Assembly (NCBI GenBank): GCA_044355085.1
Contig: JBIKYU010000002.1
Span: 634-64,633 of the forward strand
Length of the DNA stretch: 64,000 nucleotides
Direction of reading: 5' to 3'
Origin: Rickettsiales bacterium
GTDB lineage: Bacteria > Pseudomonadota > Alphaproteobacteria > Rickettsiales > JBIKYU01
The notes under the pieces were generated by a model, which saw nothing but the letters and a program-made list of their open reading frames with translations, was not told where the DNA came from and searched no databases. A program made the translations under genes and the position numbers. Below, one piece after another: positions 1-64,000 of the stretch. Position 1 is the stretch's first letter; the number at the start of each line of letters is the position of its first letter.

Positions 1-166
1 GAAATACTAAAAGAGTAGGGATGCTGAATAACGTAGCCGTAATAAGGCTCCGAGTTCCTCTTCTAAAGACTCTCTCTTCTTGCGTCTATTTTTTGATTTC
101 AAGTTTTGGTGATCCAGAAAATTACCAAAAGGGATGTTTTATGCCCATGTTTTCACATCATGTTCC

Positions 167-520
167 TTATTTTGCCATTTTAGGGTCATGAGCAGCGATA
201 GCTTTGTGCGCCGGGACATTCTTCAAAAGATTGAACAAATCGATATTTAAGTAAAAATTCTCTTTCCCGATTTTCAGCTTGATAAGCAAGCCAAGCTTCA
301 CAAGTTCTTCCAAATATTTAGCAGCCGTTTTTCTTTTGATACCCAGCTCGTTTTCAACAAATGAAATTTTTGTATAGGGATGATTAAACAAGTTATTGAG
401 CAAATCTTGGGAGTAGATCTTCGGCAATTTACTTCGCAATATGGCTTTGGATTCAAAATCACATGCGAGCGGAAATATCGGAATAGCATAATTGCTTCGC
501 AGCACAGACGCACCTTCCAA
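167..520 (-). pseudogene. Fic/DOC-family protein remnant (C-terminal winged-helix part only)
   Basis: The C-terminal ~70 aa of this 117-aa ORF (NHPYTKISFVENELGIKRKTAAKYLEELVKLGLL..GKENFYLN) resemble the tail of long Fic proteins. The catalytic HPFxxGNGR core is absent, and there is no room for it because tRNA-Ser lies 60 bp upstream. Confidence 0.45.
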
Positions 521-579
521 AGAGGCTTGGTTTCTCTATGAGAAATCGGACATTCTCGGATGCTACAAAACAGAAGAAA

Positions 580-671
580 TGGCGGATGGGGTGAGATTCG
601 AACTCACGGAGGACTTGCGCCCTCGTCGGTTTTCAAGACCGGTGCCTTAAACCGCTCGGCCACCCATCCGC
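580..671 (-). tRNA. tRNA-Ser (anticodon UGA) with encoded CCA
   Basis: The reverse complement reads GCGGATG...CATCCGCCA. It has a 7-bp acceptor stem, anticodon loop CTTGAAA, a long variable arm (CGAGGGCGCAAGTCCTCCG) and a GTTCGAATC T-loop. Confidence 0.93.
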
Positions 672-843
672 ATTTTGTAAGGGGCGGCCTTCTAGCAGAA
701 GCCTACGCGTAGCGCAAGTCAAAGGCTTACCCAAAAATGCAGGTTTTTAAAAAATCCTGCTGTTTTTTATATAACTATGTAGATTTAGTGGACAAAACCA
801 AGAAAGATTGCCCTCTCCCGCCCATCATATTTTCGTAATCCCA

Positions 844-1425
844 TTATTTGCTCGGCTTAATTTGACAAAAACTTTTGCTCGCGCCTGAGCGATTCCACGG
901 CATTTTTGCCAGCAATATTGCCAATCCACAGAAACCTGTTATGCCAGCAAACACAAGCCCTAAGCCGATCACAGCCGTCAGCAGAAAAAATATTGGCGCG
1001 ATTAAATATCCCAGCGCGCAAAATAATAACAACATGCCGCCAATCGTAACCTGAACTTGCCGCCCTAAAGGTAGAATCTTTTTTGCTGAAGATTCAACCG
1101 CAAAGCCAGCTTCCCCCCACGCGGTAATTCCACCTTCAAGATTATAAATTTCCAGATTTTCATCTTCTGCCAATAATTTTTCGCAAGCACGACCTCCGCG
1201 ACCACCGCCGCGACAATGCATAACTAATTTTTTACCCGCAAGATCAGGCAAATTTTGGCGCTTCAAATTACCAAGCGGCACAAATAACGAACCAGGAATC
1301 GATGCTTCCGCGCGCTCGACTGCCTCCCGCACATCGACCAGAACCGCCATTTCTGTATCAAGCCACGATTTTAATGTCTTCACATCGATCATTTTAAAAG
1401 CCACATAAACTCCTTGCTGTTTCAT
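844..1425 (-). CDS. Rhodanese-domain sulfurtransferase with C-terminal two-TM DUF2892/YgaP-type tail
   Basis: Active-site loop HCRGGGRG in a rhodanese fold, followed by a hydrophobic tail ending GITGFCGLAILLAKMPWN. The start could instead be the internal MIDVKTL. Confidence 0.8.
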   Translation of the reverse strand: MKQQGVYVAFKMIDVKTLKSWLDTEMAVLVDVREAVERAEASIPGSLFVPLGNLKRQNLPDLAGKKLVMHCRGGGRGGRACEKLLAEDENLEIYNLEGGITAWGEAGFAVESSAKKILPLGRQVQVTIGGMLLLFCALGYLIAPIFFLLTAVIGLGLVFAGITGFCGLAILLAKMPWNRSGASKSFCQIKPSK

Positions 1426-1484
1426 AATTTTTTTTCAGATATATATTTTTCAATCAATCAAACAGCAAAAATCTGCGAAGAAAA

Positions 1485-2261
1485 ATGCTCACATTAATTA
1501 CTGCCAAAAGCCGCTCTGAGAGCGCGAAAAGAAAAATAGCGCAACATTCTCAAACCTCCATGAGAAAAGCATATTTAAATGGCGGCGCAGTAAACCTAAG
1601 AAATAGATTTGCTATCAACAAACTATTGCCTCTGTCACTTATGCTGCTGATGACTTCTGGCTGTACAGCGCAAGATACGCCTTGGTTGAAGGAAGTTTTT
1701 TGGCTGATTTTGCTTTCTTCGAGTTTGTTTTTCTATATCCGCACACAGCCAGGAACCGTGCTTAAATCTCTGCTAATTTGGGCCGTTATTATAATTTTTT
1801 TCGTACTGGTTTATAGCTTCCGCGATATTGGTACAATATTACAAAATCGCTTGTCAGCAGAACTTTTCCCAACGCATGCACGCAATATTGATGAAAAAAC
1901 TATCGCGCTGAAACGCGCTCAAGATGGGCATTTCCACGTGCGCACAACCATCAACAACAAAGAAGTAGAAATGCTGGTTGATACAGGCGCAACTATTGTT
2001 CTGCTCGATTATAAAACTGCAAAAAATTTGGGCATTGATGTGGAGAATTTAAAATTCAGCAGCGAATTTCAAACCGCAAACGGCATCAGTTACGGCGCAG
2101 CAATTCGAATCAGAGAAATACAAATTGAAAATATAGTTTTAAACGATGTGCGTGCAGCTGTAACCCGCGCAGATATTGGCTCACAGCTATTTGGTATGAG
2201 TGCTTTATCAAAATTTTATCGCTATGAAATAAAAGGAGATACTCTGACTTTATACCAATAA
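1485..2261 (+). CDS. Membrane-anchored retropepsin-like (clan AA, TIGR02281-type) aspartic protease
   Basis: Catalytic VDTGAT motif in the C-terminal domain, preceded by hydrophobic segments. The start codon is uncertain. Confidence 0.7.
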   Translation: MLTLITAKSRSESAKRKIAQHSQTSMRKAYLNGGAVNLRNRFAINKLLPLSLMLLMTSGCTAQDTPWLKEVFWLILLSSSLFFYIRTQPGTVLKSLLIWAVIIIFFVLVYSFRDIGTILQNRLSAELFPTHARNIDEKTIALKRAQDGHFHVRTTINNKEVEMLVDTGATIVLLDYKTAKNLGIDVENLKFSSEFQTANGISYGAAIRIREIQIENIVLNDVRAAVTRADIGSQLFGMSALSKFYRYEIKGDTLTLYQ

Positions 2262-2525
2262 AAAAATTTCTCTTCTATCGCTTGGCACGAAAAATCTCAG
2301 AAAGCGGCGCGACACTTCAAGCAATATAAATCTGCGCTGCTTTAAAAGCAGTTGCAGAGAGTTCTCCTACCATCTCCCGTATATTTGCAAACTATATTTC
2401 TAAGAATTTGCAAAGTACGAAACAAAAATGCAGCGGCTTACGTGGATCAGAAAAAAACAGATAAATTCAAAGAAGATTTATATCGTTTTATGCGCGAATA
2501 ATTACCCGAGAATATGGCTTGAGAC

Positions 2526-3107
2526 TCAAGGATTTTCAAAATGCTTTCTTGCCGCTTTGAAATATGCATAGCCAGTAACAACCGTAAGAACGGCGGAAAC
2601 CCAGAGCAGTATGCGCCCGAGTAATTCTGTCAAAGACATCTTCACCACATGCTCAACTTCGTCCAAACTCGGGCCTTCTATTCCCCACAACAACAAAAAA
2701 AGCGCAGCCATTTGCGTTGCCGTTTTTATTTTTGCCAGACGCGAAACAGGAACACTAATTCGCAATTCCGCCAGAAATTCTCGCAAGCCAGAAACTAAAA
2801 TCTCACGACATAAAATTGTTACCGCGGCTAACACTTCAAAACGGCCAATACTTCCAACATGCACCAACATTACAATCGCTGCTGCCACTATTAATTTATC
2901 CGCTATTGGGTCAAGAAATCTGCCAAAACTACTTTGCACCTTCATCGCCCGCGCCAAATAGCCATCGAAAAAATCAGTAATGCTTGCTAGCAAAAATAAG
3001 CTTGCTGCAATCCAGTGATAGAGCTTGCTTTCCAAATAAAATGACGCAATCAAAATTGGAATAATCGCAATTCGCGACAAAGTTAGAATATTTGGTAATT
3101 GCCGCAT
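2526..3107 (-). CDS. pgsA: CDP-diacylglycerol--glycerol-3-phosphate 3-phosphatidyltransferase
   Basis: CDP-alcohol phosphatidyltransferase motif DGYLAR...GRFLDPIADK, with PgsA size and TM pattern. Confidence 0.88.
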   Translation of the reverse strand: MRQLPNILTLSRIAIIPILIASFYLESKLYHWIAASLFLLASITDFFDGYLARAMKVQSSFGRFLDPIADKLIVAAAIVMLVHVGSIGRFEVLAAVTILCREILVSGLREFLAELRISVPVSRLAKIKTATQMAALFLLLWGIEGPSLDEVEHVVKMSLTELLGRILLWVSAVLTVVTGYAYFKAARKHFENP

Positions 3108-3125
3108 AAGATTTTTTCTCCAAAA

Positions 3126-4922
3126 TTATCTTACAAAAACGTATGTTCCAGGCGCTTTTCCTAGCGTCGGTTCAATTCTTTTAACTGGAATTTCTGCGCC
3201 AGAATGCAAGCCAAGCCAGCCCTCCCAATGCTCCCACCAAGAACCAGAACAAGGCTCTGCACAAGCCAACCAATCTGCAGCTGATGCATAATATTTTTCA
3301 TTGGTTAAATAGCCATATTTTTTCCGCGCTGGCGGATTAACAACTCCGCCAACATGTCCAGAACCGCTCAACACAAACGTAAACTGCGTACGCAAATTTG
3401 CAAGCGCCGCATAAGTTGATTGCCAAGGCGCGATGTGATCTTCCCGCGTTGAGAGAAAATAACAAGGCACATCGATTTTGCGAATATCTATCGGCACGCC
3501 CGCTAATTTTATTTCATTTGGAACAATCAAAGCATTATTCAAATACATCTGCCGCAGATAGAAAGCATGCGCCTTTGCAGGCATGCGCGTTGAATCAGCA
3601 TTCCAGTATAAAATATCAAACGGAAAAGGTTCTCTGCCAAGCAAATAATTATTCACCACATAAGACCAAATCATGTCATTAGCGCGCAGCGAGCTAAACA
3701 CCGCGGACATTTCCGCGCCGTCCATATACCCCCTGCTCTGCATTTTTGCTTCCACACGCTCAACATGCGCATCATCAATAAACAAGCCTAAATCACCAGG
3801 ATTGGCGAAATCAATCAATGTCGTAAGAAAGCTTGCCGACTCGACCAAATGGCTTTGTTTTTTTACCGCCAAGTAAGCCAGCGCGCATGTAAGTAAAGTG
3901 CCGCCCAAGCAATAGCCCAGCAAATTTGCCTTCTCCTGACCACTAATGTGCAAAACCTGCTCCAGCGCCTTCAGCAAGCCTTCCGTTAGATAATCTTCAA
4001 ATGCCACATCGCGGAGTTCCGCATCAGGATTCACCCAAGAAATCATGAAAACATTGTAGCCAGCCTCAGCCAACCAACGCACAAAAGAATTTTCCTTGGA
4101 GAGATCAAGAATATAAAATTTATTTATCCAGGCAGGAATTATAAGCAGCGGCGTCTTGCGCACTTTGTCTGTCTTTGGCGCATAATGCAGCAGCTCGAAC
4201 AAATGATTGCGAAACACCACCACACCTTCCGTTGTGGCAATATTTTCTCCTAATCTAAAAGAGCCTTGATCGGCGGTGCTAATCTGAAAACTGCTGCTGC
4301 TTTTTTGCATATCAGCAATCATATTATTCAAGCCTTTGACTAAATTTTCACCATGCGAATCCAACGTTGCTTTCATAACTTCTGGATTAGTAATGGCGAA
4401 ATTAGCAGGCGAGAGCGCATCAATTGATTGACGCACATAAAAAGCCAAGCGCCTTGCGGTTTTCTCATCAACTCCTTCAAGATTTTCGACCACTTTTTCT
4501 GCCCAATTTGCCGTCAGCAAATAAGTTTGACGAATCCAATCAAAGACAAAATTTTCTTGCCAAGTTTCATCGCGAAAACGCCGATCTTTCGGATCAGAAG
4601 CATAAACAGGTTCTGAAGTTTCTCCCCAAAATCTGCCCCAAATATTTCCCCAAATTTTCATTGCATCAGTTGCGTAATCAACCTGCAAACGCCAGAGCTG
4701 CTCTGGATTTTGATGCGCCACATGCACAAGCAAACTCTGCCATAATTCAAAGCTCTCCATTTCCTGCGGCAATAAACTTCCGTCTAACTGCCGACGAAAA
4801 ATCTCCTGCCATAATTTTGGTGCAAGCGTAACCATTTTGCTGATTTGCTCGACTCCTGGCAGCAACAACGATTCGTTATTTTCCAGATTCATTTTTTTTC
4901 CCAACCCATTCATTTTCTGCAT
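3126..4922 (-). CDS. phaC: Class I poly(3-hydroxyalkanoate) synthase
   Basis: About 590 aa with lipase-box GYCLGG and the PhaC-type alpha/beta core. Alternative starts at 4913 or 4892 would shorten the 47-bp overlap with serB. Confidence 0.88.
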   Translation of the reverse strand: MQKMNGLGKKMNLENNESLLLPGVEQISKMVTLAPKLWQEIFRRQLDGSLLPQEMESFELWQSLLVHVAHQNPEQLWRLQVDYATDAMKIWGNIWGRFWGETSEPVYASDPKDRRFRDETWQENFVFDWIRQTYLLTANWAEKVVENLEGVDEKTARRLAFYVRQSIDALSPANFAITNPEVMKATLDSHGENLVKGLNNMIADMQKSSSSFQISTADQGSFRLGENIATTEGVVVFRNHLFELLHYAPKTDKVRKTPLLIIPAWINKFYILDLSKENSFVRWLAEAGYNVFMISWVNPDAELRDVAFEDYLTEGLLKALEQVLHISGQEKANLLGYCLGGTLLTCALAYLAVKKQSHLVESASFLTTLIDFANPGDLGLFIDDAHVERVEAKMQSRGYMDGAEMSAVFSSLRANDMIWSYVVNNYLLGREPFPFDILYWNADSTRMPAKAHAFYLRQMYLNNALIVPNEIKLAGVPIDIRKIDVPCYFLSTREDHIAPWQSTYAALANLRTQFTFVLSGSGHVGGVVNPPARKKYGYLTNEKYYASAADWLACAEPCSGSWWEHWEGWLGLHSGAEIPVKRIEPTLGKAPGTYVFVR

Positions 4923-5796
4923 AGCCTTGAAAAAACAGCGCCGCAGTCAAATCAGTATAATTTATCTGCGCGCGCAAAACCTCTTGCAGAGCAGGTTTCG
5001 CGTAATACGCCACACCAAGCCCCGCCGCTTGTAACATGGGCAAATCATTTGCACCATCACCAAGAGCAATAATTTCTGCCGCGTCTAAATTTTGTTCTGT
5101 TTGATATTTACGCAAGAATTCCACTTTGCTTTGTTTATCAAGAATTGGCAACTGCACATTACCAGTTAATTTACCTGCAGAAATTTCCAGCTCATTCGCG
5201 TGCTGCGCGTGGAAACCAGCTTCTTGCGCCACTTTTTCTGTGAAAAAAGTAAAGCCCCCGGAAACTAAAACGCATTTAGCCCCATTTGCCGCCATAGTTT
5301 TTACTAAACATTCAGCGCCCTTATTCAGCCGAATTCGCTCTTGATAAACTTGCAAAAGCGCAGCTTCAGGCAAATCTTTAAGCAGCGCCACGCGCTCATT
5401 CAGCGCAGTATTAAAATCAAGCTCTCCGCACATTGCGCGCTCGGTTATTTCTGCGACTTTTGCTTTGATCCCAACTTTATCCGCCAATTCATCGATACAT
5501 TCCTGACCAATTATTGTTGAATCCATATCTGAAATCAGAAGTTTTTTCTTTCGCGCTAGAACTGGCTGAATCAGCCAATCACAAGGCGCGTCTTTTAATC
5601 GTTCGCTGATTTTTAAATATGCTTCCTCCGCCTCGATCTCACTCCAGAAAATATCACAAGCGCGATCCTCGCCCAACCAGCTGAGTTTTTGCACTCTGCC
5701 GCCTTTGCGCTCCAGCGTTTGAATTACTCGATTGAGAAAAACATCATCTAACTTTAAAACGCTAGGATTCGTGACAATCGTCAAAACAAAAGACAT
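4876..5796 (-). CDS. serB: Phosphoserine phosphatase
   Basis: HAD motif I DMDSTIIGQECIDELA and C-terminal GDGANDLPM. Confidence 0.88.
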   Translation of the reverse strand: MSFVLTIVTNPSVLKLDDVFLNRVIQTLERKGGRVQKLSWLGEDRACDIFWSEIEAEEAYLKISERLKDAPCDWLIQPVLARKKKLLISDMDSTIIGQECIDELADKVGIKAKVAEITERAMCGELDFNTALNERVALLKDLPEAALLQVYQERIRLNKGAECLVKTMAANGAKCVLVSGGFTFFTEKVAQEAGFHAQHANELEISAGKLTGNVQLPILDKQSKVEFLRKYQTEQNLDAAEIIALGDGANDLPMLQAAGLGVAYYAKPALQEVLRAQINYTDLTAALFFQGYAENEWVGKKNESGK

Positions 5797-5819
5797 AAAA
5801 TATATCTACCTAAATTTTA

Positions 5820-6764
5820 GTGGAAATTTTAAGCGTGACTTCCCCGAATATCATCATACTAACTGGACCAACTGCCAGCGGCAAATCCGCGCTGGCCCTG
5901 GCTATAGCACAGCACCTTCCCTGTGTCATCCTCAATGCCGATTCGCAACAAGTTTACCGAGAATTACCTATTCTATCGGCGCAACCAAGCAAAGCTGAGC
6001 AACAACAAACTCCGCATCGACTTTATAGCTACTTGAGCGCCAATGATATTTGCACCGCCGCGCGCTGGTTGGGTGATGTAATTCCTGAAATCCACAATGC
6101 CTGGAATGCAAATATTCTGCCGATTTTAGTCGGTGGAACTGGCATGTATATCAAAAGCCTAATGCAAGGACTCGCAGAAATTCCTGCTGTTGCTCCAGAA
6201 ATATTGCAGCAGCTTATTTTGCGCGCACAAAATGAAGGACCAGAAATTCTCCATCGCGAGCTAGAAAAATTTGACCCAGAAATCGCCGCCAAGCTGAAAC
6301 TCCGCGATCAGCAACGCATCATTCGCGCACTCAGTGTTTTTCTTTCCACCCAAAAACCGCTCTCTTATTGGCAGAAAAAGCCAGTTTTGAAACCTTTGCC
6401 ACAAGCGAATTGGCAGCTTTTTGCGCTCTGCCCCGAGCGCCAACTTCTCTATCAACAAGCTGAAACACGTTTCGACAAAATGCTTGAAGACGGCGCAATT
6501 GAAGAAGTTAAATCTCTGGCGCAATTAAATCTAAATCCAGAAAAACCGATTTTGAAATCACATGGTGTTCCTGAAATTTCAGCCTATCTCGCTGGCCATC
6601 TCAGCCTTGATGCGATGAAAGAACAAGCCATTCGCAATGTTCGCCATTACATAAAACGCCAACTAACTTGGATTCGCCAACAATGGAGCCAAGACTCTGT
6701 CAGCACTTCTGCCGAATCTATCATTGAGAAAATCATTAAAAATCAAAACAAGCTGTTGACCTAA
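5820..6764 (+). CDS. miaA: tRNA dimethylallyltransferase
   Basis: N-terminal P-loop GPTASGKSALA and MiaA-like length. The ORF track gives a GTG start. Confidence 0.88.
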   Translation: MEILSVTSPNIIILTGPTASGKSALALAIAQHLPCVILNADSQQVYRELPILSAQPSKAEQQQTPHRLYSYLSANDICTAARWLGDVIPEIHNAWNANILPILVGGTGMYIKSLMQGLAEIPAVAPEILQQLILRAQNEGPEILHRELEKFDPEIAAKLKLRDQQRIIRALSVFLSTQKPLSYWQKKPVLKPLPQANWQLFALCPERQLLYQQAETRFDKMLEDGAIEEVKSLAQLNLNPEKPILKSHGVPEISAYLAGHLSLDAMKEQAIRNVRHYIKRQLTWIRQQWSQDSVSTSAESIIEKIIKNQNKLLT

Positions 6765-6843
6765 ATGCTTGGCCTTCTTAGAATCTCGGCCACTTTTATA
6801 GTGATTCATGAAATAATTTAGCTAAAAAACTGACGCAAACATC

Positions 6844-8595
6844 ATGGAAATTTCTGGCGCTGCTATTGTTATAAAAAGCCTCATCGACGCAGGCGTAGAC
6901 ACGATTTTCGGCTATCCAGGCGGAGCGGTGCTGCCGATTTACGACGAAATTTTCAAGCAAAATCACATTCGCCATATTCTCGTTCGTCACGAACAAGCAG
7001 CCGTTCACGCCGCTGAAGGCTATGCGCGCTCAACTGGCAAAGTTGGCGTTGTTCTTGTAACTTCAGGACCAGGCGCAACCAATGCCATAACTGGCTTAAC
7101 CGACGCCTTGCTAGATAGCATTCCAATTATTTGTCTGACTGGACAAGTTCCAACCTACTTAATTGGCAGCGATGCTTTTCAGGAAGCCGACACTGTAGGC
7201 CTAACTCGCCCCTGTACCAAACATAATTATCTCGTCAAAAATGTTGATGCGATTGAGCGCACCATAAAAGAAGCTTTCTACATCGCGCGCTCTGGCCGCC
7301 CTGGCCCTGTTGTTGTTGATTTACCAAAAGATACACAAAATCTAAAAACCACCTATCGTGATATAAAAATCAACTCGCGCCCATCCTATCGTCCAGCCTT
7401 TACCGCTGATGATTCGCTGATTGACGCTGCACTTGATCAACTCACAAAAGCTAAGCGCCCTGTGGTTTACAGCGGCGGAGGCATAATTAATTCTGGCCCG
7501 AGAGCAGCAGAATTACTAACTGAATTCGTACGCCTTACTGGCTTCCCCATCACCAGCACTTTAATGGGACTTGGTGCCTATCCCGCCGATGACCCGCAAT
7601 TCCTCAACATGCTTGGCATGCACGGCTCTTGTGAGGCGAACATGGCGATGGCACGCTGTGACGTTATGCTGAATTTAGGCGCGCGCTTTGATGACCGCGT
7701 TACAGGCAAACTCTCGAATTTCTCGCCTGATTCTTTCAAAATTCATGTCGATATTGATAAATCCTCAATCAACAAAACCGTCCCTGTACAATTAGGCATT
7801 GTTGGCGATGTTGGCTATGTACTCGAGCGCATGATCCAAAAATGGCGCGAGCGCAATCTTAGCGTCGATAAAAAATCTCTGGAGCAATGGTGGGAGCAAA
7901 TCAAAATTTGGCGCGCGCGCAATAGTTTTTCTTACCGCCAATCTGGTGCGGTTATAAAACCACAATATGCGCTTGATCGCCTAAACAAAGCCTTGCATGA
8001 GCGCGGTGATTTTTTCATTTCTACCGATGTCGGCCAGCACCAAATGTGGGCGGCGCAATATCTGCAATTTAATTCGCCGAATCGCTGGATGACTTCTGGC
8101 GGGCTTGGAACCATGGGCTACGGCCTACCTGCAGCCATTGGAACACAAATTGCCCATCCAGAAAAACCTGTTGTTTGCGTAACTGGCGAGGCTTCAATCC
8201 TGATGAATATTCACGAGCTCTCAACCGCGATTCAATATCGCCTGCCTGTCAAAATTTTTATTTTGAATAATCATTACATGGGAATGGTGCGCCAATGGCA
8301 GGAATTATTCCACGGCAATCGCCATTCTGAAAGCTACATGGATGCCTTGCCTGATTTCAGCAAGTTAGCCGCTGCTTTCGGCTGGACTGGCCTGCGCTGC
8401 GAAGATCCTGGGGAAGTTGATTCCGCAATCGAAACCATGATGAGCACTCCAGGCCCAGTAATTTTAGACATGTGGGTTGATCGCACAGAAAATGTTTACC
8501 CGATGATTCCTGCTGGCGCTGCGCATGATGAAATGGAATTCGGCCCCGAAGATAAAGTCGAAGTCGATAAAGCTGAAGCTAGTATGCAGGTATAA
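6844..8595 (+). CDS. ilvB: Acetolactate synthase (biosynthetic AHAS) large subunit
   Basis: ThDP-enzyme architecture with FGYPGGAVLPIYD near the N-terminus and the GGLGTMGYGLPAAIG ThDP-binding motif. It is followed directly by the small subunit. Confidence 0.93.
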   Translation: MEISGAAIVIKSLIDAGVDTIFGYPGGAVLPIYDEIFKQNHIRHILVRHEQAAVHAAEGYARSTGKVGVVLVTSGPGATNAITGLTDALLDSIPIICLTGQVPTYLIGSDAFQEADTVGLTRPCTKHNYLVKNVDAIERTIKEAFYIARSGRPGPVVVDLPKDTQNLKTTYRDIKINSRPSYRPAFTADDSLIDAALDQLTKAKRPVVYSGGGIINSGPRAAELLTEFVRLTGFPITSTLMGLGAYPADDPQFLNMLGMHGSCEANMAMARCDVMLNLGARFDDRVTGKLSNFSPDSFKIHVDIDKSSINKTVPVQLGIVGDVGYVLERMIQKWRERNLSVDKKSLEQWWEQIKIWRARNSFSYRQSGAVIKPQYALDRLNKALHERGDFFISTDVGQHQMWAAQYLQFNSPNRWMTSGGLGTMGYGLPAAIGTQIAHPEKPVVCVTGEASILMNIHELSTAIQYRLPVKIFILNNHYMGMVRQWQELFHGNRHSESYMDALPDFSKLAAAFGWTGLRCEDPGEVDSAIETMMSTPGPVILDMWVDRTENVYPMIPAGAAHDEMEFGPEDKVEVDKAEASMQV

Positions 8596-8597
8596 AA

Positions 8598-9116
8598 ATG
8601 TCCGCAAACAATCTTGACCCTAATGATCGCCATGTTTTATCGCTAATCGTTGATAACGAAGCTGGTGTTTTAATGCGTGTTGTTGGCATGTTTTCTGGTC
8701 GCGGTTACAACATTCACAGCCTTACTGTTTCTGAAATTGACAGCGAAAGAAACCTCTCCCGCATCACCATCGCAACTTATGCGCCAGATCGCGTAATCAA
8801 TCTTATGATTTCTCTTCTTGAGCGCTTAATACCTGTACATGAAGCAAAAGTTTTATCACGCGGTGCCACCTTTGTAGAGCGCGGACTGATTCTTTTGAAA
8901 GTATCTGCACCGAAGGAAAAGCGCGAAGAAGTTCTAGAACTTGCGCATCGCTTTCATGCGCAGGAAGTCGATTCCTCCCCAGATTCTTTCATTTTTGAAT
9001 TATCAGATATTACCGCAAAGCTTGATGAATTCATCGCTCTCATGCAGCCATATGGAATCATCGAACTAGCAAGAACAGGCATAACCGCCCTTATGCGCGG
9101 CACTGAAATTTCCTAA
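8598..9116 (+). CDS. ilvN: Acetolactate synthase small (regulatory) subunit
   Basis: ACT-domain start LSLIVDNEAGVLMRVVGMFSGRGYNI. The start lies 3 bp after the ilvB stop. Confidence 0.9.
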   Translation: MSANNLDPNDRHVLSLIVDNEAGVLMRVVGMFSGRGYNIHSLTVSEIDSERNLSRITIATYAPDRVINLMISLLERLIPVHEAKVLSRGATFVERGLILLKVSAPKEKREEVLELAHRFHAQEVDSSPDSFIFELSDITAKLDEFIALMQPYGIIELARTGITALMRGTEIS

Positions 9117-9380
9117 GTTGGTACAATTATTTTTGCTTGAGAAAAATTTTCTCTCAATAAAAAGCAAATCCTGAAAAAACAACCAGCAGAAAAAATAGCC
9201 AATCATGCTTACTATAGTTTTTGGTATGTGATTCCGACTCTGCCGATGTTTTTCTTTTTTCCGCATTTGCTTCAGCGCTTAGGCTTTTGGCCAACTATGG
9301 CCGCCTGTGTTTTTATCACTATATTTTGCTTCGGAATTTTTGCGCTGATTTTAAAAAGCTTCAACGTGAATTTATACTAA

Positions 9381-9421
9381 CTTCCGCGACGACTTCATGC
9401 AAAAAACATGCGATGGCAAGA
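9381..9421. repeat. Short dispersed repeat module (copy c1) abutting the glmS stop codon
   Basis: cttccGCGACGACTTCATGCAaaaaaCATGcgatggcaaga. It shares a 16-nt identity (GCGACGACTTCATGCA) with 11773-11788 and a tail similar to the right end of the 50707-50828 element. Confidence 0.6.
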
Positions 9422-11251
9422 TTACTCCACCGTAACGGATTTAGCCAAATTCCTCGGCTGATCAACATCTGTGCCTTTCAAAACTGCGACGTGATAAGCA
9501 AGCAGCTGCACGGGAATTGTGTATAAAATCGGCGCAAGCCAAGGATCAATCGCAGGCAGTGTAATTGCAGCATTTGTTACATCTTTTAGCTCTTCTATTT
9601 TTGCGCGCGAACTCAGCAGAATAACTTGTCCTCCGCGCGCAGCAACTTCACGAATATTTGATGCGGTTTTTTCAAATAAACTATTATCTGGCGCAATTGC
9701 AATCACTGGAACATTCTTATCAATCAGCGCGATTGGCCCGTGTTTTAACTCGCCCGCTGCCAAACCCTCTGCGTGAATATAAGAAATTTCCTTCAGCTTC
9801 AGCGCGCCCTCGAGCGCTATCGGATAGCCCGTGCCGCGCCCGATATATAAAACATCTCTAGCTTTGGCGATTTTCGGCGCCAGATTTTGAATCATTGCAT
9901 CAAGCTGCAAAGCTTCTGATATATGACTAGGAAGCGCCATCAAAGCATGAATATAACGCTTTGCTTGCGCATCAGATAAAGCTCCGCGCGCCTCCGCCGC
10001 CGCTAATGTTAAACAAGCAAGTGTTACTAATTGCGTGGTGAAAGCTTTTGTTGAAGCAACGCCAATCTCAGGCCCAGCAAGGGTTCTAAGCACTGCATCA
10101 GCAGTTCTGGCAAGGCTGCTATTTTCAACATTAACTATCGCCATTGAGGCTTGTTTTTCATGTTTGGCGAAATGTAGAGCTGCCAAAGTATCGGCTGTTT
10201 CTCCTGATTGCGAAATGCATAAAGTCAAACCATTTTCTGAAAAAACTGGATGCGCATAACGAAATTCTGACGCCACAACCACCTCAGCAGAAATGCGCGC
10301 AATCCGCTCAAACCAATATTTTGCGACCATTCCCGCATAGTAAGAAGTTCCGCAAGCAACAATGGTTACGCGGCTACATTTTTTCCAATCCAGCGGCAAT
10401 TTCGGTAATTGCACGCGATGTTTCATCGGATGCACCAGCGCATTTATGGTATCGCCAATAACCGTTGGCTGTTCGAAAATTTCCTTCTGCATGAAATGCC
10501 TGAAATTACCTTTTCCGATTGCAGCGCCAGAGAATAATGTCTGCTGAACTTGGCGCTGCACTTGATCTCCCGCCTTATTCCAAATCTGCAAATTATCAGC
10601 GGTGATTTCTGCAAAATCATCATCTTCCAGATAAATTATCTGCGAAGTAAATGCGGCTAACGCATAAGCATCAGAAGCGCAAAAGCGCGCACCATCAGCA
10701 ATTCCAAGCGCCAGAGGCGAGCCTCTTCTTGCAACAAAAAGGCGCGGATTTTTCCCCGCGAATAAAATTGCCAACGCAAACGCGCCGCCAAGAACTGATA
10801 ATAATTTCTGCATCGCCAATTTCGGCTCTAATCCTTCGGCCAAATATGAGGAAAGCAAATGCACAACAACTTCTGTGTCTGTCTCGGAGGTAAAAACATC
10901 GCCAGCATTTTGGCGCTGCTGCCGCAATTCCTGAAAATTCTCAATGATGCCATTATGCACTACCGCAACAATTCCATTGCTATGCGGATGCGCATTTGCT
11001 TCTGATGGAGCGCCATGCGTTGCCCAGCGCGTGTGGCCAATTCCAAAGCTTCCAGAAAGTTTATGTTTCTCCAAAGCCTCTTCTAACTTGCGTAATTTTC
11101 CCTCCGCCCGCACGCGATCTATTTCACCTGTTGCCGTAACCGTGGCGATTCCTGCAGAATCATAACCGCGATATTCAAGCGTCCGCAAGCAGCGCAACAC
11201 ATCAGCAGCAACAGAATCTTTTTTACTAACTATTCCAACAATTCCACACAT
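9422..11251 (-). CDS. glmS: Glutamine--fructose-6-phosphate aminotransferase
   Basis: MCGIVG Ntn-amidotransferase start, two SIS domains and the canonical C-terminus KSVTVE. Confidence 0.95.
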   Translation of the reverse strand: MCGIVGIVSKKDSVAADVLRCLRTLEYRGYDSAGIATVTATGEIDRVRAEGKLRKLEEALEKHKLSGSFGIGHTRWATHGAPSEANAHPHSNGIVAVVHNGIIENFQELRQQRQNAGDVFTSETDTEVVVHLLSSYLAEGLEPKLAMQKLLSVLGGAFALAILFAGKNPRLFVARRGSPLALGIADGARFCASDAYALAAFTSQIIYLEDDDFAEITADNLQIWNKAGDQVQRQVQQTLFSGAAIGKGNFRHFMQKEIFEQPTVIGDTINALVHPMKHRVQLPKLPLDWKKCSRVTIVACGTSYYAGMVAKYWFERIARISAEVVVASEFRYAHPVFSENGLTLCISQSGETADTLAALHFAKHEKQASMAIVNVENSSLARTADAVLRTLAGPEIGVASTKAFTTQLVTLACLTLAAAEARGALSDAQAKRYIHALMALPSHISEALQLDAMIQNLAPKIAKARDVLYIGRGTGYPIALEGALKLKEISYIHAEGLAAGELKHGPIALIDKNVPVIAIAPDNSLFEKTASNIREVAARGGQVILLSSRAKIEELKDVTNAAITLPAIDPWLAPILYTIPVQLLAYHVAVLKGTDVDQPRNLAKSVTVE

Positions 11252-11257
11252 AAAATT

Positions 11258-11737
11258 TCATTCCCATTTTTTATGCTGCAAATGACACAAAGCAACTGCC
11301 AGAGCATCCAACGCATCATGCGTTACTCCGCGCGCACCAGGTAACAGAATTTGCACCATTGCCGCAATCTGATTTTTCTCCGCCCGACCAACACCAACAA
11401 CTGATTTTTTCACCAAAGTTGCCGCATATTCATGAACGGGCAAATTTGCTAAAGCCAAGGTAAGAAGAGCCGCTCCGCGCGCCTGCCCTAGTTTTAGAGA
11501 TGAACCAGGATTCTTATTCACGAAAGTTTCTTCAATCGCCGCTTCCCCAGGCTGATAGAAATCACAAACCTTTTTTATTTCATCATAAATTGTCCGCAAA
11601 CGCTTCTCTAGCGGCGCTTTGCTATCTGTACGCACCACGCCCGACTCAACAAAATGGAGCTTATTTCCCTCTTGCTCGACAATTCCCCAACCTGTGCATT
11701 GCAAACCAGGATCTATACCAATTACACGCCGAAGCAT
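11258..11737 (-). CDS. ruvC: Crossover junction endodeoxyribonuclease RuvC
   Basis: VIGIDPGLQCTGWGIV at the N-terminus. I moved the start to Met17 of the 175-aa ORF (11737); the upstream extension runs through a repeat element. Confidence 0.9.
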   Translation of the reverse strand: MLRRVIGIDPGLQCTGWGIVEQEGNKLHFVESGVVRTDSKAPLEKRLRTIYDEIKKVCDFYQPGEAAIEETFVNKNPGSSLKLGQARGAALLTLALANLPVHEYAATLVKKSVVGVGRAEKNQIAAMVQILLPGARGVTHDALDALAVALCHLQHKKWE

Positions 11738-11764
11738 AATTATCCATCTTATAAAATTAGAAAA

Positions 11765-11805
11765 CGAAAGCAGCGACGACTTCATGCAGGAAATATGCTT
11801 CCCAA
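11765..11805. repeat. Short dispersed repeat module (copy c2)
   Basis: GCAGCGACGACTTCATGCAGGAAATATG at 11770-11797 matches 11893-11920 at 26 of 28 positions. Confidence 0.7.
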
Positions 11806-11887
11806 AATACCTGCAGATTTCCTTGCAGTACTAGGAAATGCAAGGCTTTTAAGCGGAGTGTACTAAAAAGTACATGAGCACTAAAAA

Positions 11888-11927
11888 CCGCAGCAGCGAC
11901 GACGTAATGCAGGAAATATGAAGGTAT
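11888..11927. repeat. Short dispersed repeat module (copy c3) abutting the yebC stop codon
   Basis: GCAGCGACGACGTAATGCAGGAAATATGAAGGTATT. It is about 85% identical over 33 nt to 45314-45344. Confidence 0.7.
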
Positions 11928-12680
11928 TTACTCTGATATTATTTGGGCAGCTACATCATCAGCCATCTGATAATTTGCGAAAACTTCTTGCACATCATCG
12001 TAATCTTCTAGTGCGTCTACTAATTTTAGGATTGCGCGTGCTGATTCGATGTCTACTGGGGCTTCGGTTTTTGCGATCCAGGCTAGTTTTGCTGATTCTG
12101 GCTCGCCGAATTGCTTTTGCAGGGCATCCCTCACTATTGCCATTGCATCTGGCGCTGTTGCTACTTCGTGCCAGTCAGCGGAAGATTCTACATTCTCTGC
12201 ACCTGCCATCACTGCTGCTTCAAACATCGCATCGGCATTTGCAACAGCGGCGGAGAAAACCACCAAACCAACGCGCTCAAACATAAAATTCACGCTGCCG
12301 CTTTCACCTAGATTTCCGCCATGCTTAGAAAAGATTGCGCGTAAATCTGAAGCGGTACGATTGCGATTATCGGTAAGCGCCTCAATAATTATGGCCACAC
12401 CTCCAGGACCATAAGCCTCGTAGCGCATTTCCTCATATTGCTCGCCCGTTAATTCGCCCGAACCTTTTTTGATTGCCATTTCGATTTTATCGCGCGCCAC
12501 GCCAGAACGCCTAGCCGCTGTAATTGCCGAGCGCAAACGCGGATTGAATTCAGGGTCAGGCTGACCTTTTTGACAAGCGACGATTATTTCGCGCACAAGC
12601 TTGGTGAATAATTTTGCTTTTTTTGCATCTTGCGCGCCTTTGCGATGCATAATGTTTTTAAACTGCGAATGTCCTGCCAT
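11928..12680 (-). CDS. yebC: YebC/PmpR-family DNA-binding transcriptional regulator
   Basis: The family-defining N-terminus MAGHSQFKNIMHRKG, 250 aa, located upstream of ruvC as in many bacteria. Confidence 0.93.
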   Translation of the reverse strand: MAGHSQFKNIMHRKGAQDAKKAKLFTKLVREIIVACQKGQPDPEFNPRLRSAITAARRSGVARDKIEMAIKKGSGELTGEQYEEMRYEAYGPGGVAIIIEALTDNRNRTASDLRAIFSKHGGNLGESGSVNFMFERVGLVVFSAAVANADAMFEAAVMAGAENVESSADWHEVATAPDAMAIVRDALQKQFGEPESAKLAWIAKTEAPVDIESARAILKLVDALEDYDDVQEVFANYQMADDVAAQIISE

Positions 12681-12850
12681 GTTGAAATCCTTTTAAAAAA
12701 CGGGCGCAGAACATAGCAATTTAGCGCGTTTTGTACAATCCAAAGCAACAAAAAATATTATAGCTGCAGCTGAATTTGGCTAATATTTTCCACCAAAAAT
12801 AATTTTTATCCTTACGGCTACGGAATCAAATTCCGCAATTACAATGATGA

Positions 12851-13411
12851 TTACAGCAGCAGAATTTGATCAAGCGCTTGATCATGCTCTTCTGGGAAAA
12901 CCGTTTCAACGCGCTGAAGCTCATATCCCAAGCCAATTGTAAGTGGTTTTCGTCCGTCATTTTTTAGAGCTGCAAGCGTTATATCATAAAAACCGCCGCC
13001 ATAACCAAGACGAAAATTCTTTCGATCGAAAGCAAGTCCTGGAAGTAAAATCATGTCTGGAATAATTGCCACGGAATCAGCACGCGGCTCCAATATTCCA
13101 TAAATATTTTTTTGTAATTTATCATCCAGTTGCCATTGCCGAAATTCAAGCGGAGCGCCTTTTTTAGCGACAATTGGCAGGGCAATAATTTTGCCATCGC
13201 GCGCAAGATTTTCTAACAAATTCCACAAGTTCAATTCAGAATCATGCGCTGCATATCCAGCAATAATTTTATGCTCGGGGAAATTATTTTTCTGCGCAAA
13301 AATCAGTGCCAGTTTTTCTTCTGCCAAGCGGCGCTCTTCTTGAGAAACAGCCAAACGCAGCGCGCGCATTTGCTCACGCAGTAATTTTTTATCCGCCACC
13401 ATTACCAACAT
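12851..13411 (-). CDS. 5-formyltetrahydrofolate cyclo-ligase
   Basis: Family motif LGYGGGFYD near the C-terminus and about 185 aa when started at Met40 (13411) or Met43 (13402). The longer ORF would run into the putative 6S RNA. Confidence 0.8.
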   Translation of the reverse strand: MLVMVADKKLLREQMRALRLAVSQEERRLAEEKLALIFAQKNNFPEHKIIAGYAAHDSELNLWNLLENLARDGKIIALPIVAKKGAPLEFRQWQLDDKLQKNIYGILEPRADSVAIIPDMILLPGLAFDRKNFRLGYGGGFYDITLAALKNDGRKPLTIGLGYELQRVETVFPEEHDQALDQILLL

Positions 13412-13479
13412 CAACAGGAGTTTAAGACATATTTCTAGCCTGAAATTTTCACTGCTTAAAAATATGAAATGGTATTGCT

Positions 13480-13660
13480 TATAAGGAAGAACGGCGAACC
13501 ACAAGAATCGTGAGTATGATTCCGCCAAGAGCCTCTTTTGCTCAAGTGGGCGCCATGTTTTTCCGCACTAACGGAAAAAGGGACAGCTCCCGATGCGTTT
13601 TAATATTGCCTCTGGGGTTGTACAAACCCACGCAAGCCGCAGCAAACCGTTCTCCCGCAG
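13480..13660 (-). ncRNA. ssrS: Probable 6S RNA
   Basis: It sits in the gap between zapA and the 5-FCL gene, the conserved zapA-ssrS-ygfA arrangement. A closing helix forms between GGGAGAACGG (13647-13656, minus) and CCGUUCUUCC (13485-13494). There is an apical 8-bp hairpin UUUUUCCG-UUAGUG-CGGAAAAA near the centre and an internal hairpin GGGUU-UGUAC-AACCC. The ends are approximate. Confidence 0.55.
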
Positions 13661-13687
13661 CTTTTATACGCGCTTATTTATGCATCA

Positions 13688-14026
13688 TCAAGCATTGGAC
13701 TCGATTTTTTCCGCCATTTTCTCGACATATTCAGCCAAACTATCCATCGCCTCCGCCCAACCTTGCTCGAGATCTTTTTGTGCGCGCGCAATTTCTGCAT
13801 CTGCTGATGGTTTTTGATCGGCTTTTTTCAGTTGATCAATTTCTTCTTCCATCATCAATGAAGCAATTGCTAGCAGCTGCATATCGCTACCTTTTCCGAC
13901 CTCCTGCCGCACCGCCTCCATGCGCCGATTAACCCGCGCAGCAAGCTCTTGCAAGCGCTTCTCTTCGCCTTCACCACAGGCCAGGGGGAAAACATTTTGT
14001 CCGAAATTTAATCTTACAACTGGCAT
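13688..14026 (-). CDS. zapA: Cell division protein ZapA
   Basis: N-terminus VVRLNFGQNVFPLACGEGEEKRLQELAARV and a coiled-coil tail, with ZapA size and position. Confidence 0.8.
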   Translation of the reverse strand: MPVVRLNFGQNVFPLACGEGEEKRLQELAARVNRRMEAVRQEVGKGSDMQLLAIASLMMEEEIDQLKKADQKPSADAEIARAQKDLEQGWAEAMDSLAEYVEKMAEKIESNA

Positions 14027-14030
14027 GAAT

Positions 14031-14252
14031 TTATTTTCCTTTCGTCAGCGCAAGGTGATGTTCTTCTAAAAGATCAAGCAGCGTACGTTCTTGTCTACGC
14101 AAAGATGATGCCGTACTAGCACCTAGTTGTTTTATTTTTTTCTGCGCTGCAATTTGATTATCTATCGCGCGCTCAAGCCGCATAAGCGCCAGAGATAATC
14201 GCTCTTTCGCAACCATCATTTTCTCAGAAGGAACTTGCTCATTCATACGCAA
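14031..14252 (-). CDS. Small coiled-coil protein (DUF4164-like, usual upstream partner of zapA in alphaproteobacteria)
   Basis: A 73-aa helical/coiled-coil ORF ending 4 bp before the zapA start. The family assignment rests on position and composition only. Confidence 0.5.
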   Translation of the reverse strand: MRMNEQVPSEKMMVAKERLSLALMRLERAIDNQIAAQKKIKQLGASTASSLRRQERTLLDLLEEHHLALTKGK

Positions 14253-14371
14253 TCATGCTTTTCAAAAAATCAATCATTGTGATAAAAACAAAGATACATT
14301 TGACCTCAAAATATTTGAGGCTTTGACTCAGAAAAAATCTTAAAATTGTTCGCAAGCTTTGCAATATAGAG

Positions 14372-14881
14372 ATGAGCCGCAATATGACAAGCCTCCGCAC
14401 CGCATTTTCTATAAACGCGCCGTTTGGCGGAACGCTGATCTTCTGGGCTTTTGGCAGCAGCCCGCATTCGCTTTCTTTTTCTTTTTCAGAAAAAATTTTA
14501 GATAAAGAAACACATCTAGATATAAAAAATGCTCTTGTTGGTTATTTAAAAAATCAACAACCAATCGCTTGTGAAATAGGAAAGAAGCTGCTTTCAGCGC
14601 GAGATGAGCTTTCTGATTTCCAGAAAAATATTTTGCTTTATATGTTGGAAATTCCTTTTGCAGAAACTATTTCTTATCAGGATTTAGCAATTGCTGCAGG
14701 AGAGAAAGCCTCCGCTGCACGCGCAGTTGGCAATGCCTGCAATAAAAATCCTTTTCCGATTTTTATTCCTTGTCATCGCGTAATTCCAAAAGATGGTAAA
14801 GTTGGTAACTTCGCTTGGGGCGGCGCTGCAAAAGTCTGGCTATTGACGCAAGAACAAGCAGCGTGTAGCAACCGCGTCTAA
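14372..14881 (+). CDS. ogt: Methylated-DNA--protein-cysteine methyltransferase
   Basis: Active-site IPCHRVI and the helix-turn-helix segment preceding it. Confidence 0.85.
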   Translation: MSRNMTSLRTAFSINAPFGGTLIFWAFGSSPHSLSFSFSEKILDKETHLDIKNALVGYLKNQQPIACEIGKKLLSARDELSDFQKNILLYMLEIPFAETISYQDLAIAAGEKASAARAVGNACNKNPFPIFIPCHRVIPKDGKVGNFAWGGAAKVWLLTQEQAACSNRV

Positions 14882-14916
14882 AAATTACTAATCATTGTTT
14901 TTATAGAGAATAAATC

Positions 14917-16200
14917 ATGAAAGTCTTCGTTTTAGGCGCTGGCGTGTTAGGCGTCACAACCGCTTATTTCCTTGCGCGCAAGGGCTTTGAAGTAACAGTT
15001 CTCGAGCGCCAACCAGCACCAGCCGAAGAATGCAGCTACGCCAATGGTGGGCAGCTTAGCTACACACATGTCGAGCCCTGGGCCAGCGCGTCTTTACTTC
15101 CGAAGCTGCCGCAATGGTTGCTAGATCCAGATTCACCACTGGTTTTTCATCCACGTTTCGATCTCGCTATGTGGAAATGGGCAACAAAATTTTTGTTACT
15201 TTGCAACAATCGCGCCGCCGAAGAAAGTACCAAGCGCATGTTTAAACTCGCGCGGTTTAGCCAAGAAAAAATGACTGAAATTCGTGACCACACCGATATT
15301 TCCTTTTTCTTTAACGACAAAGGAACTCTTCATGTTTTTCATTCTGAAAAATCTTTGCAGCATTTTGCCAAGCAGTCGGAATTTCAAAAAACGCTTGGCT
15401 GTGAATCTATAATCCTTAGCGCTGAAGAATGCCTAAAAAAAGAACCTGCGCTCACACACGCACCAAAACGCCCCAAAGGCGGCGTGTTTTTTCCGCTCGA
15501 TGAAACAGGCGACATTCATAAATTCACCACTAATCTTGCTGAATGGCTTAGCACACATCACGCTGTTTCTTTCCGTTACAACTGCAAAATTGATGCGCTT
15601 GAAGCCGATGGAAATCGCATCAGCAAAATTCACGTCACCCAAGCAGAACCAGGCAAGAAGCCAACATCAGAAGCATTGTCCGCCGATAAAATTGTTCTGT
15701 CGCTCGGCGCCTATAGCCCGCTTTTATTGAATCCACTCAACATCAATGTGCCAATTTATCCGCTCAAAGGCTATAGCCTAACAATTCCTATTACTAACTC
15801 CGAAGCTGCGCCGCGAATTTCTATCACCGATCAGGGCAATAAAATTGTTTATAGCCGTCTAGGCGATGCGCTGAGAGTAGCAGGAACTGCGGAATTCGCA
15901 GGATACAATCATGATGTTACCGCGCGCCGCATTCGTACATTAAAGAAAATGGTTTGCGAGCTTTTCCCTGACGCAGGAAATTTACAACACGCGCGTGAAT
16001 GGGCCTGCTTGCGACCATCAACACCAGATGGCTCACCAATTATCGGCAAAACTCCCTACAACAATCTTTATTTAAACACAGGACATGGCACATTAGGTTG
16101 GACCTTAGCTGCTGGCAGCGCTGCTGCTGTTGCCGATTTAATTGTCGGAGAAGCGGCCCCTGTGGATCTCTCTGGCCTCACTCTCGAAAAATATCTGTGA
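14917..16200 (+). CDS. dadA: D-amino acid dehydrogenase (FAD-dependent oxidoreductase)
   Basis: N-terminal dinucleotide fold VLGAGVLGVTTAYFLARKGFEVTVLER, 427 aa, DadA-like C-terminal half. Confidence 0.82.
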   Translation: MKVFVLGAGVLGVTTAYFLARKGFEVTVLERQPAPAEECSYANGGQLSYTHVEPWASASLLPKLPQWLLDPDSPLVFHPRFDLAMWKWATKFLLLCNNRAAEESTKRMFKLARFSQEKMTEIRDHTDISFFFNDKGTLHVFHSEKSLQHFAKQSEFQKTLGCESIILSAEECLKKEPALTHAPKRPKGGVFFPLDETGDIHKFTTNLAEWLSTHHAVSFRYNCKIDALEADGNRISKIHVTQAEPGKKPTSEALSADKIVLSLGAYSPLLLNPLNINVPIYPLKGYSLTIPITNSEAAPRISITDQGNKIVYSRLGDALRVAGTAEFAGYNHDVTARRIRTLKKMVCELFPDAGNLQHAREWACLRPSTPDGSPIIGKTPYNNLYLNTGHGTLGWTLAAGSAAAVADLIVGEAAPVDLSGLTLEKYL

Positions 16201-16207
16201 TTAAAAA

Positions 16208-17050
16208 ATGCAAACAAAATTTTTTACCGCACCAAAAGGCCATCGCCTAGCCTACACAGAATTTGGCGACCCGAAATCCTTGCGCACTGCTTTATGTGTA
16301 CACGGACTTTCTCGCAATGGACGTGACTTTGATTTTCTTGCTCAATCCCTTGCAAAATCAGGATTCCGCGTGCTCTGCCCTGATATTGTTGGGCGCGGAG
16401 AAAGTGATTGGCCCGATGCCAATGATATCTACAATTACGCCACTTATATTGCCGACATCATGGCTTTACTTGCGCATACCAACACTAAAAATGTTGATTG
16501 GATTGGCACATCAATGGGCGGCTTGATTGCAATGGTTCTCCATGCACATTTCCCGCATGTGATCAAAAATTTAGTGATGAATGATGTTGGCCCAATAGTT
16601 CCAGGAAAATCTCTGGAGCGCATAATCAACTACGTAATCGATTGGCCAATTTTTCATAAAATTGAACCTGCAGAAAAATTCTTGCGCAAAAAACTTTCAA
16701 CTTTCGGCATTCACCAAGAAGAACACTGGCAGCATATTTTTAAACATGGCATAAAAGCCTGGGACGAAAAACGCTTGGTTCTAAATTATGATCCCCGCAT
16801 TGTAAGTCGCCCAGAACCTGGTCAACCAATCGAAGATGTTGATCTCTGGCATTTATGGGACGGCATAAAAATGCCGACTTTGATTTTGCGCGGCGCACTC
16901 TCTGATGTCCTTTTTGCTGACACTGCAAAACAGATGCAATCTCTACACGGAAACGCCGCCTTGCTCACCTTCGAAAACATCGGACATGCGCCAGCTTTAA
17001 TGGATGAGGAGCAAATCGCGCTCGTACAAGATTGGCTCATGGCGCGTTAA
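16208..17050 (+). CDS. Alpha/beta-fold hydrolase
   Basis: HGLSRNGRDF oxyanion region, nucleophile elbow GTSMGG and a C-terminal His (GHAP). Confidence 0.8.
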   Translation: MQTKFFTAPKGHRLAYTEFGDPKSLRTALCVHGLSRNGRDFDFLAQSLAKSGFRVLCPDIVGRGESDWPDANDIYNYATYIADIMALLAHTNTKNVDWIGTSMGGLIAMVLHAHFPHVIKNLVMNDVGPIVPGKSLERIINYVIDWPIFHKIEPAEKFLRKKLSTFGIHQEEHWQHIFKHGIKAWDEKRLVLNYDPRIVSRPEPGQPIEDVDLWHLWDGIKMPTLILRGALSDVLFADTAKQMQSLHGNAALLTFENIGHAPALMDEEQIALVQDWLMAR

Positions 17051-17144
17051 ATTTATTGCGTATTTTTTTAAAGAATTTGCAGTTTTTAAACTGGAAATTT
17101 CATCCAATTTTTTTGCTGCAAAATTTTTGCTCGAAATGAAAATT

Positions 17145-18125
17145 CTAGATGTTGACCTTGCGCTCGATAATATACATAGGCCTGCCGCGCACTTCATCGT
17201 AAATTCTGCCGATATATTCGCCGACAATTCCTACACATGCCAGCTGCACGCCGCCCATAAACAGCACTAAAATTGTGAGTGTTGGAATACCTGTTGGATA
17301 TTCTGTGCCGACCACAAATTTTGAAAACACCATCCACAAGGCCAAAAGCGCCGAGAAAAAAGCGATGGCGAATCCAAGCAACAAAACCAAAGAAAGTGGC
17401 TTGTTAGAAAATCCAACCAAGCCGTTAAAACCAATTTTAAGCGAACCAAGATAGCGGTTGTAATGCCCAGATCCTGAGTGTCTTGCGTCGCGGTCATATT
17501 CTACTTCCGCCTGCTTGAAACCAACAAAAGCGACAAGGCCGCGCAAAAATCCGTGCCCTTCTTTTAAGCTACATAATTCATCAATCACGCGCCTGCTCAT
17601 GATACGAAAATCGCCTGTGTTTTTTGGAATATTAATTCCGCTCAAATTATTTATCAGCCAATAGCCAAACACAGAAACCGCGCGCTTTACAGCGGTCTCT
17701 CCTTCGCGCGAACGTCTTTTTGCGTAAACTACCTCAAAATTTTCCTGCACTGCTTTTTGATATAAAGTATCAATTAATTCTGGCTGATCTTGTAAATCAA
17801 CATCTATCACCACCGCATATTCTCCGCGCGCTTGCCGCAGCCCCGCCATAACCGCAGCTGGCTGGCCGAATCTCCTACTCATCACCAACATACCAATTGC
17901 AGAATTTCTTTTTATATGCGCCTCTATCACTGCCTCTGTTGCATCGGGTGATGGATCAAGACAAAAAATAATTTCATGCGCACCAATCTGCTCAAGCACT
18001 GGCTCTAGACGATCCAAAAAAGGAGTGATGCTGCCTGCCTCTTTATAAACTGGCACGACTACTGATATTAGAATCGAAGATTCTTTGGAATCTTGCATAC
18101 TACCTCCTAAGTGAAAAAAATTCAT
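17145..18125 (-). CDS. Family-2 glycosyltransferase, polyprenyl-phosphate sugar transferase type (ArnC/GtrB/DPM1-like)
   Basis: VVVPVYKE start of the GT-A fold, a DVDLQDQPE (DxD-type) motif, and two C-terminal TM helices. Confidence 0.82.
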   Translation of the reverse strand: MNFFHLGGSMQDSKESSILISVVVPVYKEAGSITPFLDRLEPVLEQIGAHEIIFCLDPSPDATEAVIEAHIKRNSAIGMLVMSRRFGQPAAVMAGLRQARGEYAVVIDVDLQDQPELIDTLYQKAVQENFEVVYAKRRSREGETAVKRAVSVFGYWLINNLSGINIPKNTGDFRIMSRRVIDELCSLKEGHGFLRGLVAFVGFKQAEVEYDRDARHSGSGHYNRYLGSLKIGFNGLVGFSNKPLSLVLLLGFAIAFFSALLALWMVFSKFVVGTEYPTGIPTLTILVLFMGGVQLACVGIVGEYIGRIYDEVRGRPMYIIERKVNI

Positions 18126-18220
18126 AACCTACAAGAACAAGAGAAAACAAGCATTTCAGCCAGGTCAGTCGCCGTTAAATTTTATAGATCTTCGCCGATA
18201 AATTATCAAAAAATTATTAT

Positions 18221-18925
18221 TTATAACGCTTCTCTCAGCAAATATTTTTCTAGATCCTCAATGCCAGAAAAAGAACCAATTTCATAAAACCGCTCTTTTA
18301 CTACATGTGCAAATAACGATTTTTTCTCTGAAAGATTCTGCAACAACTCTGCTAAATCAAACGGCTCTTTATAATCAGAAAAAGCTTTTTTGTTACAAAG
18401 CAACAAACCGTAATCAATATATTTCATATCAGCACGAACTCTGCTTTTGTTATAATATACCATGTCATTTTGCAAAAGTGCTGCGTTACTAACGTCCCAT
18501 TGATTTGCATTTTCAAACACACTCATCATCACGTCACTTTTTAACTGCTGATAATGAAGCCACATTTTTTGCCAATCACAGAGCAAATAACTGTCGCCAT
18601 AAAGTATGAAAAAATTTTCTGATAATTTTGGCAATGCCTGCAAAATGGCTCCGCCTGTTCCTTTTGGCTCCGCGCCATCTTCAACATACTCGATTTGCAA
18701 AGAAAATTTTTTGCCATCTCCCGCGAAATTTTTAATCATCTCGCTACCGACACCAACACATAAAACTATTTTTTTAACGCCCCTCAAGCGCAACATGCGC
18801 AATTGATGCGCCAAAAATGGCTCGCCGCGCAACAAAACCAGCGCTTTAGGATAATCAACCGTTAGCGGATAAAGCCGCGTTGCCTTGCCGCCACATAAAA
18901 TCGCCACAGAGGGGAAATCTGCCAT
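18221..18925 (-). CDS. Sugar-phosphate nucleotidyltransferase (HddC-like)
   Basis: N-terminal AILCGGKATRLYPLT pyrophosphorylase signature, 234 aa. Confidence 0.8.
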   Translation of the reverse strand: MADFPSVAILCGGKATRLYPLTVDYPKALVLLRGEPFLAHQLRMLRLRGVKKIVLCVGVGSEMIKNFAGDGKKFSLQIEYVEDGAEPKGTGGAILQALPKLSENFFILYGDSYLLCDWQKMWLHYQQLKSDVMMSVFENANQWDVSNAALLQNDMVYYNKSRVRADMKYIDYGLLLCNKKAFSDYKEPFDLAELLQNLSEKKSLFAHVVKERFYEIGSFSGIEDLEKYLLREAL

Positions 18926-18940
18926 TTTGCTCTCGAATTA

Positions 18941-19924
18941 TTATTGCACCAAAACTTTTGTACCTTCAAAATCGAAGCGAAAGCGTATCTCGCGCAAACC
19001 TGCCGCACGCATTGCACTGCGCAGACGCAATTTATCTTCCGCATAGAACAACAGAAAACCGCCACCACCCGCGCCAACTAATTTTCCACCACGCGCACCA
19101 TTGGCACGCGCCAAATTATACCATTCATCGATTTTAGAATTTGTCATCCCAGGCGAGCGCTGTTTTTTCTTTTGCCAATGGAAATCCATAACATCAGAAA
19201 ATCCATTTAAATCGCCACTTTCAAGCAGTTTTTTGCTCTCGATTCCCATTTTTTTAATTTGATGTAAATTCTCTAACATCTCTGCATCAGAAGCTTTAGT
19301 TTTTTCATTCTGCGTTTGCAAAATACTTCCTGCACGCCGCGTATATCCTGTAAAAAACAACATCAAATTATCTTCAAGCGCGTATAAAGTATCTTCAGAA
19401 AATTTTATCGCCGCCACTTCCACACTATCATCTTGATTAAAATAAAACGCCCGCAAGCCACCAAAAGCCGCGATATATTGATCTTGCTTTCCAACTGGCT
19501 CTTTAAGTTTTTCTATTTCGATTAAACACGCAGCCTCGGCTAATTCTGACGCTGTAATTGGCTGTCTGCGCCATTCATAAAGCGCTTTCAGCAGCGCCGT
19601 ACCATAACTGCCTGAAGAACCCAGCCCCGTACCATCGGGAATATCTGCCATGCTTGTAATTTCAAGCGCCACTGGATCTTTAAACTCCAGCAGCTGCAGC
19701 GCTTCTCGCACAATTGGATGCTGCACCTCGGAAATTTTCTCCACCCGCTCATGACGCGAATATTTCACCATTAATTCGCCTGAAAAAACATCATGCAAAG
19801 TAATGTATACATATTTATCAATCGCCGCAGACATAAGAAATCCGCCATGTTGACGATAGTAAGAAGGTAAATCAGTTCCACCTCCACCCAAACTAATGCG
19901 AAGCGGACTGCGCACAATCATCAT
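18941..19924 (-). CDS. GHMP-family sugar kinase (HddA-like)
   Basis: GHMP motif II PDGTGLGSSGSYGTALLKAL and a C-terminal GAGGGGFLLF motif. Confidence 0.85.
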   Translation of the reverse strand: MMIVRSPLRISLGGGGTDLPSYYRQHGGFLMSAAIDKYVYITLHDVFSGELMVKYSRHERVEKISEVQHPIVREALQLLEFKDPVALEITSMADIPDGTGLGSSGSYGTALLKALYEWRRQPITASELAEAACLIEIEKLKEPVGKQDQYIAAFGGLRAFYFNQDDSVEVAAIKFSEDTLYALEDNLMLFFTGYTRRAGSILQTQNEKTKASDAEMLENLHQIKKMGIESKKLLESGDLNGFSDVMDFHWQKKKQRSPGMTNSKIDEWYNLARANGARGGKLVGAGGGGFLLFYAEDKLRLRSAMRAAGLREIRFRFDFEGTKVLVQ

Positions 19925-20898
19925 AATTTATACTCCTGCGCTTTTTCTATCAATTGCCAGATTTCTGCTGCCTCAGAAATATTTGCTCCGCGCATAATTC
20001 CAGCGGATTTTTTCTGCATATCCGCAATAAAAGCCAGCCACTCCAGATGCCAGGAATTATCTTCATCATAAAATATTTGTGAAACTTCCGGCGGCCCCAT
20101 TTTTTCAGACATTTTATAAAATGTCAGCGTCTCTCTGCCATAGCTGCCGCCCAAACCTTCAATCATTATTTTTCCTGTTTTGCCCATAATCTCGAAGGAA
20201 AAAATATTTTTCCATTCCGTCCATCCAGCCTGCAACCAAACGCGCGCACCTTTGTTATTTTGTAACGAAACAAAAGCAGTGTCTTCAACCGCCATATCCC
20301 AAAACAAGGTCGGTAAATCGGCGAATTTAACTTCAAGTTTTCCCAAGAACATTTGCGCTAAATCAAGCAAATGCGCACCCTGATCAACCAATTCTCCACC
20401 GCCTGAAATACTAGCATTCGCGCGCCATTCACGCTCATAGCCCAATCTTCCGCCGTGGCCATAACGCGCACGCAGAAACATGATTTCGCCAATAACTCCA
20501 AGCCCAAACAAACGCCAAGCTTCACAAATTGCTGGATGAAAACGATGATTATATCCAACGCGTACAATGACATTTTTTTGCGCGGCCAATTCCGCCAAGG
20601 CAAAACATTGTGCTGAAGAAATTGCCGCTGGTTTTTCTAACAAAACATGTGCGCTAGAAGCAACAGCGCGCATTGCTAATTCTTGCAATTGATTATGCGG
20701 AGTGGCGATGAAAAAAACATCTGCTCCAAGCTTGCACGCCGAATCAATATCGGCGACTAAAACCTCGCCAAATTTATTTTGGAAAGCCAAAGCGCGCTCA
20801 TTATCTGGCTCAACCAACGCCACTATTTGATCTTCTTTTGTAAGAGCAGCAGCGCGCTTAAAGCCGATCAAACCTGCACCAACTATTACGACTCTCAC
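19921..20898 (-). CDS. Gfo/Idh/MocA-family NAD(P)-dependent oxidoreductase
   Basis: N-terminal Rossmann VVIVGAGLIGFKR and an EKP motif (LLEKPAA). It has 4-bp overlaps with both neighbours. Confidence 0.85.
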   Translation of the reverse strand: MRVVIVGAGLIGFKRAAALTKEDQIVALVEPDNERALAFQNKFGEVLVADIDSACKLGADVFFIATPHNQLQELAMRAVASSAHVLLEKPAAISSAQCFALAELAAQKNVIVRVGYNHRFHPAICEAWRLFGLGVIGEIMFLRARYGHGGRLGYEREWRANASISGGGELVDQGAHLLDLAQMFLGKLEVKFADLPTLFWDMAVEDTAFVSLQNNKGARVWLQAGWTEWKNIFSFEIMGKTGKIMIEGLGGSYGRETLTFYKMSEKMGPPEVSQIFYDEDNSWHLEWLAFIADMQKKSAGIMRGANISEAAEIWQLIEKAQEYKL

Positions 20899-21884
20899 GC
20901 ACGCGCCTCAAAAACCCAATTGTTACTTTGTAACCAATCTACCGTTCTGCAAACTGAATTTTCTATCGATAAACCAGGCTGCCAACCAACTGCTCTAAGC
21001 TTGGCATTATCTAGAAAAATAAATGGGCTGTCGCCAATCCAACCACGCACTCCGCCGCTATAAACACATTGCGGAGAAACACCCAAATGCCCGGAAATCC
21101 AAGCAATTGACTGCTTCACATTAATATAATCATCATGACCTAAATTAAAAATCGACACTGGCTGCTGCGAATTTTCCATAACCAACAACATCGCCGCGAT
21201 GCAATCACCAACATGCAAATATGATTTGCGCTGCAAACCATCGCCTTGCACAAGCAGTTGCTCAGGATTTTCACGCAGCTGTTTTACGAAATCAAAAACA
21301 TGCCCATGCGTATAGCGTTCGCCTAAAATTGAAACGAAGCGAAAAATCCAGCTCGTAAATCCAAACCCGCTAGCATACGCAGATAACAAACCTTCTCCCG
21401 CCAATTTTGATGCCGCATATAACGAAGTTTGAATCGGAAATGGTGCTTGCTCAGGAGTTGGAAAAACCTCTGGCTCGCCGTAAACCGATCCCGTTGAAGC
21501 AAAGGCAATCCGCGTCACTCCAGCCAAGCGCATTGCTTCTAAAACCGATGCGGTGGCAATGGTGTTTTGCTCTAAATCTTTGCGTGGATGATTTGTGCCA
21601 AAGCGTACATCTGCATTCGCCGCTAAATGAATCACACAATCAGCGCCGCCAATCAGCGGCACCAGCGCGTTTGTATCTAGAATATCTTGCTGATGAAAAC
21701 TAAAACGCGGATTCGCCCTCGCCGCATTTAGAAAATTCTCAAAACCGCTGCTTAAATTATCTATCCCGACAACATCCGCACCGCGCGACAACAAAACATC
21801 GACAAGATTACTGCCGATAAATCCTGCTGCTCCTGTTACAATGTAACGCTTAAACGGCAAGCCACCATTATTCATTTTCACCAA
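20895..21884 (-). CDS. NAD-dependent nucleotide-sugar epimerase/dehydratase (extended SDR)
   Basis: TGAAGFIGSNL cofactor motif and the catalytic YAASK (YxxxK). Confidence 0.85.
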   Translation of the reverse strand: MVKMNNGGLPFKRYIVTGAAGFIGSNLVDVLLSRGADVVGIDNLSSGFENFLNAARANPRFSFHQQDILDTNALVPLIGGADCVIHLAANADVRFGTNHPRKDLEQNTIATASVLEAMRLAGVTRIAFASTGSVYGEPEVFPTPEQAPFPIQTSLYAASKLAGEGLLSAYASGFGFTSWIFRFVSILGERYTHGHVFDFVKQLRENPEQLLVQGDGLQRKSYLHVGDCIAAMLLVMENSQQPVSIFNLGHDDYINVKQSIAWISGHLGVSPQCVYSGGVRGWIGDSPFIFLDNAKLRAVGWQPGLSIENSVCRTVDWLQSNNWVFEARA

Positions 21885-21974
21885 TCCCTCTCTATGACAG
21901 ACAACGAAAACATGCGGCCAGAAATTTAAATTCTTCTAGTGCAGAAAAATAATCTGCGGTGCGCTATATGCGGC

Positions 21975-22481
21975 TTACGAGCTCGCATCAACATGTAAAA
22001 CAGCATGGCTGTAGGCTGCCGAATCAGACGCTGAAATTATCGCCGCTGCTGTCGATGCAACTACAGAAACATCAGCGATAGAATCAATTGATGATACATA
22101 TTTACATTGACCATCAATCGCCGCACCGTCTTGCACAGCAAGGCTTTCATAAATAATCACACCAGATACGCGCCCTGTTTCAGAAAGCGAAATCTGCTTA
22201 CCTTTTACCAAGCCACTAACTTCACCATCAATCTGTACATTTTGCGCCACAACATCTCCATGCACGCGTCCAGATTGCCGCACTGTAACTTGCTCACAGG
22301 TGATATTCCCCTCTACCATGCCTTCTATTTCTATTGAACCATGACTCAACAAATCACCAATAATTTTTAAATCTGAGGCAATGATTGAAGGCACATCGCT
22401 CCTTGCCAAGCGCGGCTCTTCTTGAGCAACCAATGCATTTTTAGAAGAATTTGATTCTTTACGCGATTTACTAGAAAACAT
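21975..22481 (-). CDS. Bactofilin (polymer-forming cytoskeletal protein)
   Basis: Repetitive beta-helix core IIGDLLSHGSIEIEGMVEGNITCEQVTVRQSGRVHGDVVAQNVQIDGEVSG flanked by disordered termini. Confidence 0.85.
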   Translation of the reverse strand: MFSSKSRKESNSSKNALVAQEEPRLARSDVPSIIASDLKIIGDLLSHGSIEIEGMVEGNITCEQVTVRQSGRVHGDVVAQNVQIDGEVSGLVKGKQISLSETGRVSGVIIYESLAVQDGAAIDGQCKYVSSIDSIADVSVVASTAAAIISASDSAAYSHAVLHVDASS

Positions 22482-23676
22482 ATCTACCTGCTTTTAAAAA
22501 ATGTTCCGGATCAAGAGGTTTATCATTGTAACGCACCTCGTAATGAAGATGAGTACCTGTACTACGTCCACTATTACCCTGTAGACCTAATAACTGTCCA
22601 CGCTTTATGCGATCTCCTGGACTCACAAAAATTTTATCTAAATGCGCATAGCGCGTTGTAATGCCTTGGCCATGATCAACCTCGACCATTCTGCCATATG
22701 CACCATGGACACGCGCATAAACCACAACGCCAGGTGCAGTGCTATAAATTTTTTCCCGATATAAACCAACCAAATCAACACCTGCATGCATTGCTGGAAC
22801 GCGGTGATAAGGATCCATGCGCGTACCAAAACCGCTGGTGATATAATAGCGCCTCATCGGACCCGCCAATGGCATAACGTGAATCATTTGCTCAAGCTTG
22901 AGCAAATAGGAAACATTGCGCTCGAAATCTTCGCGATCAAGACTCGGAATCCATTGCGATTGCTGATCCAGAGAATCAGCTGGAATAAACGGCCCGCCGG
23001 AATTAGCACCAGAAGAGTTGCCACGATATTTTCGATATTCCATCAATGCGCGTTTTAAATCGCCGTTATTGATTGAAAGCTCTTCCAGCTGCACGCCTGT
23101 CATGGCGATCACGCCTTCTAAAATAGAAATGCGTTCCTGCAATTTTCCACGAATATCCATCAGCACGCGCCCAACCGCTTCATTAGAAGCGTATGACTGC
23201 ACTTTTTCATCAACGATATCAGAATCGTTGTTAGCAACCAATCCTGGGGTCTGATCGAATTTTTGAATATGATCAAAATATTTATTCAGCTCGGCCAAGT
23301 TACTATGCAGATTCTCCACTTGCAGCTGTAGATCTTCGTTATTTAAATTCGTTGTCCAGATTTCATGTTCCTTCTCCGACAAAATACTTTCAAAGGCAAA
23401 ATATTTGCCCGAAGCATAAGAAACCCAAAGCATCAATGCGCCGACTACCGCCATCATCATCGCTTGCACGCGCGTAGAAATAGGAATGCTAACAATGCGC
23501 CGATCTGAAATGACAACGATTTTTTTATGGCGGAAAGCATGACGCATAAACTGCGCCAAAGCCTGCATCGGATGCATTGAGCGCATATGTCGGTAGCGCC
23601 AAGCACGCGGCTGTAATCGACGAAAAAATTTTAAAAATATCGACATTAACTTTTCCGACAAAAATGGTTTCAACAA
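22471..23676 (-). CDS. M23/LytM-family peptidoglycan endopeptidase with N-terminal TM and coiled coil
   Basis: C-terminal LytM domain with HAGVDL and HLHYEV zinc-ligand motifs. Its last 11 bp overlap the bactofilin start. Confidence 0.85.
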   Translation of the reverse strand: MLKPFLSEKLMSIFLKFFRRLQPRAWRYRHMRSMHPMQALAQFMRHAFRHKKIVVISDRRIVSIPISTRVQAMMMAVVGALMLWVSYASGKYFAFESILSEKEHEIWTTNLNNEDLQLQVENLHSNLAELNKYFDHIQKFDQTPGLVANNDSDIVDEKVQSYASNEAVGRVLMDIRGKLQERISILEGVIAMTGVQLEELSINNGDLKRALMEYRKYRGNSSGANSGGPFIPADSLDQQSQWIPSLDREDFERNVSYLLKLEQMIHVMPLAGPMRRYYITSGFGTRMDPYHRVPAMHAGVDLVGLYREKIYSTAPGVVVYARVHGAYGRMVEVDHGQGITTRYAHLDKIFVSPGDRIKRGQLLGLQGNSGRSTGTHLHYEVRYNDKPLDPEHFLKAGRYVF

Positions 23677-23945
23677 CCAAGGTCTAATCTATGAAAGACC
23701 CATAAAAGCCGCTACTTGCGACAAAAAACATTTTTACTGAAAAACTTCAAAGACAAAAGATTCGAGAATAAAAATCTCAATCAGTAAAAACGCTAAAAAG
23801 CTTTTTAAAAAAGCAACCAGCAGAGAAAATCTGCAAACAAAAAAGGGCAGGAAAACTAACAACAAAAACCAAACAAAACAAGCTCTAGTTAATAAAAAAG
23901 CACCAATAATTAGATGCGCCACTTATTCTGCTACGCTCAAAAAAA

Positions 23946-26146
<2,201 letters not shown>

Positions 26147-26150
<4 letters not shown>

Positions 26151-27184
26151 ACTCAACGCGCACAGTTTCTCCGCATGCGCAAAATAATGATGATGCGGAT
26201 TTGCACTTGCGCCCGCAAACACTGGCGGAATTTATTGGCCAAAGTCATGCCAAACAGAATCTCTCTGTCTTCATTGATGCCGCAAAAAAGCGCGGCGAAG
26301 CTCTCGATCACGTTTTGCTTTATGGACCTCCAGGCCTCGGTAAAACCACCTTATCACACATCATCGCCAGCAGCTTAGGCGTTGGATTTCGCGCAACCTC
26401 TGGCCCGCTTCTTTCAAAAGCAGGCGATATTGCGGCAATACTTACTAATCTACAGCCGCGCGATGTTTTATTCATCGATGAAATTCATCGTCTTCCTGCT
26501 GCTGTTGAAGAAGTTCTCTATCCCGCGATGGAAGATTTCTGCCTCGATTTAATCATCGGCGAAGGCCCATCCGCGCGCACTGTTCGCATTGAATTACCGC
26601 CCTTCACTTTGGTTGGCGCCACAACCAGAATCGGGCTGCTTAGCAACCCTCTACGCGACCGCTTTGGCATTCCAACGCGTTTGCAATTTTATAACGAAAC
26701 TGAATTATTCCAGGTTATTTCACGCGGCGCGCAAGTGCTTAATATGCCTCTTGCTCAAGCAGGCGCAACCGAAATTGCCAAGCGTTCACGCGGCACACCG
26801 CGTATCGCCATTCGCCTGCTAAAACGCGTGCGCGATTTTGCTGAAGTAAAAAACGCCGCAACCATCGACAAAGAACTAGCCGATTTTTCGCTCTCGCAAC
26901 TCGATGTCGATCATCTCGGCCTAGATAGCGCTGATCGTCGCTATTTGCGCTTTATAGCTGAACATTACGGCAACCAACCTGTTGGCGCAGAAACAATCGC
27001 CGCCGGCCTTTCTGAACATCGCGACGCGCTCGAAGAAACCATCGAGCCCTATCTCATGCAACAAGGCTTGCTCCAACGCACTTCACGCGGACGCATGCTC
27101 ACCCATTTAGCTTTCACGCATCTTGGTCTCACGCCGCCACCTTCCTCAAGCCCGCCTTTGCTTGATTTGCTCGAGGATGAGTAA
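26147..27184 (+). CDS. ruvB: Holliday junction branch migration DNA helicase RuvB
   Basis: [12 protein letters not shown], Walker [10 protein letters not shown] and Walker B LFIDEIHR. There is a 4-bp overlap with ruvA. Confidence 0.95.
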
Positions 27185-27186
27185 TC

Positions 27187-27591
27187 ATGCCGCATAATTA
27201 TTCCATAAGAGTTTATTACGAAGATACCGACGCAGGCGGCGTAGTTTATTATGCTAATTATTTGAAATTTGCTGAACGCGCCCGCACAGAATTTCTGCGC
27301 AGCCTTGGGTTTTCTCAACGCCAATTAGCCACAAATGAAAATACTTTGTTCGTCGTGCATCATGCTAATTTGCAACTTATCAGGCCAGCTTTCTTAGATG
27401 ATGAAATCACCATCAAAACCGCCGTTACCTTAAAACGCAGCACTTCGCTTGAATTCACACAAGTTTTTTATCGCGCTGAAAATATCATCAGCAAAGCGCT
27501 TGTTGAAGTTGTTGCCGTAAATAATTCTCTCAAGCCAAAACGTATTCCAGAAACGCTGTTAAACCTAATAAGAGGCCATAAAAATGGATGA
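27187..27591 (+). CDS. ybgC: YbgC-type acyl-CoA thioesterase (hotdog fold)
   Basis: VYYEDTDAGGVVYYANYLKFAERAR, located downstream of ruvB as in the ruvAB-ybgC-tol arrangement. Confidence 0.85.
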   Translation: MPHNYSIRVYYEDTDAGGVVYYANYLKFAERARTEFLRSLGFSQRQLATNENTLFVVHHANLQLIRPAFLDDEITIKTAVTLKRSTSLEFTQVFYRAENIISKALVEVVAVNNSLKPKRIPETLLNLIRGHKNG

Positions 27592-27733
27592 TTTACTCTC
27601 CAGCTTCTCATCTTTTTTTGAGGATATTATTCCGATGATTCAAGAAATCGGCATCGGCATTTTGATCATTTTGGGCCTAATCTTCGCCGTTTTTATCTTA
27701 GCACTACTTGCCATGGCGGCGCGCAATCGCTAA
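27584..27733 (+). CDS. Possible 49-aa single-TM peptide
   Basis: My own reading, too short for the ORF track: MDDLLSSFSSFFEDIIPMIQEIGIGILIILGLIFAVFILALLAMAARNR. Its ATG overlaps the ybgC stop (ATGGATGA). There is no similarity evidence. Confidence 0.35.
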   Translation: MDDLLSSFSSFFEDIIPMIQEIGIGILIILGLIFAVFILALLAMAARNR

Positions 27734-27765
27734 GGAAATATCTCTCAGACGACTGGAAGGTCTTT

Positions 27766-28497
27766 CTATTTATAAATAAATTGCGGATCTGCAGGGATAG
27801 AAATGCTGCAACCAGCATCAGGAGAAGTTTCTATATAATAGACCGTCGTTTTATCCGTAGCGCTATTAACTGATGTTTCCACAGAACAATATGAAATCAT
27901 CCTGCCAGCTTTAGGAAATCCATCATCTATTTTTCTATCCATTGCCGCCGCATATTTTTGAAGAAAAGGATAGGTTCCGCCAATCTCTGGATTTCCGTAA
28001 CCAGTCATAATGGCATTATGAGTCGCGTAAATACTACCATGACTATCGTAATTAGCACACCATTCAAAAGATGGGTTCATAGCTACAGCTGGAACATTCT
28101 GTCCGATATAAGCGGTGCTACCAGTGCCAGAAAAAGTTCCTGGAATAAGCCCAGCAAGTGCTAAATGCTGCCAAAACGTATATGTTTCCGCATTGCCAGG
28201 ACAATACCAAGTTCCATATGTTCCGTCGCCGTTACCATTCACTGCCGTAGACCAGTAGGTAGAAGCAGAAGGAAAATCACCAGGCATTGCCAGATATTCC
28301 ACTTTGAATTGGGATATCGCTAGCTGCACTTGCGCAACAAACGCTACATCTTTTCTCAAAGACGCTTGTTTAATAAGCGATCTTCCAGAAACCACTCCCG
28401 CCACAATCAACCCTATCACCGTAAGAACGATCGATAGCTCAATCAATGTAAACGCAAATATAGATTTCTTTCTTTTGCTCTCTAAAGAAAGTTGCAT
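27766..28497 (-). CDS. Prepilin-type N-terminal cleavage/methylation domain protein (pilin/pseudopilin-like)
   Basis: N-terminus KKSIFA|FTLIELSIVLTVIGLIVAGVV is a class III signal peptide with the conserved Glu at +5 and Ala instead of Gly at -1. The body is Gly/Thr/Tyr-rich and contains cysteines. Confidence 0.75.
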   Translation of the reverse strand: MQLSLESKRKKSIFAFTLIELSIVLTVIGLIVAGVVSGRSLIKQASLRKDVAFVAQVQLAISQFKVEYLAMPGDFPSASTYWSTAVNGNGDGTYGTWYCPGNAETYTFWQHLALAGLIPGTFSGTGSTAYIGQNVPAVAMNPSFEWCANYDSHGSIYATHNAIMTGYGNPEIGGTYPFLQKYAAAMDRKIDDGFPKAGRMISYCSVETSVNSATDKTTVYYIETSPDAGCSISIPADPQFIYK

Positions 28498-28520
28498 AAC
28501 ACCGCCCTGCCAAAGTTTAG

Positions 28521-28665
28521 GTTATGCCGTTTCATATTTTTAAGCATGAGTAGGAGATGTAAGTTTTTTATAGCTTTAAATGTACTAAAACGCACACATG
28601 AGCAAAAAAATAAGCATCTACAACTTAAGAAAGCTAAAAATATGTAATGGCATTATCTGCTACCA
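28521..28665 (+). repeat. MITE-like dispersed repeat, copy A (~145 bp)
   Basis: It aligns end to end with 50707-50828. The left 30 nt (GTTATGCCGTTTCATATTTTTAAGCATGA) match at 27 of 30, and the right end is GCTAAAAATATGTAATGGCATTAT versus GCTAAAAACATGTAATGGTATTAT. The termini are imperfect inverted repeats (TATGCCGTTTCATAT / ATATGTAATGGCATT). Confidence 0.7.
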
Positions 28666-28684
28666 AAGTTTTTATATTTTGTGA

Positions 28685-30088
28685 CTAGTCAAACCGAACA
28701 TAGTTCGTGGAAATATAATAAGCAAGCGCCTGGTAATCGGCTGGTAGCGTTATATAGCGCTCTGGTAGCTCATGCAGATTTCTCAAAAATCCAGGCAATG
28801 CCACATCAGGAATTTTTGCTCCCCGCGCTGCAGCTGGAAATTTCGCTGGATGCGCTGTTGCTAAAATCACCATCGGATTTTGCAAATCACCACCTGTTTT
28901 TCTCGCCGCATAAATTGCGGTTGCTGTGTGCGGATCAATCACCACGCCTGTTTCATCATAAATCTTATTCATCGTTGCGCAGATTGTCTCATCATCAGAT
29001 CGCTCGGCCAAAAACAAAGACGCCACTTGCAAATAAGCAGATTCTGGCAATGACAGCTCTCCAGTTTGTTTAAAATTCTGCATGAGATTTGCCACTTTTT
29101 CGCCGTTTTTTTCTAGCACATCCCAAATCAAGCGCTCAAAATTGCTGGCAACTTGAATATCCATACTTGGCGCTAGCGTTACACGCATATCTGCGCGCGC
29201 ATATTTTTTCGTTTTCAAGAAACGATATAATATATCATTTTCATTGGTGGCAATTATCAGCTGAGCAATTGGCAGGCCCATTTTTTTCGCCATAAATCCT
29301 GCATATGCATCGCCAAAATTTCCTGTGGGAATGGCAAAGGAAACCGCGCGCGCAGGCGCTCCCAGCCGCAGAGCTGCATAAAAATAATAAACTGTCTGCA
29401 CCATTATGCGCGTCCAATTTATCGAATTCACCGCCACTAAATTTGCATTATCAACACCAGCAGGAGGCTCTAGAAACAAGCGCTTGACCAAATCTTGGCA
29501 AGTATCGAAATTTCCTTCCAGCGCAATATTAAAAACATTTTTATCTGCAACGCTGGTCATTTGTCTGCGCTGAACTTCAGAGACCAACCCCTTAGGATGC
29601 AAAATAAACATCTGCACATTTTTGCTATTCTTGCAGCCCATAATCGCGGCAGAGCCTGTATCTCCCGAGGTTGCACCAACAATTATTGCGCGTTTATTTT
29701 CACGCTGCAAAACCAAATCCAGCAAGCGCCCCAAAACCTGCAGGGCGAAATCTTTGAATGCCAAAGTCGGCCCGTGAAATAATTCCAGCGCATATTCATG
29801 TGCCGATAATTGCAGCAGCGGCGCTACGGCTTTGTGATGAAAAGATGCGTAAGCATCGGCGATAATTTTTTGTAAATCTGCGGCTGAGATTTCCCCTTCA
29901 ACAAAAGGAAAAATTATTTTATGTGCCAGCTCTTCATAAGAAAAACTGGCCATTTCAGCTAATTGCGCAGTAGAAAAATGCGGCAATGATTCTGGCACAT
30001 ACAAGCCACCATCTTCTGCCAAACCTGCGGTTAGAACTTCAACAAAACTACGTTTCTTTGCCAATCCGCGCGTGCTGACGTAGAACAT
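28685..30088 (-). CDS. thrC: Threonine synthase
   Basis: MFYVSTRG start and the PLP-lysine region HGPTLAFKDFALQ, 467 aa. Confidence 0.93.
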   Translation of the reverse strand: MFYVSTRGLAKKRSFVEVLTAGLAEDGGLYVPESLPHFSTAQLAEMASFSYEELAHKIIFPFVEGEISAADLQKIIADAYASFHHKAVAPLLQLSAHEYALELFHGPTLAFKDFALQVLGRLLDLVLQRENKRAIIVGATSGDTGSAAIMGCKNSKNVQMFILHPKGLVSEVQRRQMTSVADKNVFNIALEGNFDTCQDLVKRLFLEPPAGVDNANLVAVNSINWTRIMVQTVYYFYAALRLGAPARAVSFAIPTGNFGDAYAGFMAKKMGLPIAQLIIATNENDILYRFLKTKKYARADMRVTLAPSMDIQVASNFERLIWDVLEKNGEKVANLMQNFKQTGELSLPESAYLQVASLFLAERSDDETICATMNKIYDETGVVIDPHTATAIYAARKTGGDLQNPMVILATAHPAKFPAAARGAKIPDVALPGFLRNLHELPERYITLPADYQALAYYISTNYVRFD

Positions 30089-30104
30089 ATCAACGACTCT
30101 TAAA

Positions 30105-31595
30105 CTAAAATTTTTGTAAATATTTCGCGCGCAGATAATTGGTGTAAACCGTTACCGAGAGCGGTTTTCCAGTCGCTTGCTCTATCAAATCCTGCGTGCT
30201 CAAGCTTGATGCTTTATTGTGAACACATCCGCGCAGCCATTGCAAAATTTCGCCGCATTTGCCAACGCGTAAATCACCAACCACTTCAGGCTTTGACGCT
30301 AAAAGCGTATCGGCCAATTGCGCTGCCATCATCGCACCAAGCGCATAGCAAGGAAAATAGCCAAAGCTACCATCAGTCCAATGAATATCCTGCATGCAGC
30401 CATCGCGATCATCAGGCGGAGTAATACCCAAATATTTTTGCATTCCCTGCGCCCAAGCATCAGGCAAATCATCAACTTCCATGTCACCTGACAATAAAAA
30501 CTGCTCCAACCTATAGCGCAATAAAATATGCGCAGGATAAGTTACCTCGTCAGCATCAACGCGAATCAAGCTTGGCTCAACATGCGTCATCGTGGCGTAT
30601 AGAGCCTCTTTTGTCCAACTATCATCGGCAAAGGCCTCCTGCAAAAGCGGCGCTAAATAAACCGCGAAAGCTGGCGAACGCACCATCTGCATTTCCCAAA
30701 ACAGCGATTGGCTTTCATGAACACTCATTCCACGCGCCTCACCAACTGGCTGTACCGACCATTGCGCAGGCAATCCTTGCTCATAAAGCGCATGACCTGT
30801 TTCATGCACAACGCCCATCAATGACATCAGCGGACGCGCCTCATCATAGCGCGTTGTAATCCGCACATCTCCAGGATATCCGCCACAGAAAGGATGCGCG
30901 CTTTTATCCAAACGCCCAGCCTTCATGTCGAAGCCAAGAACTTCCATCAGCTTGCGCGCGACCTTTTCCTGCTGCTCTATTTTTGCGGAATTTTTCAATA
31001 AAACAGCATTACGCGTGCGCTGATTTTCCAAAACCTCAGGAATAAATCCCGGCAAAAATTCTTCCAGCTGCGCAAAAAGCGGATCAATCCACGCGCGTCT
31101 ATTGCCCGCGTCGTAAGTATCTAGAAGCGCATCATACGGAGAAAGCGAAAGTGCCGCCGCTTTTGCCTCAGAGACCTCACGCACTAATTTAAGTACGGGT
31201 TTTAGATAGGTTGCAAAGCGTTTGAAATCATTGGCTGGGCGAGCTTCTCGCCACACCATTTCGCACGCTGAACCAACCTTCACCAGCTCTTTAAGCAAAG
31301 CTGATGGAACTGCTTTTGCATGCACATAGCGCTGCTTCATCTCAAAAACATTAGCCTTTTGCCAAGGCGAGCTTACTTCTTTTTCTGCAGAATCTAACAG
31401 CTCATCAACACCATCATCAGTCAGAAGAATTTGCACTGTATGTGATAATGTTGCTAATTGCTCGGCCCGAGCTTCCGCCCCACCTACTGGCATCATCGCT
31501 GCCATATCCCAATGCAAAACTGCCTTTGCGCGCTCCAAATGTGCAATATGCGCAAATAATTTTTCCGCTGTTTTATAAGCATTACTCATGATCAA
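30105..31595 (-). CDS. M32-family (Taq-type) metallocarboxypeptidase
   Basis: HETGHALYEQG zinc motif and the DIHWTDGSFGYFPCYALG signature. Confidence 0.9.
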   Translation of the reverse strand: MIMSNAYKTAEKLFAHIAHLERAKAVLHWDMAAMMPVGGAEARAEQLATLSHTVQILLTDDGVDELLDSAEKEVSSPWQKANVFEMKQRYVHAKAVPSALLKELVKVGSACEMVWREARPANDFKRFATYLKPVLKLVREVSEAKAAALSLSPYDALLDTYDAGNRRAWIDPLFAQLEEFLPGFIPEVLENQRTRNAVLLKNSAKIEQQEKVARKLMEVLGFDMKAGRLDKSAHPFCGGYPGDVRITTRYDEARPLMSLMGVVHETGHALYEQGLPAQWSVQPVGEARGMSVHESQSLFWEMQMVRSPAFAVYLAPLLQEAFADDSWTKEALYATMTHVEPSLIRVDADEVTYPAHILLRYRLEQFLLSGDMEVDDLPDAWAQGMQKYLGITPPDDRDGCMQDIHWTDGSFGYFPCYALGAMMAAQLADTLLASKPEVVGDLRVGKCGEILQWLRGCVHNKASSLSTQDLIEQATGKPLSVTVYTNYLRAKYLQKF

Positions 31596-32347
31596 ACCTT
31601 TTGTTTTCTAATATAAATTACATACACGATTAGCAAAATCAGTGCCAAACTGTACCAAGTGAGCGCATATTGTTTATGCGGATTATACAAAGAAATTTTC
31701 TCCGCCCCAGGCTCAGGCAATTCATTGCTAATATTTGCAGCATTTTTTTCGGCTACAACCCGCAGATAATAAGGCTCAAGCTTCTCATTTAGCAGCGCCG
31801 AAATTGTATTAATATCAACATAAATTCCAACGCGGTGCCTGGTTTGTAAATCACTGCGGTCAAATTCTTTAGAGAAATTTCCCATGCCAAAACCAAAGCG
31901 CGGCTTTCTCTCTGGCGCATGCACCACAACTTCCAGCTCAACTTCTTTGCTATCAAGCGTTTCAGGTCGCGTTGAAATTTCTGCTTTGCTTTGCGGAATA
32001 AATCCGCGCTGCACCAATATTTTGCGGCCATCATCAAGCACAAAAGGCGTTAAAACATAAAGCCCCGATTCGCCCTTAAAACGGACAGGAGAAGCCAGCA
32101 AATAAAGCGCCTCGTCATGAATAAATTTTCCGCGCACGCGGACGCGCCGATATTGCCAATCAGAGAGTTCAATTTTTTCATTTGGCAAATCAATCACTGG
32201 CTCAGCCAAGCGTTGATCAAGAACAACTTGCAAAGCTGTTTTTTCCTGCAACCTAAAAACCTGCCAGGTGCCAAGCGCAAGCAACAACGAAACGCCAATC
32301 AGCGTTGATAATAATGGTATAAAATAACGAATTTTAGAAGTGTTCAA
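31592..32347 (-). CDS. SURF1-family cytochrome oxidase assembly protein
   Basis: N-terminal TM followed by LGTWQVFRLQEK, plus a C-terminal TM. It lies downstream of cytochrome oxidase subunit III. Confidence 0.85.
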   Translation of the reverse strand: MNTSKIRYFIPLLSTLIGVSLLLALGTWQVFRLQEKTALQVVLDQRLAEPVIDLPNEKIELSDWQYRRVRVRGKFIHDEALYLLASPVRFKGESGLYVLTPFVLDDGRKILVQRGFIPQSKAEISTRPETLDSKEVELEVVVHAPERKPRFGFGMGNFSKEFDRSDLQTRHRVGIYVDINTISALLNEKLEPYYLRVVAEKNAANISNELPEPGAEKISLYNPHKQYALTWYSLALILLIVYVIYIRKQKV

Positions 32348-32353
32348 AAAAAT

Positions 32354-33184
32354 CTAAGCTCCCCACACATACACACAAGCAAACAAAAACAGCCAGACCA
32401 CATCGACAAAATGCCAATACCAAGCGGCGAATTCAAAACCCAGATGATTCTCAGGCGTTAATTGACGGCGTCTTGCCCGCACATAACAAACTGCCAAAAA
32501 CAATGTTCCAATCAACACATGCGCACCGTGAAAGCCAGTCGCCAGAAAGAAATTTGACGGATACACCCCATCCTTAAAACCAAATTCAGCATGATGATAT
32601 TCAAGCATCTGCAGGGCGGTGAAGCTAATTCCTAACAAAACTGAGAACAACAATCCGCGCTCCAGGCTTTTTTGATCGCCATGCAAAAGCCCATAATGCG
32701 CCCAAGTTACAGTTGTTCCAGAAAGCAGAAGCACCAAAGTATTTATCAACGGCAAATCCCAAGCATCAAGGGTTTTGATGTGAGCAGGCGGCCACTCAGA
32801 CCACTTCCAGCTGCTGATATTTTCAAAAATATGCGCGCCTTCGAAATGCAAAACTGAACCCAGCGCCGAGCTAAAAAACGAACCGAAAAACGCAGCAAAA
32901 AACATTACTTCCGACACAATAAACAACGCCATACCTAAGCGCAGCCCGCGCTGCACCGCATTTGTATGCGCCTTATCTTTCATCCCTTCGCGCACAACAT
33001 CGCGCCACCAAACATACATACAGAAAATTATCCCGAATAGCCCCAAGCCAAAAAGAGGCAAACCAAGTGCTTTTTGGTGTAGCCAAAACACTAGGCCCGA
33101 AAAAGTTAAAAGCGCTGAAACCGAAGATAATAGCGGCCATGGGCTTGGATTAACGAGATGATAAGGATGTTGTTGTGCTGACAT
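32354..33184 (-). CDS. ctaE: Cytochrome c oxidase subunit III
   Basis: HPYHLVNPSPWPL start and the conserved WYWHFVDVVWLFLF. I placed the start at Met19 (33184), because the longer ORF would run into an upstream terminator hairpin. Confidence 0.9.
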   Translation of the reverse strand: MSAQQHPYHLVNPSPWPLLSSVSALLTFSGLVFWLHQKALGLPLFGLGLFGIIFCMYVWWRDVVREGMKDKAHTNAVQRGLRLGMALFIVSEVMFFAAFFGSFFSSALGSVLHFEGAHIFENISSWKWSEWPPAHIKTLDAWDLPLINTLVLLLSGTTVTWAHYGLLHGDQKSLERGLLFSVLLGISFTALQMLEYHHAEFGFKDGVYPSNFFLATGFHGAHVLIGTLFLAVCYVRARRRQLTPENHLGFEFAAWYWHFVDVVWLFLFACVYVWGA

Positions 33185-33224
33185 AAAAAACCCCGAACAC
33201 AGGAATATCGCAAAATATGAAAAG

Positions 33225-33259
33225 CAGGCAAAAAACAAAAGCCCGCAAAAGCGGGCTTT
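33225..33259 (-). terminator. Rho-independent terminator after the orphan gene at 33332-34123
   Basis: The minus strand reads AAAGCCCGC-UUUU-GCGGGCUUU followed by UGUUUUUUG. Confidence 0.7.
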
Positions 33260-33331
33260 CTCTTACACAACTCGATTTTGAAAATCCAGACAAGAGTTTG
33301 GTTTGATCACTAGTTGCGAATAATTTTCTGT

Positions 33332-34123
33332 TTACGCAAAGCGGCTTTGGCTTCCTTGCGACGCTAATCCTTCTAAATGTGTCTTGGTTCTTGTACTAAA
33401 TGCTGCTGATGCAACAGGCGCCGCCGGCTCTTCTTGGACGACTCCTAATTTTTCCAACGCATTGATAATTGCATCTGCGTATGAGTAAGCGTTTCCTGGC
33501 TCCATTACAAATCCAGCCTCCTCCACAGCGAACTTTCTGAGATCCTTTATCGCAGCCATTTCTTTTTGAGCATATGCACAAGCACTATCGCGCGGCGCGT
33601 TTATTGCATCTTTATATGCCGCTATTGAACCAGCAACAGCCACATGTTGCAGATTATCCCTCAATTTTATTTCTGGCCCTTTATATTTATATTCATCTTC
33701 AGCCACTTCTTGAGACTTTAAATTAGGGAACACAGCTTCTGGAATAGTTTTCTCTTCGCCATCGCTACCATAGCCGACTGATTTCTCAAACCGCGCTCCA
33801 AAGTCTTTTATAAGAGCCGAAGCCAAGCTTTTGCGCGGCTCACCAAGCGCATCTTCTAATACTCCAGAGATTGAAGCCCTTGCAACAGACATCCTTCTAA
33901 GAACGCCATCTACAGAATTAAACTCTCCCTTTTCCATCAAAACCAAGTAAAGCGGAGTTTTGCTAGAACCGCTTTTTCCCGATAAAGGCACATGAATATT
34001 TGCCTTCAACAAATTTGCATTGCCTTGGTCGCGCCTCCATGCTTCAAAAGCTCCGATATTCCCAGCGCGCAAGATTTGATCCAGCTCTGGATTGTGCCAA
34101 GTTTTCATTCCTTCTTTTGCCAT
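33332..34123 (-). CDS. Hypothetical protein (263 aa), no recognisable family
   Basis: I chose the start at MAKEGMKTW because GGAGAAGGAAG lies immediately upstream. The ORF is intact and the protein is soluble and charged. It is followed by its own terminator. Confidence 0.6.
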   Translation of the reverse strand: MAKEGMKTWHNPELDQILRAGNIGAFEAWRRDQGNANLLKANIHVPLSGKSGSSKTPLYLVLMEKGEFNSVDGVLRRMSVARASISGVLEDALGEPRKSLASALIKDFGARFEKSVGYGSDGEEKTIPEAVFPNLKSQEVAEDEYKYKGPEIKLRDNLQHVAVAGSIAAYKDAINAPRDSACAYAQKEMAAIKDLRKFAVEEAGFVMEPGNAYSYADAIINALEKLGVVQEEPAAPVASAAFSTRTKTHLEGLASQGSQSRFA

Positions 34124-34345
34124 CTTCCTTCTCCATTTTTCTACGAACGCGCACAGGCAATGTTCTGCGCCAGAAATAGCGCAAAAATTACCAGCAACGA
34201 TTTTTTTAAAACAATAGAAACCTTGCAAAGCCAGCTATCCAGGCCAGCAAGCTCATCTACTTCCATCCTTATTGCGGGCCAAGCTACGCCAGAAAAATTA
34301 CACCAATATTACAAAATAGATTTTGTCAGAAAATTTTTAGAAAAA

Positions 34346-35557
34346 TTATTTGCCTGAATCAGCGCCTAACTTTTCAAGCAATTGCTTGCCTGTGAATGTG
34401 AAATCTGAATCCACCCAATGCTTGCGCGCACGCACAAGCATTGCACCAATTTCTGGCGATGGCTTTAACCCTAAGCCAAGCAAATCTCTGCCTTTCAGCG
34501 GAAATTCTGGAATTTTCCAAGCATGCATTTCTGTAATTTGCTGGATAGATTTTTCGGCAGAAAAATTCTCTGCCAAAGTAAGAACGCCAAGAGCAGCCAA
34601 AACCGCCAGCCTCAAGCCATTATCAACCGCAAAAATCCGCCAGGTTCGAAAATCATGAAGATCAAGCGCAAATGCAGGGATAAGCTGCTGCAGAATTTTT
34701 GCCTCAGCTAACGGATAGCGCAATCTTTTGCAGAAAAATTCCTGCTGCTCACCCGCGCTAAACACCAATAAAACTGCCGCTCTCAGCTGATGATCTGCTG
34801 CTTCAGGAATGCAATCAGCTAAATTCTCCAACCGCTTAAGTGCCCGCAATTCTTGCGCAGAAAATTGCGGCAGAAATGGCAAAATAATTTTGTAATCTTG
34901 CACTAGAGCCAAAGATCTACTTGCATGTTTTTCCTGCAAAAGCGCTCGCATTTCCTTGTAAATACGCTCTCCCGAAAGCTGATCTATACCCGCCACAGCC
35001 TGCGCGCAAGCCTGCATAGAAGCGGAATCAATCGGCCCAGAAAACCTGGCTAAAAAACGAAAATAACGCAACACACGCAAATAATCTTCTCGCACGCGCA
35101 GAGCTGGATCGCCAACAAAACGAACGATTTTTTTCTCTAAATCAGCAATACCATCGAAGTAATCGAAAACCTCGCCGCCCGCATTCATCGACAAAGCATT
35201 GCAGGTAAAATCGCGGCGCTCTGCGTCTTCTTCCCAGGAATCAGAAAATTCAACTTTCGCATGCCTGCCATCGCAAGAAACATCACGGCGCAATGTTGTG
35301 ATTTCAACCGATCTATTCGGCAAAAGCGCAGTAACTGTGCCATGCAGAACGCCTGTTTCTAGCGCAGTAATGCCAGAATTCTTAAGCAGCCTTATAATTT
35401 CTTGAGGAGGAAAAACAGTTGCTAAATCGATGTCTCTTGCTGAAATTCCCAAAAACGCATCGCGCACACAACCACCGACAAAGCGCGCACAGCCTTCTAA
35501 AACCACGATTAAATTTTGTAGCTCAGAATCAGAAAGCCAAGCTGGCGAAAGCCGCAT
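34346..35557 (-). CDS. cca: CCA-adding tRNA nucleotidyltransferase / poly(A) polymerase family protein
   Basis: GGCVRDAFLG...DIDLAT nucleotidyltransferase motif. The start at 35557 gives a TAATG overlap with the metF stop; the ORF track start at 35587 is an alternative. Confidence 0.85.
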   Translation of the reverse strand: MRLSPAWLSDSELQNLIVVLEGCARFVGGCVRDAFLGISARDIDLATVFPPQEIIRLLKNSGITALETGVLHGTVTALLPNRSVEITTLRRDVSCDGRHAKVEFSDSWEEDAERRDFTCNALSMNAGGEVFDYFDGIADLEKKIVRFVGDPALRVREDYLRVLRYFRFLARFSGPIDSASMQACAQAVAGIDQLSGERIYKEMRALLQEKHASRSLALVQDYKIILPFLPQFSAQELRALKRLENLADCIPEAADHQLRAAVLLVFSAGEQQEFFCKRLRYPLAEAKILQQLIPAFALDLHDFRTWRIFAVDNGLRLAVLAALGVLTLAENFSAEKSIQQITEMHAWKIPEFPLKGRDLLGLGLKPSPEIGAMLVRARKHWVDSDFTFTGKQLLEKLGADSGK

Positions 35558-36429
35558 TACTTTCCTCGCACACCAAGCAGCTGACAAACCGCCATCACAA
35601 TTTCAGCGCGGTTTAATGTATAAAAATGCAGCGCCTCAACGCCTTCTTGCAACAAACGCCTGCATTGCTCCGCCGCCAAATAAGTTGAAACTAATTGCGA
35701 AATATTGCCCTGCTCTTCAATGCCTGTGAATGGCTTTTTCAGCCATTCTGGAAACGATGCTCCGCAGCGCGCACTGAATCTTTCCGCCTGCTTGATATTA
35801 TAAATTGGCAAAATTCCAGGCACAATCGGCATGCTGACTCCTGCCTTTCTTGCTGAATCAATAAAACGCAACATCTGCTCAGTATCAAAGCAATATTGAG
35901 TAATCGCACGCGCAGCCCCCGCATCTTGTTTGCGCTTCAAATGATCGAGATCAAACTGCAGCGAACTCGCATCAGGATGAGCCTCCGGATAGGCCGCGAC
36001 GCTAATATCAAACGGCGCAATCGCAAGCAATCCGCGCACAAGCGCGTCTGCATAATCATAACCATCAGCGCGCGGAGAGTATTTTCCTCCCCCCACAGCA
36101 TCACCGCGCAGAGCAACAATTCGCGTTATACCGCGCTCCCAATAATCGCGCGCAATCGCATCGATTTCATCTCGGCTCGAATCAACACAAGTTAAATGCG
36201 AAGCTGCGGGCACAAAAAGATGCGACTGAATTTTCTGCACCAATTTCATCGTGCCCGTTTTTGTCGAACCACCCGCGCCGTAAGTAACAGTCATACAAAC
36301 TGGCTCATAGGCTGATAATGCCTCGATTACAGACCATTGAGCTTCTTCCTGCTCCGCTGTTTTTGTCGGAAAAAATTCCATGCTAATTGCCACATCAGCA
36401 CCAGGGAAATTTTGATATTCTTTTAGCAT
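35557..36429 (-). CDS. metF: Methylenetetrahydrofolate reductase
   Basis: ISMEFFPTKT near the N-terminus and the MetF TIM-barrel pattern. The start is at 36429 or 36444; the longer track ORF is unlikely. Confidence 0.87.
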   Translation of the reverse strand: MLKEYQNFPGADVAISMEFFPTKTAEQEEAQWSVIEALSAYEPVCMTVTYGAGGSTKTGTMKLVQKIQSHLFVPAASHLTCVDSSRDEIDAIARDYWERGITRIVALRGDAVGGGKYSPRADGYDYADALVRGLLAIAPFDISVAAYPEAHPDASSLQFDLDHLKRKQDAGAARAITQYCFDTEQMLRFIDSARKAGVSMPIVPGILPIYNIKQAERFSARCGASFPEWLKKPFTGIEEQGNISQLVSTYLAAEQCRRLLQEGVEALHFYTLNRAEIVMAVCQLLGVRGK

Positions 36430-36505
36430 TTCCAACCATCTCATAAGATTACAAAAGATTTTTAATCTCGCATTCTGCGAAAAAATCACAGAGAGAGCGA
36501 AAAAA

Positions 36506-36961
36506 TCACTGTTCTTTTTTTATCCAAGCACCTTTCGCATCCTGTTGCCAATAAGAAAGATTGTGCTTCTCCTCGCGCCAGATTTTCCAGCGGCGCCTGG
36601 CTTCTTCTGTCTCCAGCGTGTTCGCGCCGTCAAACAAATATAAACAACGCTGAAATTTATCTACATCACTGCGCCACGACATCCCCACCAAAGCAAGTAT
36701 TTGCGCGCCGTTGGGCGGAGATTTTTCATCTGCAGCTAAATAAATTGGCTGCTCATCAACGAAGCCGTCTTTTTCTGTTCCGTGCGGAAGAAAAAACTTC
36801 GTGGTGTAGGTCCATAAATTATCATTGAGCACATCAACTTGCGCATTATCCGTGCATTGCACCAGCGCGCGCGCGCCGCTCGCTAAAACTTTTTCAAGCA
36901 ATTTCGGCAAAGCCTTAGAAAGCGGCGAAACAGTCAAATGATAGAAAGCAATATCCACCAA
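36506..36961 (-). CDS. holC: DNA polymerase III subunit chi
   Basis: An FYHL N-terminus, about 150 aa, immediately downstream of pepA as in many proteobacteria. Confidence 0.78.
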   Translation of the reverse strand: MVDIAFYHLTVSPLSKALPKLLEKVLASGARALVQCTDNAQVDVLNDNLWTYTTKFFLPHGTEKDGFVDEQPIYLAADEKSPPNGAQILALVGMSWRSDVDKFQRCLYLFDGANTLETEEARRRWKIWREEKHNLSYWQQDAKGAWIKKEQ

Positions 36962-36976
36962 TTTTTCTCTTAAAAA

Positions 36977-38500
36977 TTATGCTTTTGTTTTCTCGTGCGT
37001 TTCGGCAACGAATTTATGCAGCAACTGCACACCAAAACCAACCGCACCTTTCGGACAAATATCACGATCTTTTTTTGTCCACGCACTGCCTGCAATATCA
37101 AGATGCGCCCAAGCAACATCTTTCTGAATGAAACGCTGCAAAAACTGCGCTGCTGTTATGCTTCCCGCTCCGCGACCTTGACTGATATTTGCCATATCTG
37201 CAATTTGTGATTCCAGCATTTTGTCATATTCCTCACCCATCGGAAAACGCCACAAACGCTCGCCAACCGCGCCACCCGCCGCCGTTAATTGCGCCGATAA
37301 TTTATCATCATTCGAGAATAATCCAGAATATTCTCCGCCCAAAGAAATAACTATCGCGCCAGTTAATGTCGCTAAATCGACAATTTGCTCAGGCTTATAA
37401 ACCTGCTGCACATACCACAACACATCGGCAAGAACCAAACGTCCTTCCGCATCGGTATTTAAAACCTCAACTGTTTGACCAGACATTGTTGTGACCACAT
37501 CGCTTGGACGCTGCGCGTTTCCGTCTGGCATATTTTCCACCAAACCAATTGCACCGACAACATTCACTTTCGCTTTGCGCTTCGCCAATGCGAGCAACGT
37601 ACCAACAACCGCAGCAGATCCGCCCATATCGTATTTCATATCTTCCATGCCAGAAGCAGGTTTGATACTAATTCCGCCCGTGTCGAAAGTTACGCCCTTA
37701 CCAACCAACGCCAGCTTCATGCCTTTTTGCGTAGGTTTTCCACGCCATTCAAGCACTACAACGCGCGCATCGCGCACACTGCCCTGCGCCACACCAAGCA
37801 ACGCGCCCATGCCTAATTTTTCAAGCTGTTTGCGGTCGAGAACTGTAACCTTCAAACCGAATTTAGCCAAAGCTTTGCAGCGCTCAGCGTAAGAATCTGG
37901 ATATAAAATATTTGGTGGCTCGCTCACCAAATCGCGCGCCAAGAAAACGCCATCCGCCAAAGCCTCAACCACCTGATAAGCCGCAGTTGCATCTTGCTTT
38001 TTCGCGCCAACCCATTGCACGCTCTTAAGCGTTGGCTTTGGTGAAGATTCCACATCTTTAGTTTTATAGTGATCGAATCTATATGAGCGCAAACGCAGGC
38101 CATAAGCCATATTAGCCGCACAAACTGCTAATGATAATTTGGCTTTTATTGCCGATAAATCAACCGCCGCCTCTTTTACTTTTAAAGCAGAAAGCGCTGC
38201 AAAAAGTGCGCCGCCCATTGCCGCAGCTAAAGCTTCATCCAGCGCAGATAATTTTCCAAAACCGTACAATATAACATGATCAAAACTGCTCCCAGCTGGC
38301 ACAGACAAGGTCAAAATTTCTTTTTTCTTGCCCTGGAACAAACCTTGCACAAAAACTCTGGAAAGCGCTCCCTGCAATGTTTTATCAAGGGCAGAAAAAT
38401 CTTTTGGCAAGGTTTTTCCCTCTGCCAAACATAGTATCAACGCGCCTTTTTGCTGCGTTAATTTCTCAGAAAAATTTTGCGTCAGAGAATCCTTAGACAT
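36977..38500 (-). CDS. pepA: Leucyl aminopeptidase (M17)
   Basis: VGKGVTFDTGGISIKP and NTDAEGRLVLAD signatures. Confidence 0.93.
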   Translation of the reverse strand: MSKDSLTQNFSEKLTQQKGALILCLAEGKTLPKDFSALDKTLQGALSRVFVQGLFQGKKKEILTLSVPAGSSFDHVILYGFGKLSALDEALAAAMGGALFAALSALKVKEAAVDLSAIKAKLSLAVCAANMAYGLRLRSYRFDHYKTKDVESSPKPTLKSVQWVGAKKQDATAAYQVVEALADGVFLARDLVSEPPNILYPDSYAERCKALAKFGLKVTVLDRKQLEKLGMGALLGVAQGSVRDARVVVLEWRGKPTQKGMKLALVGKGVTFDTGGISIKPASGMEDMKYDMGGSAAVVGTLLALAKRKAKVNVVGAIGLVENMPDGNAQRPSDVVTTMSGQTVEVLNTDAEGRLVLADVLWYVQQVYKPEQIVDLATLTGAIVISLGGEYSGLFSNDDKLSAQLTAAGGAVGERLWRFPMGEEYDKMLESQIADMANISQGRGAGSITAAQFLQRFIQKDVAWAHLDIAGSAWTKKDRDICPKGAVGFGVQLLHKFVAETHEKTKA

Positions 38501-38610
38501 GCCTACTACTCCAGAGTTTTTTAGAAAGGGAGCGCGCCTTATAGCATCTGATTTTCTTCCGCGCGAACATAAAAATTTCAGAATCTAGATTTGCAAAGGA
38601 GCAAACGGCT

Positions 38611-39684
38611 TTACAATTTTTTATTTTTCAGCGCATAGACATAGCGAATCACATCCGCAACCGCCTGATAATGCTCGAGCGGAATTTCTTCATCTATATC
38701 AGCGCTGCGATATAGAGCCTGCGCAAGCGGCGGATTTTCGACGATAGGAATCTCATTTTCCTCGGCAATTTCACGAATTTTTAGAGCGACAAAATCCTGC
38801 CCCTTAGCAACCACTTTTGGCGCCGCCATACGCTCCATATTATAAGCAAGCGCAATGGCAAAGTGCGTTGGGTTAGTGATTACCACATCAGCCTCGGGAA
38901 CTGCTTGCATCATGCGGTTTCTAGCGCGCTCTTGTCGTAACTCACGCAGCTTTGATTTTATCTCTGGGCTACCTTCGGTTTGCTTATATTCATCGCGAAT
39001 ATCTTGTCGGCTCATGCGCAAATTTTGTCGATATTTTAGGCGCTCATAAATTAAATCTAGAACCGCCAGAACCGCCATTACGATTGCAGCGCCAATCAGC
39101 ACGCGCTTGCTCAAGCTTTGCAGAAAAATCATTAAGCCATTTAGCGAGCCGCTTATCAGCTGCTCCATCATCGGCAAAAGCGGATTAATCGCCATCACCG
39201 CCACCGAGCCAACCAAAATTAATTTGACCAACCCTTTGATAAAATCAACCAAAGACCTGCTCGAAAACAAACGCTTAAATCCTTCAACAATAGATATGCG
39301 CGACGCTTTTGGCATAATCGCTGAAGGCACAATTCTGAAGCCATTTTGCGCAATTGCCGCAACCACAACAACTGCTGCTAAAATAATCATTGGTATCAAT
39401 AAAATCGGCGCAATTTTTTGTAAAATATCGATCAAAACTCCCACCGCATTTTCATGCGATATTTCCAGCAAATCTGCATCTTGAATAAACACGCGCATGC
39501 TTAAGAAAGTTTTTTTCATCGCTTGCGGCATCCACATTATCACCAAAATTGTGAGCACCGATAAAATCAGAAAATGATTTATTTCTCTTGCGATTGGCAC
39601 ATTGCCTTTTTCTTGCGCATCGTCTAGGCGCTTTTGCGTTGGCTCTTCGGTTTTCTGCGATTCATCTTGATCATCACCAGACAC
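38611..39684 (-). CDS. flhB: Flagellar type III export protein FlhB
   Basis: EKTEEPTQKRLDDAQEKGNV start, four TM segments and the autocleavage site NPTHFA. Confidence 0.93.
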   Translation of the reverse strand: MSGDDQDESQKTEEPTQKRLDDAQEKGNVPIAREINHFLILSVLTILVIMWMPQAMKKTFLSMRVFIQDADLLEISHENAVGVLIDILQKIAPILLIPMIILAAVVVVAAIAQNGFRIVPSAIMPKASRISIVEGFKRLFSSRSLVDFIKGLVKLILVGSVAVMAINPLLPMMEQLISGSLNGLMIFLQSLSKRVLIGAAIVMAVLAVLDLIYERLKYRQNLRMSRQDIRDEYKQTEGSPEIKSKLRELRQERARNRMMQAVPEADVVITNPTHFAIALAYNMERMAAPKVVAKGQDFVALKIREIAEENEIPIVENPPLAQALYRSADIDEEIPLEHYQAVADVIRYVYALKNKKL

Positions 39685-40458
39685 TTACATTCCCCCACCA
39701 GGAAGCCACATCAAAGCTGATTCCTCAGCTCGCGCCAAGAACCACAGCATCATTGAAGATACAAACATAATCAGAGTTATTAAACCGCCAGCAATTTGTA
39801 CTGGTAAACTGATGAAGAAAATATTCAGCTGCGGCATTAATCTTGCTAAAATTCCGCCCACCAACGCAATCAAAAAACCAACAATTAAATTAGGAACCGA
39901 GAGCTGCAGCGCCAGCGCAAAACTTTCTTGTGTTTTTTGGCTGATAAACTCTGACCAATCTGCAATTGGTAGAATTTCTCCTGGCACAAAAACCGCGTAA
40001 CTACTAACCACGCCGCGCAGCCAAGCATGATGTAAATCCATCGCAAACGCCGCCGCTAACGCAGTAAGAGAAAGCAAAACGCCAATTTCCGACCCTTGCG
40101 ATTGTTGCGCCGGATCAAACATGCTGCCCGATGCCAAACCCATATGCATAGCAATCATCATGCCCAAACTATGTAGCGCAGAGAATAAAATCCGCACCGA
40201 TATTCCCATAAAAAAACCGATCAAAATTTCTTTGATCAGCAGAAATAAAACCATAAGCATTGAAGCAGGAATCACCCCAGGCAATTTTACCGACAATTGC
40301 GGCAACAGCAGCAAAACCGCACCAACTGCGAACCATAGCCGCGCACGGCTAAAAATATATGACTCAGAAAAACCAGGAAGAACCACAAACATCGTGCCCA
40401 CACGCGCCATTATCATCAGCGCATGAAAAACTGTCAGCTCGGTAATTTCTGTAAACAT
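39685..40458 (-). CDS. fliR: Flagellar export apparatus protein FliR
   Basis: A 257-aa polytopic membrane protein lying between fliQ and flhB, with its stop adjacent to the flhB start. Confidence 0.88.
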   Translation of the reverse strand: MFTEITELTVFHALMIMARVGTMFVVLPGFSESYIFSRARLWFAVGAVLLLLPQLSVKLPGVIPASMLMVLFLLIKEILIGFFMGISVRILFSALHSLGMMIAMHMGLASGSMFDPAQQSQGSEIGVLLSLTALAAAFAMDLHHAWLRGVVSSYAVFVPGEILPIADWSEFISQKTQESFALALQLSVPNLIVGFLIALVGGILARLMPQLNIFFISLPVQIAGGLITLIMFVSSMMLWFLARAEESALMWLPGGGM

Positions 40459-40551
40459 TTTTATACCAATTGAGCTTTACTAGACTTAAATAATTCGCAG
40501 AAATGATTGTTATAAAATAACAAAAATATTTTATAGAAGACTTTAAAAGAA

Positions 40552-40821
40552 TCATTCATCTGAATGAACGATTCTCTCCGCCAATCTTTCCGTAAGTCGC
40601 GCCACATGGCCGCCAATAAAGGGAAAGAACACAATCAGCACGACAAAAACTACAACAATTTTTGGCACAAACGTCAATGTGGTTTCCTGAATTTGCGTCA
40701 AGGCCTGAAACAGGGAAATCAGCAAACCAACCGCCATTGCTGAAAGCAAAACTGGAGCCGCAATCAACAGCAAAACCGAAAAAGCATCGCGCGCTACTTC
40801 GAGCGCTTCCATTGATGTCAT
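40552..40821 (-). CDS. fliQ: Flagellar export apparatus protein FliQ
   Basis: An 89-aa two-TM protein (MTSMEALEVARDAFSVLLLIAAPVLL...QIQETTLTFVPKI). The start is at Met65 of the track ORF. Confidence 0.9.
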   Translation of the reverse strand: MTSMEALEVARDAFSVLLLIAAPVLLSAMAVGLLISLFQALTQIQETTLTFVPKIVVVFVVLIVFFPFIGGHVARLTERLAERIVHSDE

Positions 40822-40867
40822 TCTTTTCCCCGAATTCAAAAAATTTTTAGCTGCTTTATAAAAAGCG

Positions 40868-40947
40868 AAACTGCGTTTTGCATCGCTCGTAAAAAGTACG
40901 TGAGAAGCGAAGCGTAACAAAACTGCGTTTTGCATCGCTCGTAAAAA
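40868..40947. repeat. 28-nt direct repeat x2 (period 52 nt) in the fliE-fliQ spacer
   Basis: AAACTGCGTTTTGCATCGCTCGTAAAAA occurs identically at 40868-40895 and 40920-40947. Confidence 0.85.
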
Positions 40948-40963
40948 ACTATATGCGAAAAAA

Positions 40964-41269
40964 CTAGACTGGCATGCGAATAATTTCTTGCAAAGCCGCA
41001 ACAAACCTATCACGCACGGAAACTAAGGTGCGCAGCTGTAGATCTGCTTGCGTTACTGCTGAGACGAGATCATTGGCGCTTACTTTTTTTGCAACAAAAT
41101 TTTCTGCTGTTACTTCGGCATTGCGAACTGACTGCACGGCATCTGTTATAATATTACGAAATCCTCCCGCCACTTGATCGGCGGAAGAAACTCCCGCATC
41201 GCTGCGCTCGAATTGCATAGAAGAAGCTTGTTTGTAGGCTTGTAGCGCCGCTTGAATATTAGAAGCCAT
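40964..41269 (-). CDS. fliE: Flagellar hook-basal body complex protein FliE
   Basis: About 100 aa with the FliE-type C-terminus LRTLVSVRDRFVAALQEIIRMPV. It follows flgC. Confidence 0.85.
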   Translation of the reverse strand: MASNIQAALQAYKQASSMQFERSDAGVSSADQVAGGFRNIITDAVQSVRNAEVTAENFVAKKVSANDLVSAVTQADLQLRTLVSVRDRFVAALQEIIRMPV

Positions 41270-41286
41270 TTATTTATTTCCTATTT

Positions 41287-41694
41287 TTATCGCATTAGAT
41301 CCAAGGTTTTTAGCAACATTGCTCTGCTTGCTTCTGCTGCTGTCATATTCGCTTCGAAAGCGCTTTGCGCCTCCATCATGTCCGCCATTTCAACGCTAAG
41401 ATTAACATTCGGCAAAGCAACCTGACCATTAGCATTTGCCGCTTTATTGCCTGGATCGTAAACCGAACGAAAAGGCGCATCATCACGCGCAATCTTTGAC
41501 ACCTCAACTACACGCGCGCCAGTGCTGCGGTCCATAACCTCACGAAAAGCTATAGTTTTGCGCTTATATGGATCTTCTTTTGCTGATGATGGCGTGGTTT
41601 TTTCATTGGCTATATTTTCTGCAACAATGCGCATACGCGCACTTTGCGCTTTCATTCCTGATGCCGAAGTAATCAAAGAACTTTCTAGATCCAT
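41287..41694 (-). CDS. flgC: Flagellar basal-body rod protein FlgC
   Basis: Rod N-terminal motif RMRIVAENIANEKTT and a rod-type C-terminus. Confidence 0.92.
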   Translation of the reverse strand: MDLESSLITSASGMKAQSARMRIVAENIANEKTTPSSAKEDPYKRKTIAFREVMDRSTGARVVEVSKIARDDAPFRSVYDPGNKAANANGQVALPNVNLSVEMADMMEAQSAFEANMTAAEASRAMLLKTLDLMR

Positions 41695-41728
41695 AACCTT
41701 ACTTAAAAAACGTTATTTTATAACAAAA

Positions 41729-42127
41729 CTATGAAGAAGGCGACCCAAGCGCCACGCGGAACATATCTTGAATTTTTCTATACACACTCAAAGCCTCCTG
41801 GTGCTCCAAGCGAATATTAGACAGCGATATCATTTGCTCCTGCAGGCTTACCGTATTGCCGCTTGGTGATGCAATCGCATCTTTGTTTTCTTTGATTTTA
41901 TATGGCGATGAAATTTTTGAACCCTCAGAATGCTGAGAATCCGTGCGAAACACCGGCTGAGTTAATTTTTCTACTTGCGAAAAAAAATCTGGACGCTCAA
42001 CATCCTGCGCCCGATATCCAGGCGTATTCGCATTAGCAATATTTCGATTTATCACAGATTGCCGCGCACCGAGATAATCCATCATGCGCTGCAAAGCGTT
42101 AGTAATTGGCGCTGAATTTAAAGCCAT
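41729..42127 (-). CDS. flgB: Flagellar basal-body rod protein FlgB
   Basis: NRNIANANTPGYRAQDV motif. It is the first gene of the flgB-flgC-fliE block. Confidence 0.9.
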   Translation of the reverse strand: MALNSAPITNALQRMMDYLGARQSVINRNIANANTPGYRAQDVERPDFFSQVEKLTQPVFRTDSQHSEGSKISSPYKIKENKDAIASPSGNTVSLQEQMISLSNIRLEHQEALSVYRKIQDMFRVALGSPSS

Positions 42128-42345
42128 AGAAGCCCCCGAGAATCAAGAAAAATCATCGAGAAAAACCAGCTTCCTGCTAGAGCAAAACTTCTACATGAAA
42201 AATTTTTAATCGGACAAATCTTCTAACAAAATTCAACCTACAAAGTCTATCTCTTTATCCTTACCGCAGAAATTTTTCTGCATAAAATTTTTGATAAAAA
42301 TTTAATCCTCTATTTTTATCCTTCTATTTTACAGATGGCAAAACC

Positions 42346-43362
42346 TTGCCTATATCGATTGCAAAATTTTTCTCCACAGAAAAACTATATCGGTTTCTCA
42401 TGCGCATAATTTTTTCTTTTCTCGCTTTTGTATTTTTTTTCACCGAGCCAGCAAAAGCTCAAGGCATCTCGTTTGCAGAGTTCATACAAGAAATTCATCA
42501 CGAAGCCTTAGCCGCAGGAATTAGCGAACAAACCCTTATTTCTGCTTTTAAAAACATTGAAGAAAACGAACGCGTAATCGCATTAGATCGCACGCAACCT
42601 TCGCATAAAACTGTTTCCTTCAAACGCTATATCGAGCGCACTCTTCCGAAAAATCGCATCAAACTTGCCAAGAAAAAACTACATGAAAATCGTGCGCTAC
42701 TAAAAAAACTTGAAGCAACCTATCATGTGCCTGGCCGCTTTATCATCGCGCTCTGGGGAATTGAAAGTAATTTCGGACAAAACACGGGCGGATTTTCAGT
42801 AATCGAATCACTTGCAACTCTTGCTTATGAAGGCAGACGCGCAGAATTTTTCCGTAAAGAATTACTGCTTGCTCTGCGCATTATCGATGAAGGGCACATA
42901 GCGGCAGAGCAAATGAAAGGCTCTTGGGCTGGCGCTATGGGCATGCCGCAATTCATGCCCTCCTCTTTTTTAGAGCTTGCTGTTGATGGCAATAATGATG
43001 GAAAAATTGACATCTGGAACAGCAAAGAAGATGCGCTTGCATCGATTGCAAATTATCTTTCAACGCGTGGCTGGAACAAAAAAACTGGCTGGGGCCGAGA
43101 AGTAAAATTAACACAAAATCTAGCCGCAGATATTTTCGGCAAAGAAACAAAAAAATCTTTATCTGCATGGAGCGCCCTAGGCCTACGTCAAAAAAACGGC
43201 AAACCATTGCCAAAAGCCAATATCACCGCATCGCTGATTCGTCCTGCCGAAACTTCTGGACCAAGTTTTCTGATCTATCCAAATTACCATATTCTTTTGG
43301 ATTGGAACCGCTCTCTTTATTTTGCCACTTCTGTTGGCATTTTTGCTGACCATTTAAGATAA
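42346..43362 (+). CDS. Lytic murein transglycosylase (MltB/family 3-like)
   Basis: WGIESNFGQ catalytic-Glu region and GAMGMPQFMPSSF. The start may be the internal MRIIFSF signal peptide. Confidence 0.85.
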   Translation: MPISIAKFFSTEKLYRFLMRIIFSFLAFVFFFTEPAKAQGISFAEFIQEIHHEALAAGISEQTLISAFKNIEENERVIALDRTQPSHKTVSFKRYIERTLPKNRIKLAKKKLHENRALLKKLEATYHVPGRFIIALWGIESNFGQNTGGFSVIESLATLAYEGRRAEFFRKELLLALRIIDEGHIAAEQMKGSWAGAMGMPQFMPSSFLELAVDGNNDGKIDIWNSKEDALASIANYLSTRGWNKKTGWGREVKLTQNLAADIFGKETKKSLSAWSALGLRQKNGKPLPKANITASLIRPAETSGPSFLIYPNYHILLDWNRSLYFATSVGIFADHLR

Positions 43363-43372
43363 AATTATTTTT

Positions 43373-44158
43373 ATGCTCTCATCAAAAAAAATCGCTGCTG
43401 TTTGTTTGTTATTTTTTCTCGCTGGATGTTTTGGCCAAAGCGCTTTGCAAAAGCGTTACGGGGCTTATAAAGTTGGCAAGCCCTATAAAGTTGGCAACAT
43501 CTGGTACACACCAACCACAGACTTAGACTATGAAGAAATTGGCCTGGCTTCTTGGTATGGACCAGGATTTCATCGCGGTAAAACTGCCAATGGTGCAACT
43601 TATAATCAAAAAGACATGACCGCTGCACATCGCACTTTGCCCATGCCTAGCGTTGTTCGTATCACTAATTTAAGCAACGGAAAATCGGTTGAAGCCGTAA
43701 TAAATGATCGCGGCCCTTTTGCAGGAAATCGTATCATCGATGCTTCCAAAACCGTTGCCAAGGAACTTGATTTTATACGCCAAGGAACCGCAAAAGTGCG
43801 AGTAGAATTTCTTCTCGATGAAACCAATGCTTTGCTTAAAAAACTGGGAGAGAAACCTTTCTCAGAAGAAAAATTTTCTAAATCAACACAATCTATCCCT
43901 CAAGAAGCGCCAAAAACCACAGCTGCATCTGGTAAAATTTTTATTCAAGCGGGAAATTTTTCCAATCCTGTCAATGCCAATCGCTTAAGTGAAAAACTCA
44001 AAAATATCGCCAATACGAGTATCAAAAATACTTCTTCTGCAACGCACAGCCAGTACCGCGTTTTGCTTGGGCCCTGGAATGATCGCTCTGCGGCACAAGA
44101 AGCCTTGACACAACTACGTCGCATCGGCCATACCGACGCTATTATTACCTCATATTGA
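43373..44158 (+). CDS. rlpA: Septal ring lytic transglycosylase RlpA-family lipoprotein with SPOR domain
   Basis: Lipobox LAGC, a DPBB domain (ASWYGPGFHRGKTANG...AAHRTLPMPSVVRITNL...NDRGPF) and a C-terminal SPOR-like region. Confidence 0.88.
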   Translation: MLSSKKIAAVCLLFFLAGCFGQSALQKRYGAYKVGKPYKVGNIWYTPTTDLDYEEIGLASWYGPGFHRGKTANGATYNQKDMTAAHRTLPMPSVVRITNLSNGKSVEAVINDRGPFAGNRIIDASKTVAKELDFIRQGTAKVRVEFLLDETNALLKKLGEKPFSEEKFSKSTQSIPQEAPKTTAASGKIFIQAGNFSNPVNANRLSEKLKNIANTSIKNTSSATHSQYRVLLGPWNDRSAAQEALTQLRRIGHTDAIITSY

Positions 44159-45288
44159 GAGACGATTTTATGCTGCGTATTTTATCTCTGCTTATCAGTT
44201 TTTTTCTGATTCTTTCTGCTAGTGGCGCAAAAGCACTAAGCTATGAAAGCCAAGCAAAATTTGCGGTTTTGATGGATGCAAACACTGGCGAAGTCTTGTA
44301 CGAAAAACAAGCGCATGCCAGCATGGTTCCATCATCAATGACCAAATTAATGACTCTGTATATTTTATTTGATCAGCTAAAAAACAAACGCGTCACTTTG
44401 CAAACTCCAGTCACAATCAGCGAGAAAGCCTGGCGCACAGGCGGATCAAAAACTTTCATCGCGCTTGGCAGCCAAGTTACGATCGAAGATCTAATGCGCG
44501 GAGTCGTTATACAATCTGGCAATGACGCCACCGTTGCCATTGCAGAAGCTTTGGCTGGATCAGAAGAAATTTTCAGCCAACATATGAACGAAACCGCAAA
44601 AAAACTCGGCATGCAAAACAGCCATTTTAAGAACTCAAGCGGACTTCCAGAAGAAGGACACGTAAGCACCGCCTATGATCTAGCAGTTCTTGCCCATCAT
44701 CTGATTCACGATTTTCCTGAGTATCATCATTATTTTTCTGAAACAGAATTCACCTATCACGGCATTCGCCAACATAATCGCAATCCTTTGCTTGGCGGAA
44801 ATTTAGGCGTAGACGGCCTGAAAACTGGTCACACCGAAGAAGCTGGATATGGAATAGTTCTCTCAGCACAAAAAGATGGTCGTAGCCTTGTTGCAACCAT
44901 AAACGGCTTAAGTAGCCAGGCAGCAAGAGCTCAAGAAGCAGAGCGCATTTTAACTTTCGGCTTCACCAACTTCAAAAATGTTACTTTATACCAGAAAGGT
45001 CAGGCCATTACTTCTGTTCCTGTCTGGATGGGAGAAGAAGACAAAGCCGAACTTGTTTTTGCTAATGACGTAACTTTGCTCTTACCAATTTATGATAAAT
45101 CTCCGCGCGAGATTTCTATCACCTACAACAAACCACTCTCAGCGCCGCTTGTTCCTGGAACAGTTTACGCCGCACTGAATTTATCTTTTTCCAATAACCG
45201 CACTGAAACCGTTCCGCTCACCGTTGCTAAACCAATGGAGAAAGCAGGTTTTTTCCGCAGAGCTTGGCATAAAATTTCAGCGTTTTAA
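44155..45288 (+). CDS. D-alanyl-D-alanine carboxypeptidase (S11, PBP5/6-like)
   Basis: Signal peptide plus the SMTK (SxxK), SGN and KTGHT motifs. Confidence 0.9.
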   Translation: MRDDFMLRILSLLISFFLILSASGAKALSYESQAKFAVLMDANTGEVLYEKQAHASMVPSSMTKLMTLYILFDQLKNKRVTLQTPVTISEKAWRTGGSKTFIALGSQVTIEDLMRGVVIQSGNDATVAIAEALAGSEEIFSQHMNETAKKLGMQNSHFKNSSGLPEEGHVSTAYDLAVLAHHLIHDFPEYHHYFSETEFTYHGIRQHNRNPLLGGNLGVDGLKTGHTEEAGYGIVLSAQKDGRSLVATINGLSSQAARAQEAERILTFGFTNFKNVTLYQKGQAITSVPVWMGEEDKAELVFANDVTLLLPIYDKSPREISITYNKPLSAPLVPGTVYAALNLSFSNNRTETVPLTVAKPMEKAGFFRRAWHKISAF

Positions 45289-45310
45289 CGCAATGGATTT
45301 CAGCACGACT

Positions 45311-45344
45311 CTAGAGGCGACGTAATACAAAAAATATGAAGCTA
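45311..45344. repeat. Short dispersed repeat module (copy c4) abutting the ccmB stop codon
   Basis: GGCGACGTAATACAAAAAATATGAAGCTATT is about 85% identical to 11898-11927. It has the same position relative to a minus-strand GAG-TAA gene end. Confidence 0.65.
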
Positions 45345-46001
45345 TTACTCTTCGATGATTATGCGCAACATAACTGGCACCACCAACCCCATCAGCGGCA
45401 CGGAAATAAAAGCCAGCCCTAGAAGAATTAGCAAGGCTTCTGCTGCTGATTGATTTGAGGAAAGCGCACTGGCGCCAAACATCATTGCGGGCAATGTCCA
45501 GGGCAGAACTACTATTACCAGCCATTGTCCTGCACGCTCCGAGGCCAGCAGCAGCGCTGCAGCTATTATCATCCAGGCGCTGATACTAAGCGCGCCGAAC
45601 AACAACACTAGAAACCAGAAATATAATTCAGGATTTTCAATATCCAGAAACGGCAATAAAATTGGCAGCAAAAAAACAATCGGCAAAACCAACGTCAAGA
45701 AATGCGTAAAATATTTTGCCCAAACTAAATATGTGAGTTTTTGTTTGCTATGCCACAGCGCTAGAACTCCTTGCCCGTGATCTTCAGAAAAAATCCGCGC
45801 TGAAGAAAGAAACGCCGCACACAACAAAACCACCCACAACATCAGCGGCGCTAGAGCCGCAACATTATCACTTCCAGCTGGTAACATTAGCGGATAAGAA
45901 AACATCAGCATGACAAAAAACAACAAAGGCGATAAAGCTGAAACTGGCTCCTTTGCTATCTTTCGCCATTCCACGAAAATCATCAGAAACATTGTTCTCA
46001 T
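45345..46001 (-). CDS. ccmB: Heme exporter protein CcmB
   Basis: A 218-aa six-TM protein with a 4-bp overlap with ccmA. Confidence 0.87.
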   Translation of the reverse strand: MRTMFLMIFVEWRKIAKEPVSALSPLLFFVMLMFSYPLMLPAGSDNVAALAPLMLWVVLLCAAFLSSARIFSEDHGQGVLALWHSKQKLTYLVWAKYFTHFLTLVLPIVFLLPILLPFLDIENPELYFWFLVLLFGALSISAWMIIAAALLLASERAGQWLVIVVLPWTLPAMMFGASALSSNQSAAEALLILLGLAFISVPLMGLVVPVMLRIIIEE

Positions 46002-46615
46002 GGAATAAAATCCTCCATTTGCAAAATTACGTGTTGCGGATTTTGTAGCGCTCCGTGATGCGAATAAACCACCACACCTTCTTGCGCGCGAATTTCCATC
46101 GCATTTTCCAGCCGCTGTTTTGCTGCAGAATCGAGCGCTGCGAATGGTTCATCTAAAATCCAAACATTGGAATTCATCGCCATCAATCTTGCTAGCGCCA
46201 CACGTTTTTGCCATCCCGCCGAAAGTTTTCTTACTGATTCTTGCGCGAGTTCTTCAAGCTCCCAATAAGCAAGTGATGCTTCTATTGATTCCATGCTTTG
46301 TGTGACTCGCGCAAAGAAACTAATATTTTCTAGAACCGAAAGACCAGGCCACAAGGCTAGACTATGCCCCAAAAATCCGACATCTTCTGCATATTCCAAA
46401 CGCTCTTTGTAAATATCTTCATCCCAAACTTTTACAAAACCTGACTTTGGCGGGCGAATCCCCGCAAGCGTAGCAAGCAAAGTGCTCTTGCCAACACCGT
46501 TTTTTCCCTGCACACAAAGTATCGCGCCGCTGGGCAAAAAAACTCCTAGACCATCACTAAGAATTTTCTCCGCACGTGCAATTGTAAGACCTTCTATTTC
46601 CAACAATGTCTTCAT
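45998..46615 (-). CDS. ccmA: Cytochrome c biogenesis heme-exporting ABC ATPase CcmA
   Basis: Walker A GKNGVGKST, signature LSAGWQKR and Walker B WILDEP. Confidence 0.9.
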   Translation of the reverse strand: MKTLLEIEGLTIARAEKILSDGLGVFLPSGAILCVQGKNGVGKSTLLATLAGIRPPKSGFVKVWDEDIYKERLEYAEDVGFLGHSLALWPGLSVLENISFFARVTQSMESIEASLAYWELEELAQESVRKLSAGWQKRVALARLMAMNSNVWILDEPFAALDSAAKQRLENAMEIRAQEGVVVYSHHGALQNPQHVILQMEDFIP

Positions 46616-46692
46616 CCCCTTGCAATTGAAGATTACAGGCCGTAGTTTTGGACGCCTTTTCTTTTAACTAATAATTTAAGGTTGCTGCAGTT

Positions 46693-49353
46693 ATGTCCGA
46701 GCCACGCCAATCATTATCCGTACAAAATCGCAACTATACTTACGTAAGCTTGCCAGAAGCCGCAAAAAAGCGCGGCAAAGATATTTCCCGCCTGCCTTAT
46801 ACACTAAAAATTCTCCTCGAGAATCTTCTTCGCTGCAAAGATAACGTAAGCGTAAGCGAAGATGATATTTTAGCCGTGATGGATTGGGTAAAAGAAAAAA
46901 AATCCGAACGCGAAATTGCCTATCGTCCTGCTCGCGTTCTGATGCAGGATTTTACAGGCGTTCCAGCCGTTGTCGATTTAGCCGCAATGCGCGAAGCCGT
47001 TCTCGCTTTGGGCGGAGACCCGCAAAAAATTAATCCGCTTGCGCCAGTTGATTTGGTAATCGATCACTCAGTTCAGGTTGATCATTTTGGCAGCGCTGAT
47101 GCTTTCAAAAAAAATGTTGATCTTGAAATGGAGCGCAACAGCGAGCGCTATTCTTTCTTACGTTGGGGCCAGCGCGCATTTGAAAATTTCCGCGTCGTTC
47201 CACCAGGAACTGGAATTTGTCACCAAGTAAATCTTGAATATTTAGCTGAAGTGGTTTGGAGCAAAAGCGAAAATGGCCAAACTATTCTTTATCCAGACAC
47301 ACTCGTTGGCACAGATTCTCACACCACAATGATCAATGGTTTAGCCGTTCTTGGCTGGGGAGTTGGCGGAATAGAAGCTGAAGCTGCAATGCTTGGCCAG
47401 CCCGTTTCAATGGTTATTCCTGAAGTTGTCGGCATGGAATTAAAAGGAAAAATTCCTGAAGGAATTACTGCAACCGATGTGGTTTTAACCGTCACTGAAA
47501 TCTTACGCAAAAAAGGTGTAGTGGGTAAATTCGTCGAATTTTTCGGCGATGGTTTGGCTTCACTTTCTTTAGCTGATCGCGCAACCATTGCTAATATGGC
47601 TCCTGAATACGGCGCCACTTGTGGATTCTTCCCAATTGACGAAGAAACAATTCGTTTCTTGCGCTTAACTGCGCGCAAAACCGAAATCATCGAGCGCGTT
47701 GAAGCTTACGCGAAAGCGCAAGGCCTGTGGCGCGATGCCAACAGCCCTGTACCAGTTTTCACCGAAACTCTCGCACTCGATTTATCAAGCGTGAAGCCGA
47801 GTTTAGCTGGCCCAAAACGCCCGCAAGATCGCGTTACTCTCTCTGATGTTGCGCGCTCTTTTGCTGAAACTCTTCCTAGCTTTAAAGGCGGAGAAAAACC
47901 AATATCTGCTCCTGTTGCTGGCGCATCTTATGCGCTTTCACATGGTGATATTGTCATCGCCGCAATAACTAGCTGCACCAACACTTCTAATCCTTCTGTA
48001 TTGCTTGCTGCTGGCTTGCTTGCGCGTAAAGCCAGAGCAAAAGGCCTAACCAGCAAACCTTGGGTAAAAACTTCTCTTGCTCCTGGCTCGCAAGTTGTCA
48101 CCGCCTATCTTGAAAAAACTGGCCTGCTAAAAGATCTCGAAGAACTAGGCTTCAACATTGTTGGTTATGGCTGCACTACCTGCATTGGCAACTCAGGACC
48201 ACTTCCAGATGCAATTGAAAATGCCTTGCGTGAACATGAAGTGGTTGCGACTTCTGTGCTTTCTGGAAATCGCAATTTTGAAGGACGCGTACATCCGCTT
48301 GCCAAAGCCAATTATTTAGCTTCTCCACCGCTTGTTGTTGCTTACGCTTTAGCTGGAAACATCACGTGCGATTTAACCACCACCGCAATTGGCAATGACC
48401 AATCGGGGAATCCTGTTTATCTCAAAGATATTTGGCCATCTAATCAAGAAATCTCTGCGGTTATGGCCCAAGCAATCACCGCCGAAATGTTCGCTGAAAA
48501 ATACGCAAATGTTTTCCAAGGCGATGCCGCTTGGCAAGCCATAAAAGTTACTGAAAGCCAAACCTATAAATGGGAAAAAAACAGCACCTATATCAAAAAT
48601 CCGCCTTATTTCGAGAACATGCCACGCACACCTGCTAAGCGCGGAAACATAGAGAACGCAACCATCTTAGCCCTTCTTGGTGATAGCGTTACCACCGATC
48701 ATATTTCTCCCGCTGGTAATATCGCCAAACAATCTCCTGCTGCTGTTTATCTTGAATCACGCGGAGTTGCGCGCGCTGATTTTAATTCCTACGGCGCCAG
48801 ACGCGGCAATGATGATGTAATGGTGCGCGGAACTTTTGCCAATATTCGCTTGAAAAACGAAATGGTTCCAGGAACTGAAGGCGGCGTCACCAAACATATT
48901 CCGAGCGGAGAAATCTGCTCAATCTTTGATGCCGCAATGCGCTATCGTCAAACCAACACGCCACTTTTTGTCATTGCTGGAAAAGAATACGGCACGGGCT
49001 CATCGCGCGATTGGGCCGCAAAAGGCACAGGGCTTCTGGGTGTGAAGGCTGTACTTGCTGAAAGTTTCGAGCGCATTCATCGCTCTAATTTAGTTGGCAT
49101 GGGAATTCTTCCGCTAATTTTTTCTGCTGGAACAACACGCCAAAGTCTCAAACTAGACGGCAGTGAAACCATCACGCTGAAAGGATTGGAAGGAAATATT
49201 TCTCCTGGGCTTATTCTAAATTGCGAAATCACGCGCGCAAATGGTAAAAGTGAAACCATAAAAGTAACCTGCCGCCTAGATACTGAAGAGGAAGTTTCCT
49301 ACTATCAGCATGGCGGAATCTTACATTACGTGGTGCGCAACTTGGCCGCATAG
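46693..49353 (+). CDS. acnA: Aconitate hydratase A
   Basis: 886 aa with the IRP/AcnA-type motifs [26 protein letters not shown] and SGNRNFEGR. Confidence 0.95.
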
Positions 49354-49362
49354 ATTTGTGCT

Positions 49363-50283
49363 ATGAAAAAACCTATTTCTGCAAATGACAATTCCACGGC
49401 TGCCGATATTTCTCTTCCTTTTATGTTGGAGAAAAGCGGCATCCGTGGACGCATAGTCCGCCTGCATAATTCTGCTGATAAAATTCTTTCTCAGCATACC
49501 TATCCGTTTCATGTTTCTGCTGCACTTGGCGATCTTTTAACGCTGGCATCTTTAATCGGCAGCACGTTAAAAATCGAAGGAATATTAAGCCTGCAAGCTC
49601 AAGGCGATGGCCCAATAAATTACATGGTTGCCGAATATAGCAACAACGGCAATCTTCGCGCCTACGCTTCTTTGCGCGATATTAATCGTTTAAAAAAATG
49701 GGAAAAAACTCCCGCCCTTCCGCGTTCAATCGAAGAATTATTCGGTAAAGGTTTCTTAGCTATCAGCATTGATGGGCGGATGTACAAGGAACAATATCAA
49801 GGCATAGTCGAGCTCTCAGGCCTCTCGCTTGCAGAAAATATCTGCAAATATTTCAAACAATCAGAGCAGCTGGAAACGGAATTCTTTTTAAGCACGCTAA
49901 AACCAGACACAAAAAAATCTGCAGCAGGAGTTATGATTCAACGCCTGCCGCAACAAAAATCAGAAACAGAAAACTCTCCAGCTGATGAATGGGAAAACGC
50001 TGCAGTTTTATTAGCAAGCCTAACTGATGCCGAGCTTCTTGATCCGCAACTACCTTCAGAAGATATTATTTTCAGGCTTTATCATCAGGAAACCATTCGT
50101 ATTTTTCCTGCCACAATTCTTTCTGCCCGCTGTCGCTGCAACCGCGAAAAAATGCTAAATGTTATAATATCACTTTCACCAAATGACCGAGAATCTCTCT
50201 ATAACGAAGAAAATCTTATCGATGTTGAGTGCCAATTCTGCGGCAAACACGAGAATTTTTATCGCCAAGATTGCGAGAAATAA
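49363..50283 (+). CDS. hslO: Hsp33-family redox-regulated chaperone
   Basis: C-terminal zinc/redox switch CRCNREK...CQFCG. Confidence 0.88.
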   Translation: MKKPISANDNSTAADISLPFMLEKSGIRGRIVRLHNSADKILSQHTYPFHVSAALGDLLTLASLIGSTLKIEGILSLQAQGDGPINYMVAEYSNNGNLRAYASLRDINRLKKWEKTPALPRSIEELFGKGFLAISIDGRMYKEQYQGIVELSGLSLAENICKYFKQSEQLETEFFLSTLKPDTKKSAAGVMIQRLPQQKSETENSPADEWENAAVLLASLTDAELLDPQLPSEDIIFRLYHQETIRIFPATILSARCRCNREKMLNVIISLSPNDRESLYNEENLIDVECQFCGKHENFYRQDCEK

Positions 50284-50287
50284 AATA

Positions 50288-50620
50288 ATGGCTACGGTTT
50301 TTCTGCTTCTTATTTCAAATGTCTTCATGACTTTCGCTTGGTACGGACATTTAAAATTCAAAGAAACTATTCTGTGGAAAGTTATTTTAATCAGCTGGGG
50401 AATTGCTTTTTTTGAATATTGTTTTCAAGTTCCAGCCAATCGCATTGGCCACGGAAATTTTTCCGCCGTTGAATTAAAAACCATTCAGGAAGTAATTTCT
50501 CTTTCTGTTTTTGCCGTTTTTTCTTGGCTGTATTTAAACGAGCCAATGCGCTGGAATCACTTGCTGGGCTTTATTCTTATCGTGGTCGCTTGTTTTCTGA
50601 TTTTCAAACCGAGCACGTAA
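50288..50620 (+). CDS. Small DMT-superfamily membrane protein (DUF486-type)
   Basis: 110 aa with four TM segments and the N-terminus MATVFLLLISNVFMTFAWYGHLKF. The track ORF start at 50183 overlaps hslO and is unlikely. Confidence 0.7.
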   Translation: MATVFLLLISNVFMTFAWYGHLKFKETILWKVILISWGIAFFEYCFQVPANRIGHGNFSAVELKTIQEVISLSVFAVFSWLYLNEPMRWNHLLGFILIVVACFLIFKPST

Positions 50621-50706
50621 AAAGCGCGGAGTTTTTGTTCAGACAAAATGAAACAAGCGTTATAGACGCAAATATTTTGTTATAGTATATCAGCACTGAA
50701 TTATTT

Positions 50707-50828
50707 GTTATGCCGCTCCGTATTTTTAAGCATGAAAAAAATCTGCAAGTTTTTTTAGGGTTTAATACTATAAAAAAAGCAGCAACAATTTCAGGCTAAA
50801 AACATGTAATGGTATTATTTTGTGCCAT
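50707..50828 (+). repeat. MITE-like dispersed repeat, copy B (~122 bp)
   Basis: It aligns with 28521-28665 at the same ends, with about 23 nt fewer in the middle. It ends 17 bp before the zur start codon. Confidence 0.7.
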
Positions 50829-50844
50829 CAATTGTAGGTAATTT

Positions 50845-51333
50845 ATGACCACAACAGCTTCCGCGAAAACTTCTTCTAAACGCTCGGCAAAACAAGCTAT
50901 TTCTTCGGCTACAAAATGGTGCGAGGAAAGCGGAATCCGCTTTACTCCTCTGCGTCAGCGCGTTTTTGAAATCATCCAAAAAAGCAAAAAACCAATCAAA
51001 GCTTATGATGTTTTAAGCGCACTTTCTTCAGAAGATGAGTCGGCGAAACCACCAACTGTTTATCGCTCGCTTGAATTTCTACTCGAGCATCATTTGATTC
51101 ATCGCATCGAAACGCAAAATGCTTTCGTTGCCTGCACTGATCCAAGCCTAAATCATCATTGTTACTTTCTAACTTGTTCTGAATGTAATGCTGTTGAAGA
51201 AATGCGCAGCCAATCTCTGCAACGCAATCTTGCGCAATGCGCTACACACCACGGTTTCAAGACTTCACATTCAATCGTTGAGTGGGTTGGTTCTTGTCGC
51301 TCTTGTCAGAAAAAACAAAAACACTCTGCATAA
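50845..51333 (+). CDS. zur: Fur-family metalloregulator, Zur-like
   Basis: Winged-helix N-domain (KAYDVLSAL...TVYRSLEFLLEHHLIHRIE) with CxxC pairs (CSEC, CRSC). The Zur-versus-Fur assignment is by resemblance only. Confidence 0.75.
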   Translation: MTTTASAKTSSKRSAKQAISSATKWCEESGIRFTPLRQRVFEIIQKSKKPIKAYDVLSALSSEDESAKPPTVYRSLEFLLEHHLIHRIETQNAFVACTDPSLNHHCYFLTCSECNAVEEMRSQSLQRNLAQCATHHGFKTSHSIVEWVGSCRSCQKKQKHSA

Positions 51334-51348
51334 ATTTTATATTTTCTT

Positions 51349-51389
51349 CAGAGAGAATTTTTAAAAAATTTTCTCTCTGGAATTTTTTT
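51349..51389 (+). terminator. Rho-independent terminator after zur
   Basis: CAGAGAGAA (51349-51357) pairs with TTCTCTCTG (51371-51379) and is followed by GGAATTTTTTT. Confidence 0.6.
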
Positions 51390-51399
51390 CTACTACATG

Positions 51400-51428
51400 T
51401 TGACATAAAACATCGTCATAGATACTAT
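51400..51428 (+). promoter_or_regulatory. Sigma-70-like promoter (TTGACA-17-TACTAT)
   Basis: TTGACA at 51400-51405, an exact 17-nt spacer, and TACTAT at 51423-51428. No protein gene follows on this strand. Confidence 0.4.
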
Positions 51429-51434
51429 TCCTTA

Positions 51435-51570
51435 CAGCTCCTGGCACTCCTTCTGCTTTGCACTCCTTACGTATCTCCCTTGCGTTCACTGATCGCCAGG
51501 AGCTTCCTTATAAAATCACTCATTTTCAGCGCTGATATTTTCTCAAGTCCTTCATAAAAAAGGACTTCCG
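51435..51570 (+). ncRNA. Candidate small RNA rich in UCCUU motifs
   Basis: It starts just after the promoter-like element. A perfect 10-bp helix forms between AGCTCCTGGC (51436-51445) and GCCAGGAGCT (51495-51504). It contains UCCUU five times and UCCCUU once, including GCACTCCTT twice, and an 8-bp hairpin AAGTCCTT/AAGGACTT (51545-51567). The ends are unknown and no U-tract terminator is seen. Confidence 0.3.
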
Positions 51571-51735
51571 CCACTTACGCGGGCCTTGCTTTTATAGCAT
51601 GGCAAAGTTGAAACACCCAAAAAAACAAACCGTTACAATATAACATTTCTTGGTTTCTAAAAATCAGGAACAGCAATATTTTTGCGGAAGAGAAATTTCT
51701 CCGTTTTATAAATCCAGTTAAAAATATGGAAATTA

Positions 51736-54700
51736 TTACTGATTTTCTTGCCATATTTTTTTGTTATTTTTATTGGCAATATACGAGCTCAAAAACTTCT
51801 CCATTTGATCAAGGCGGAGAGAGCCTTGCAGATCATTTATATCAAGCGCGTTATCTGCTGTTGCGACAAATTCAAATAAATGTTTGCGCGCTTCGTCAGG
51901 TAAATAATCGATAAAATCGCGGCGCAAGCGCTGAAGTTTATCTTGTTTTTTTAGTAGCGTATAAGCAACCGCCAGACGCACAATCTGCGTGCTTTCCGCT
52001 ACGCTCAAAATCCTGTCTTCCCTATAAATACGGCGGAAAGGCGATTCCAGCGCCTCAACTACTCCCGCCCATTCTTTACGTTGCCAATGCACATCTGCGC
52101 GCAAAAATGCTGATTCCAAACTTAGATCGCCCTGCACCATATCGAGAACTTCTTCCAACCTATCCATAGCAAGCAGCGCTTTTGCTTTTAGTTTGCGCCG
52201 ATAAATGGCTCGCTCGGGCTGATTTTCCAAGCGCGATGAATCTGTTGCACGTAAAACTTCTAAAGCCAATTTAGGTTTGCGATTCATCAAATGAATTTCT
52301 GCAAGTCTTGTGCTGACGCGATCTTTTTCTTCCCCGCTTAAACGAAAGCGCACCTGATGCGTAAGCAGCGCTGCTGCACGATCAAGCAAATCAAGATTAA
52401 CAAGACGCTCTGCTAATTTTTGAATCATCTCATCGCCCTGCTGACCAATCGGTGTTAATTCACGAAATTCGTAATACAGAGTTAGAACATTTAACTGTGA
52501 AACTTCTTTTGGCACTTCGCCACGGTTAAAAATTGCTATGAATAATTCACCCATTTTTCTTGCTGTTGCGAGCGCCTCCTCCGAACCTGGAAAACTAGAA
52601 ATTAATTCCCGCCAAACTTTAAATCCCGCCATAAACTGTTTGTCTTCGATATAGAGCTCACCCAATTGCCGCATCACATTCAGCTCTATCACATCGCCGC
52701 GCCAAGCCATGCGCAAATCATTCAAGCGTTTGATTGTTTCTGTACGCTCGATTCTGTGCTGCTGCGTTAAGTAATTTGCCAATGCAAATTGAGCGCGCGC
52801 GCGGTTTTTGCGATCAAGCGGATCTTTCGCCACTTTTTCCCACTCCGCTATTGCGCCTTCTTCATTCTCATCTTTTGCATTAAAAATACCGCGAAAATAG
52901 GAAACAGAATTTGCAAATTCTGGGCGCTCATCCGTACGAAGCTTTGATAAGATTTTTTCTGCTGCATCCAAATCGTTCTTCCGCAAACGCTCATCTAATG
53001 CCACCAAAGCAAAATCATTAAAAAGATAATCAGGATAAAGATTTAGAAAACCCTCAGCGTAAGAAAGAAAATTTGTATTCAGCTTCACTTGATTAGGCAA
53101 GTCCGCACCAGCCCACCACCATTTCACCCGCTTATTTACATCTTCCGTAGAAACATCTGCCACCTTTTCTTCTTTGTCATTTTTATCATTTTTGCCATCA
53201 GCAGGTGATGGCTGAACATCAAGCAATTCCTGATAATGGCGTGCAACAAAGCTTGCTGTTGCGTCCAAAGTTTCTACTTCTTCTGAATTTGCTAAACTCG
53301 GATCTATTTTCCGAATTAATTTCAGTAACCGCGATGAAGTTTCCAAAATCAGACGCGCAGCTTCACGCTTCTCTGCCGTGTCTTTTTCTTTCTCCTCTTC
53401 CTTGCTTCTAAACGCACTAGCATAGGCAGTTTTTCCCATGAACAAGCGATCAAGCTTCAATGCTGCTGACTGTTGCAACTGCGCTGCATTTTTCCAGAAT
53501 TGAACTTCCGCCTGCTGCACTGGAGATAATTTGCTTACATCAATTCTTTCAAATGTTTTATACGCCTCTTCATAGCGAGCCATTAAATATTGGCTTGCGC
53601 CCTTAATTGCCAACACGTCATAAATTGCAACATTTGTATCAATTTGCTGCTCAATTACGCTAGAAACTGCCAAAGATTCCGCCACCAATTGATTTGCCAA
53701 ATAAAAGCGCGCCAGATCCAAACGCTTGCGATTGCGCGCATCAGTTTTTGCCATCACAACATCGCGCTCCATATCGCGCGATGTCTCTGCAAATTCCTCC
53801 TGATCTTTTATTTTTGCCCAACTACGAAAACGAAATAATCCCTCTTCTTTCTGCTCTTGCGCTGCCGATAAAGCTGCTCCTGATGTCGGCGATTCAGAAT
53901 CCGCCCCATCTCCTCCGACAGCAAGAGATTTGGTTAAACGCTGCACAGGCCCAACAAATTGTATGCCATATTTTTGTAGTTCTACTGACACTCCATCAGA
54001 ATATAACTGCGCCACCACACCTTGCTGCGAAGGAAGAAGTTCGAAATCAACTTGCCTGTAGCGATCTTGTAATCCCATTCCTTCCTGAAAAACTGGCAAA
54101 ATAACTAGTTCATCGCCAATTTCTGGATCTAACACACGCAGCATTTTTCCTGCATTACGCAGAGGCACAAACACACTTCCACCAGAAAGCTTGTTGTAAT
54201 TTATACGCACCTCAAGCTGCTCGAGAAGCTCTGTGCGCAGCGGATAAAATTCAACAATCCAGTCATTTTGACGCTGCAAAACTTTTGGCATTGCAGGCCT
54301 TGAAAGAGAAAATCGTAAAATCGTATGTAAGCGATTTGGTACGCGTTCAACTTTTTTAATCAGGTTTTCATTTTTTTTGCGCAGCTCACGCAAATCGAAA
54401 TCGCCATCCTGGTTGAAAACCACCCAAACTACCATTCCACGCCGAAATACCGCCGCAGGAACAGAGCGCTGCCAATTAAATTCCAAAGTGCCAAGCAGAG
54501 TATCTGGAGCAGTGTTTTTATCTTCCTCGGGAACAGGAACAAAAGCTGGCTTTTGTTCCGATACTAAACTTTCATTCTCACTTTCCACAGGATGTGGCAG
54601 CGTTTTATTTTCTGCTGTTTCTGGTATCTGCTCTGCTGTTTCTTCAAGATTTTGATCTTTTGGTGCCTCGGCTTCCGCCTGCTTTTTTTCTTCATCAGCA

Positions 54701-55395
54701 AGAGCATCTGCATTTTTTCTCTCGCCTTCTTCTGTACGAGAGAGCTCCTCTTCTTTCGGCTGTTCTACAGCGCTTGCTGCTGCATTTGTTTCAGCTTCGT
54801 TTTCTGATTTTTCCTCCGCACTTATTTCCTCTGCTGGTTTTTGCTCAGCAGTAGCGCCTGAATAGCTAGTTCCTGAAAGATCTCCAGCCGCCGCTGCTGC
54901 TTGAGTATTTTCAGCCGCCCCGTCTGTTTTTGCCTGCTCGTCACCAACCATCAAAACTGCGCCCGTTCCGCCATCCACACCTTGTGGATTAAAAACATAC
55001 GGACCATTCTTCATCTCAAAAGATAACGCCGTTCCATCTTTGGAAAAATAAACCGACTCGACCAAATCTCCATATTGCTTCATGATTTCCTTAATCTGAT
55101 CTTCGCCGAGAGTAAAAGGCTGCTCACCCGCAAAAGTTAGGCGATTGCCACGCATGCGCGCTTCTAGCGGCAATGGCGGATCAGAAAAAAGCATGATCTC
55201 CAGCGCCCGCCCGTGCCGCTCGATTGTCGCACGCACAAAAGGAAGAGTAAGTTCCTCGCCATCTTGTCCGCGCGCAACTGGGCCGAGCAGAAAAATCGCG
55301 AAAGAAAATCCCAGCAACGCAAAAAGGAAATTTCTTGAACGCATCGCTATGCGCACAAGAAATTTTCTCTCCTGATTTAAGCGTGTTTTTTTCAT
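51736..55395 (-). CDS. 1219-aa signal-anchored protein with an acidic low-complexity linker and a C-terminal TPR-like helical repeat region; function unknown, flagellar-operon encoded
   Basis: Long intact ORF whose ATG overlaps the stop of the upstream MotB-like gene (ATGA). It has the hydrophobic N-terminal segment MRSRNFLFALLGFSFAIFLLGPVARG, an E/A/K-rich region at about aa 160-300, and a helical repeat-like C-terminal half. Confidence 0.8.
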   Translation of the reverse strand: MKKTRLNQERKFLVRIAMRSRNFLFALLGFSFAIFLLGPVARGQDGEELTLPFVRATIERHGRALEIMLFSDPPLPLEARMRGNRLTFAGEQPFTLGEDQIKEIMKQYGDLVESVYFSKDGTALSFEMKNGPYVFNPQGVDGGTGAVLMVGDEQAKTDGAAENTQAAAAAGDLSGTSYSGATAEQKPAEEISAEEKSENEAETNAAASAVEQPKEEELSRTEEGERKNADALADEEKKQAEAEAPKDQNLEETAEQIPETAENKTLPHPVESENESLVSEQKPAFVPVPEEDKNTAPDTLLGTLEFNWQRSVPAAVFRRGMVVWVVFNQDGDFDLRELRKKNENLIKKVERVPNRLHTILRFSLSRPAMPKVLQRQNDWIVEFYPLRTELLEQLEVRINYNKLSGGSVFVPLRNAGKMLRVLDPEIGDELVILPVFQEGMGLQDRYRQVDFELLPSQQGVVAQLYSDGVSVELQKYGIQFVGPVQRLTKSLAVGGDGADSESPTSGAALSAAQEQKEEGLFRFRSWAKIKDQEEFAETSRDMERDVVMAKTDARNRKRLDLARFYLANQLVAESLAVSSVIEQQIDTNVAIYDVLAIKGASQYLMARYEEAYKTFERIDVSKLSPVQQAEVQFWKNAAQLQQSAALKLDRLFMGKTAYASAFRSKEEEKEKDTAEKREAARLILETSSRLLKLIRKIDPSLANSEEVETLDATASFVARHYQELLDVQPSPADGKNDKNDKEEKVADVSTEDVNKRVKWWWAGADLPNQVKLNTNFLSYAEGFLNLYPDYLFNDFALVALDERLRKNDLDAAEKILSKLRTDERPEFANSVSYFRGIFNAKDENEEGAIAEWEKVAKDPLDRKNRARAQFALANYLTQQHRIERTETIKRLNDLRMAWRGDVIELNVMRQLGELYIEDKQFMAGFKVWRELISSFPGSEEALATARKMGELFIAIFNRGEVPKEVSQLNVLTLYYEFRELTPIGQQGDEMIQKLAERLVNLDLLDRAAALLTHQVRFRLSGEEKDRVSTRLAEIHLMNRKPKLALEVLRATDSSRLENQPERAIYRRKLKAKALLAMDRLEEVLDMVQGDLSLESAFLRADVHWQRKEWAGVVEALESPFRRIYREDRILSVAESTQIVRLAVAYTLLKKQDKLQRLRRDFIDYLPDEARKHLFEFVATADNALDINDLQGSLRLDQMEKFLSSYIANKNNKKIWQENQ

Positions 55396-56138
55396 GAGGT
55401 CCTACGAATTACAATATCGATAGTTGCCGCATTAGTATTTTCCTCACGTTTCTTTTCTCCGAGAGTTTTACCAGGCGCACTTCCATATACACCCAAAGTG
55501 CGCGTTCCATTTCTTTGTTCTAACTCACGCGCCAGAGTCATTGCTCGCGCCAAAGAAAGCTCCCACAGGCTTGGCCATTCTGGCAAAGAATTTTCTGACT
55601 CTGAAATATCTACCGCACCAACAATTTCAATTGGTGTATCCAAGCGATAAAGCATCTGCGCTAATTGCAAAATAATTGGCTGCGCCGCTTCATTTATTTT
55701 TACTACCCCACCAGCAAACACTAGAGAAACTGGCAATGACAGCCGCAATCTATCTCCCTCCAAAGAAACATGCGCATGCTGTTGTAGAAGCGGAACATTA
55801 TTTAAAGCCTGCCGCCAAACTGCATAGGTATATTCTAGATTGACCTCATGCAAAACTGGAACTTTTGCGTCTCCAAGCACCATGGTTTCTGATTTTAAGA
55901 ACGCGCCTTCAGCGCCTCCTTTTGGATTAAATTTCGTCGCTAACGAGCCAGAGATTTCCTTCCATTTTGACTGCTCCATAACTGAAGATGCATACATCAG
56001 CAAAAAAAACGCCAACAATAAAGAGATCATATCAGCGAAAGAAACCATCCAAATATCATTAGATTGCTCTCCATCTTCTGGCTCGCGCGGCTTTTCTAAA
56101 AATTCTAAAATAGGTTTTTGCGGATTTTTATCTGACAT
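55392..56138 (-). CDS. MotB-like membrane protein with degenerate OmpA-like C-terminal domain
   Basis: The TM segment SFADMISLLLAFFLLMYA resembles the MotB plug/channel helix, including the Asp. The C-terminus IEIVGAVD...LSLARAMTLARELEQ resembles a diverged OmpA/MotB peptidoglycan-binding domain. Confidence 0.65.
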   Translation of the reverse strand: MSDKNPQKPILEFLEKPREPEDGEQSNDIWMVSFADMISLLLAFFLLMYASSVMEQSKWKEISGSLATKFNPKGGAEGAFLKSETMVLGDAKVPVLHEVNLEYTYAVWRQALNNVPLLQQHAHVSLEGDRLRLSLPVSLVFAGGVVKINEAAQPIILQLAQMLYRLDTPIEIVGAVDISESENSLPEWPSLWELSLARAMTLARELEQRNGTRTLGVYGSAPGKTLGEKKREENTNAATIDIVIRRTS

Positions 56139-56146
56139 TTTTTTTC

Positions 56147-56830
56147 CTAATCCGCATGTTTCTTTGTGCTGTCGCGCACATTGAAAGTAAAATAAACCAA
56201 CGGCGGCAATGCCTCCATAGGTGAAGAAAATTCACTCCGCAAAACATCTGGAGAAATAACTCCTGATGTAATTTGCGACTCGCTCGCACCAAGATTTATA
56301 AGCTTTCTTGCCACCGCACCTGCATCAAATAACGCCGCCGCTGCAGCAGAAGAAGAAAGATCTCGCGCCTCGCCTTCAAAAAATCCTGGCAGAACCAAAG
56401 CCACATCAACTGCGGCTTCAACTCCTGCTGTTGTGCTTGTTAGCAAGTGTGCCAGCTCGATAAAAAAATTCTCCGCTGATTTTTGTGTCACATGATTATA
56501 AGGATCGATGACCATTTCATATGGAACCACCAGACGCATCACTCTGCCATCGACACTACTCTGCAAAAAAAGCTGCGGCAAATTTCCTTGCGCAGCCGCA
56601 CCAATTTCCGAAAAAAAATCCCTAACCTGCTGCTGAAAAGTTAGTGGCTTTTGTCCTGGTACAACACCAGGATAACCAAGCTTGTTCGAGCTTCCAAACG
56701 CCTGCCTAACGCCACCTACAGCCTGCTGCATCAATTTAGCATCACGCCTAGCTAACGTTGTTAGTAACATAAAAAATACCAACAACAGCAAAAGCAGAGA
56801 GACAAAAGAAACCATCCAGCGTTGCTGCAT
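56147..56830 (-). CDS. Hypothetical single-TM protein with MotB-N-terminus-like helix lacking the channel Asp
   Basis: MQQRWMVSFVSLLLLLLVFFMLL, followed by a periplasmic region of about 190 aa with no motif I recognise. Its ATG immediately follows the motE-like stop. Confidence 0.6.
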   Translation of the reverse strand: MQQRWMVSFVSLLLLLLVFFMLLTTLARRDAKLMQQAVGGVRQAFGSSNKLGYPGVVPGQKPLTFQQQVRDFFSEIGAAAQGNLPQLFLQSSVDGRVMRLVVPYEMVIDPYNHVTQKSAENFFIELAHLLTSTTAGVEAAVDVALVLPGFFEGEARDLSSSAAAAALFDAGAVARKLINLGASESQITSGVISPDVLRSEFSSPMEALPPLVYFTFNVRDSTKKHAD

Positions 56831-57550
56831 TTATTTTTCCTTTTTCTCATTCACATTATCAGGTTTTAGCTGACGTCTATGCGCCAATTCAACGGTAATT
56901 TGTTTGGCGCGCTCAGGATCAACGCTCGATAAAATCGGCGCTAATTTTGCTTCTTTCATTTTATCCACAACCAGCATAAGAACTGGCAATTCCAGCGTTT
57001 CGAAAATTCGCGCCGCGTCTTTTGGCTTCATGTTTTCATAAACTTTTATCAGGCTTTTGATTTTCTGATCTTCTTTTTTGTTATATTCCGCCAATAATAT
57101 TTGTACTTTTTCTTCCAATGATTTTAGTGCCTGCATTTTTTCAGAAATTTTTACCTCGGTTGCGTTGAGAACATTCTCGCGCATTTCAATGGTTTTTTCC
57201 CATTGCGCCAGCTCGTCTCTGCGCACCGCCAATCCCTGCAATAATTCACGCTCCATAGCACTTAAATCTGAAGGCTGCACTGCTTGAACGTTCCCGCTCT
57301 GAGCCGTGCTCGCACCAGACTCATTTGCAGCTGGCGCTTTTTTCGTCTCTGTATTTTCTGGTTTTTTTTCTCCCGCTGGAGCAGCAGCCTCGCCTTGTTG
57401 CGATTCTGGAGCATCTGACTGCGCTTCTGCTTTTGAAAATATCAGCGCGAAAGGAAGTGCCTGCCAAGAAGAATTCTCACGCAATTTTAACGACAAAGTC
57501 ACCACCGCCACCAAGACAAGAAAGCCAAAAAAATGCGAGATTCGTAACAT
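56831..57550 (-). CDS. motE: MotE-family flagellar motility protein (MgtE_N-like C-terminal domain)
   Basis: Signal/TM N-terminus, acidic linker, coiled coil and the C-terminus YENMKPKDAARIFETLELPVLMLVVDKMKEAKLAPILSSVDPERAKQIT, typical of MotE/COG3334. Confidence 0.72.
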   Translation of the reverse strand: MLRISHFFGFLVLVAVVTLSLKLRENSSWQALPFALIFSKAEAQSDAPESQQGEAAAPAGEKKPENTETKKAPAANESGASTAQSGNVQAVQPSDLSAMERELLQGLAVRRDELAQWEKTIEMRENVLNATEVKISEKMQALKSLEEKVQILLAEYNKKEDQKIKSLIKVYENMKPKDAARIFETLELPVLMLVVDKMKEAKLAPILSSVDPERAKQITVELAHRRQLKPDNVNEKKEK

Positions 57551-57608
57551 GAAATTAACGCCACCAGTTTAAGAAAATAAATTCAGCTATTGATATAATG
57601 TAACAATA

Positions 57609-58322
57609 TTATGCCATCTGCGCATTTCCGTAACCAAGCGCACGCAGCATATTTTCAACTGGATCATTAGAGCGAGAGCGTGTTTTAGAATCTTGTAATT
57701 GCGCTTGCGCCTGTGTTTTATCTTTTTTATCAATTTTTTTATCGAAAGAATTTTCTGTTTTTGCTGGTGGCAAAATTCTTTTTACAGATAAAATTTCCTG
57801 TTTTTGTAACTGCTCTTCTTCCCGCTCTTTTGATTCTAATTTTTCTGAAACACGCTTAAGCAAAGCCTCAAGCGCAAAGCGTTTCTGCTCTGTTTTTACC
57901 GCTGGCTTTTCAATTTCATTTGCATCAAAAACTGAAGAACGCTGAGAAATCATCACAGGCATTGTGGCCATTTGCTGATTTTTTCTCGCCTGTTGCTCCA
58001 ACGGCCTTGCAGCACGAATCGCCACTTCAAGCGCGTTAATAGAATTTTGCGCGCGGTCATTTATGTAGTGCAAATCACCAACTTGCGCCTGCGCCAATTC
58101 GAGATTTTTTGCTAAATGCGTTCCCACATATTCGCTAGTTTGTTTAAGCTCGCGAATACTTTCTTGCGCGCGCTTCACCGTTTCATCCAGACGCTTACAC
58201 AGCGCAAGCATTTCTCCTTTGCTTGTGTGCATGTTTTTCATGCGCTTAAGCACCAGTAAAACATAGCAAACTGTTGTGACCATCATCAGCAACAAAACCG
58301 CATCAAAAATCATCCCCGTCAT
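57609..58322 (-). CDS. Hypothetical N-terminally anchored coiled-coil protein (possibly DUF6468-type), translationally coupled to fliM
   Basis: One TM (IFDAVLLLMMVTTVCYVLLVL), then a heptad-rich helical region. The ATG overlaps the fliM stop (ATGA at 58319-58322). Confidence 0.6.
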   Translation of the reverse strand: MTGMIFDAVLLLMMVTTVCYVLLVLKRMKNMHTSKGEMLALCKRLDETVKRAQESIRELKQTSEYVGTHLAKNLELAQAQVGDLHYINDRAQNSINALEVAIRAARPLEQQARKNQQMATMPVMISQRSSVFDANEIEKPAVKTEQKRFALEALLKRVSEKLESKEREEEQLQKQEILSVKRILPPAKTENSFDKKIDKKDKTQAQAQLQDSKTRSRSNDPVENMLRALGYGNAQMA

Positions 58323-59392
58323 AAAGCCTCCTTAAGTCTTTTATTTAGTATTTCCTGTACAGAAATCGCCATTGAATCTTCAACACGACCAATTTTTCCT
58401 GATAAAACCTCTACGCCTCGACAGCGCACTATCACTGGATCTTCAGGTTTTTGATCAAGCAAAAGAGTGTTCCCAACCTTCAAATGCATCACGTCTTTCA
58501 GCAGCGCCCGTCTACGACCAAGCAACGCCTCAACTTCAACCGAAGTGCCGTAGATTTCTCTGCCCAAATGCATTTCCCAAGCCGTATCTTTACCGAATTT
58601 TTCACCCATAAAAACTTGCGTGAGCAATTCTTTGATTGGCTCCAAAGTTACATAAGGAAACATGATTTCTATATTGCCGCCGCGCTCTTCCATATCAACG
58701 CGCAATTGTAATAATATAACAGCATCTGAAGGATGAGAAATTGTCGCAAAACGCGGATTAACCTCCATGCGCTCAAAGCGGAAAGTGGCAGGGCTCAGCG
58801 GATCAAAAGCCGCCCCCATATCGGCCAAAACCAAATCGCTGATATAGCGAATAACACCCTGTTCAATTGAAGTGTATGGCCTTCCCTCAATGCGAATTGG
58901 TCGATTTGATTTTCTACCACCAAACAACACATCAACCATTGAGTAAACCAACGATCCGTTGAAAGTTATGATGCCAAAATTTTCCCACTCCACTGCTTTA
59001 AAAATCGATAGTAACGCTGGCATAGGAATTGAATTCACATAATCGCCAAAACGCAATGATGTTATCGAGTGAATATCAACATCGACATTGTCTGCTGTAA
59101 AATTACGCAATGACGTAGAAAGCATGCGCACGAACCGATCAAAAACCACCTCCAACATCGGCAAGCGCTCGTAGGAAAGCAGCGCTTTATCAAGCATCGC
59201 TTCTATTCCAGTTTTTACTTGCTCTTGCTCAACGCGACCACCATCGAAACCAAGAAGATTATCTATCTCTTCTTGCGTCAATGCGCGACCAGCCTCTCCC
59301 GCTTCATCAGCAGAATCAGCCGCAGCAGCGGCAGCGATTGCCGCTCGCTCCGCCTCATCAGATATTTGAGAAATTTCAGCTTCTTCTGCCAT
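58319..59392 (-). CDS. fliM: Flagellar motor switch protein FliM
   Basis: N-terminal CheY-P-binding-type motif LTQEEIDNLLGF, a FliM middle domain and a C-terminal SpoA-like domain. Confidence 0.92.
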   Translation of the reverse strand: MAEEAEISQISDEAERAAIAAAAAADSADEAGEAGRALTQEEIDNLLGFDGGRVEQEQVKTGIEAMLDKALLSYERLPMLEVVFDRFVRMLSTSLRNFTADNVDVDIHSITSLRFGDYVNSIPMPALLSIFKAVEWENFGIITFNGSLVYSMVDVLFGGRKSNRPIRIEGRPYTSIEQGVIRYISDLVLADMGAAFDPLSPATFRFERMEVNPRFATISHPSDAVILLQLRVDMEERGGNIEIMFPYVTLEPIKELLTQVFMGEKFGKDTAWEMHLGREIYGTSVEVEALLGRRRALLKDVMHLKVGNTLLLDQKPEDPVIVRCRGVEVLSGKIGRVEDSMAISVQEILNKRLKEAL

Positions 59393-59499
59393 CGGGAGCG
59401 TTCTCTGTCCTTATATTGATCCGCCACACCTACCTGGAAACAAAAACGCACGACCTACATTGTCGCGCCTGAATATTTTTTAGAAATGCCCTTTAAAAT

Positions 59500-60111
59500 T
59501 TACTGCACTAGAATTTCTTTGAACAAAATGTCATGCACCTTCACAGGATAAATCACTTTATTGATACGAAGTAACAACTCCTCACGCAGACGATAAATCC
59601 CCGCAGATCCCTGCAAATCATCAGCCCTAAGCTCGCGCAAATAAACCTGGAAACTATCACGAATACGCGGAAGCTTCGCTTCAACTTCCGGAATTTGTAA
59701 TTCTCCTGCAAGCTCAAGCGAAACGGTCATCTTCAAAAAACTCGGCCTTTTACCGCCAACATTTAAATTCACGATGAACTCTTCTAGATCATAATAAACT
59801 TGGCGATTCGCAACGCCGCCAGCCACAGAACCTGCCCCACCCTCAGCCATAGCAGCTGGATCTGCAGCACCATCTACCTCAACTGAAGTTTCAACCGCAG
59901 CAACTTCTTTTCCCAAAAGCCGGTCCAAAAATCCGAAAAAATAAAGCGCCGCACCCGCACCAACAATCAGCAAAATAAGAGCGACCAAAACGATGATCAG
60001 AATTTTTTTTCTACCGCCACCAGCAGGAGCTTCTCCACCTACGGCAATTTCACCTTCTTGCGCAGAACCTTCCTCTGTAACAGCAGTAGTATCGTTATTA
60101 TCTGCCACCAT
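59500..60111 (-). CDS. fliL: Flagellar basal body-associated protein FliL
   Basis: A single TM (ILIIVLVALILLIVGAGAALYFF) and a FliL C-terminal domain (FLKMTVSLEL...IRDSFQVYLR...LREELLLRIN). It lies upstream of fliM. Confidence 0.85.
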   Translation of the reverse strand: MVADNNDTTAVTEEGSAQEGEIAVGGEAPAGGGRKKILIIVLVALILLIVGAGAALYFFGFLDRLLGKEVAAVETSVEVDGAADPAAMAEGGAGSVAGGVANRQVYYDLEEFIVNLNVGGKRPSFLKMTVSLELAGELQIPEVEAKLPRIRDSFQVYLRELRADDLQGSAGIYRLREELLLRINKVIYPVKVHDILFKEILVQ

Positions 60112-60394
60112 TTTTTCCTCTATTCACAAAAAATAATCCGCCAAAACCCGCGCAAATCCACTGGTTTTCTGACATCTAACCGCATCAATATATTGTGGAG
60201 CGCGCGTCAATTTATACGAATCGAACTCAAAATCTAGTGTTTTCGAGAAAAATTTTCCGCGCTTAAAAATCCCTTTTGTTCATTGCGTTACTTGATTTTT
60301 CTAATAACTCAGGTCGGCAATTTTTTCCTACTCGCACACCTTCATCCTTTGATTGGATTTTTAAACATAGCTGTCAATGCAGAGTTTATGCTCT

Positions 60395-60410
60395 TGGCAC
60401 GACTCTTGCA
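60395..60410 (+). promoter_or_regulatory. Sigma-54 (RpoN) promoter for flgF-flgG-flgA-flgH
   Basis: TGGCACGACTCTTGCA matches TGGCACG-N4-TTGCW exactly. It lies about 135 bp upstream of the flgF start. Confidence 0.6.
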
Positions 60411-60542
60411 TATACTAGTGCACGATGTTTCTAAAAAATATCGGCTTGCACGTAGCATTCATCATCAGCTTTTTTGACGAAACTCAAGAAAGCTTTGGCA
60501 CGTAGCCTCCCTCAAAAAATGCATCGCCAGAGGGCGCGCGCT

Positions 60543-61265
60543 ATGAGCAATACCAATTATGTTTTGCTGGCAAAACAACAAGCGAATCTCATTCACATGG
60601 ATCGCGTTGCCGACAACATGGCCAACGCCAACACTGTTGGTTTTAAATCTGAGCACGATGTTTTTAAATCGCATCTTGTGCCGATCAAAAATGGTGAAAA
60701 TATTTCTTACGGAACTTTTGGCTTCACACGCCGCGACGCGTCTACAGGTCCGATGCAAGTAACGGAACGCCCACTTGATGTGGCGATTCAAGGCACTGGT
60801 TTTTTCAAAGTACAAACTCCTCAAGGCGAGCGCTACACCCGCGCAGGAAACTTCGCCATCGATAATGACGGCAGATTAGTTACTCAAGATGGCTATGCGG
60901 TTATGGGCGCAGGCGGTGGCGGCGTAAATCTTCTGCCTGAAGACACCAACATCAGCATTCGCGACGATGGCACAGTTTTTTCTGGTGAAAATGAACGCGG
61001 TCGCATTGGCGTTTTTGATGTTGGCGATCCACAAGAATTAACTCGCGTTGGTAATAATCTTCTTCTGTCTTCGTCTGGCGATTCTCTAAGCGAGAGCAGC
61101 GTTCTGCAGCAGGGAATGCTTGAAGGATCAACCGTCAGCGCCGTCACCGAAATGTCGCAAATGATTAGCGCCTCACGCGAATATCAATTGATAAACGGGC
61201 TGCTCCGCCAATTGCAGGGCGTCTCTTCGCAAATGGGTCAACGCCTAGTCAACGCTCAGGTTTAA
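60543..61265 (+). CDS. flgF: Flagellar basal-body rod protein FlgF
   Basis: The rod N-terminal motif RVADNMANANTVGFK and a rod C-terminus. I placed the start at Met24 of the track ORF (MSNTNYVLL), with AGAGGG 8 nt upstream. Confidence 0.9.
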   Translation: MSNTNYVLLAKQQANLIHMDRVADNMANANTVGFKSEHDVFKSHLVPIKNGENISYGTFGFTRRDASTGPMQVTERPLDVAIQGTGFFKVQTPQGERYTRAGNFAIDNDGRLVTQDGYAVMGAGGGGVNLLPEDTNISIRDDGTVFSGENERGRIGVFDVGDPQELTRVGNNLLLSSSGDSLSESSVLQQGMLEGSTVSAVTEMSQMISASREYQLINGLLRQLQGVSSQMGQRLVNAQV

Positions 61266-61280
61266 TTTGGAGTTTTACTC

Positions 61281-62069
61281 ATGCTTGCTTTAATGACCGC
61301 CGCAACTGGAATGTCCGCAGCAGAAACGCAAGTTGATGTTATCGCGAACAATCTTGCCAACCAAAACTCAACTGCGTTCAAGCGTCGCCGCGCTAGTTTT
61401 TCTGATTTGATTTATCAGAACAAAGTAACTGTTGGCGCACAAACATCAGACACTGGAACCATTCGCCCAGTTGGTGTTCAGGTTGGTCTTGGTGTGAATA
61501 CTGGCGCTGTTTATATGCTTCCAGAACAAGGAACTTTAAGCAAAACAGATGGTCGCTTTGATATTGCTCTAAACGGCAAAGGTTACTTCCGCGTAACGCT
61601 TCCAGATGGATCAGAAGTTTATACGCGCGACGGCTCTTTCAAAACTAATGCTGATGGAGAAATTGTCACCAAAGATGGCTTTACTGTATCGCCAGGAATA
61701 AGCGTTCCCGCAACCACAGAAGAAATTAGTATCAATGCCAGCGGTGAAGTCTTAGCCAAAATTGCTGGTGCGACCGAGCTACAAAATTTAGGCCAATTTG
61801 TTGTGGTAAATTTCATCAATGAAATGGGCCTTGAATCGCGCGGAAACAACTACATGAGCGAAACTCCAGCCTCTGGAAATCCAATAGATGGCATCGCCGG
61901 ACAAGAAGGTTTGGGCGAGCTTTTACAAGGTTGGCTGGAAGGTTCAAACGTCAATCCCGTAACTGAATTAACCGATCTAATCAAGGCGCAGCGCGCTTTT
62001 GAATTCAACACCAAAATCGTACAAAAAACTGATGAAAACATGCGCAGTCTTACACAAATAGTTGGATAG
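61281..62069 (+). CDS. flgG: Flagellar basal-body rod protein FlgG
   Basis: VIANNLANQNSTAFKR and the C-terminus LEGSNVNPVTELTDLIKAQRAFE, 262 aa. Confidence 0.95.
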   Translation: MLALMTAATGMSAAETQVDVIANNLANQNSTAFKRRRASFSDLIYQNKVTVGAQTSDTGTIRPVGVQVGLGVNTGAVYMLPEQGTLSKTDGRFDIALNGKGYFRVTLPDGSEVYTRDGSFKTNADGEIVTKDGFTVSPGISVPATTEEISINASGEVLAKIAGATELQNLGQFVVVNFINEMGLESRGNNYMSETPASGNPIDGIAGQEGLGELLQGWLEGSNVNPVTELTDLIKAQRAFEFNTKIVQKTDENMRSLTQIVG

Positions 62070-62093
62070 TTTTTTAAAATTAAAGGAACTCTT

Positions 62094-62810
62094 ATGCCTC
62101 GCTTTTTCTTTTTTCTATTTGCATTTATTTTCTTTGCCCAAGCACATGCAGAATCACCATCGGCAAATAAAATGTTGACCGCATGGCGCGAGAAAATTGA
62201 AGAAAAAATTCTCGAACAAGAACCAGAATTATCACGCGCAATAATCGATATAAATTCTCCATCAAATGAAGAGCTGGAAAATTTATCGCCTGAAGAATGG
62301 ACGCTTGATCAATTTTCTCTCACACCTAAATCAAAACAATTTCAGGGGCTTTTAATTTCAAGCTCCGCTGACAAGCGCCCATTGCCAGTTAAAGGCCGCG
62401 CTGAAATTTGGGTGCGCATTCCTACTCTTTCGCAATCTCTTCCTGCGCGCGCATTAATTAAAGCTGAAAATATCCAGCTTACTGAAATTCCTTTTTCGCG
62501 CATCACCGCCAATACAATTCGTGATGAAAATAAATTAATCGGAAAAATTCTCACTCGCTCAATAATGGCTCTTTCTGCTTTGCGCCAACAAGATGTCAAA
62601 GAACCAATTTTAGTTTCCAGAAAAAATCTTGTTGATGTTGTTTATCAAACCGATCACGTCGAATTGCGCCTACAAGCTATCGCTCTAGAAGATGGGAAAT
62701 TAGGCGATAATATTCGCGTACAAAATACCAACAGCCAAAAAATTATTGTTGGCCGCATTGCTGCTGACTCAACCATTCGCATGAATTCTCCGACAAAATC
62801 TTCTCTATAA
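62094..62810 (+). CDS. flgA: Flagellar basal body P-ring formation chaperone FlgA
   Basis: Signal peptide and a C-terminal SAF-like segment (GKLGDNIRVQNTNSQKIIVGRI). It lies between flgG and flgH. Confidence 0.8.
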   Translation: MPRFFFFLFAFIFFAQAHAESPSANKMLTAWREKIEEKILEQEPELSRAIIDINSPSNEELENLSPEEWTLDQFSLTPKSKQFQGLLISSSADKRPLPVKGRAEIWVRIPTLSQSLPARALIKAENIQLTEIPFSRITANTIRDENKLIGKILTRSIMALSALRQQDVKEPILVSRKNLVDVVYQTDHVELRLQAIALEDGKLGDNIRVQNTNSQKIIVGRIAADSTIRMNSPTKSSL

Positions 62811-62825
62811 AAAGGCGCTCTCACA

Positions 62826-63590
62826 ATGTCTAAAAACTCAATTTCAAAACGCTGCTTTGTTTCATTATTTTTACTGCTTGGCAGTAGCTCATTAACTGGC
62901 TGTCAAGACCAGATAGAGCGCCTAAACCGCATAGGCAGCACACCAAAAATCGATAAAATGACCATGCCTGAAGAAGCTTCAAACTACGAAACGATTCAAT
63001 GGCCACACGGAAATGACACTTCAAAACCAAATCCAAGTTCGCTGTGGCAACCTGGTTCTTTTTCTTTTTTCAAAGATCGTAAAGCCCGCCAAGTCGGAGA
63101 TATTCTGCGCGTCTCCGTCAAAGTAAAAGACAAAGCACAATTAGATAGCTCCGCCACACAAACGCGCGGCGCGAAAGAAACCGCAACCGCTCCATCAGCA
63201 CTTGGGCTTGAGAAATTAGCTACAGGCTGGCTACCAGGAAAAGCGGTGCTTTCAGATCTCATAAATGTTGATGGCTCACGTAATCACACAGGCACAGGAA
63301 AAATCGATCGCGGAGAAACAATCGAAACTGAAGTTGCGGCAATGGTTACGCAAATTCTTCCCAACGGCAATCTAGTAATTCACGGCGACCAAGAAATTCG
63401 CGTTAATTCCGAACTCAGAAAAATCACCATCAGCGGAATTGTTCGCGCCGAAGATATTGGCGCGGACAACGCCATAAACTCTAGCCAAATTGCGCAAGCG
63501 CGCATTTCATACGGCGGAAAAGGTCAGCTAACTGATACGCAACAACCGCGCATCGGCCATCAAATTATCGATGCAATCTCGCCGTTTTAA
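62826..63590 (+). CDS. flgH: Flagellar L-ring lipoprotein FlgH
   Basis: Lipobox LTGC, DRKARQVGDILRV, and ISGIVRAEDIGADNAINSSQIAQARISYGGKG. Confidence 0.92.
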   Translation: MSKNSISKRCFVSLFLLLGSSSLTGCQDQIERLNRIGSTPKIDKMTMPEEASNYETIQWPHGNDTSKPNPSSLWQPGSFSFFKDRKARQVGDILRVSVKVKDKAQLDSSATQTRGAKETATAPSALGLEKLATGWLPGKAVLSDLINVDGSRNHTGTGKIDRGETIETEVAAMVTQILPNGNLVIHGDQEIRVNSELRKITISGIVRAEDIGADNAINSSQIAQARISYGGKGQLTDTQQPRIGHQIIDAISPF

Positions 63591-63688
63591 TTTGCGTAAA
63601 TATTTTTAAATGTAACCCTCCCCTAATAACAGCACTGAAACTAAGTAGAGGTTCTGGTAATAATTTTCTAATTGTGAAAGAAACGTTT

Positions 63689-63840
63689 ATGAAGAAGCAT
63701 AAATTGAGTGAATCACAGATCGTGAAGTTGTTTTAGGAAGGTGCTTCTGGCAAGGATACGATTGAGGTTTTATGCCGTCGTTATGGTGTATCTGAAGCGG
63801 CATAATACGGTTTGAGATCGCAGTATGGCGGCATGTCGCT
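63689..63840 (+). pseudogene. IS3-family transposase OrfA remnant (in-frame stops)
   Basis: The reading MKKHKLSESQIVKLF*EGASGKDTIEVLCRRYGVSEAA*YGLRSQYGGMS matches the IS3/IS911 OrfA helix-turn-helix pattern. It is interrupted by TAG and TAA, and no OrfB follows. Confidence 0.65.
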
Positions 63841-63971
63841 ATCAATATATCGCAGACAAAAACATAGAAACGATTTCTAGAAATGAATTATTTTTTGTGA
63901 AAAAATTTTTTTTAAGAATACAAAGACAAGAAAATCCCTGGCTTCCGCCTTGCATAAAAACATAAATTCAT

Positions 63972-63999
63972 ACCAACATAGATGTTGGTGTAATTTTTT
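63972..63999 (+). terminator. Hairpin plus T-run (terminator-like) at the window edge
   Basis: ACCAACAT-AG-ATGTTGGT followed by GTAATTTTTT. The gene it would terminate is not identifiable. Confidence 0.35.
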
Positions 64000-64000
64000 G

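Follow-up and report, generated by a model that had tools for sequence, protein, structure and literature searches.

The window, the whole 64,000-nt stretch of DNA analyzed here, contains a seven-gene flagellar operon whose last gene encodes a giant protein. This protein is probably a Sec-exported periplasmic scaffold of the PflA/MotK/FssB class and the partner of the operon's MotE (FlgY/FlbB-type) E-ring protein, a class assignment in which CC_2058, MotK, and MotC were compared by published description. It combines the features of the class, namely an AMIN-like beta-sandwich, a long unstructured linker, a TPR superhelix, and an operon shared with a MotE/FlgY/FlbB homologue (Table 1). The architecture, the membership in a large family, the operon linkage, and a conserved overlap with motB were observed here. 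The original prediction of a periplasmic motor or stator scaffold, analogous to MotC and resembling PflA, is supported by the architecture, by linkage to MotE/FlbB and MotB-family genes, and by synteny in 53 of 60 loci. It had also called the scaffold undescribed. Because the class has already been published as FssB/CC_2058, MotK, and PflA (PMC7885107, PMC10954123, PMC12054838, PMC11870540, PMC13023049), this part fails while the functional guess stands, and the giant gene is a useful annotation, not a new kind of system.

Table 1. Features of the giant gene, its operon, and the flanking regions (window coordinates)
Feature	Position	Strand	Basis or details
Putative flgF-flgG-flgA-flgH, divergent from fliL	60474-63590	+	ORFs; identity via homologues
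fliL, first operon gene	59500..60111	-	Pfam FliL 1.4e-21
fliM	58319..59392	-	Pfam FliM 5e-57, FliMN_C 3e-16
DUF6468 protein, 237 aa	57609..58322	-	Pfam DUF6468 3.8e-12
MotE/FlgY/FlbB-like protein, 239 aa	56831..57550	-	NCBIfam collar_FlbB 2.2e-7, Pfam MgtE_N 7.7e-4, both below cut-offs
MotB paralogue without proton-binding Asp, 227 aa	56147..56830	-	Pfam MotB_plug 1.3e-6; Ser at Asp position
MotB-family protein, 248 aa	55392..56138	-	Pfam MotB_plug 2.5e-17; TM/plug, conserved Asp, degenerate OmpA-like domain
Giant gene, last of operon, 1219 aa	51736..55395	-	ORF and translation, homologues of 1000-1400 aa, conserved synteny
Giant protein, residues 1-43	55267..55395	-	Basic n-region (net +8), hydrophobic segment 23-38, putative signal-peptidase site VARG/Q
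N-terminal AMIN-like beta-sandwich, residues 44-152	54940..55266	-	AF2 strands 53-150, pLDDT 80-94
Acidic disordered E/A/K/T-rich linker, residues 153-295 (143 aa)	54511..54939	-	Composition; AF2 pLDDT 30-45
Conserved double beta module, residues 296-486	53938..54510	-	AF2 pLDDT ~97
TPR-like alpha-solenoid, residues 546-1219	51739..53760	-	All helical, AF2 mean pLDDT 80.4
Solenoid insertion of about 130 aa, residues 641-775	53071..53475	-	Clade-specific
Possible bidirectional terminator, giant gene/convergent genes	51555..51583	.	Weak, pattern-level
Fur-family gene, convergent to giant gene	50845-51333		Housekeeping gene

ORF calling and translation recovered the predicted minus-strand reading frame, and all of the motifs previously quoted for it were found in the translation. 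Given its thousands of homologues, this is not a chance ORF. As had been claimed, its ATG (55393-55395) and the TGA (55392-55394) of the gene for the 248-aa MotB-like protein overlap in an ATGA. The N terminus quoted in the original prediction, MRSRNFLF..., begins at Met18, whereas the ORF that overlaps at the ATGA begins MKKTRLNQERKFLVRIA-MRSRNF. The overlapping start is plausible, since an AGGA is found 4 nt before the ATG at 55395 and none precedes the alternative start at Met18 (55344). Judging from this junction, translation of the giant gene is coupled to that of the upstream MotB-family gene, and the 4-nt overlap recurs in 18 distinct loci.

The seven co-directional genes follow the order fliL, fliM, DUF6468, MotE/FlbB-like, Asp-less MotB paralogue, MotB-like, and giant gene. 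The measured gaps of 107, -4, 58, 0, 8, and -4 bp agree with the earlier estimate for these minus-strand genes of -4 to 107 bp. The claim that no terminator hairpin interrupts them was slightly off in that the fliL-fliM gap contains a weak terminator-like one (59448-59468, a 7-bp stem followed by a T-run); the folding of this gap as a whole is no better than that of its shuffles (z = -0.02). The MotE-like gene, previously placed two genes upstream of the giant gene, is actually the third gene upstream, two MotB-like genes lying in between. Related loci have homologues of the putative flgF, flgG, flgA, and flgH genes in the corresponding divergent position, where they match Pfam flagellar-rod, ChapFlgA, and FlgH models.

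The product of the gene overlapping the giant gene matched MotB and PomB sequences in the PDB with E values down to 2e-11, its NCBIfam MotD/MotB matches being far under the cut-offs, and the Asp was kept in all 18 of the sequences compared. The 227-aa protein is its paralogue (BLASTP, 5e-7), and the Asp-less state is common to 15 of 17 related loci. The 239-aa MotE-like protein, whose Marinovum homologue is annotated as FlbB, is presumed to be the E-ring partner of the giant protein. By gene position only, the DUF6468 protein is tentatively PflI, the gene at this place in the operon having been named a PflI homologue in the C. sphaeroides paper (PMC10954123).

Neither Pfam nor NCBIfam holds a model that covers the giant protein, and its family comprises at least 3,557 representative clusters (50% identity, E ≤ 1e-30). 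Family members are still labeled "hypothetical" or "TPR protein." Conservation of gene order was evaluated in the 60 related loci whose upstream DNA was long enough, drawn from several alphaproteobacterial orders: fliL, fliM, and motE all lay upstream of the giant gene in the 53 loci mentioned above, and a MotB-like gene did so in 46. Azospirillum B510 encodes a 778-aa homologue (7.5e-65) with a MotK-like layout of AMIN-like domain, linker, and TPR, and its gene is directly upstream of motA-motB. Some related flagellar clusters, such as those on Roseobacter plasmids, contain motE with no giant-type gene adjoining it. Thus, the partnership between the giant protein and MotE is not obligatory in cis.

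The giant protein had been described as signal anchored. Residues 23-38 are indeed the sole hydrophobic stretch in a hydropathy profile of the whole protein, and the AF2 model places a helix at residues 2-36, but this would fit a cleaved signal as well as an anchor: a 16-residue h-region followed by P-V-A-R-G/Q reads as a putative Sec signal that can be cleaved off, like the signals described for MotK and FssB. With moderate confidence, the beta-sandwich that comes next is AMIN-like. Foldseek returned a single PDB match for it, PilQ with AMIN domains (3jc8), which was marginal (E 3e-3, prob 0.89), and the family profile matched the PilQ AMIN region with an E value of 0.03. In the equivalent domains of 40 scanned proteins (39 homologues plus the window protein), the Pfam AMIN and AMIN-like models had matches in 7 and 10, respectively. 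The acidic low-complexity linker, anticipated at about 140 aa, contains 27% D+E and has a net charge of -25 (E32/A26/K11/T10/S10). The closest relatives, P0041 and P0049, carry a linker at the same place, and its sequence is not conserved.

Beyond the linker, the double beta module consists of M1 (residues 296-392, AMIN-like) and M2 (residues 393-486), with beta domains modeled at 300-385 and 397-481. Residues R319, D423, and P424, invariant in the family alignment, all fall within it. In hhalign, M1 aligned with the AMIN-like domain at the N terminus (prob 97%, E 4e-11), and the profile of the double module had no match among PDB sequences or Pfam models. Proteins of the family have up to three AMIN-like domains each.

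The C-terminal half had been read as degenerate TPR or helical repeats, in accord with the all-helical AF2 model of residues 546-1219 (about 34 helices, or about 17 helical hairpins) and with the TPR superhelices that Foldseek matched to it in the PDB. The C. jejuni motor scaffold chain 9hmf_K ranked second (E 2.4e-6), with the best query TM-score and as the best bacterial fold match, and this match is not specific, since eukaryotic TPR superhelices score equally and the TM-scores are 0.2-0.3. From its length, 773 residues corresponding to PflA residues 16-788 (PMC12222027), we infer that 9hmf_K is PflA. The family profile matched the consensus TPR at 2e-11; matches of the window protein alone to Pfam TPR models were sub-threshold, and such models matched in up to 20 of the 40 scanned proteins. 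Invariant columns in the solenoid define the motifs WRGD (898-900) and FRELTP..GDxMI..LAxRLVxxDLLDxAA (about 977-1008). The solenoid insertion, modeled with low to medium confidence, is missing in P0001-P0007 and present in P0041 and P0049.

Among the published proteins, FssB (CC_2058/CCNA_02137) of Caulobacter crescentus has a Sec signal and TPRs, and its deletion, which acts in the stator pathway, leaves cells flagellated but paralyzed (PMC7885107). FssB has been reported to start with an AMIN-like fold (PMC10954123), and the gene for CC_2058 immediately follows that for the MotE-like CC_2059 (PMC11870540, PMC13023049). Within the giant-protein family, loci of Micropepsaceae, Devosia, and a Rhizobium-like MAG have motE followed directly by the giant gene, the same adjacency as CC_2059-CC_2058. 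Unlike this arrangement, motE and the giant gene of the window are separated by two MotB-family genes, which the papers do not mention between CC_2059 and CC_2058, and the window protein adds the clade-specific 130-aa insertion and the acidic linker. The Caulobacter CC_2058 locus presumably also shares the longer gene order fliL-fliM-pflI and the divergent flgFGAH genes. MotK of Cereibacter sphaeroides (Fla2) binds MotE and MotB2, sits at the flagellated pole, and is essential for rotation; as is predicted for the window protein, it is periplasmic and combines a TPR-like helical domain with disordered linkers and an AMIN-like beta domain at the N terminus, and its gene ends a fliL-pflI-motE-...-motK operon (PMC10954123). 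However, MotK has 652 aa, about half the size of the window protein, its gene follows motA rather than motB, and a double beta module is not among its described features; according to its authors, it has no BLAST similarity to CC_2058-type proteins (PMC10954123).

In Campylobacter jejuni and Helicobacter pylori, PflA forms spokes from the E-ring of FlgY, a MotE homologue, to the stator-holding rim (PMC12222027, PMC11870540, PMC12054838). Its architecture is likewise an AMIN-like beta-sandwich at the N terminus, followed by an unstructured linker and 16-17 TPRs, but PflA is 788 aa long with one beta domain; no sequence similarity between it and the giant protein was detectable, and the window operon showed neither a gene for a PflB-like TM-TPR rim protein nor cage genes. 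MotC of Sinorhizobium meliloti has about 430 aa, and its gene belongs to a motB-motC-fliK operon that lies apart from motE. As far as it is summarized in PMC13023049, MotC is, like the giant protein, a periplasmic TPR protein; it depends on MotE, acts on MotB, and, unlike the much larger giant protein, is without an AMIN domain. In Borrelia burgdorferi, the TPR-rich periplasmic collar proteins FlcA and FlcB assemble on a hub of FlbB, another MotE homologue, and stator assembly requires them (PMC13023049). Theirs is a multiprotein collar in a different phylum, and the likeness is one of description only. PflA, MotK, MotC, and CC_2058 have already been proposed as partners of the FlgY/MotE/FlbB E-ring across phyla (PMC12054838, PMC11870540, PMC13023049). 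The giant protein had been judged unlike FliK and Sinorhizobium-type MotC, and it differs from both: it has 1,219 aa with beta domains and no fliK-type gene after it, its C terminus is a TPR solenoid, and the C-terminal Flg_hook (FliK_C) domain was unmatched in Pfam and NCBIfam searches.

A soluble periplasmic factor of the MotC type would have no fixed place in a spoke or ring; MotE would be mainly its chaperone, and transient binding to MotB would open or activate the proton channel. In S. meliloti, MotE stabilizes MotC and is read as its chaperone, as far as summarized in PMC13023049; moreover, the giant gene is coupled to a MotB-family gene, not to motE, and ring geometry is not derivable from sequence. 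We nevertheless consider such a factor unlikely: MotE-GFP reaches the motor without need of MotK (PMC10954123, PMC13023049), the solenoid's best bacterial fold match, PflA, is a fixed spoke (PMC12222027), and about 1,200 aa with up to three AMIN-like domains and a 17-hairpin solenoid better fit a structural scaffold than a diffusible activator.

The domain combination of the giant protein, TPR-like repeats joined to a PG-binding-type domain and a highly acidic, low-complexity region, also recalls FimV/HubP, the polar hub with a periplasmic LysM domain, a transmembrane helix, an acidic region in the cytoplasm, and a FimV motif at the C terminus. As a landmark at the pole or a hub anchored to peptidoglycan, like FimV/HubP or TipN, the giant protein would position the flagellum instead of powering it, together with the PflI-like DUF6468 protein, whose gene lies within the operon, PflI being a positioning factor in Caulobacter according to work cited in PMC10954123. 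This role appears very improbable: no Pfam LysM or FimV match was found in the window protein or the other 39 scanned, and, with no internal hydrophobic segment, the acidic region would be periplasmic, unlike the cytoplasmic one of HubP. In addition, Delta-fssB cells are paralyzed and still build filaments (PMC7885107), and the localization of MotK needs MotA/MotB, not vice versa (PMC10954123). We give hardly any credence to a general cell-envelope TPR protein (CpoB/YbgF, BamD, or LpoA-like) that merely ends a flagellar operon. The family profile does have weak matches to BamD (4e-5), CpoB, and LpoA, and housekeeping genes for Fur, Hsp33, and aconitase come after the giant gene, but the matches span generic TPR repeats only, and both the fliL/fliM/motE/motB linkage across several alphaproteobacterial orders and the conserved overlap with motB argue against this reading.

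For the preferred periplasmic scaffold, we infer a localization, binding partners, and a phenotype as follows. The C-terminal solenoid would form a radial spoke docked on the ring of MotE that encircles the MS-ring, and from this spoke the double beta module, the flexible acidic linker, and the AMIN-like sandwich would extend outward. This outward part may touch peptidoglycan, the periplasmic part of the coupled MotB-family protein, or both, so that stator units would be recruited, held, or switched on. Cells without the giant protein would then have flagella that are assembled but paralyzed. Over the known class, the modest extras are the long form with its unannotated beta module and the conserved MotB/pseudo-MotB pair. 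The conserved module, the overlap with motB, and the Asp-less paralogue suggest a bolder reading, possible but doubtful, in which the long form (1000-1400 aa) and the pair make up a distinct alphaproteobacterial stator cage, one polypeptide serving as both PflA spoke and PflB rim and the nonconducting pseudo-MotB acting as a structural stator mimic or regulator.

The assignment gives a function-level name (PflA/MotK/FssB-class stator scaffold, MotE partner) to a very large family without a Pfam or NCBIfam model. It also points to an E-ring/spoke module, proposed to be ancient, that is encoded by a fixed operon block of fliL, fliM, pflI-like, motE, motB', motB, and scaffold genes that spans Rhodospirillales, Rickettsiales-labeled MAGs, Hyphomicrobiales, and others. 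To our knowledge, alphaproteobacterial motors have no in situ structure with assigned components yet; the double beta module and the Asp-less MotB paralogue bear on how these motors recruit or lock stators.

The possible bidirectional terminator that separates the giant gene from the convergent genes includes a terminator-like site on the plus strand at 51567-51583 and reads CCCGCGTAAGTGGCGG...CCTTTTTT on the minus strand.

The giant gene was confirmed as a minus-strand open reading frame encoding 1219 aa at the end of seven codirectional genes (see the table). It is the terminal gene of the operon, because the Fur-family, Hsp33, and aconitase genes that follow lie on the other strand. The intergenic spacings (107, -4, 58, 0, 8, and -4 bp) agreed with the original prediction, as did the ATGA at 55392-55395, where the ATG of the giant gene shares bases with the stop codon (TGA) of the 248-aa gene upstream. 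Several details needed correction. The MotE-like gene had been placed two genes upstream of the giant gene, but the actual distance is three genes. The N terminus had been read from Met18, but the overlapping ATG adds MKKTRLNQERKFLVRIA; an AGGA motif is found 4 nt upstream of this ATG, and none precedes Met18.

Features of the giant-gene operon and of a related locus
Feature	Position	Strand	Remarks
fliL	59500-60111	minus	
fliM	58319-59392	minus	
DUF6468 protein	57609-58322	minus	
MotE/FlbB-like protein	56831-57550	minus	NCBIfam collar_FlbB 2.2e-7, Pfam MgtE_N 7.7e-4, both below cutoff
MotB_plug protein	56147-56830	minus	227 aa
MotB-family protein	55392-56138	minus	248 aa
Giant gene	51736..55395	minus	1219 aa
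Azospirillum relative, 778 aa	L088 (related plasmid locus) 3042-5378 = NC_013859.1 123541-125877	minus	

No terminator hairpin had been seen between these genes. A weak terminator-like hairpin was present in the fliL-fliM gap (59448-59468, minus strand; a 7-bp stem with 5 GC pairs, followed by GTTTTTGTTT), but this 107-bp gap as a whole had no unusual structure, folding no better than shuffled sequences (z = -0.02). The hairpin could act by read-through attenuation, setting the ratio of fliL to the downstream genes. The CtrA box (TTAA-N7-TTAA) was found nowhere in the window, and we therefore do not invoke Caulobacter-style control. The window ORFs scanned included no motA. Four ORFs at 60474-63590, divergent from the operon, were taken to be putative flgF-flgG-flgA-flgH; their homologues in related loci carry Pfam annotations matching these genes.

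The giant protein matched no family in Pfam or NCBIfam, with ANAPC3, TPR_6, and DUF4120 appearing only below threshold, and a sequence search of its C-terminal half alone against PDB chains found nothing. The family profile retrieved just generic TPR proteins, BamD, and a weak PilQ match from PDB chains. An exhaustive profile search gave 9008 representative proteins with E <= 1e-3, of which 3557 had E <= 1e-30. Among the top 150, nearly all were 1000 to 1400 aa long, and most aligned end to end. Among 40 scanned proteins, Pfam TPR models matched up to 20, AMIN-like 10, and AMIN 7. Most family members have two N-terminal AMIN-like domains, as opposed to one in the window protein. Conservation peaked at the invariant R319, D423, and P424 of the middle beta module and at the solenoid motifs WRGD and FRELTP..GDxMI..DLLDxAA.

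At least 565 relatives were found in the genome scan. Among the best 80 of these loci, the closest (43% identity) belonged to MAGs labeled Alphaproteobacteria, Rickettsiales, or Rickettsiaceae, followed by Rhodospirillales, Ferrovibrio, Thalassospira, Sneathiella, Terasakiella, Micropepsaceae, Parvibaculaceae, and Methylocystaceae; none was from Caulobacter. Devosia and Xanthobacteraceae were also represented, as metagenomic matches. Most of the protein matches listed were metagenomic proteins without a name or MAG entries, and neither Caulobacter nor Cereibacter was represented among them. FliM of the closest genomes was about 70% identical to that of the window. One homologous protein (P0236), a 272-aa fragment on a 1.1-kb JGI metagenome contig, was 100% identical to the matching part of the giant protein (BLASTP local alignment over 64% of a 402-residue C-terminal query segment). 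Given this match and the fact that the closest genomes are MAGs, the window belongs to a flagellated, uncultured alphaproteobacterial lineage that has been little studied.

The architecture of the giant protein was predicted with two AlphaFold2 models (input alignment, n = 46 sequences). In residues 1 to 560 (mean pLDDT, 71), the model contained a helix at residues 2 to 36, a beta-sandwich at 53 to 150 (pLDDT, 80 to 94), a disordered stretch at 154 to 290, and two beta domains at 300 to 385 and 397 to 481 (pLDDT, about 97). The N-terminal segment, a 16-residue hydrophobic core followed by VARG/Q, had been described as an anchoring signal but looks more like a putative cleavable Sec signal. The linker (residues 153 to 295) is 27% D+E with a net charge of -25; since its composition differs in the closest relatives, its presence is conserved and its sequence is not. 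Residues 541 to 1219 formed an all-helical solenoid of ~34 helices (mean pLDDT, 80.4; pTM, 0.68), with low confidence only in a clade-specific insertion and the last 35 residues.

The sole near-significant Foldseek match of the N-terminal model in the PDB was to the AMIN domains of PilQ (3jc8; E = 3e-3, prob 0.89), and we assign the window protein's own N-terminal domain to AMIN with moderate confidence. The double beta module (residues 296 to 486; window positions 53938-54510, minus strand) is the best-conserved and best-modeled part of the family. Only its first half, M1 (residues 296 to 392), is recognizably AMIN-like, through an internal hhalign comparison with the N-terminal AMIN-like domain (probability, 97%; E = 4e-11); the second half, M2 (residues 393 to 486), has no assignment, and a profile of M1 and M2 together had no match among PDB sequences or Pfam. 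For the solenoid, the matches were generic TPR superhelices. Second in rank, with the top query TM-score of 0.31, was chain K of the Campylobacter jejuni periplasmic motor scaffold (9HMF; E = 2.4e-6). We take this chain to be PflA from its length only, its 773 residues corresponding to PflA residues 16 to 788 (PMC12222027), and its fold match was no better than those to eukaryotic TPR proteins.

The gene neighborhood was compared by tblastn with the window's neighboring proteins at 60 loci having at least 8 kb upstream. Genes for fliL, fliM, and motE were found upstream on the same strand in 53 of these loci, a divergent flgG in 48, and a MotB-like gene in 46. Mechanical ORF calls placed the 4-nt stop/start overlap between the motB-like and giant genes at 18 distinct loci. 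The giant gene comes directly after motE in Devosia, Micropepsaceae, and a Rhizobium-like MAG.

Two paralogous MotB-family genes (BLASTP, 5e-7) precede the giant gene in the window, and such a pair was also found at related loci L001, L005, L013, L016, L024, L047, and others. The proton-binding Asp (WMVSFADMI) is kept in the proximal MotB in all 18 sequences compared. In the distal MotB, Ser, Ala, Gly, or Cys replaces it in the window and in 15 of 17 related loci. Judged by this residue, the distal paralogue is a conserved "pseudo-MotB," for which canonical proton conduction is predicted to be impossible. In many Rhodospirillales loci (e.g., L016, L047, L049, L054, and L075), genes of about 128 and 220 aa lie between motE and the MotB pair. 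At L003, which itself lacks the MotB pair, such genes (8535-9608) carry the annotations CheY-like receiver and CheZ; elsewhere, ORF sizes suggest the same identity. The window operon lacks this gene pair.

The original prediction rested on a correct observation, and its functional guess of a periplasmic motor/stator scaffold was a good one. However, the system is not undescribed: the giant protein joins a known, recently described class that includes FssB, MotK, and PflA (PMC7885107, PMC10954123, PMC12222027). FssB (CC_2058) of Caulobacter pairs a Sec signal with a TPR region; cells in which it is deleted still carry filaments but no longer rotate them, and the deletion acts in the stator pathway (PMC7885107). 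Among the top-ranked literature matches for fssB, CC_2058, or CCNA_02137, no follow-up beyond this 2021 study was found, the others being unrelated uses of the acronym. MotK of Cereibacter sphaeroides (652 aa) combines an N-terminal AMIN-like fold, disordered linkers, and a TPR-like domain, and its gene closes the operon fliL2-pflI-motE-motA2-motK. It is periplasmic, is needed for rotation, binds MotE and MotB2, and is found at the flagellated pole in a MotAB-dependent manner; its authors had already pointed to distant homology with CC_2058 and with other large genes that follow motE or motA (PMC10954123). [quoted passage not shown] In this work, MotK, MotC, CC_2058, and FlcA/B were proposed as homologues of PflA/PflB, and the E-ring/spoke system was proposed to be ancient and widespread (PMC12222027, PMC12054838, PMC11870540; reviewed in PMC13023049). 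Compared by descriptions only, the giant protein would belong with CC_2058, MotK, and MotC on shared architecture, position, and literature. Features that go further than the literature consulted are how large and coherent the long-form family is, the unannotated, highly conserved double beta module, the conserved overlap of the giant gene with motB, and the adjoining conserved Asp-less MotB paralogue.

The most likely mechanism, which we consider probable, is an exported spoke-type stator scaffold on the MotE ring. The protein would be exported to the periplasm, where its solenoid would attach as a radial spoke to the MotE ring surrounding the MS-ring. Contact with peptidoglycan, with the periplasmic region of the cotranslated MotB-family protein, or with both would be made by the AMIN-like domains, the linker, and the conserved beta module, and stators would in this way be recruited, retained, or activated. 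Of this, the architecture, the family, the operon linkage, and the conserved motB overlap were observed, and localization, partners, and phenotype are what we infer. Next in plausibility, though unlikely, is a diffusible MotC-like activator with MotE as its chaperone. A polar positioning hub has the published phenotypes against it and seems very improbable, and the least plausible reading, an unrelated envelope TPR protein, has the conserved synteny strongly against it and hardly any likelihood. FliK, MotC proper, a FimV/HubP-like hub, and a generic envelope TPR protein were each considered and rejected.

On plasmid pAB510e of Azospirillum sp. B510, a 778-aa "hypothetical protein" is encoded directly upstream of motA-motB. 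It matched the family HMM at 7.5e-65 (single-sequence search) and has a signal peptide, one AMIN-like domain, a proline-rich linker, and TPRs, without the middle module. This is clearly a short family homologue of MotK-like layout from a cultured organism. In some Roseobacter flagellar plasmids (L085, Marinovum algicola pMaD5; L086, L087, L089, and L090), the order fliL-fliM-(PflI-like)-motE is present, and no TPR/MotK-like gene follows motE. Flagella of that type would either lack a partner for MotE or encode it at another site.

About 11 kb from the operon, at 38611-41013 (minus strand), are export-apparatus genes of the FliQ, FliR, and FlhB families. Between them lie genes for an SLT transglycosylase, an RlpA-like DPBB/SPOR protein, a PBP5-type carboxypeptidase, ccmA/ccmB, aconitase, Hsp33, and Fur. 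Because these housekeeping and cell wall genes separate the two groups, the flagellar regulon is split in the window. Unlike in the window, fliP and other export-apparatus genes adjoin the giant gene at L001 and L004.
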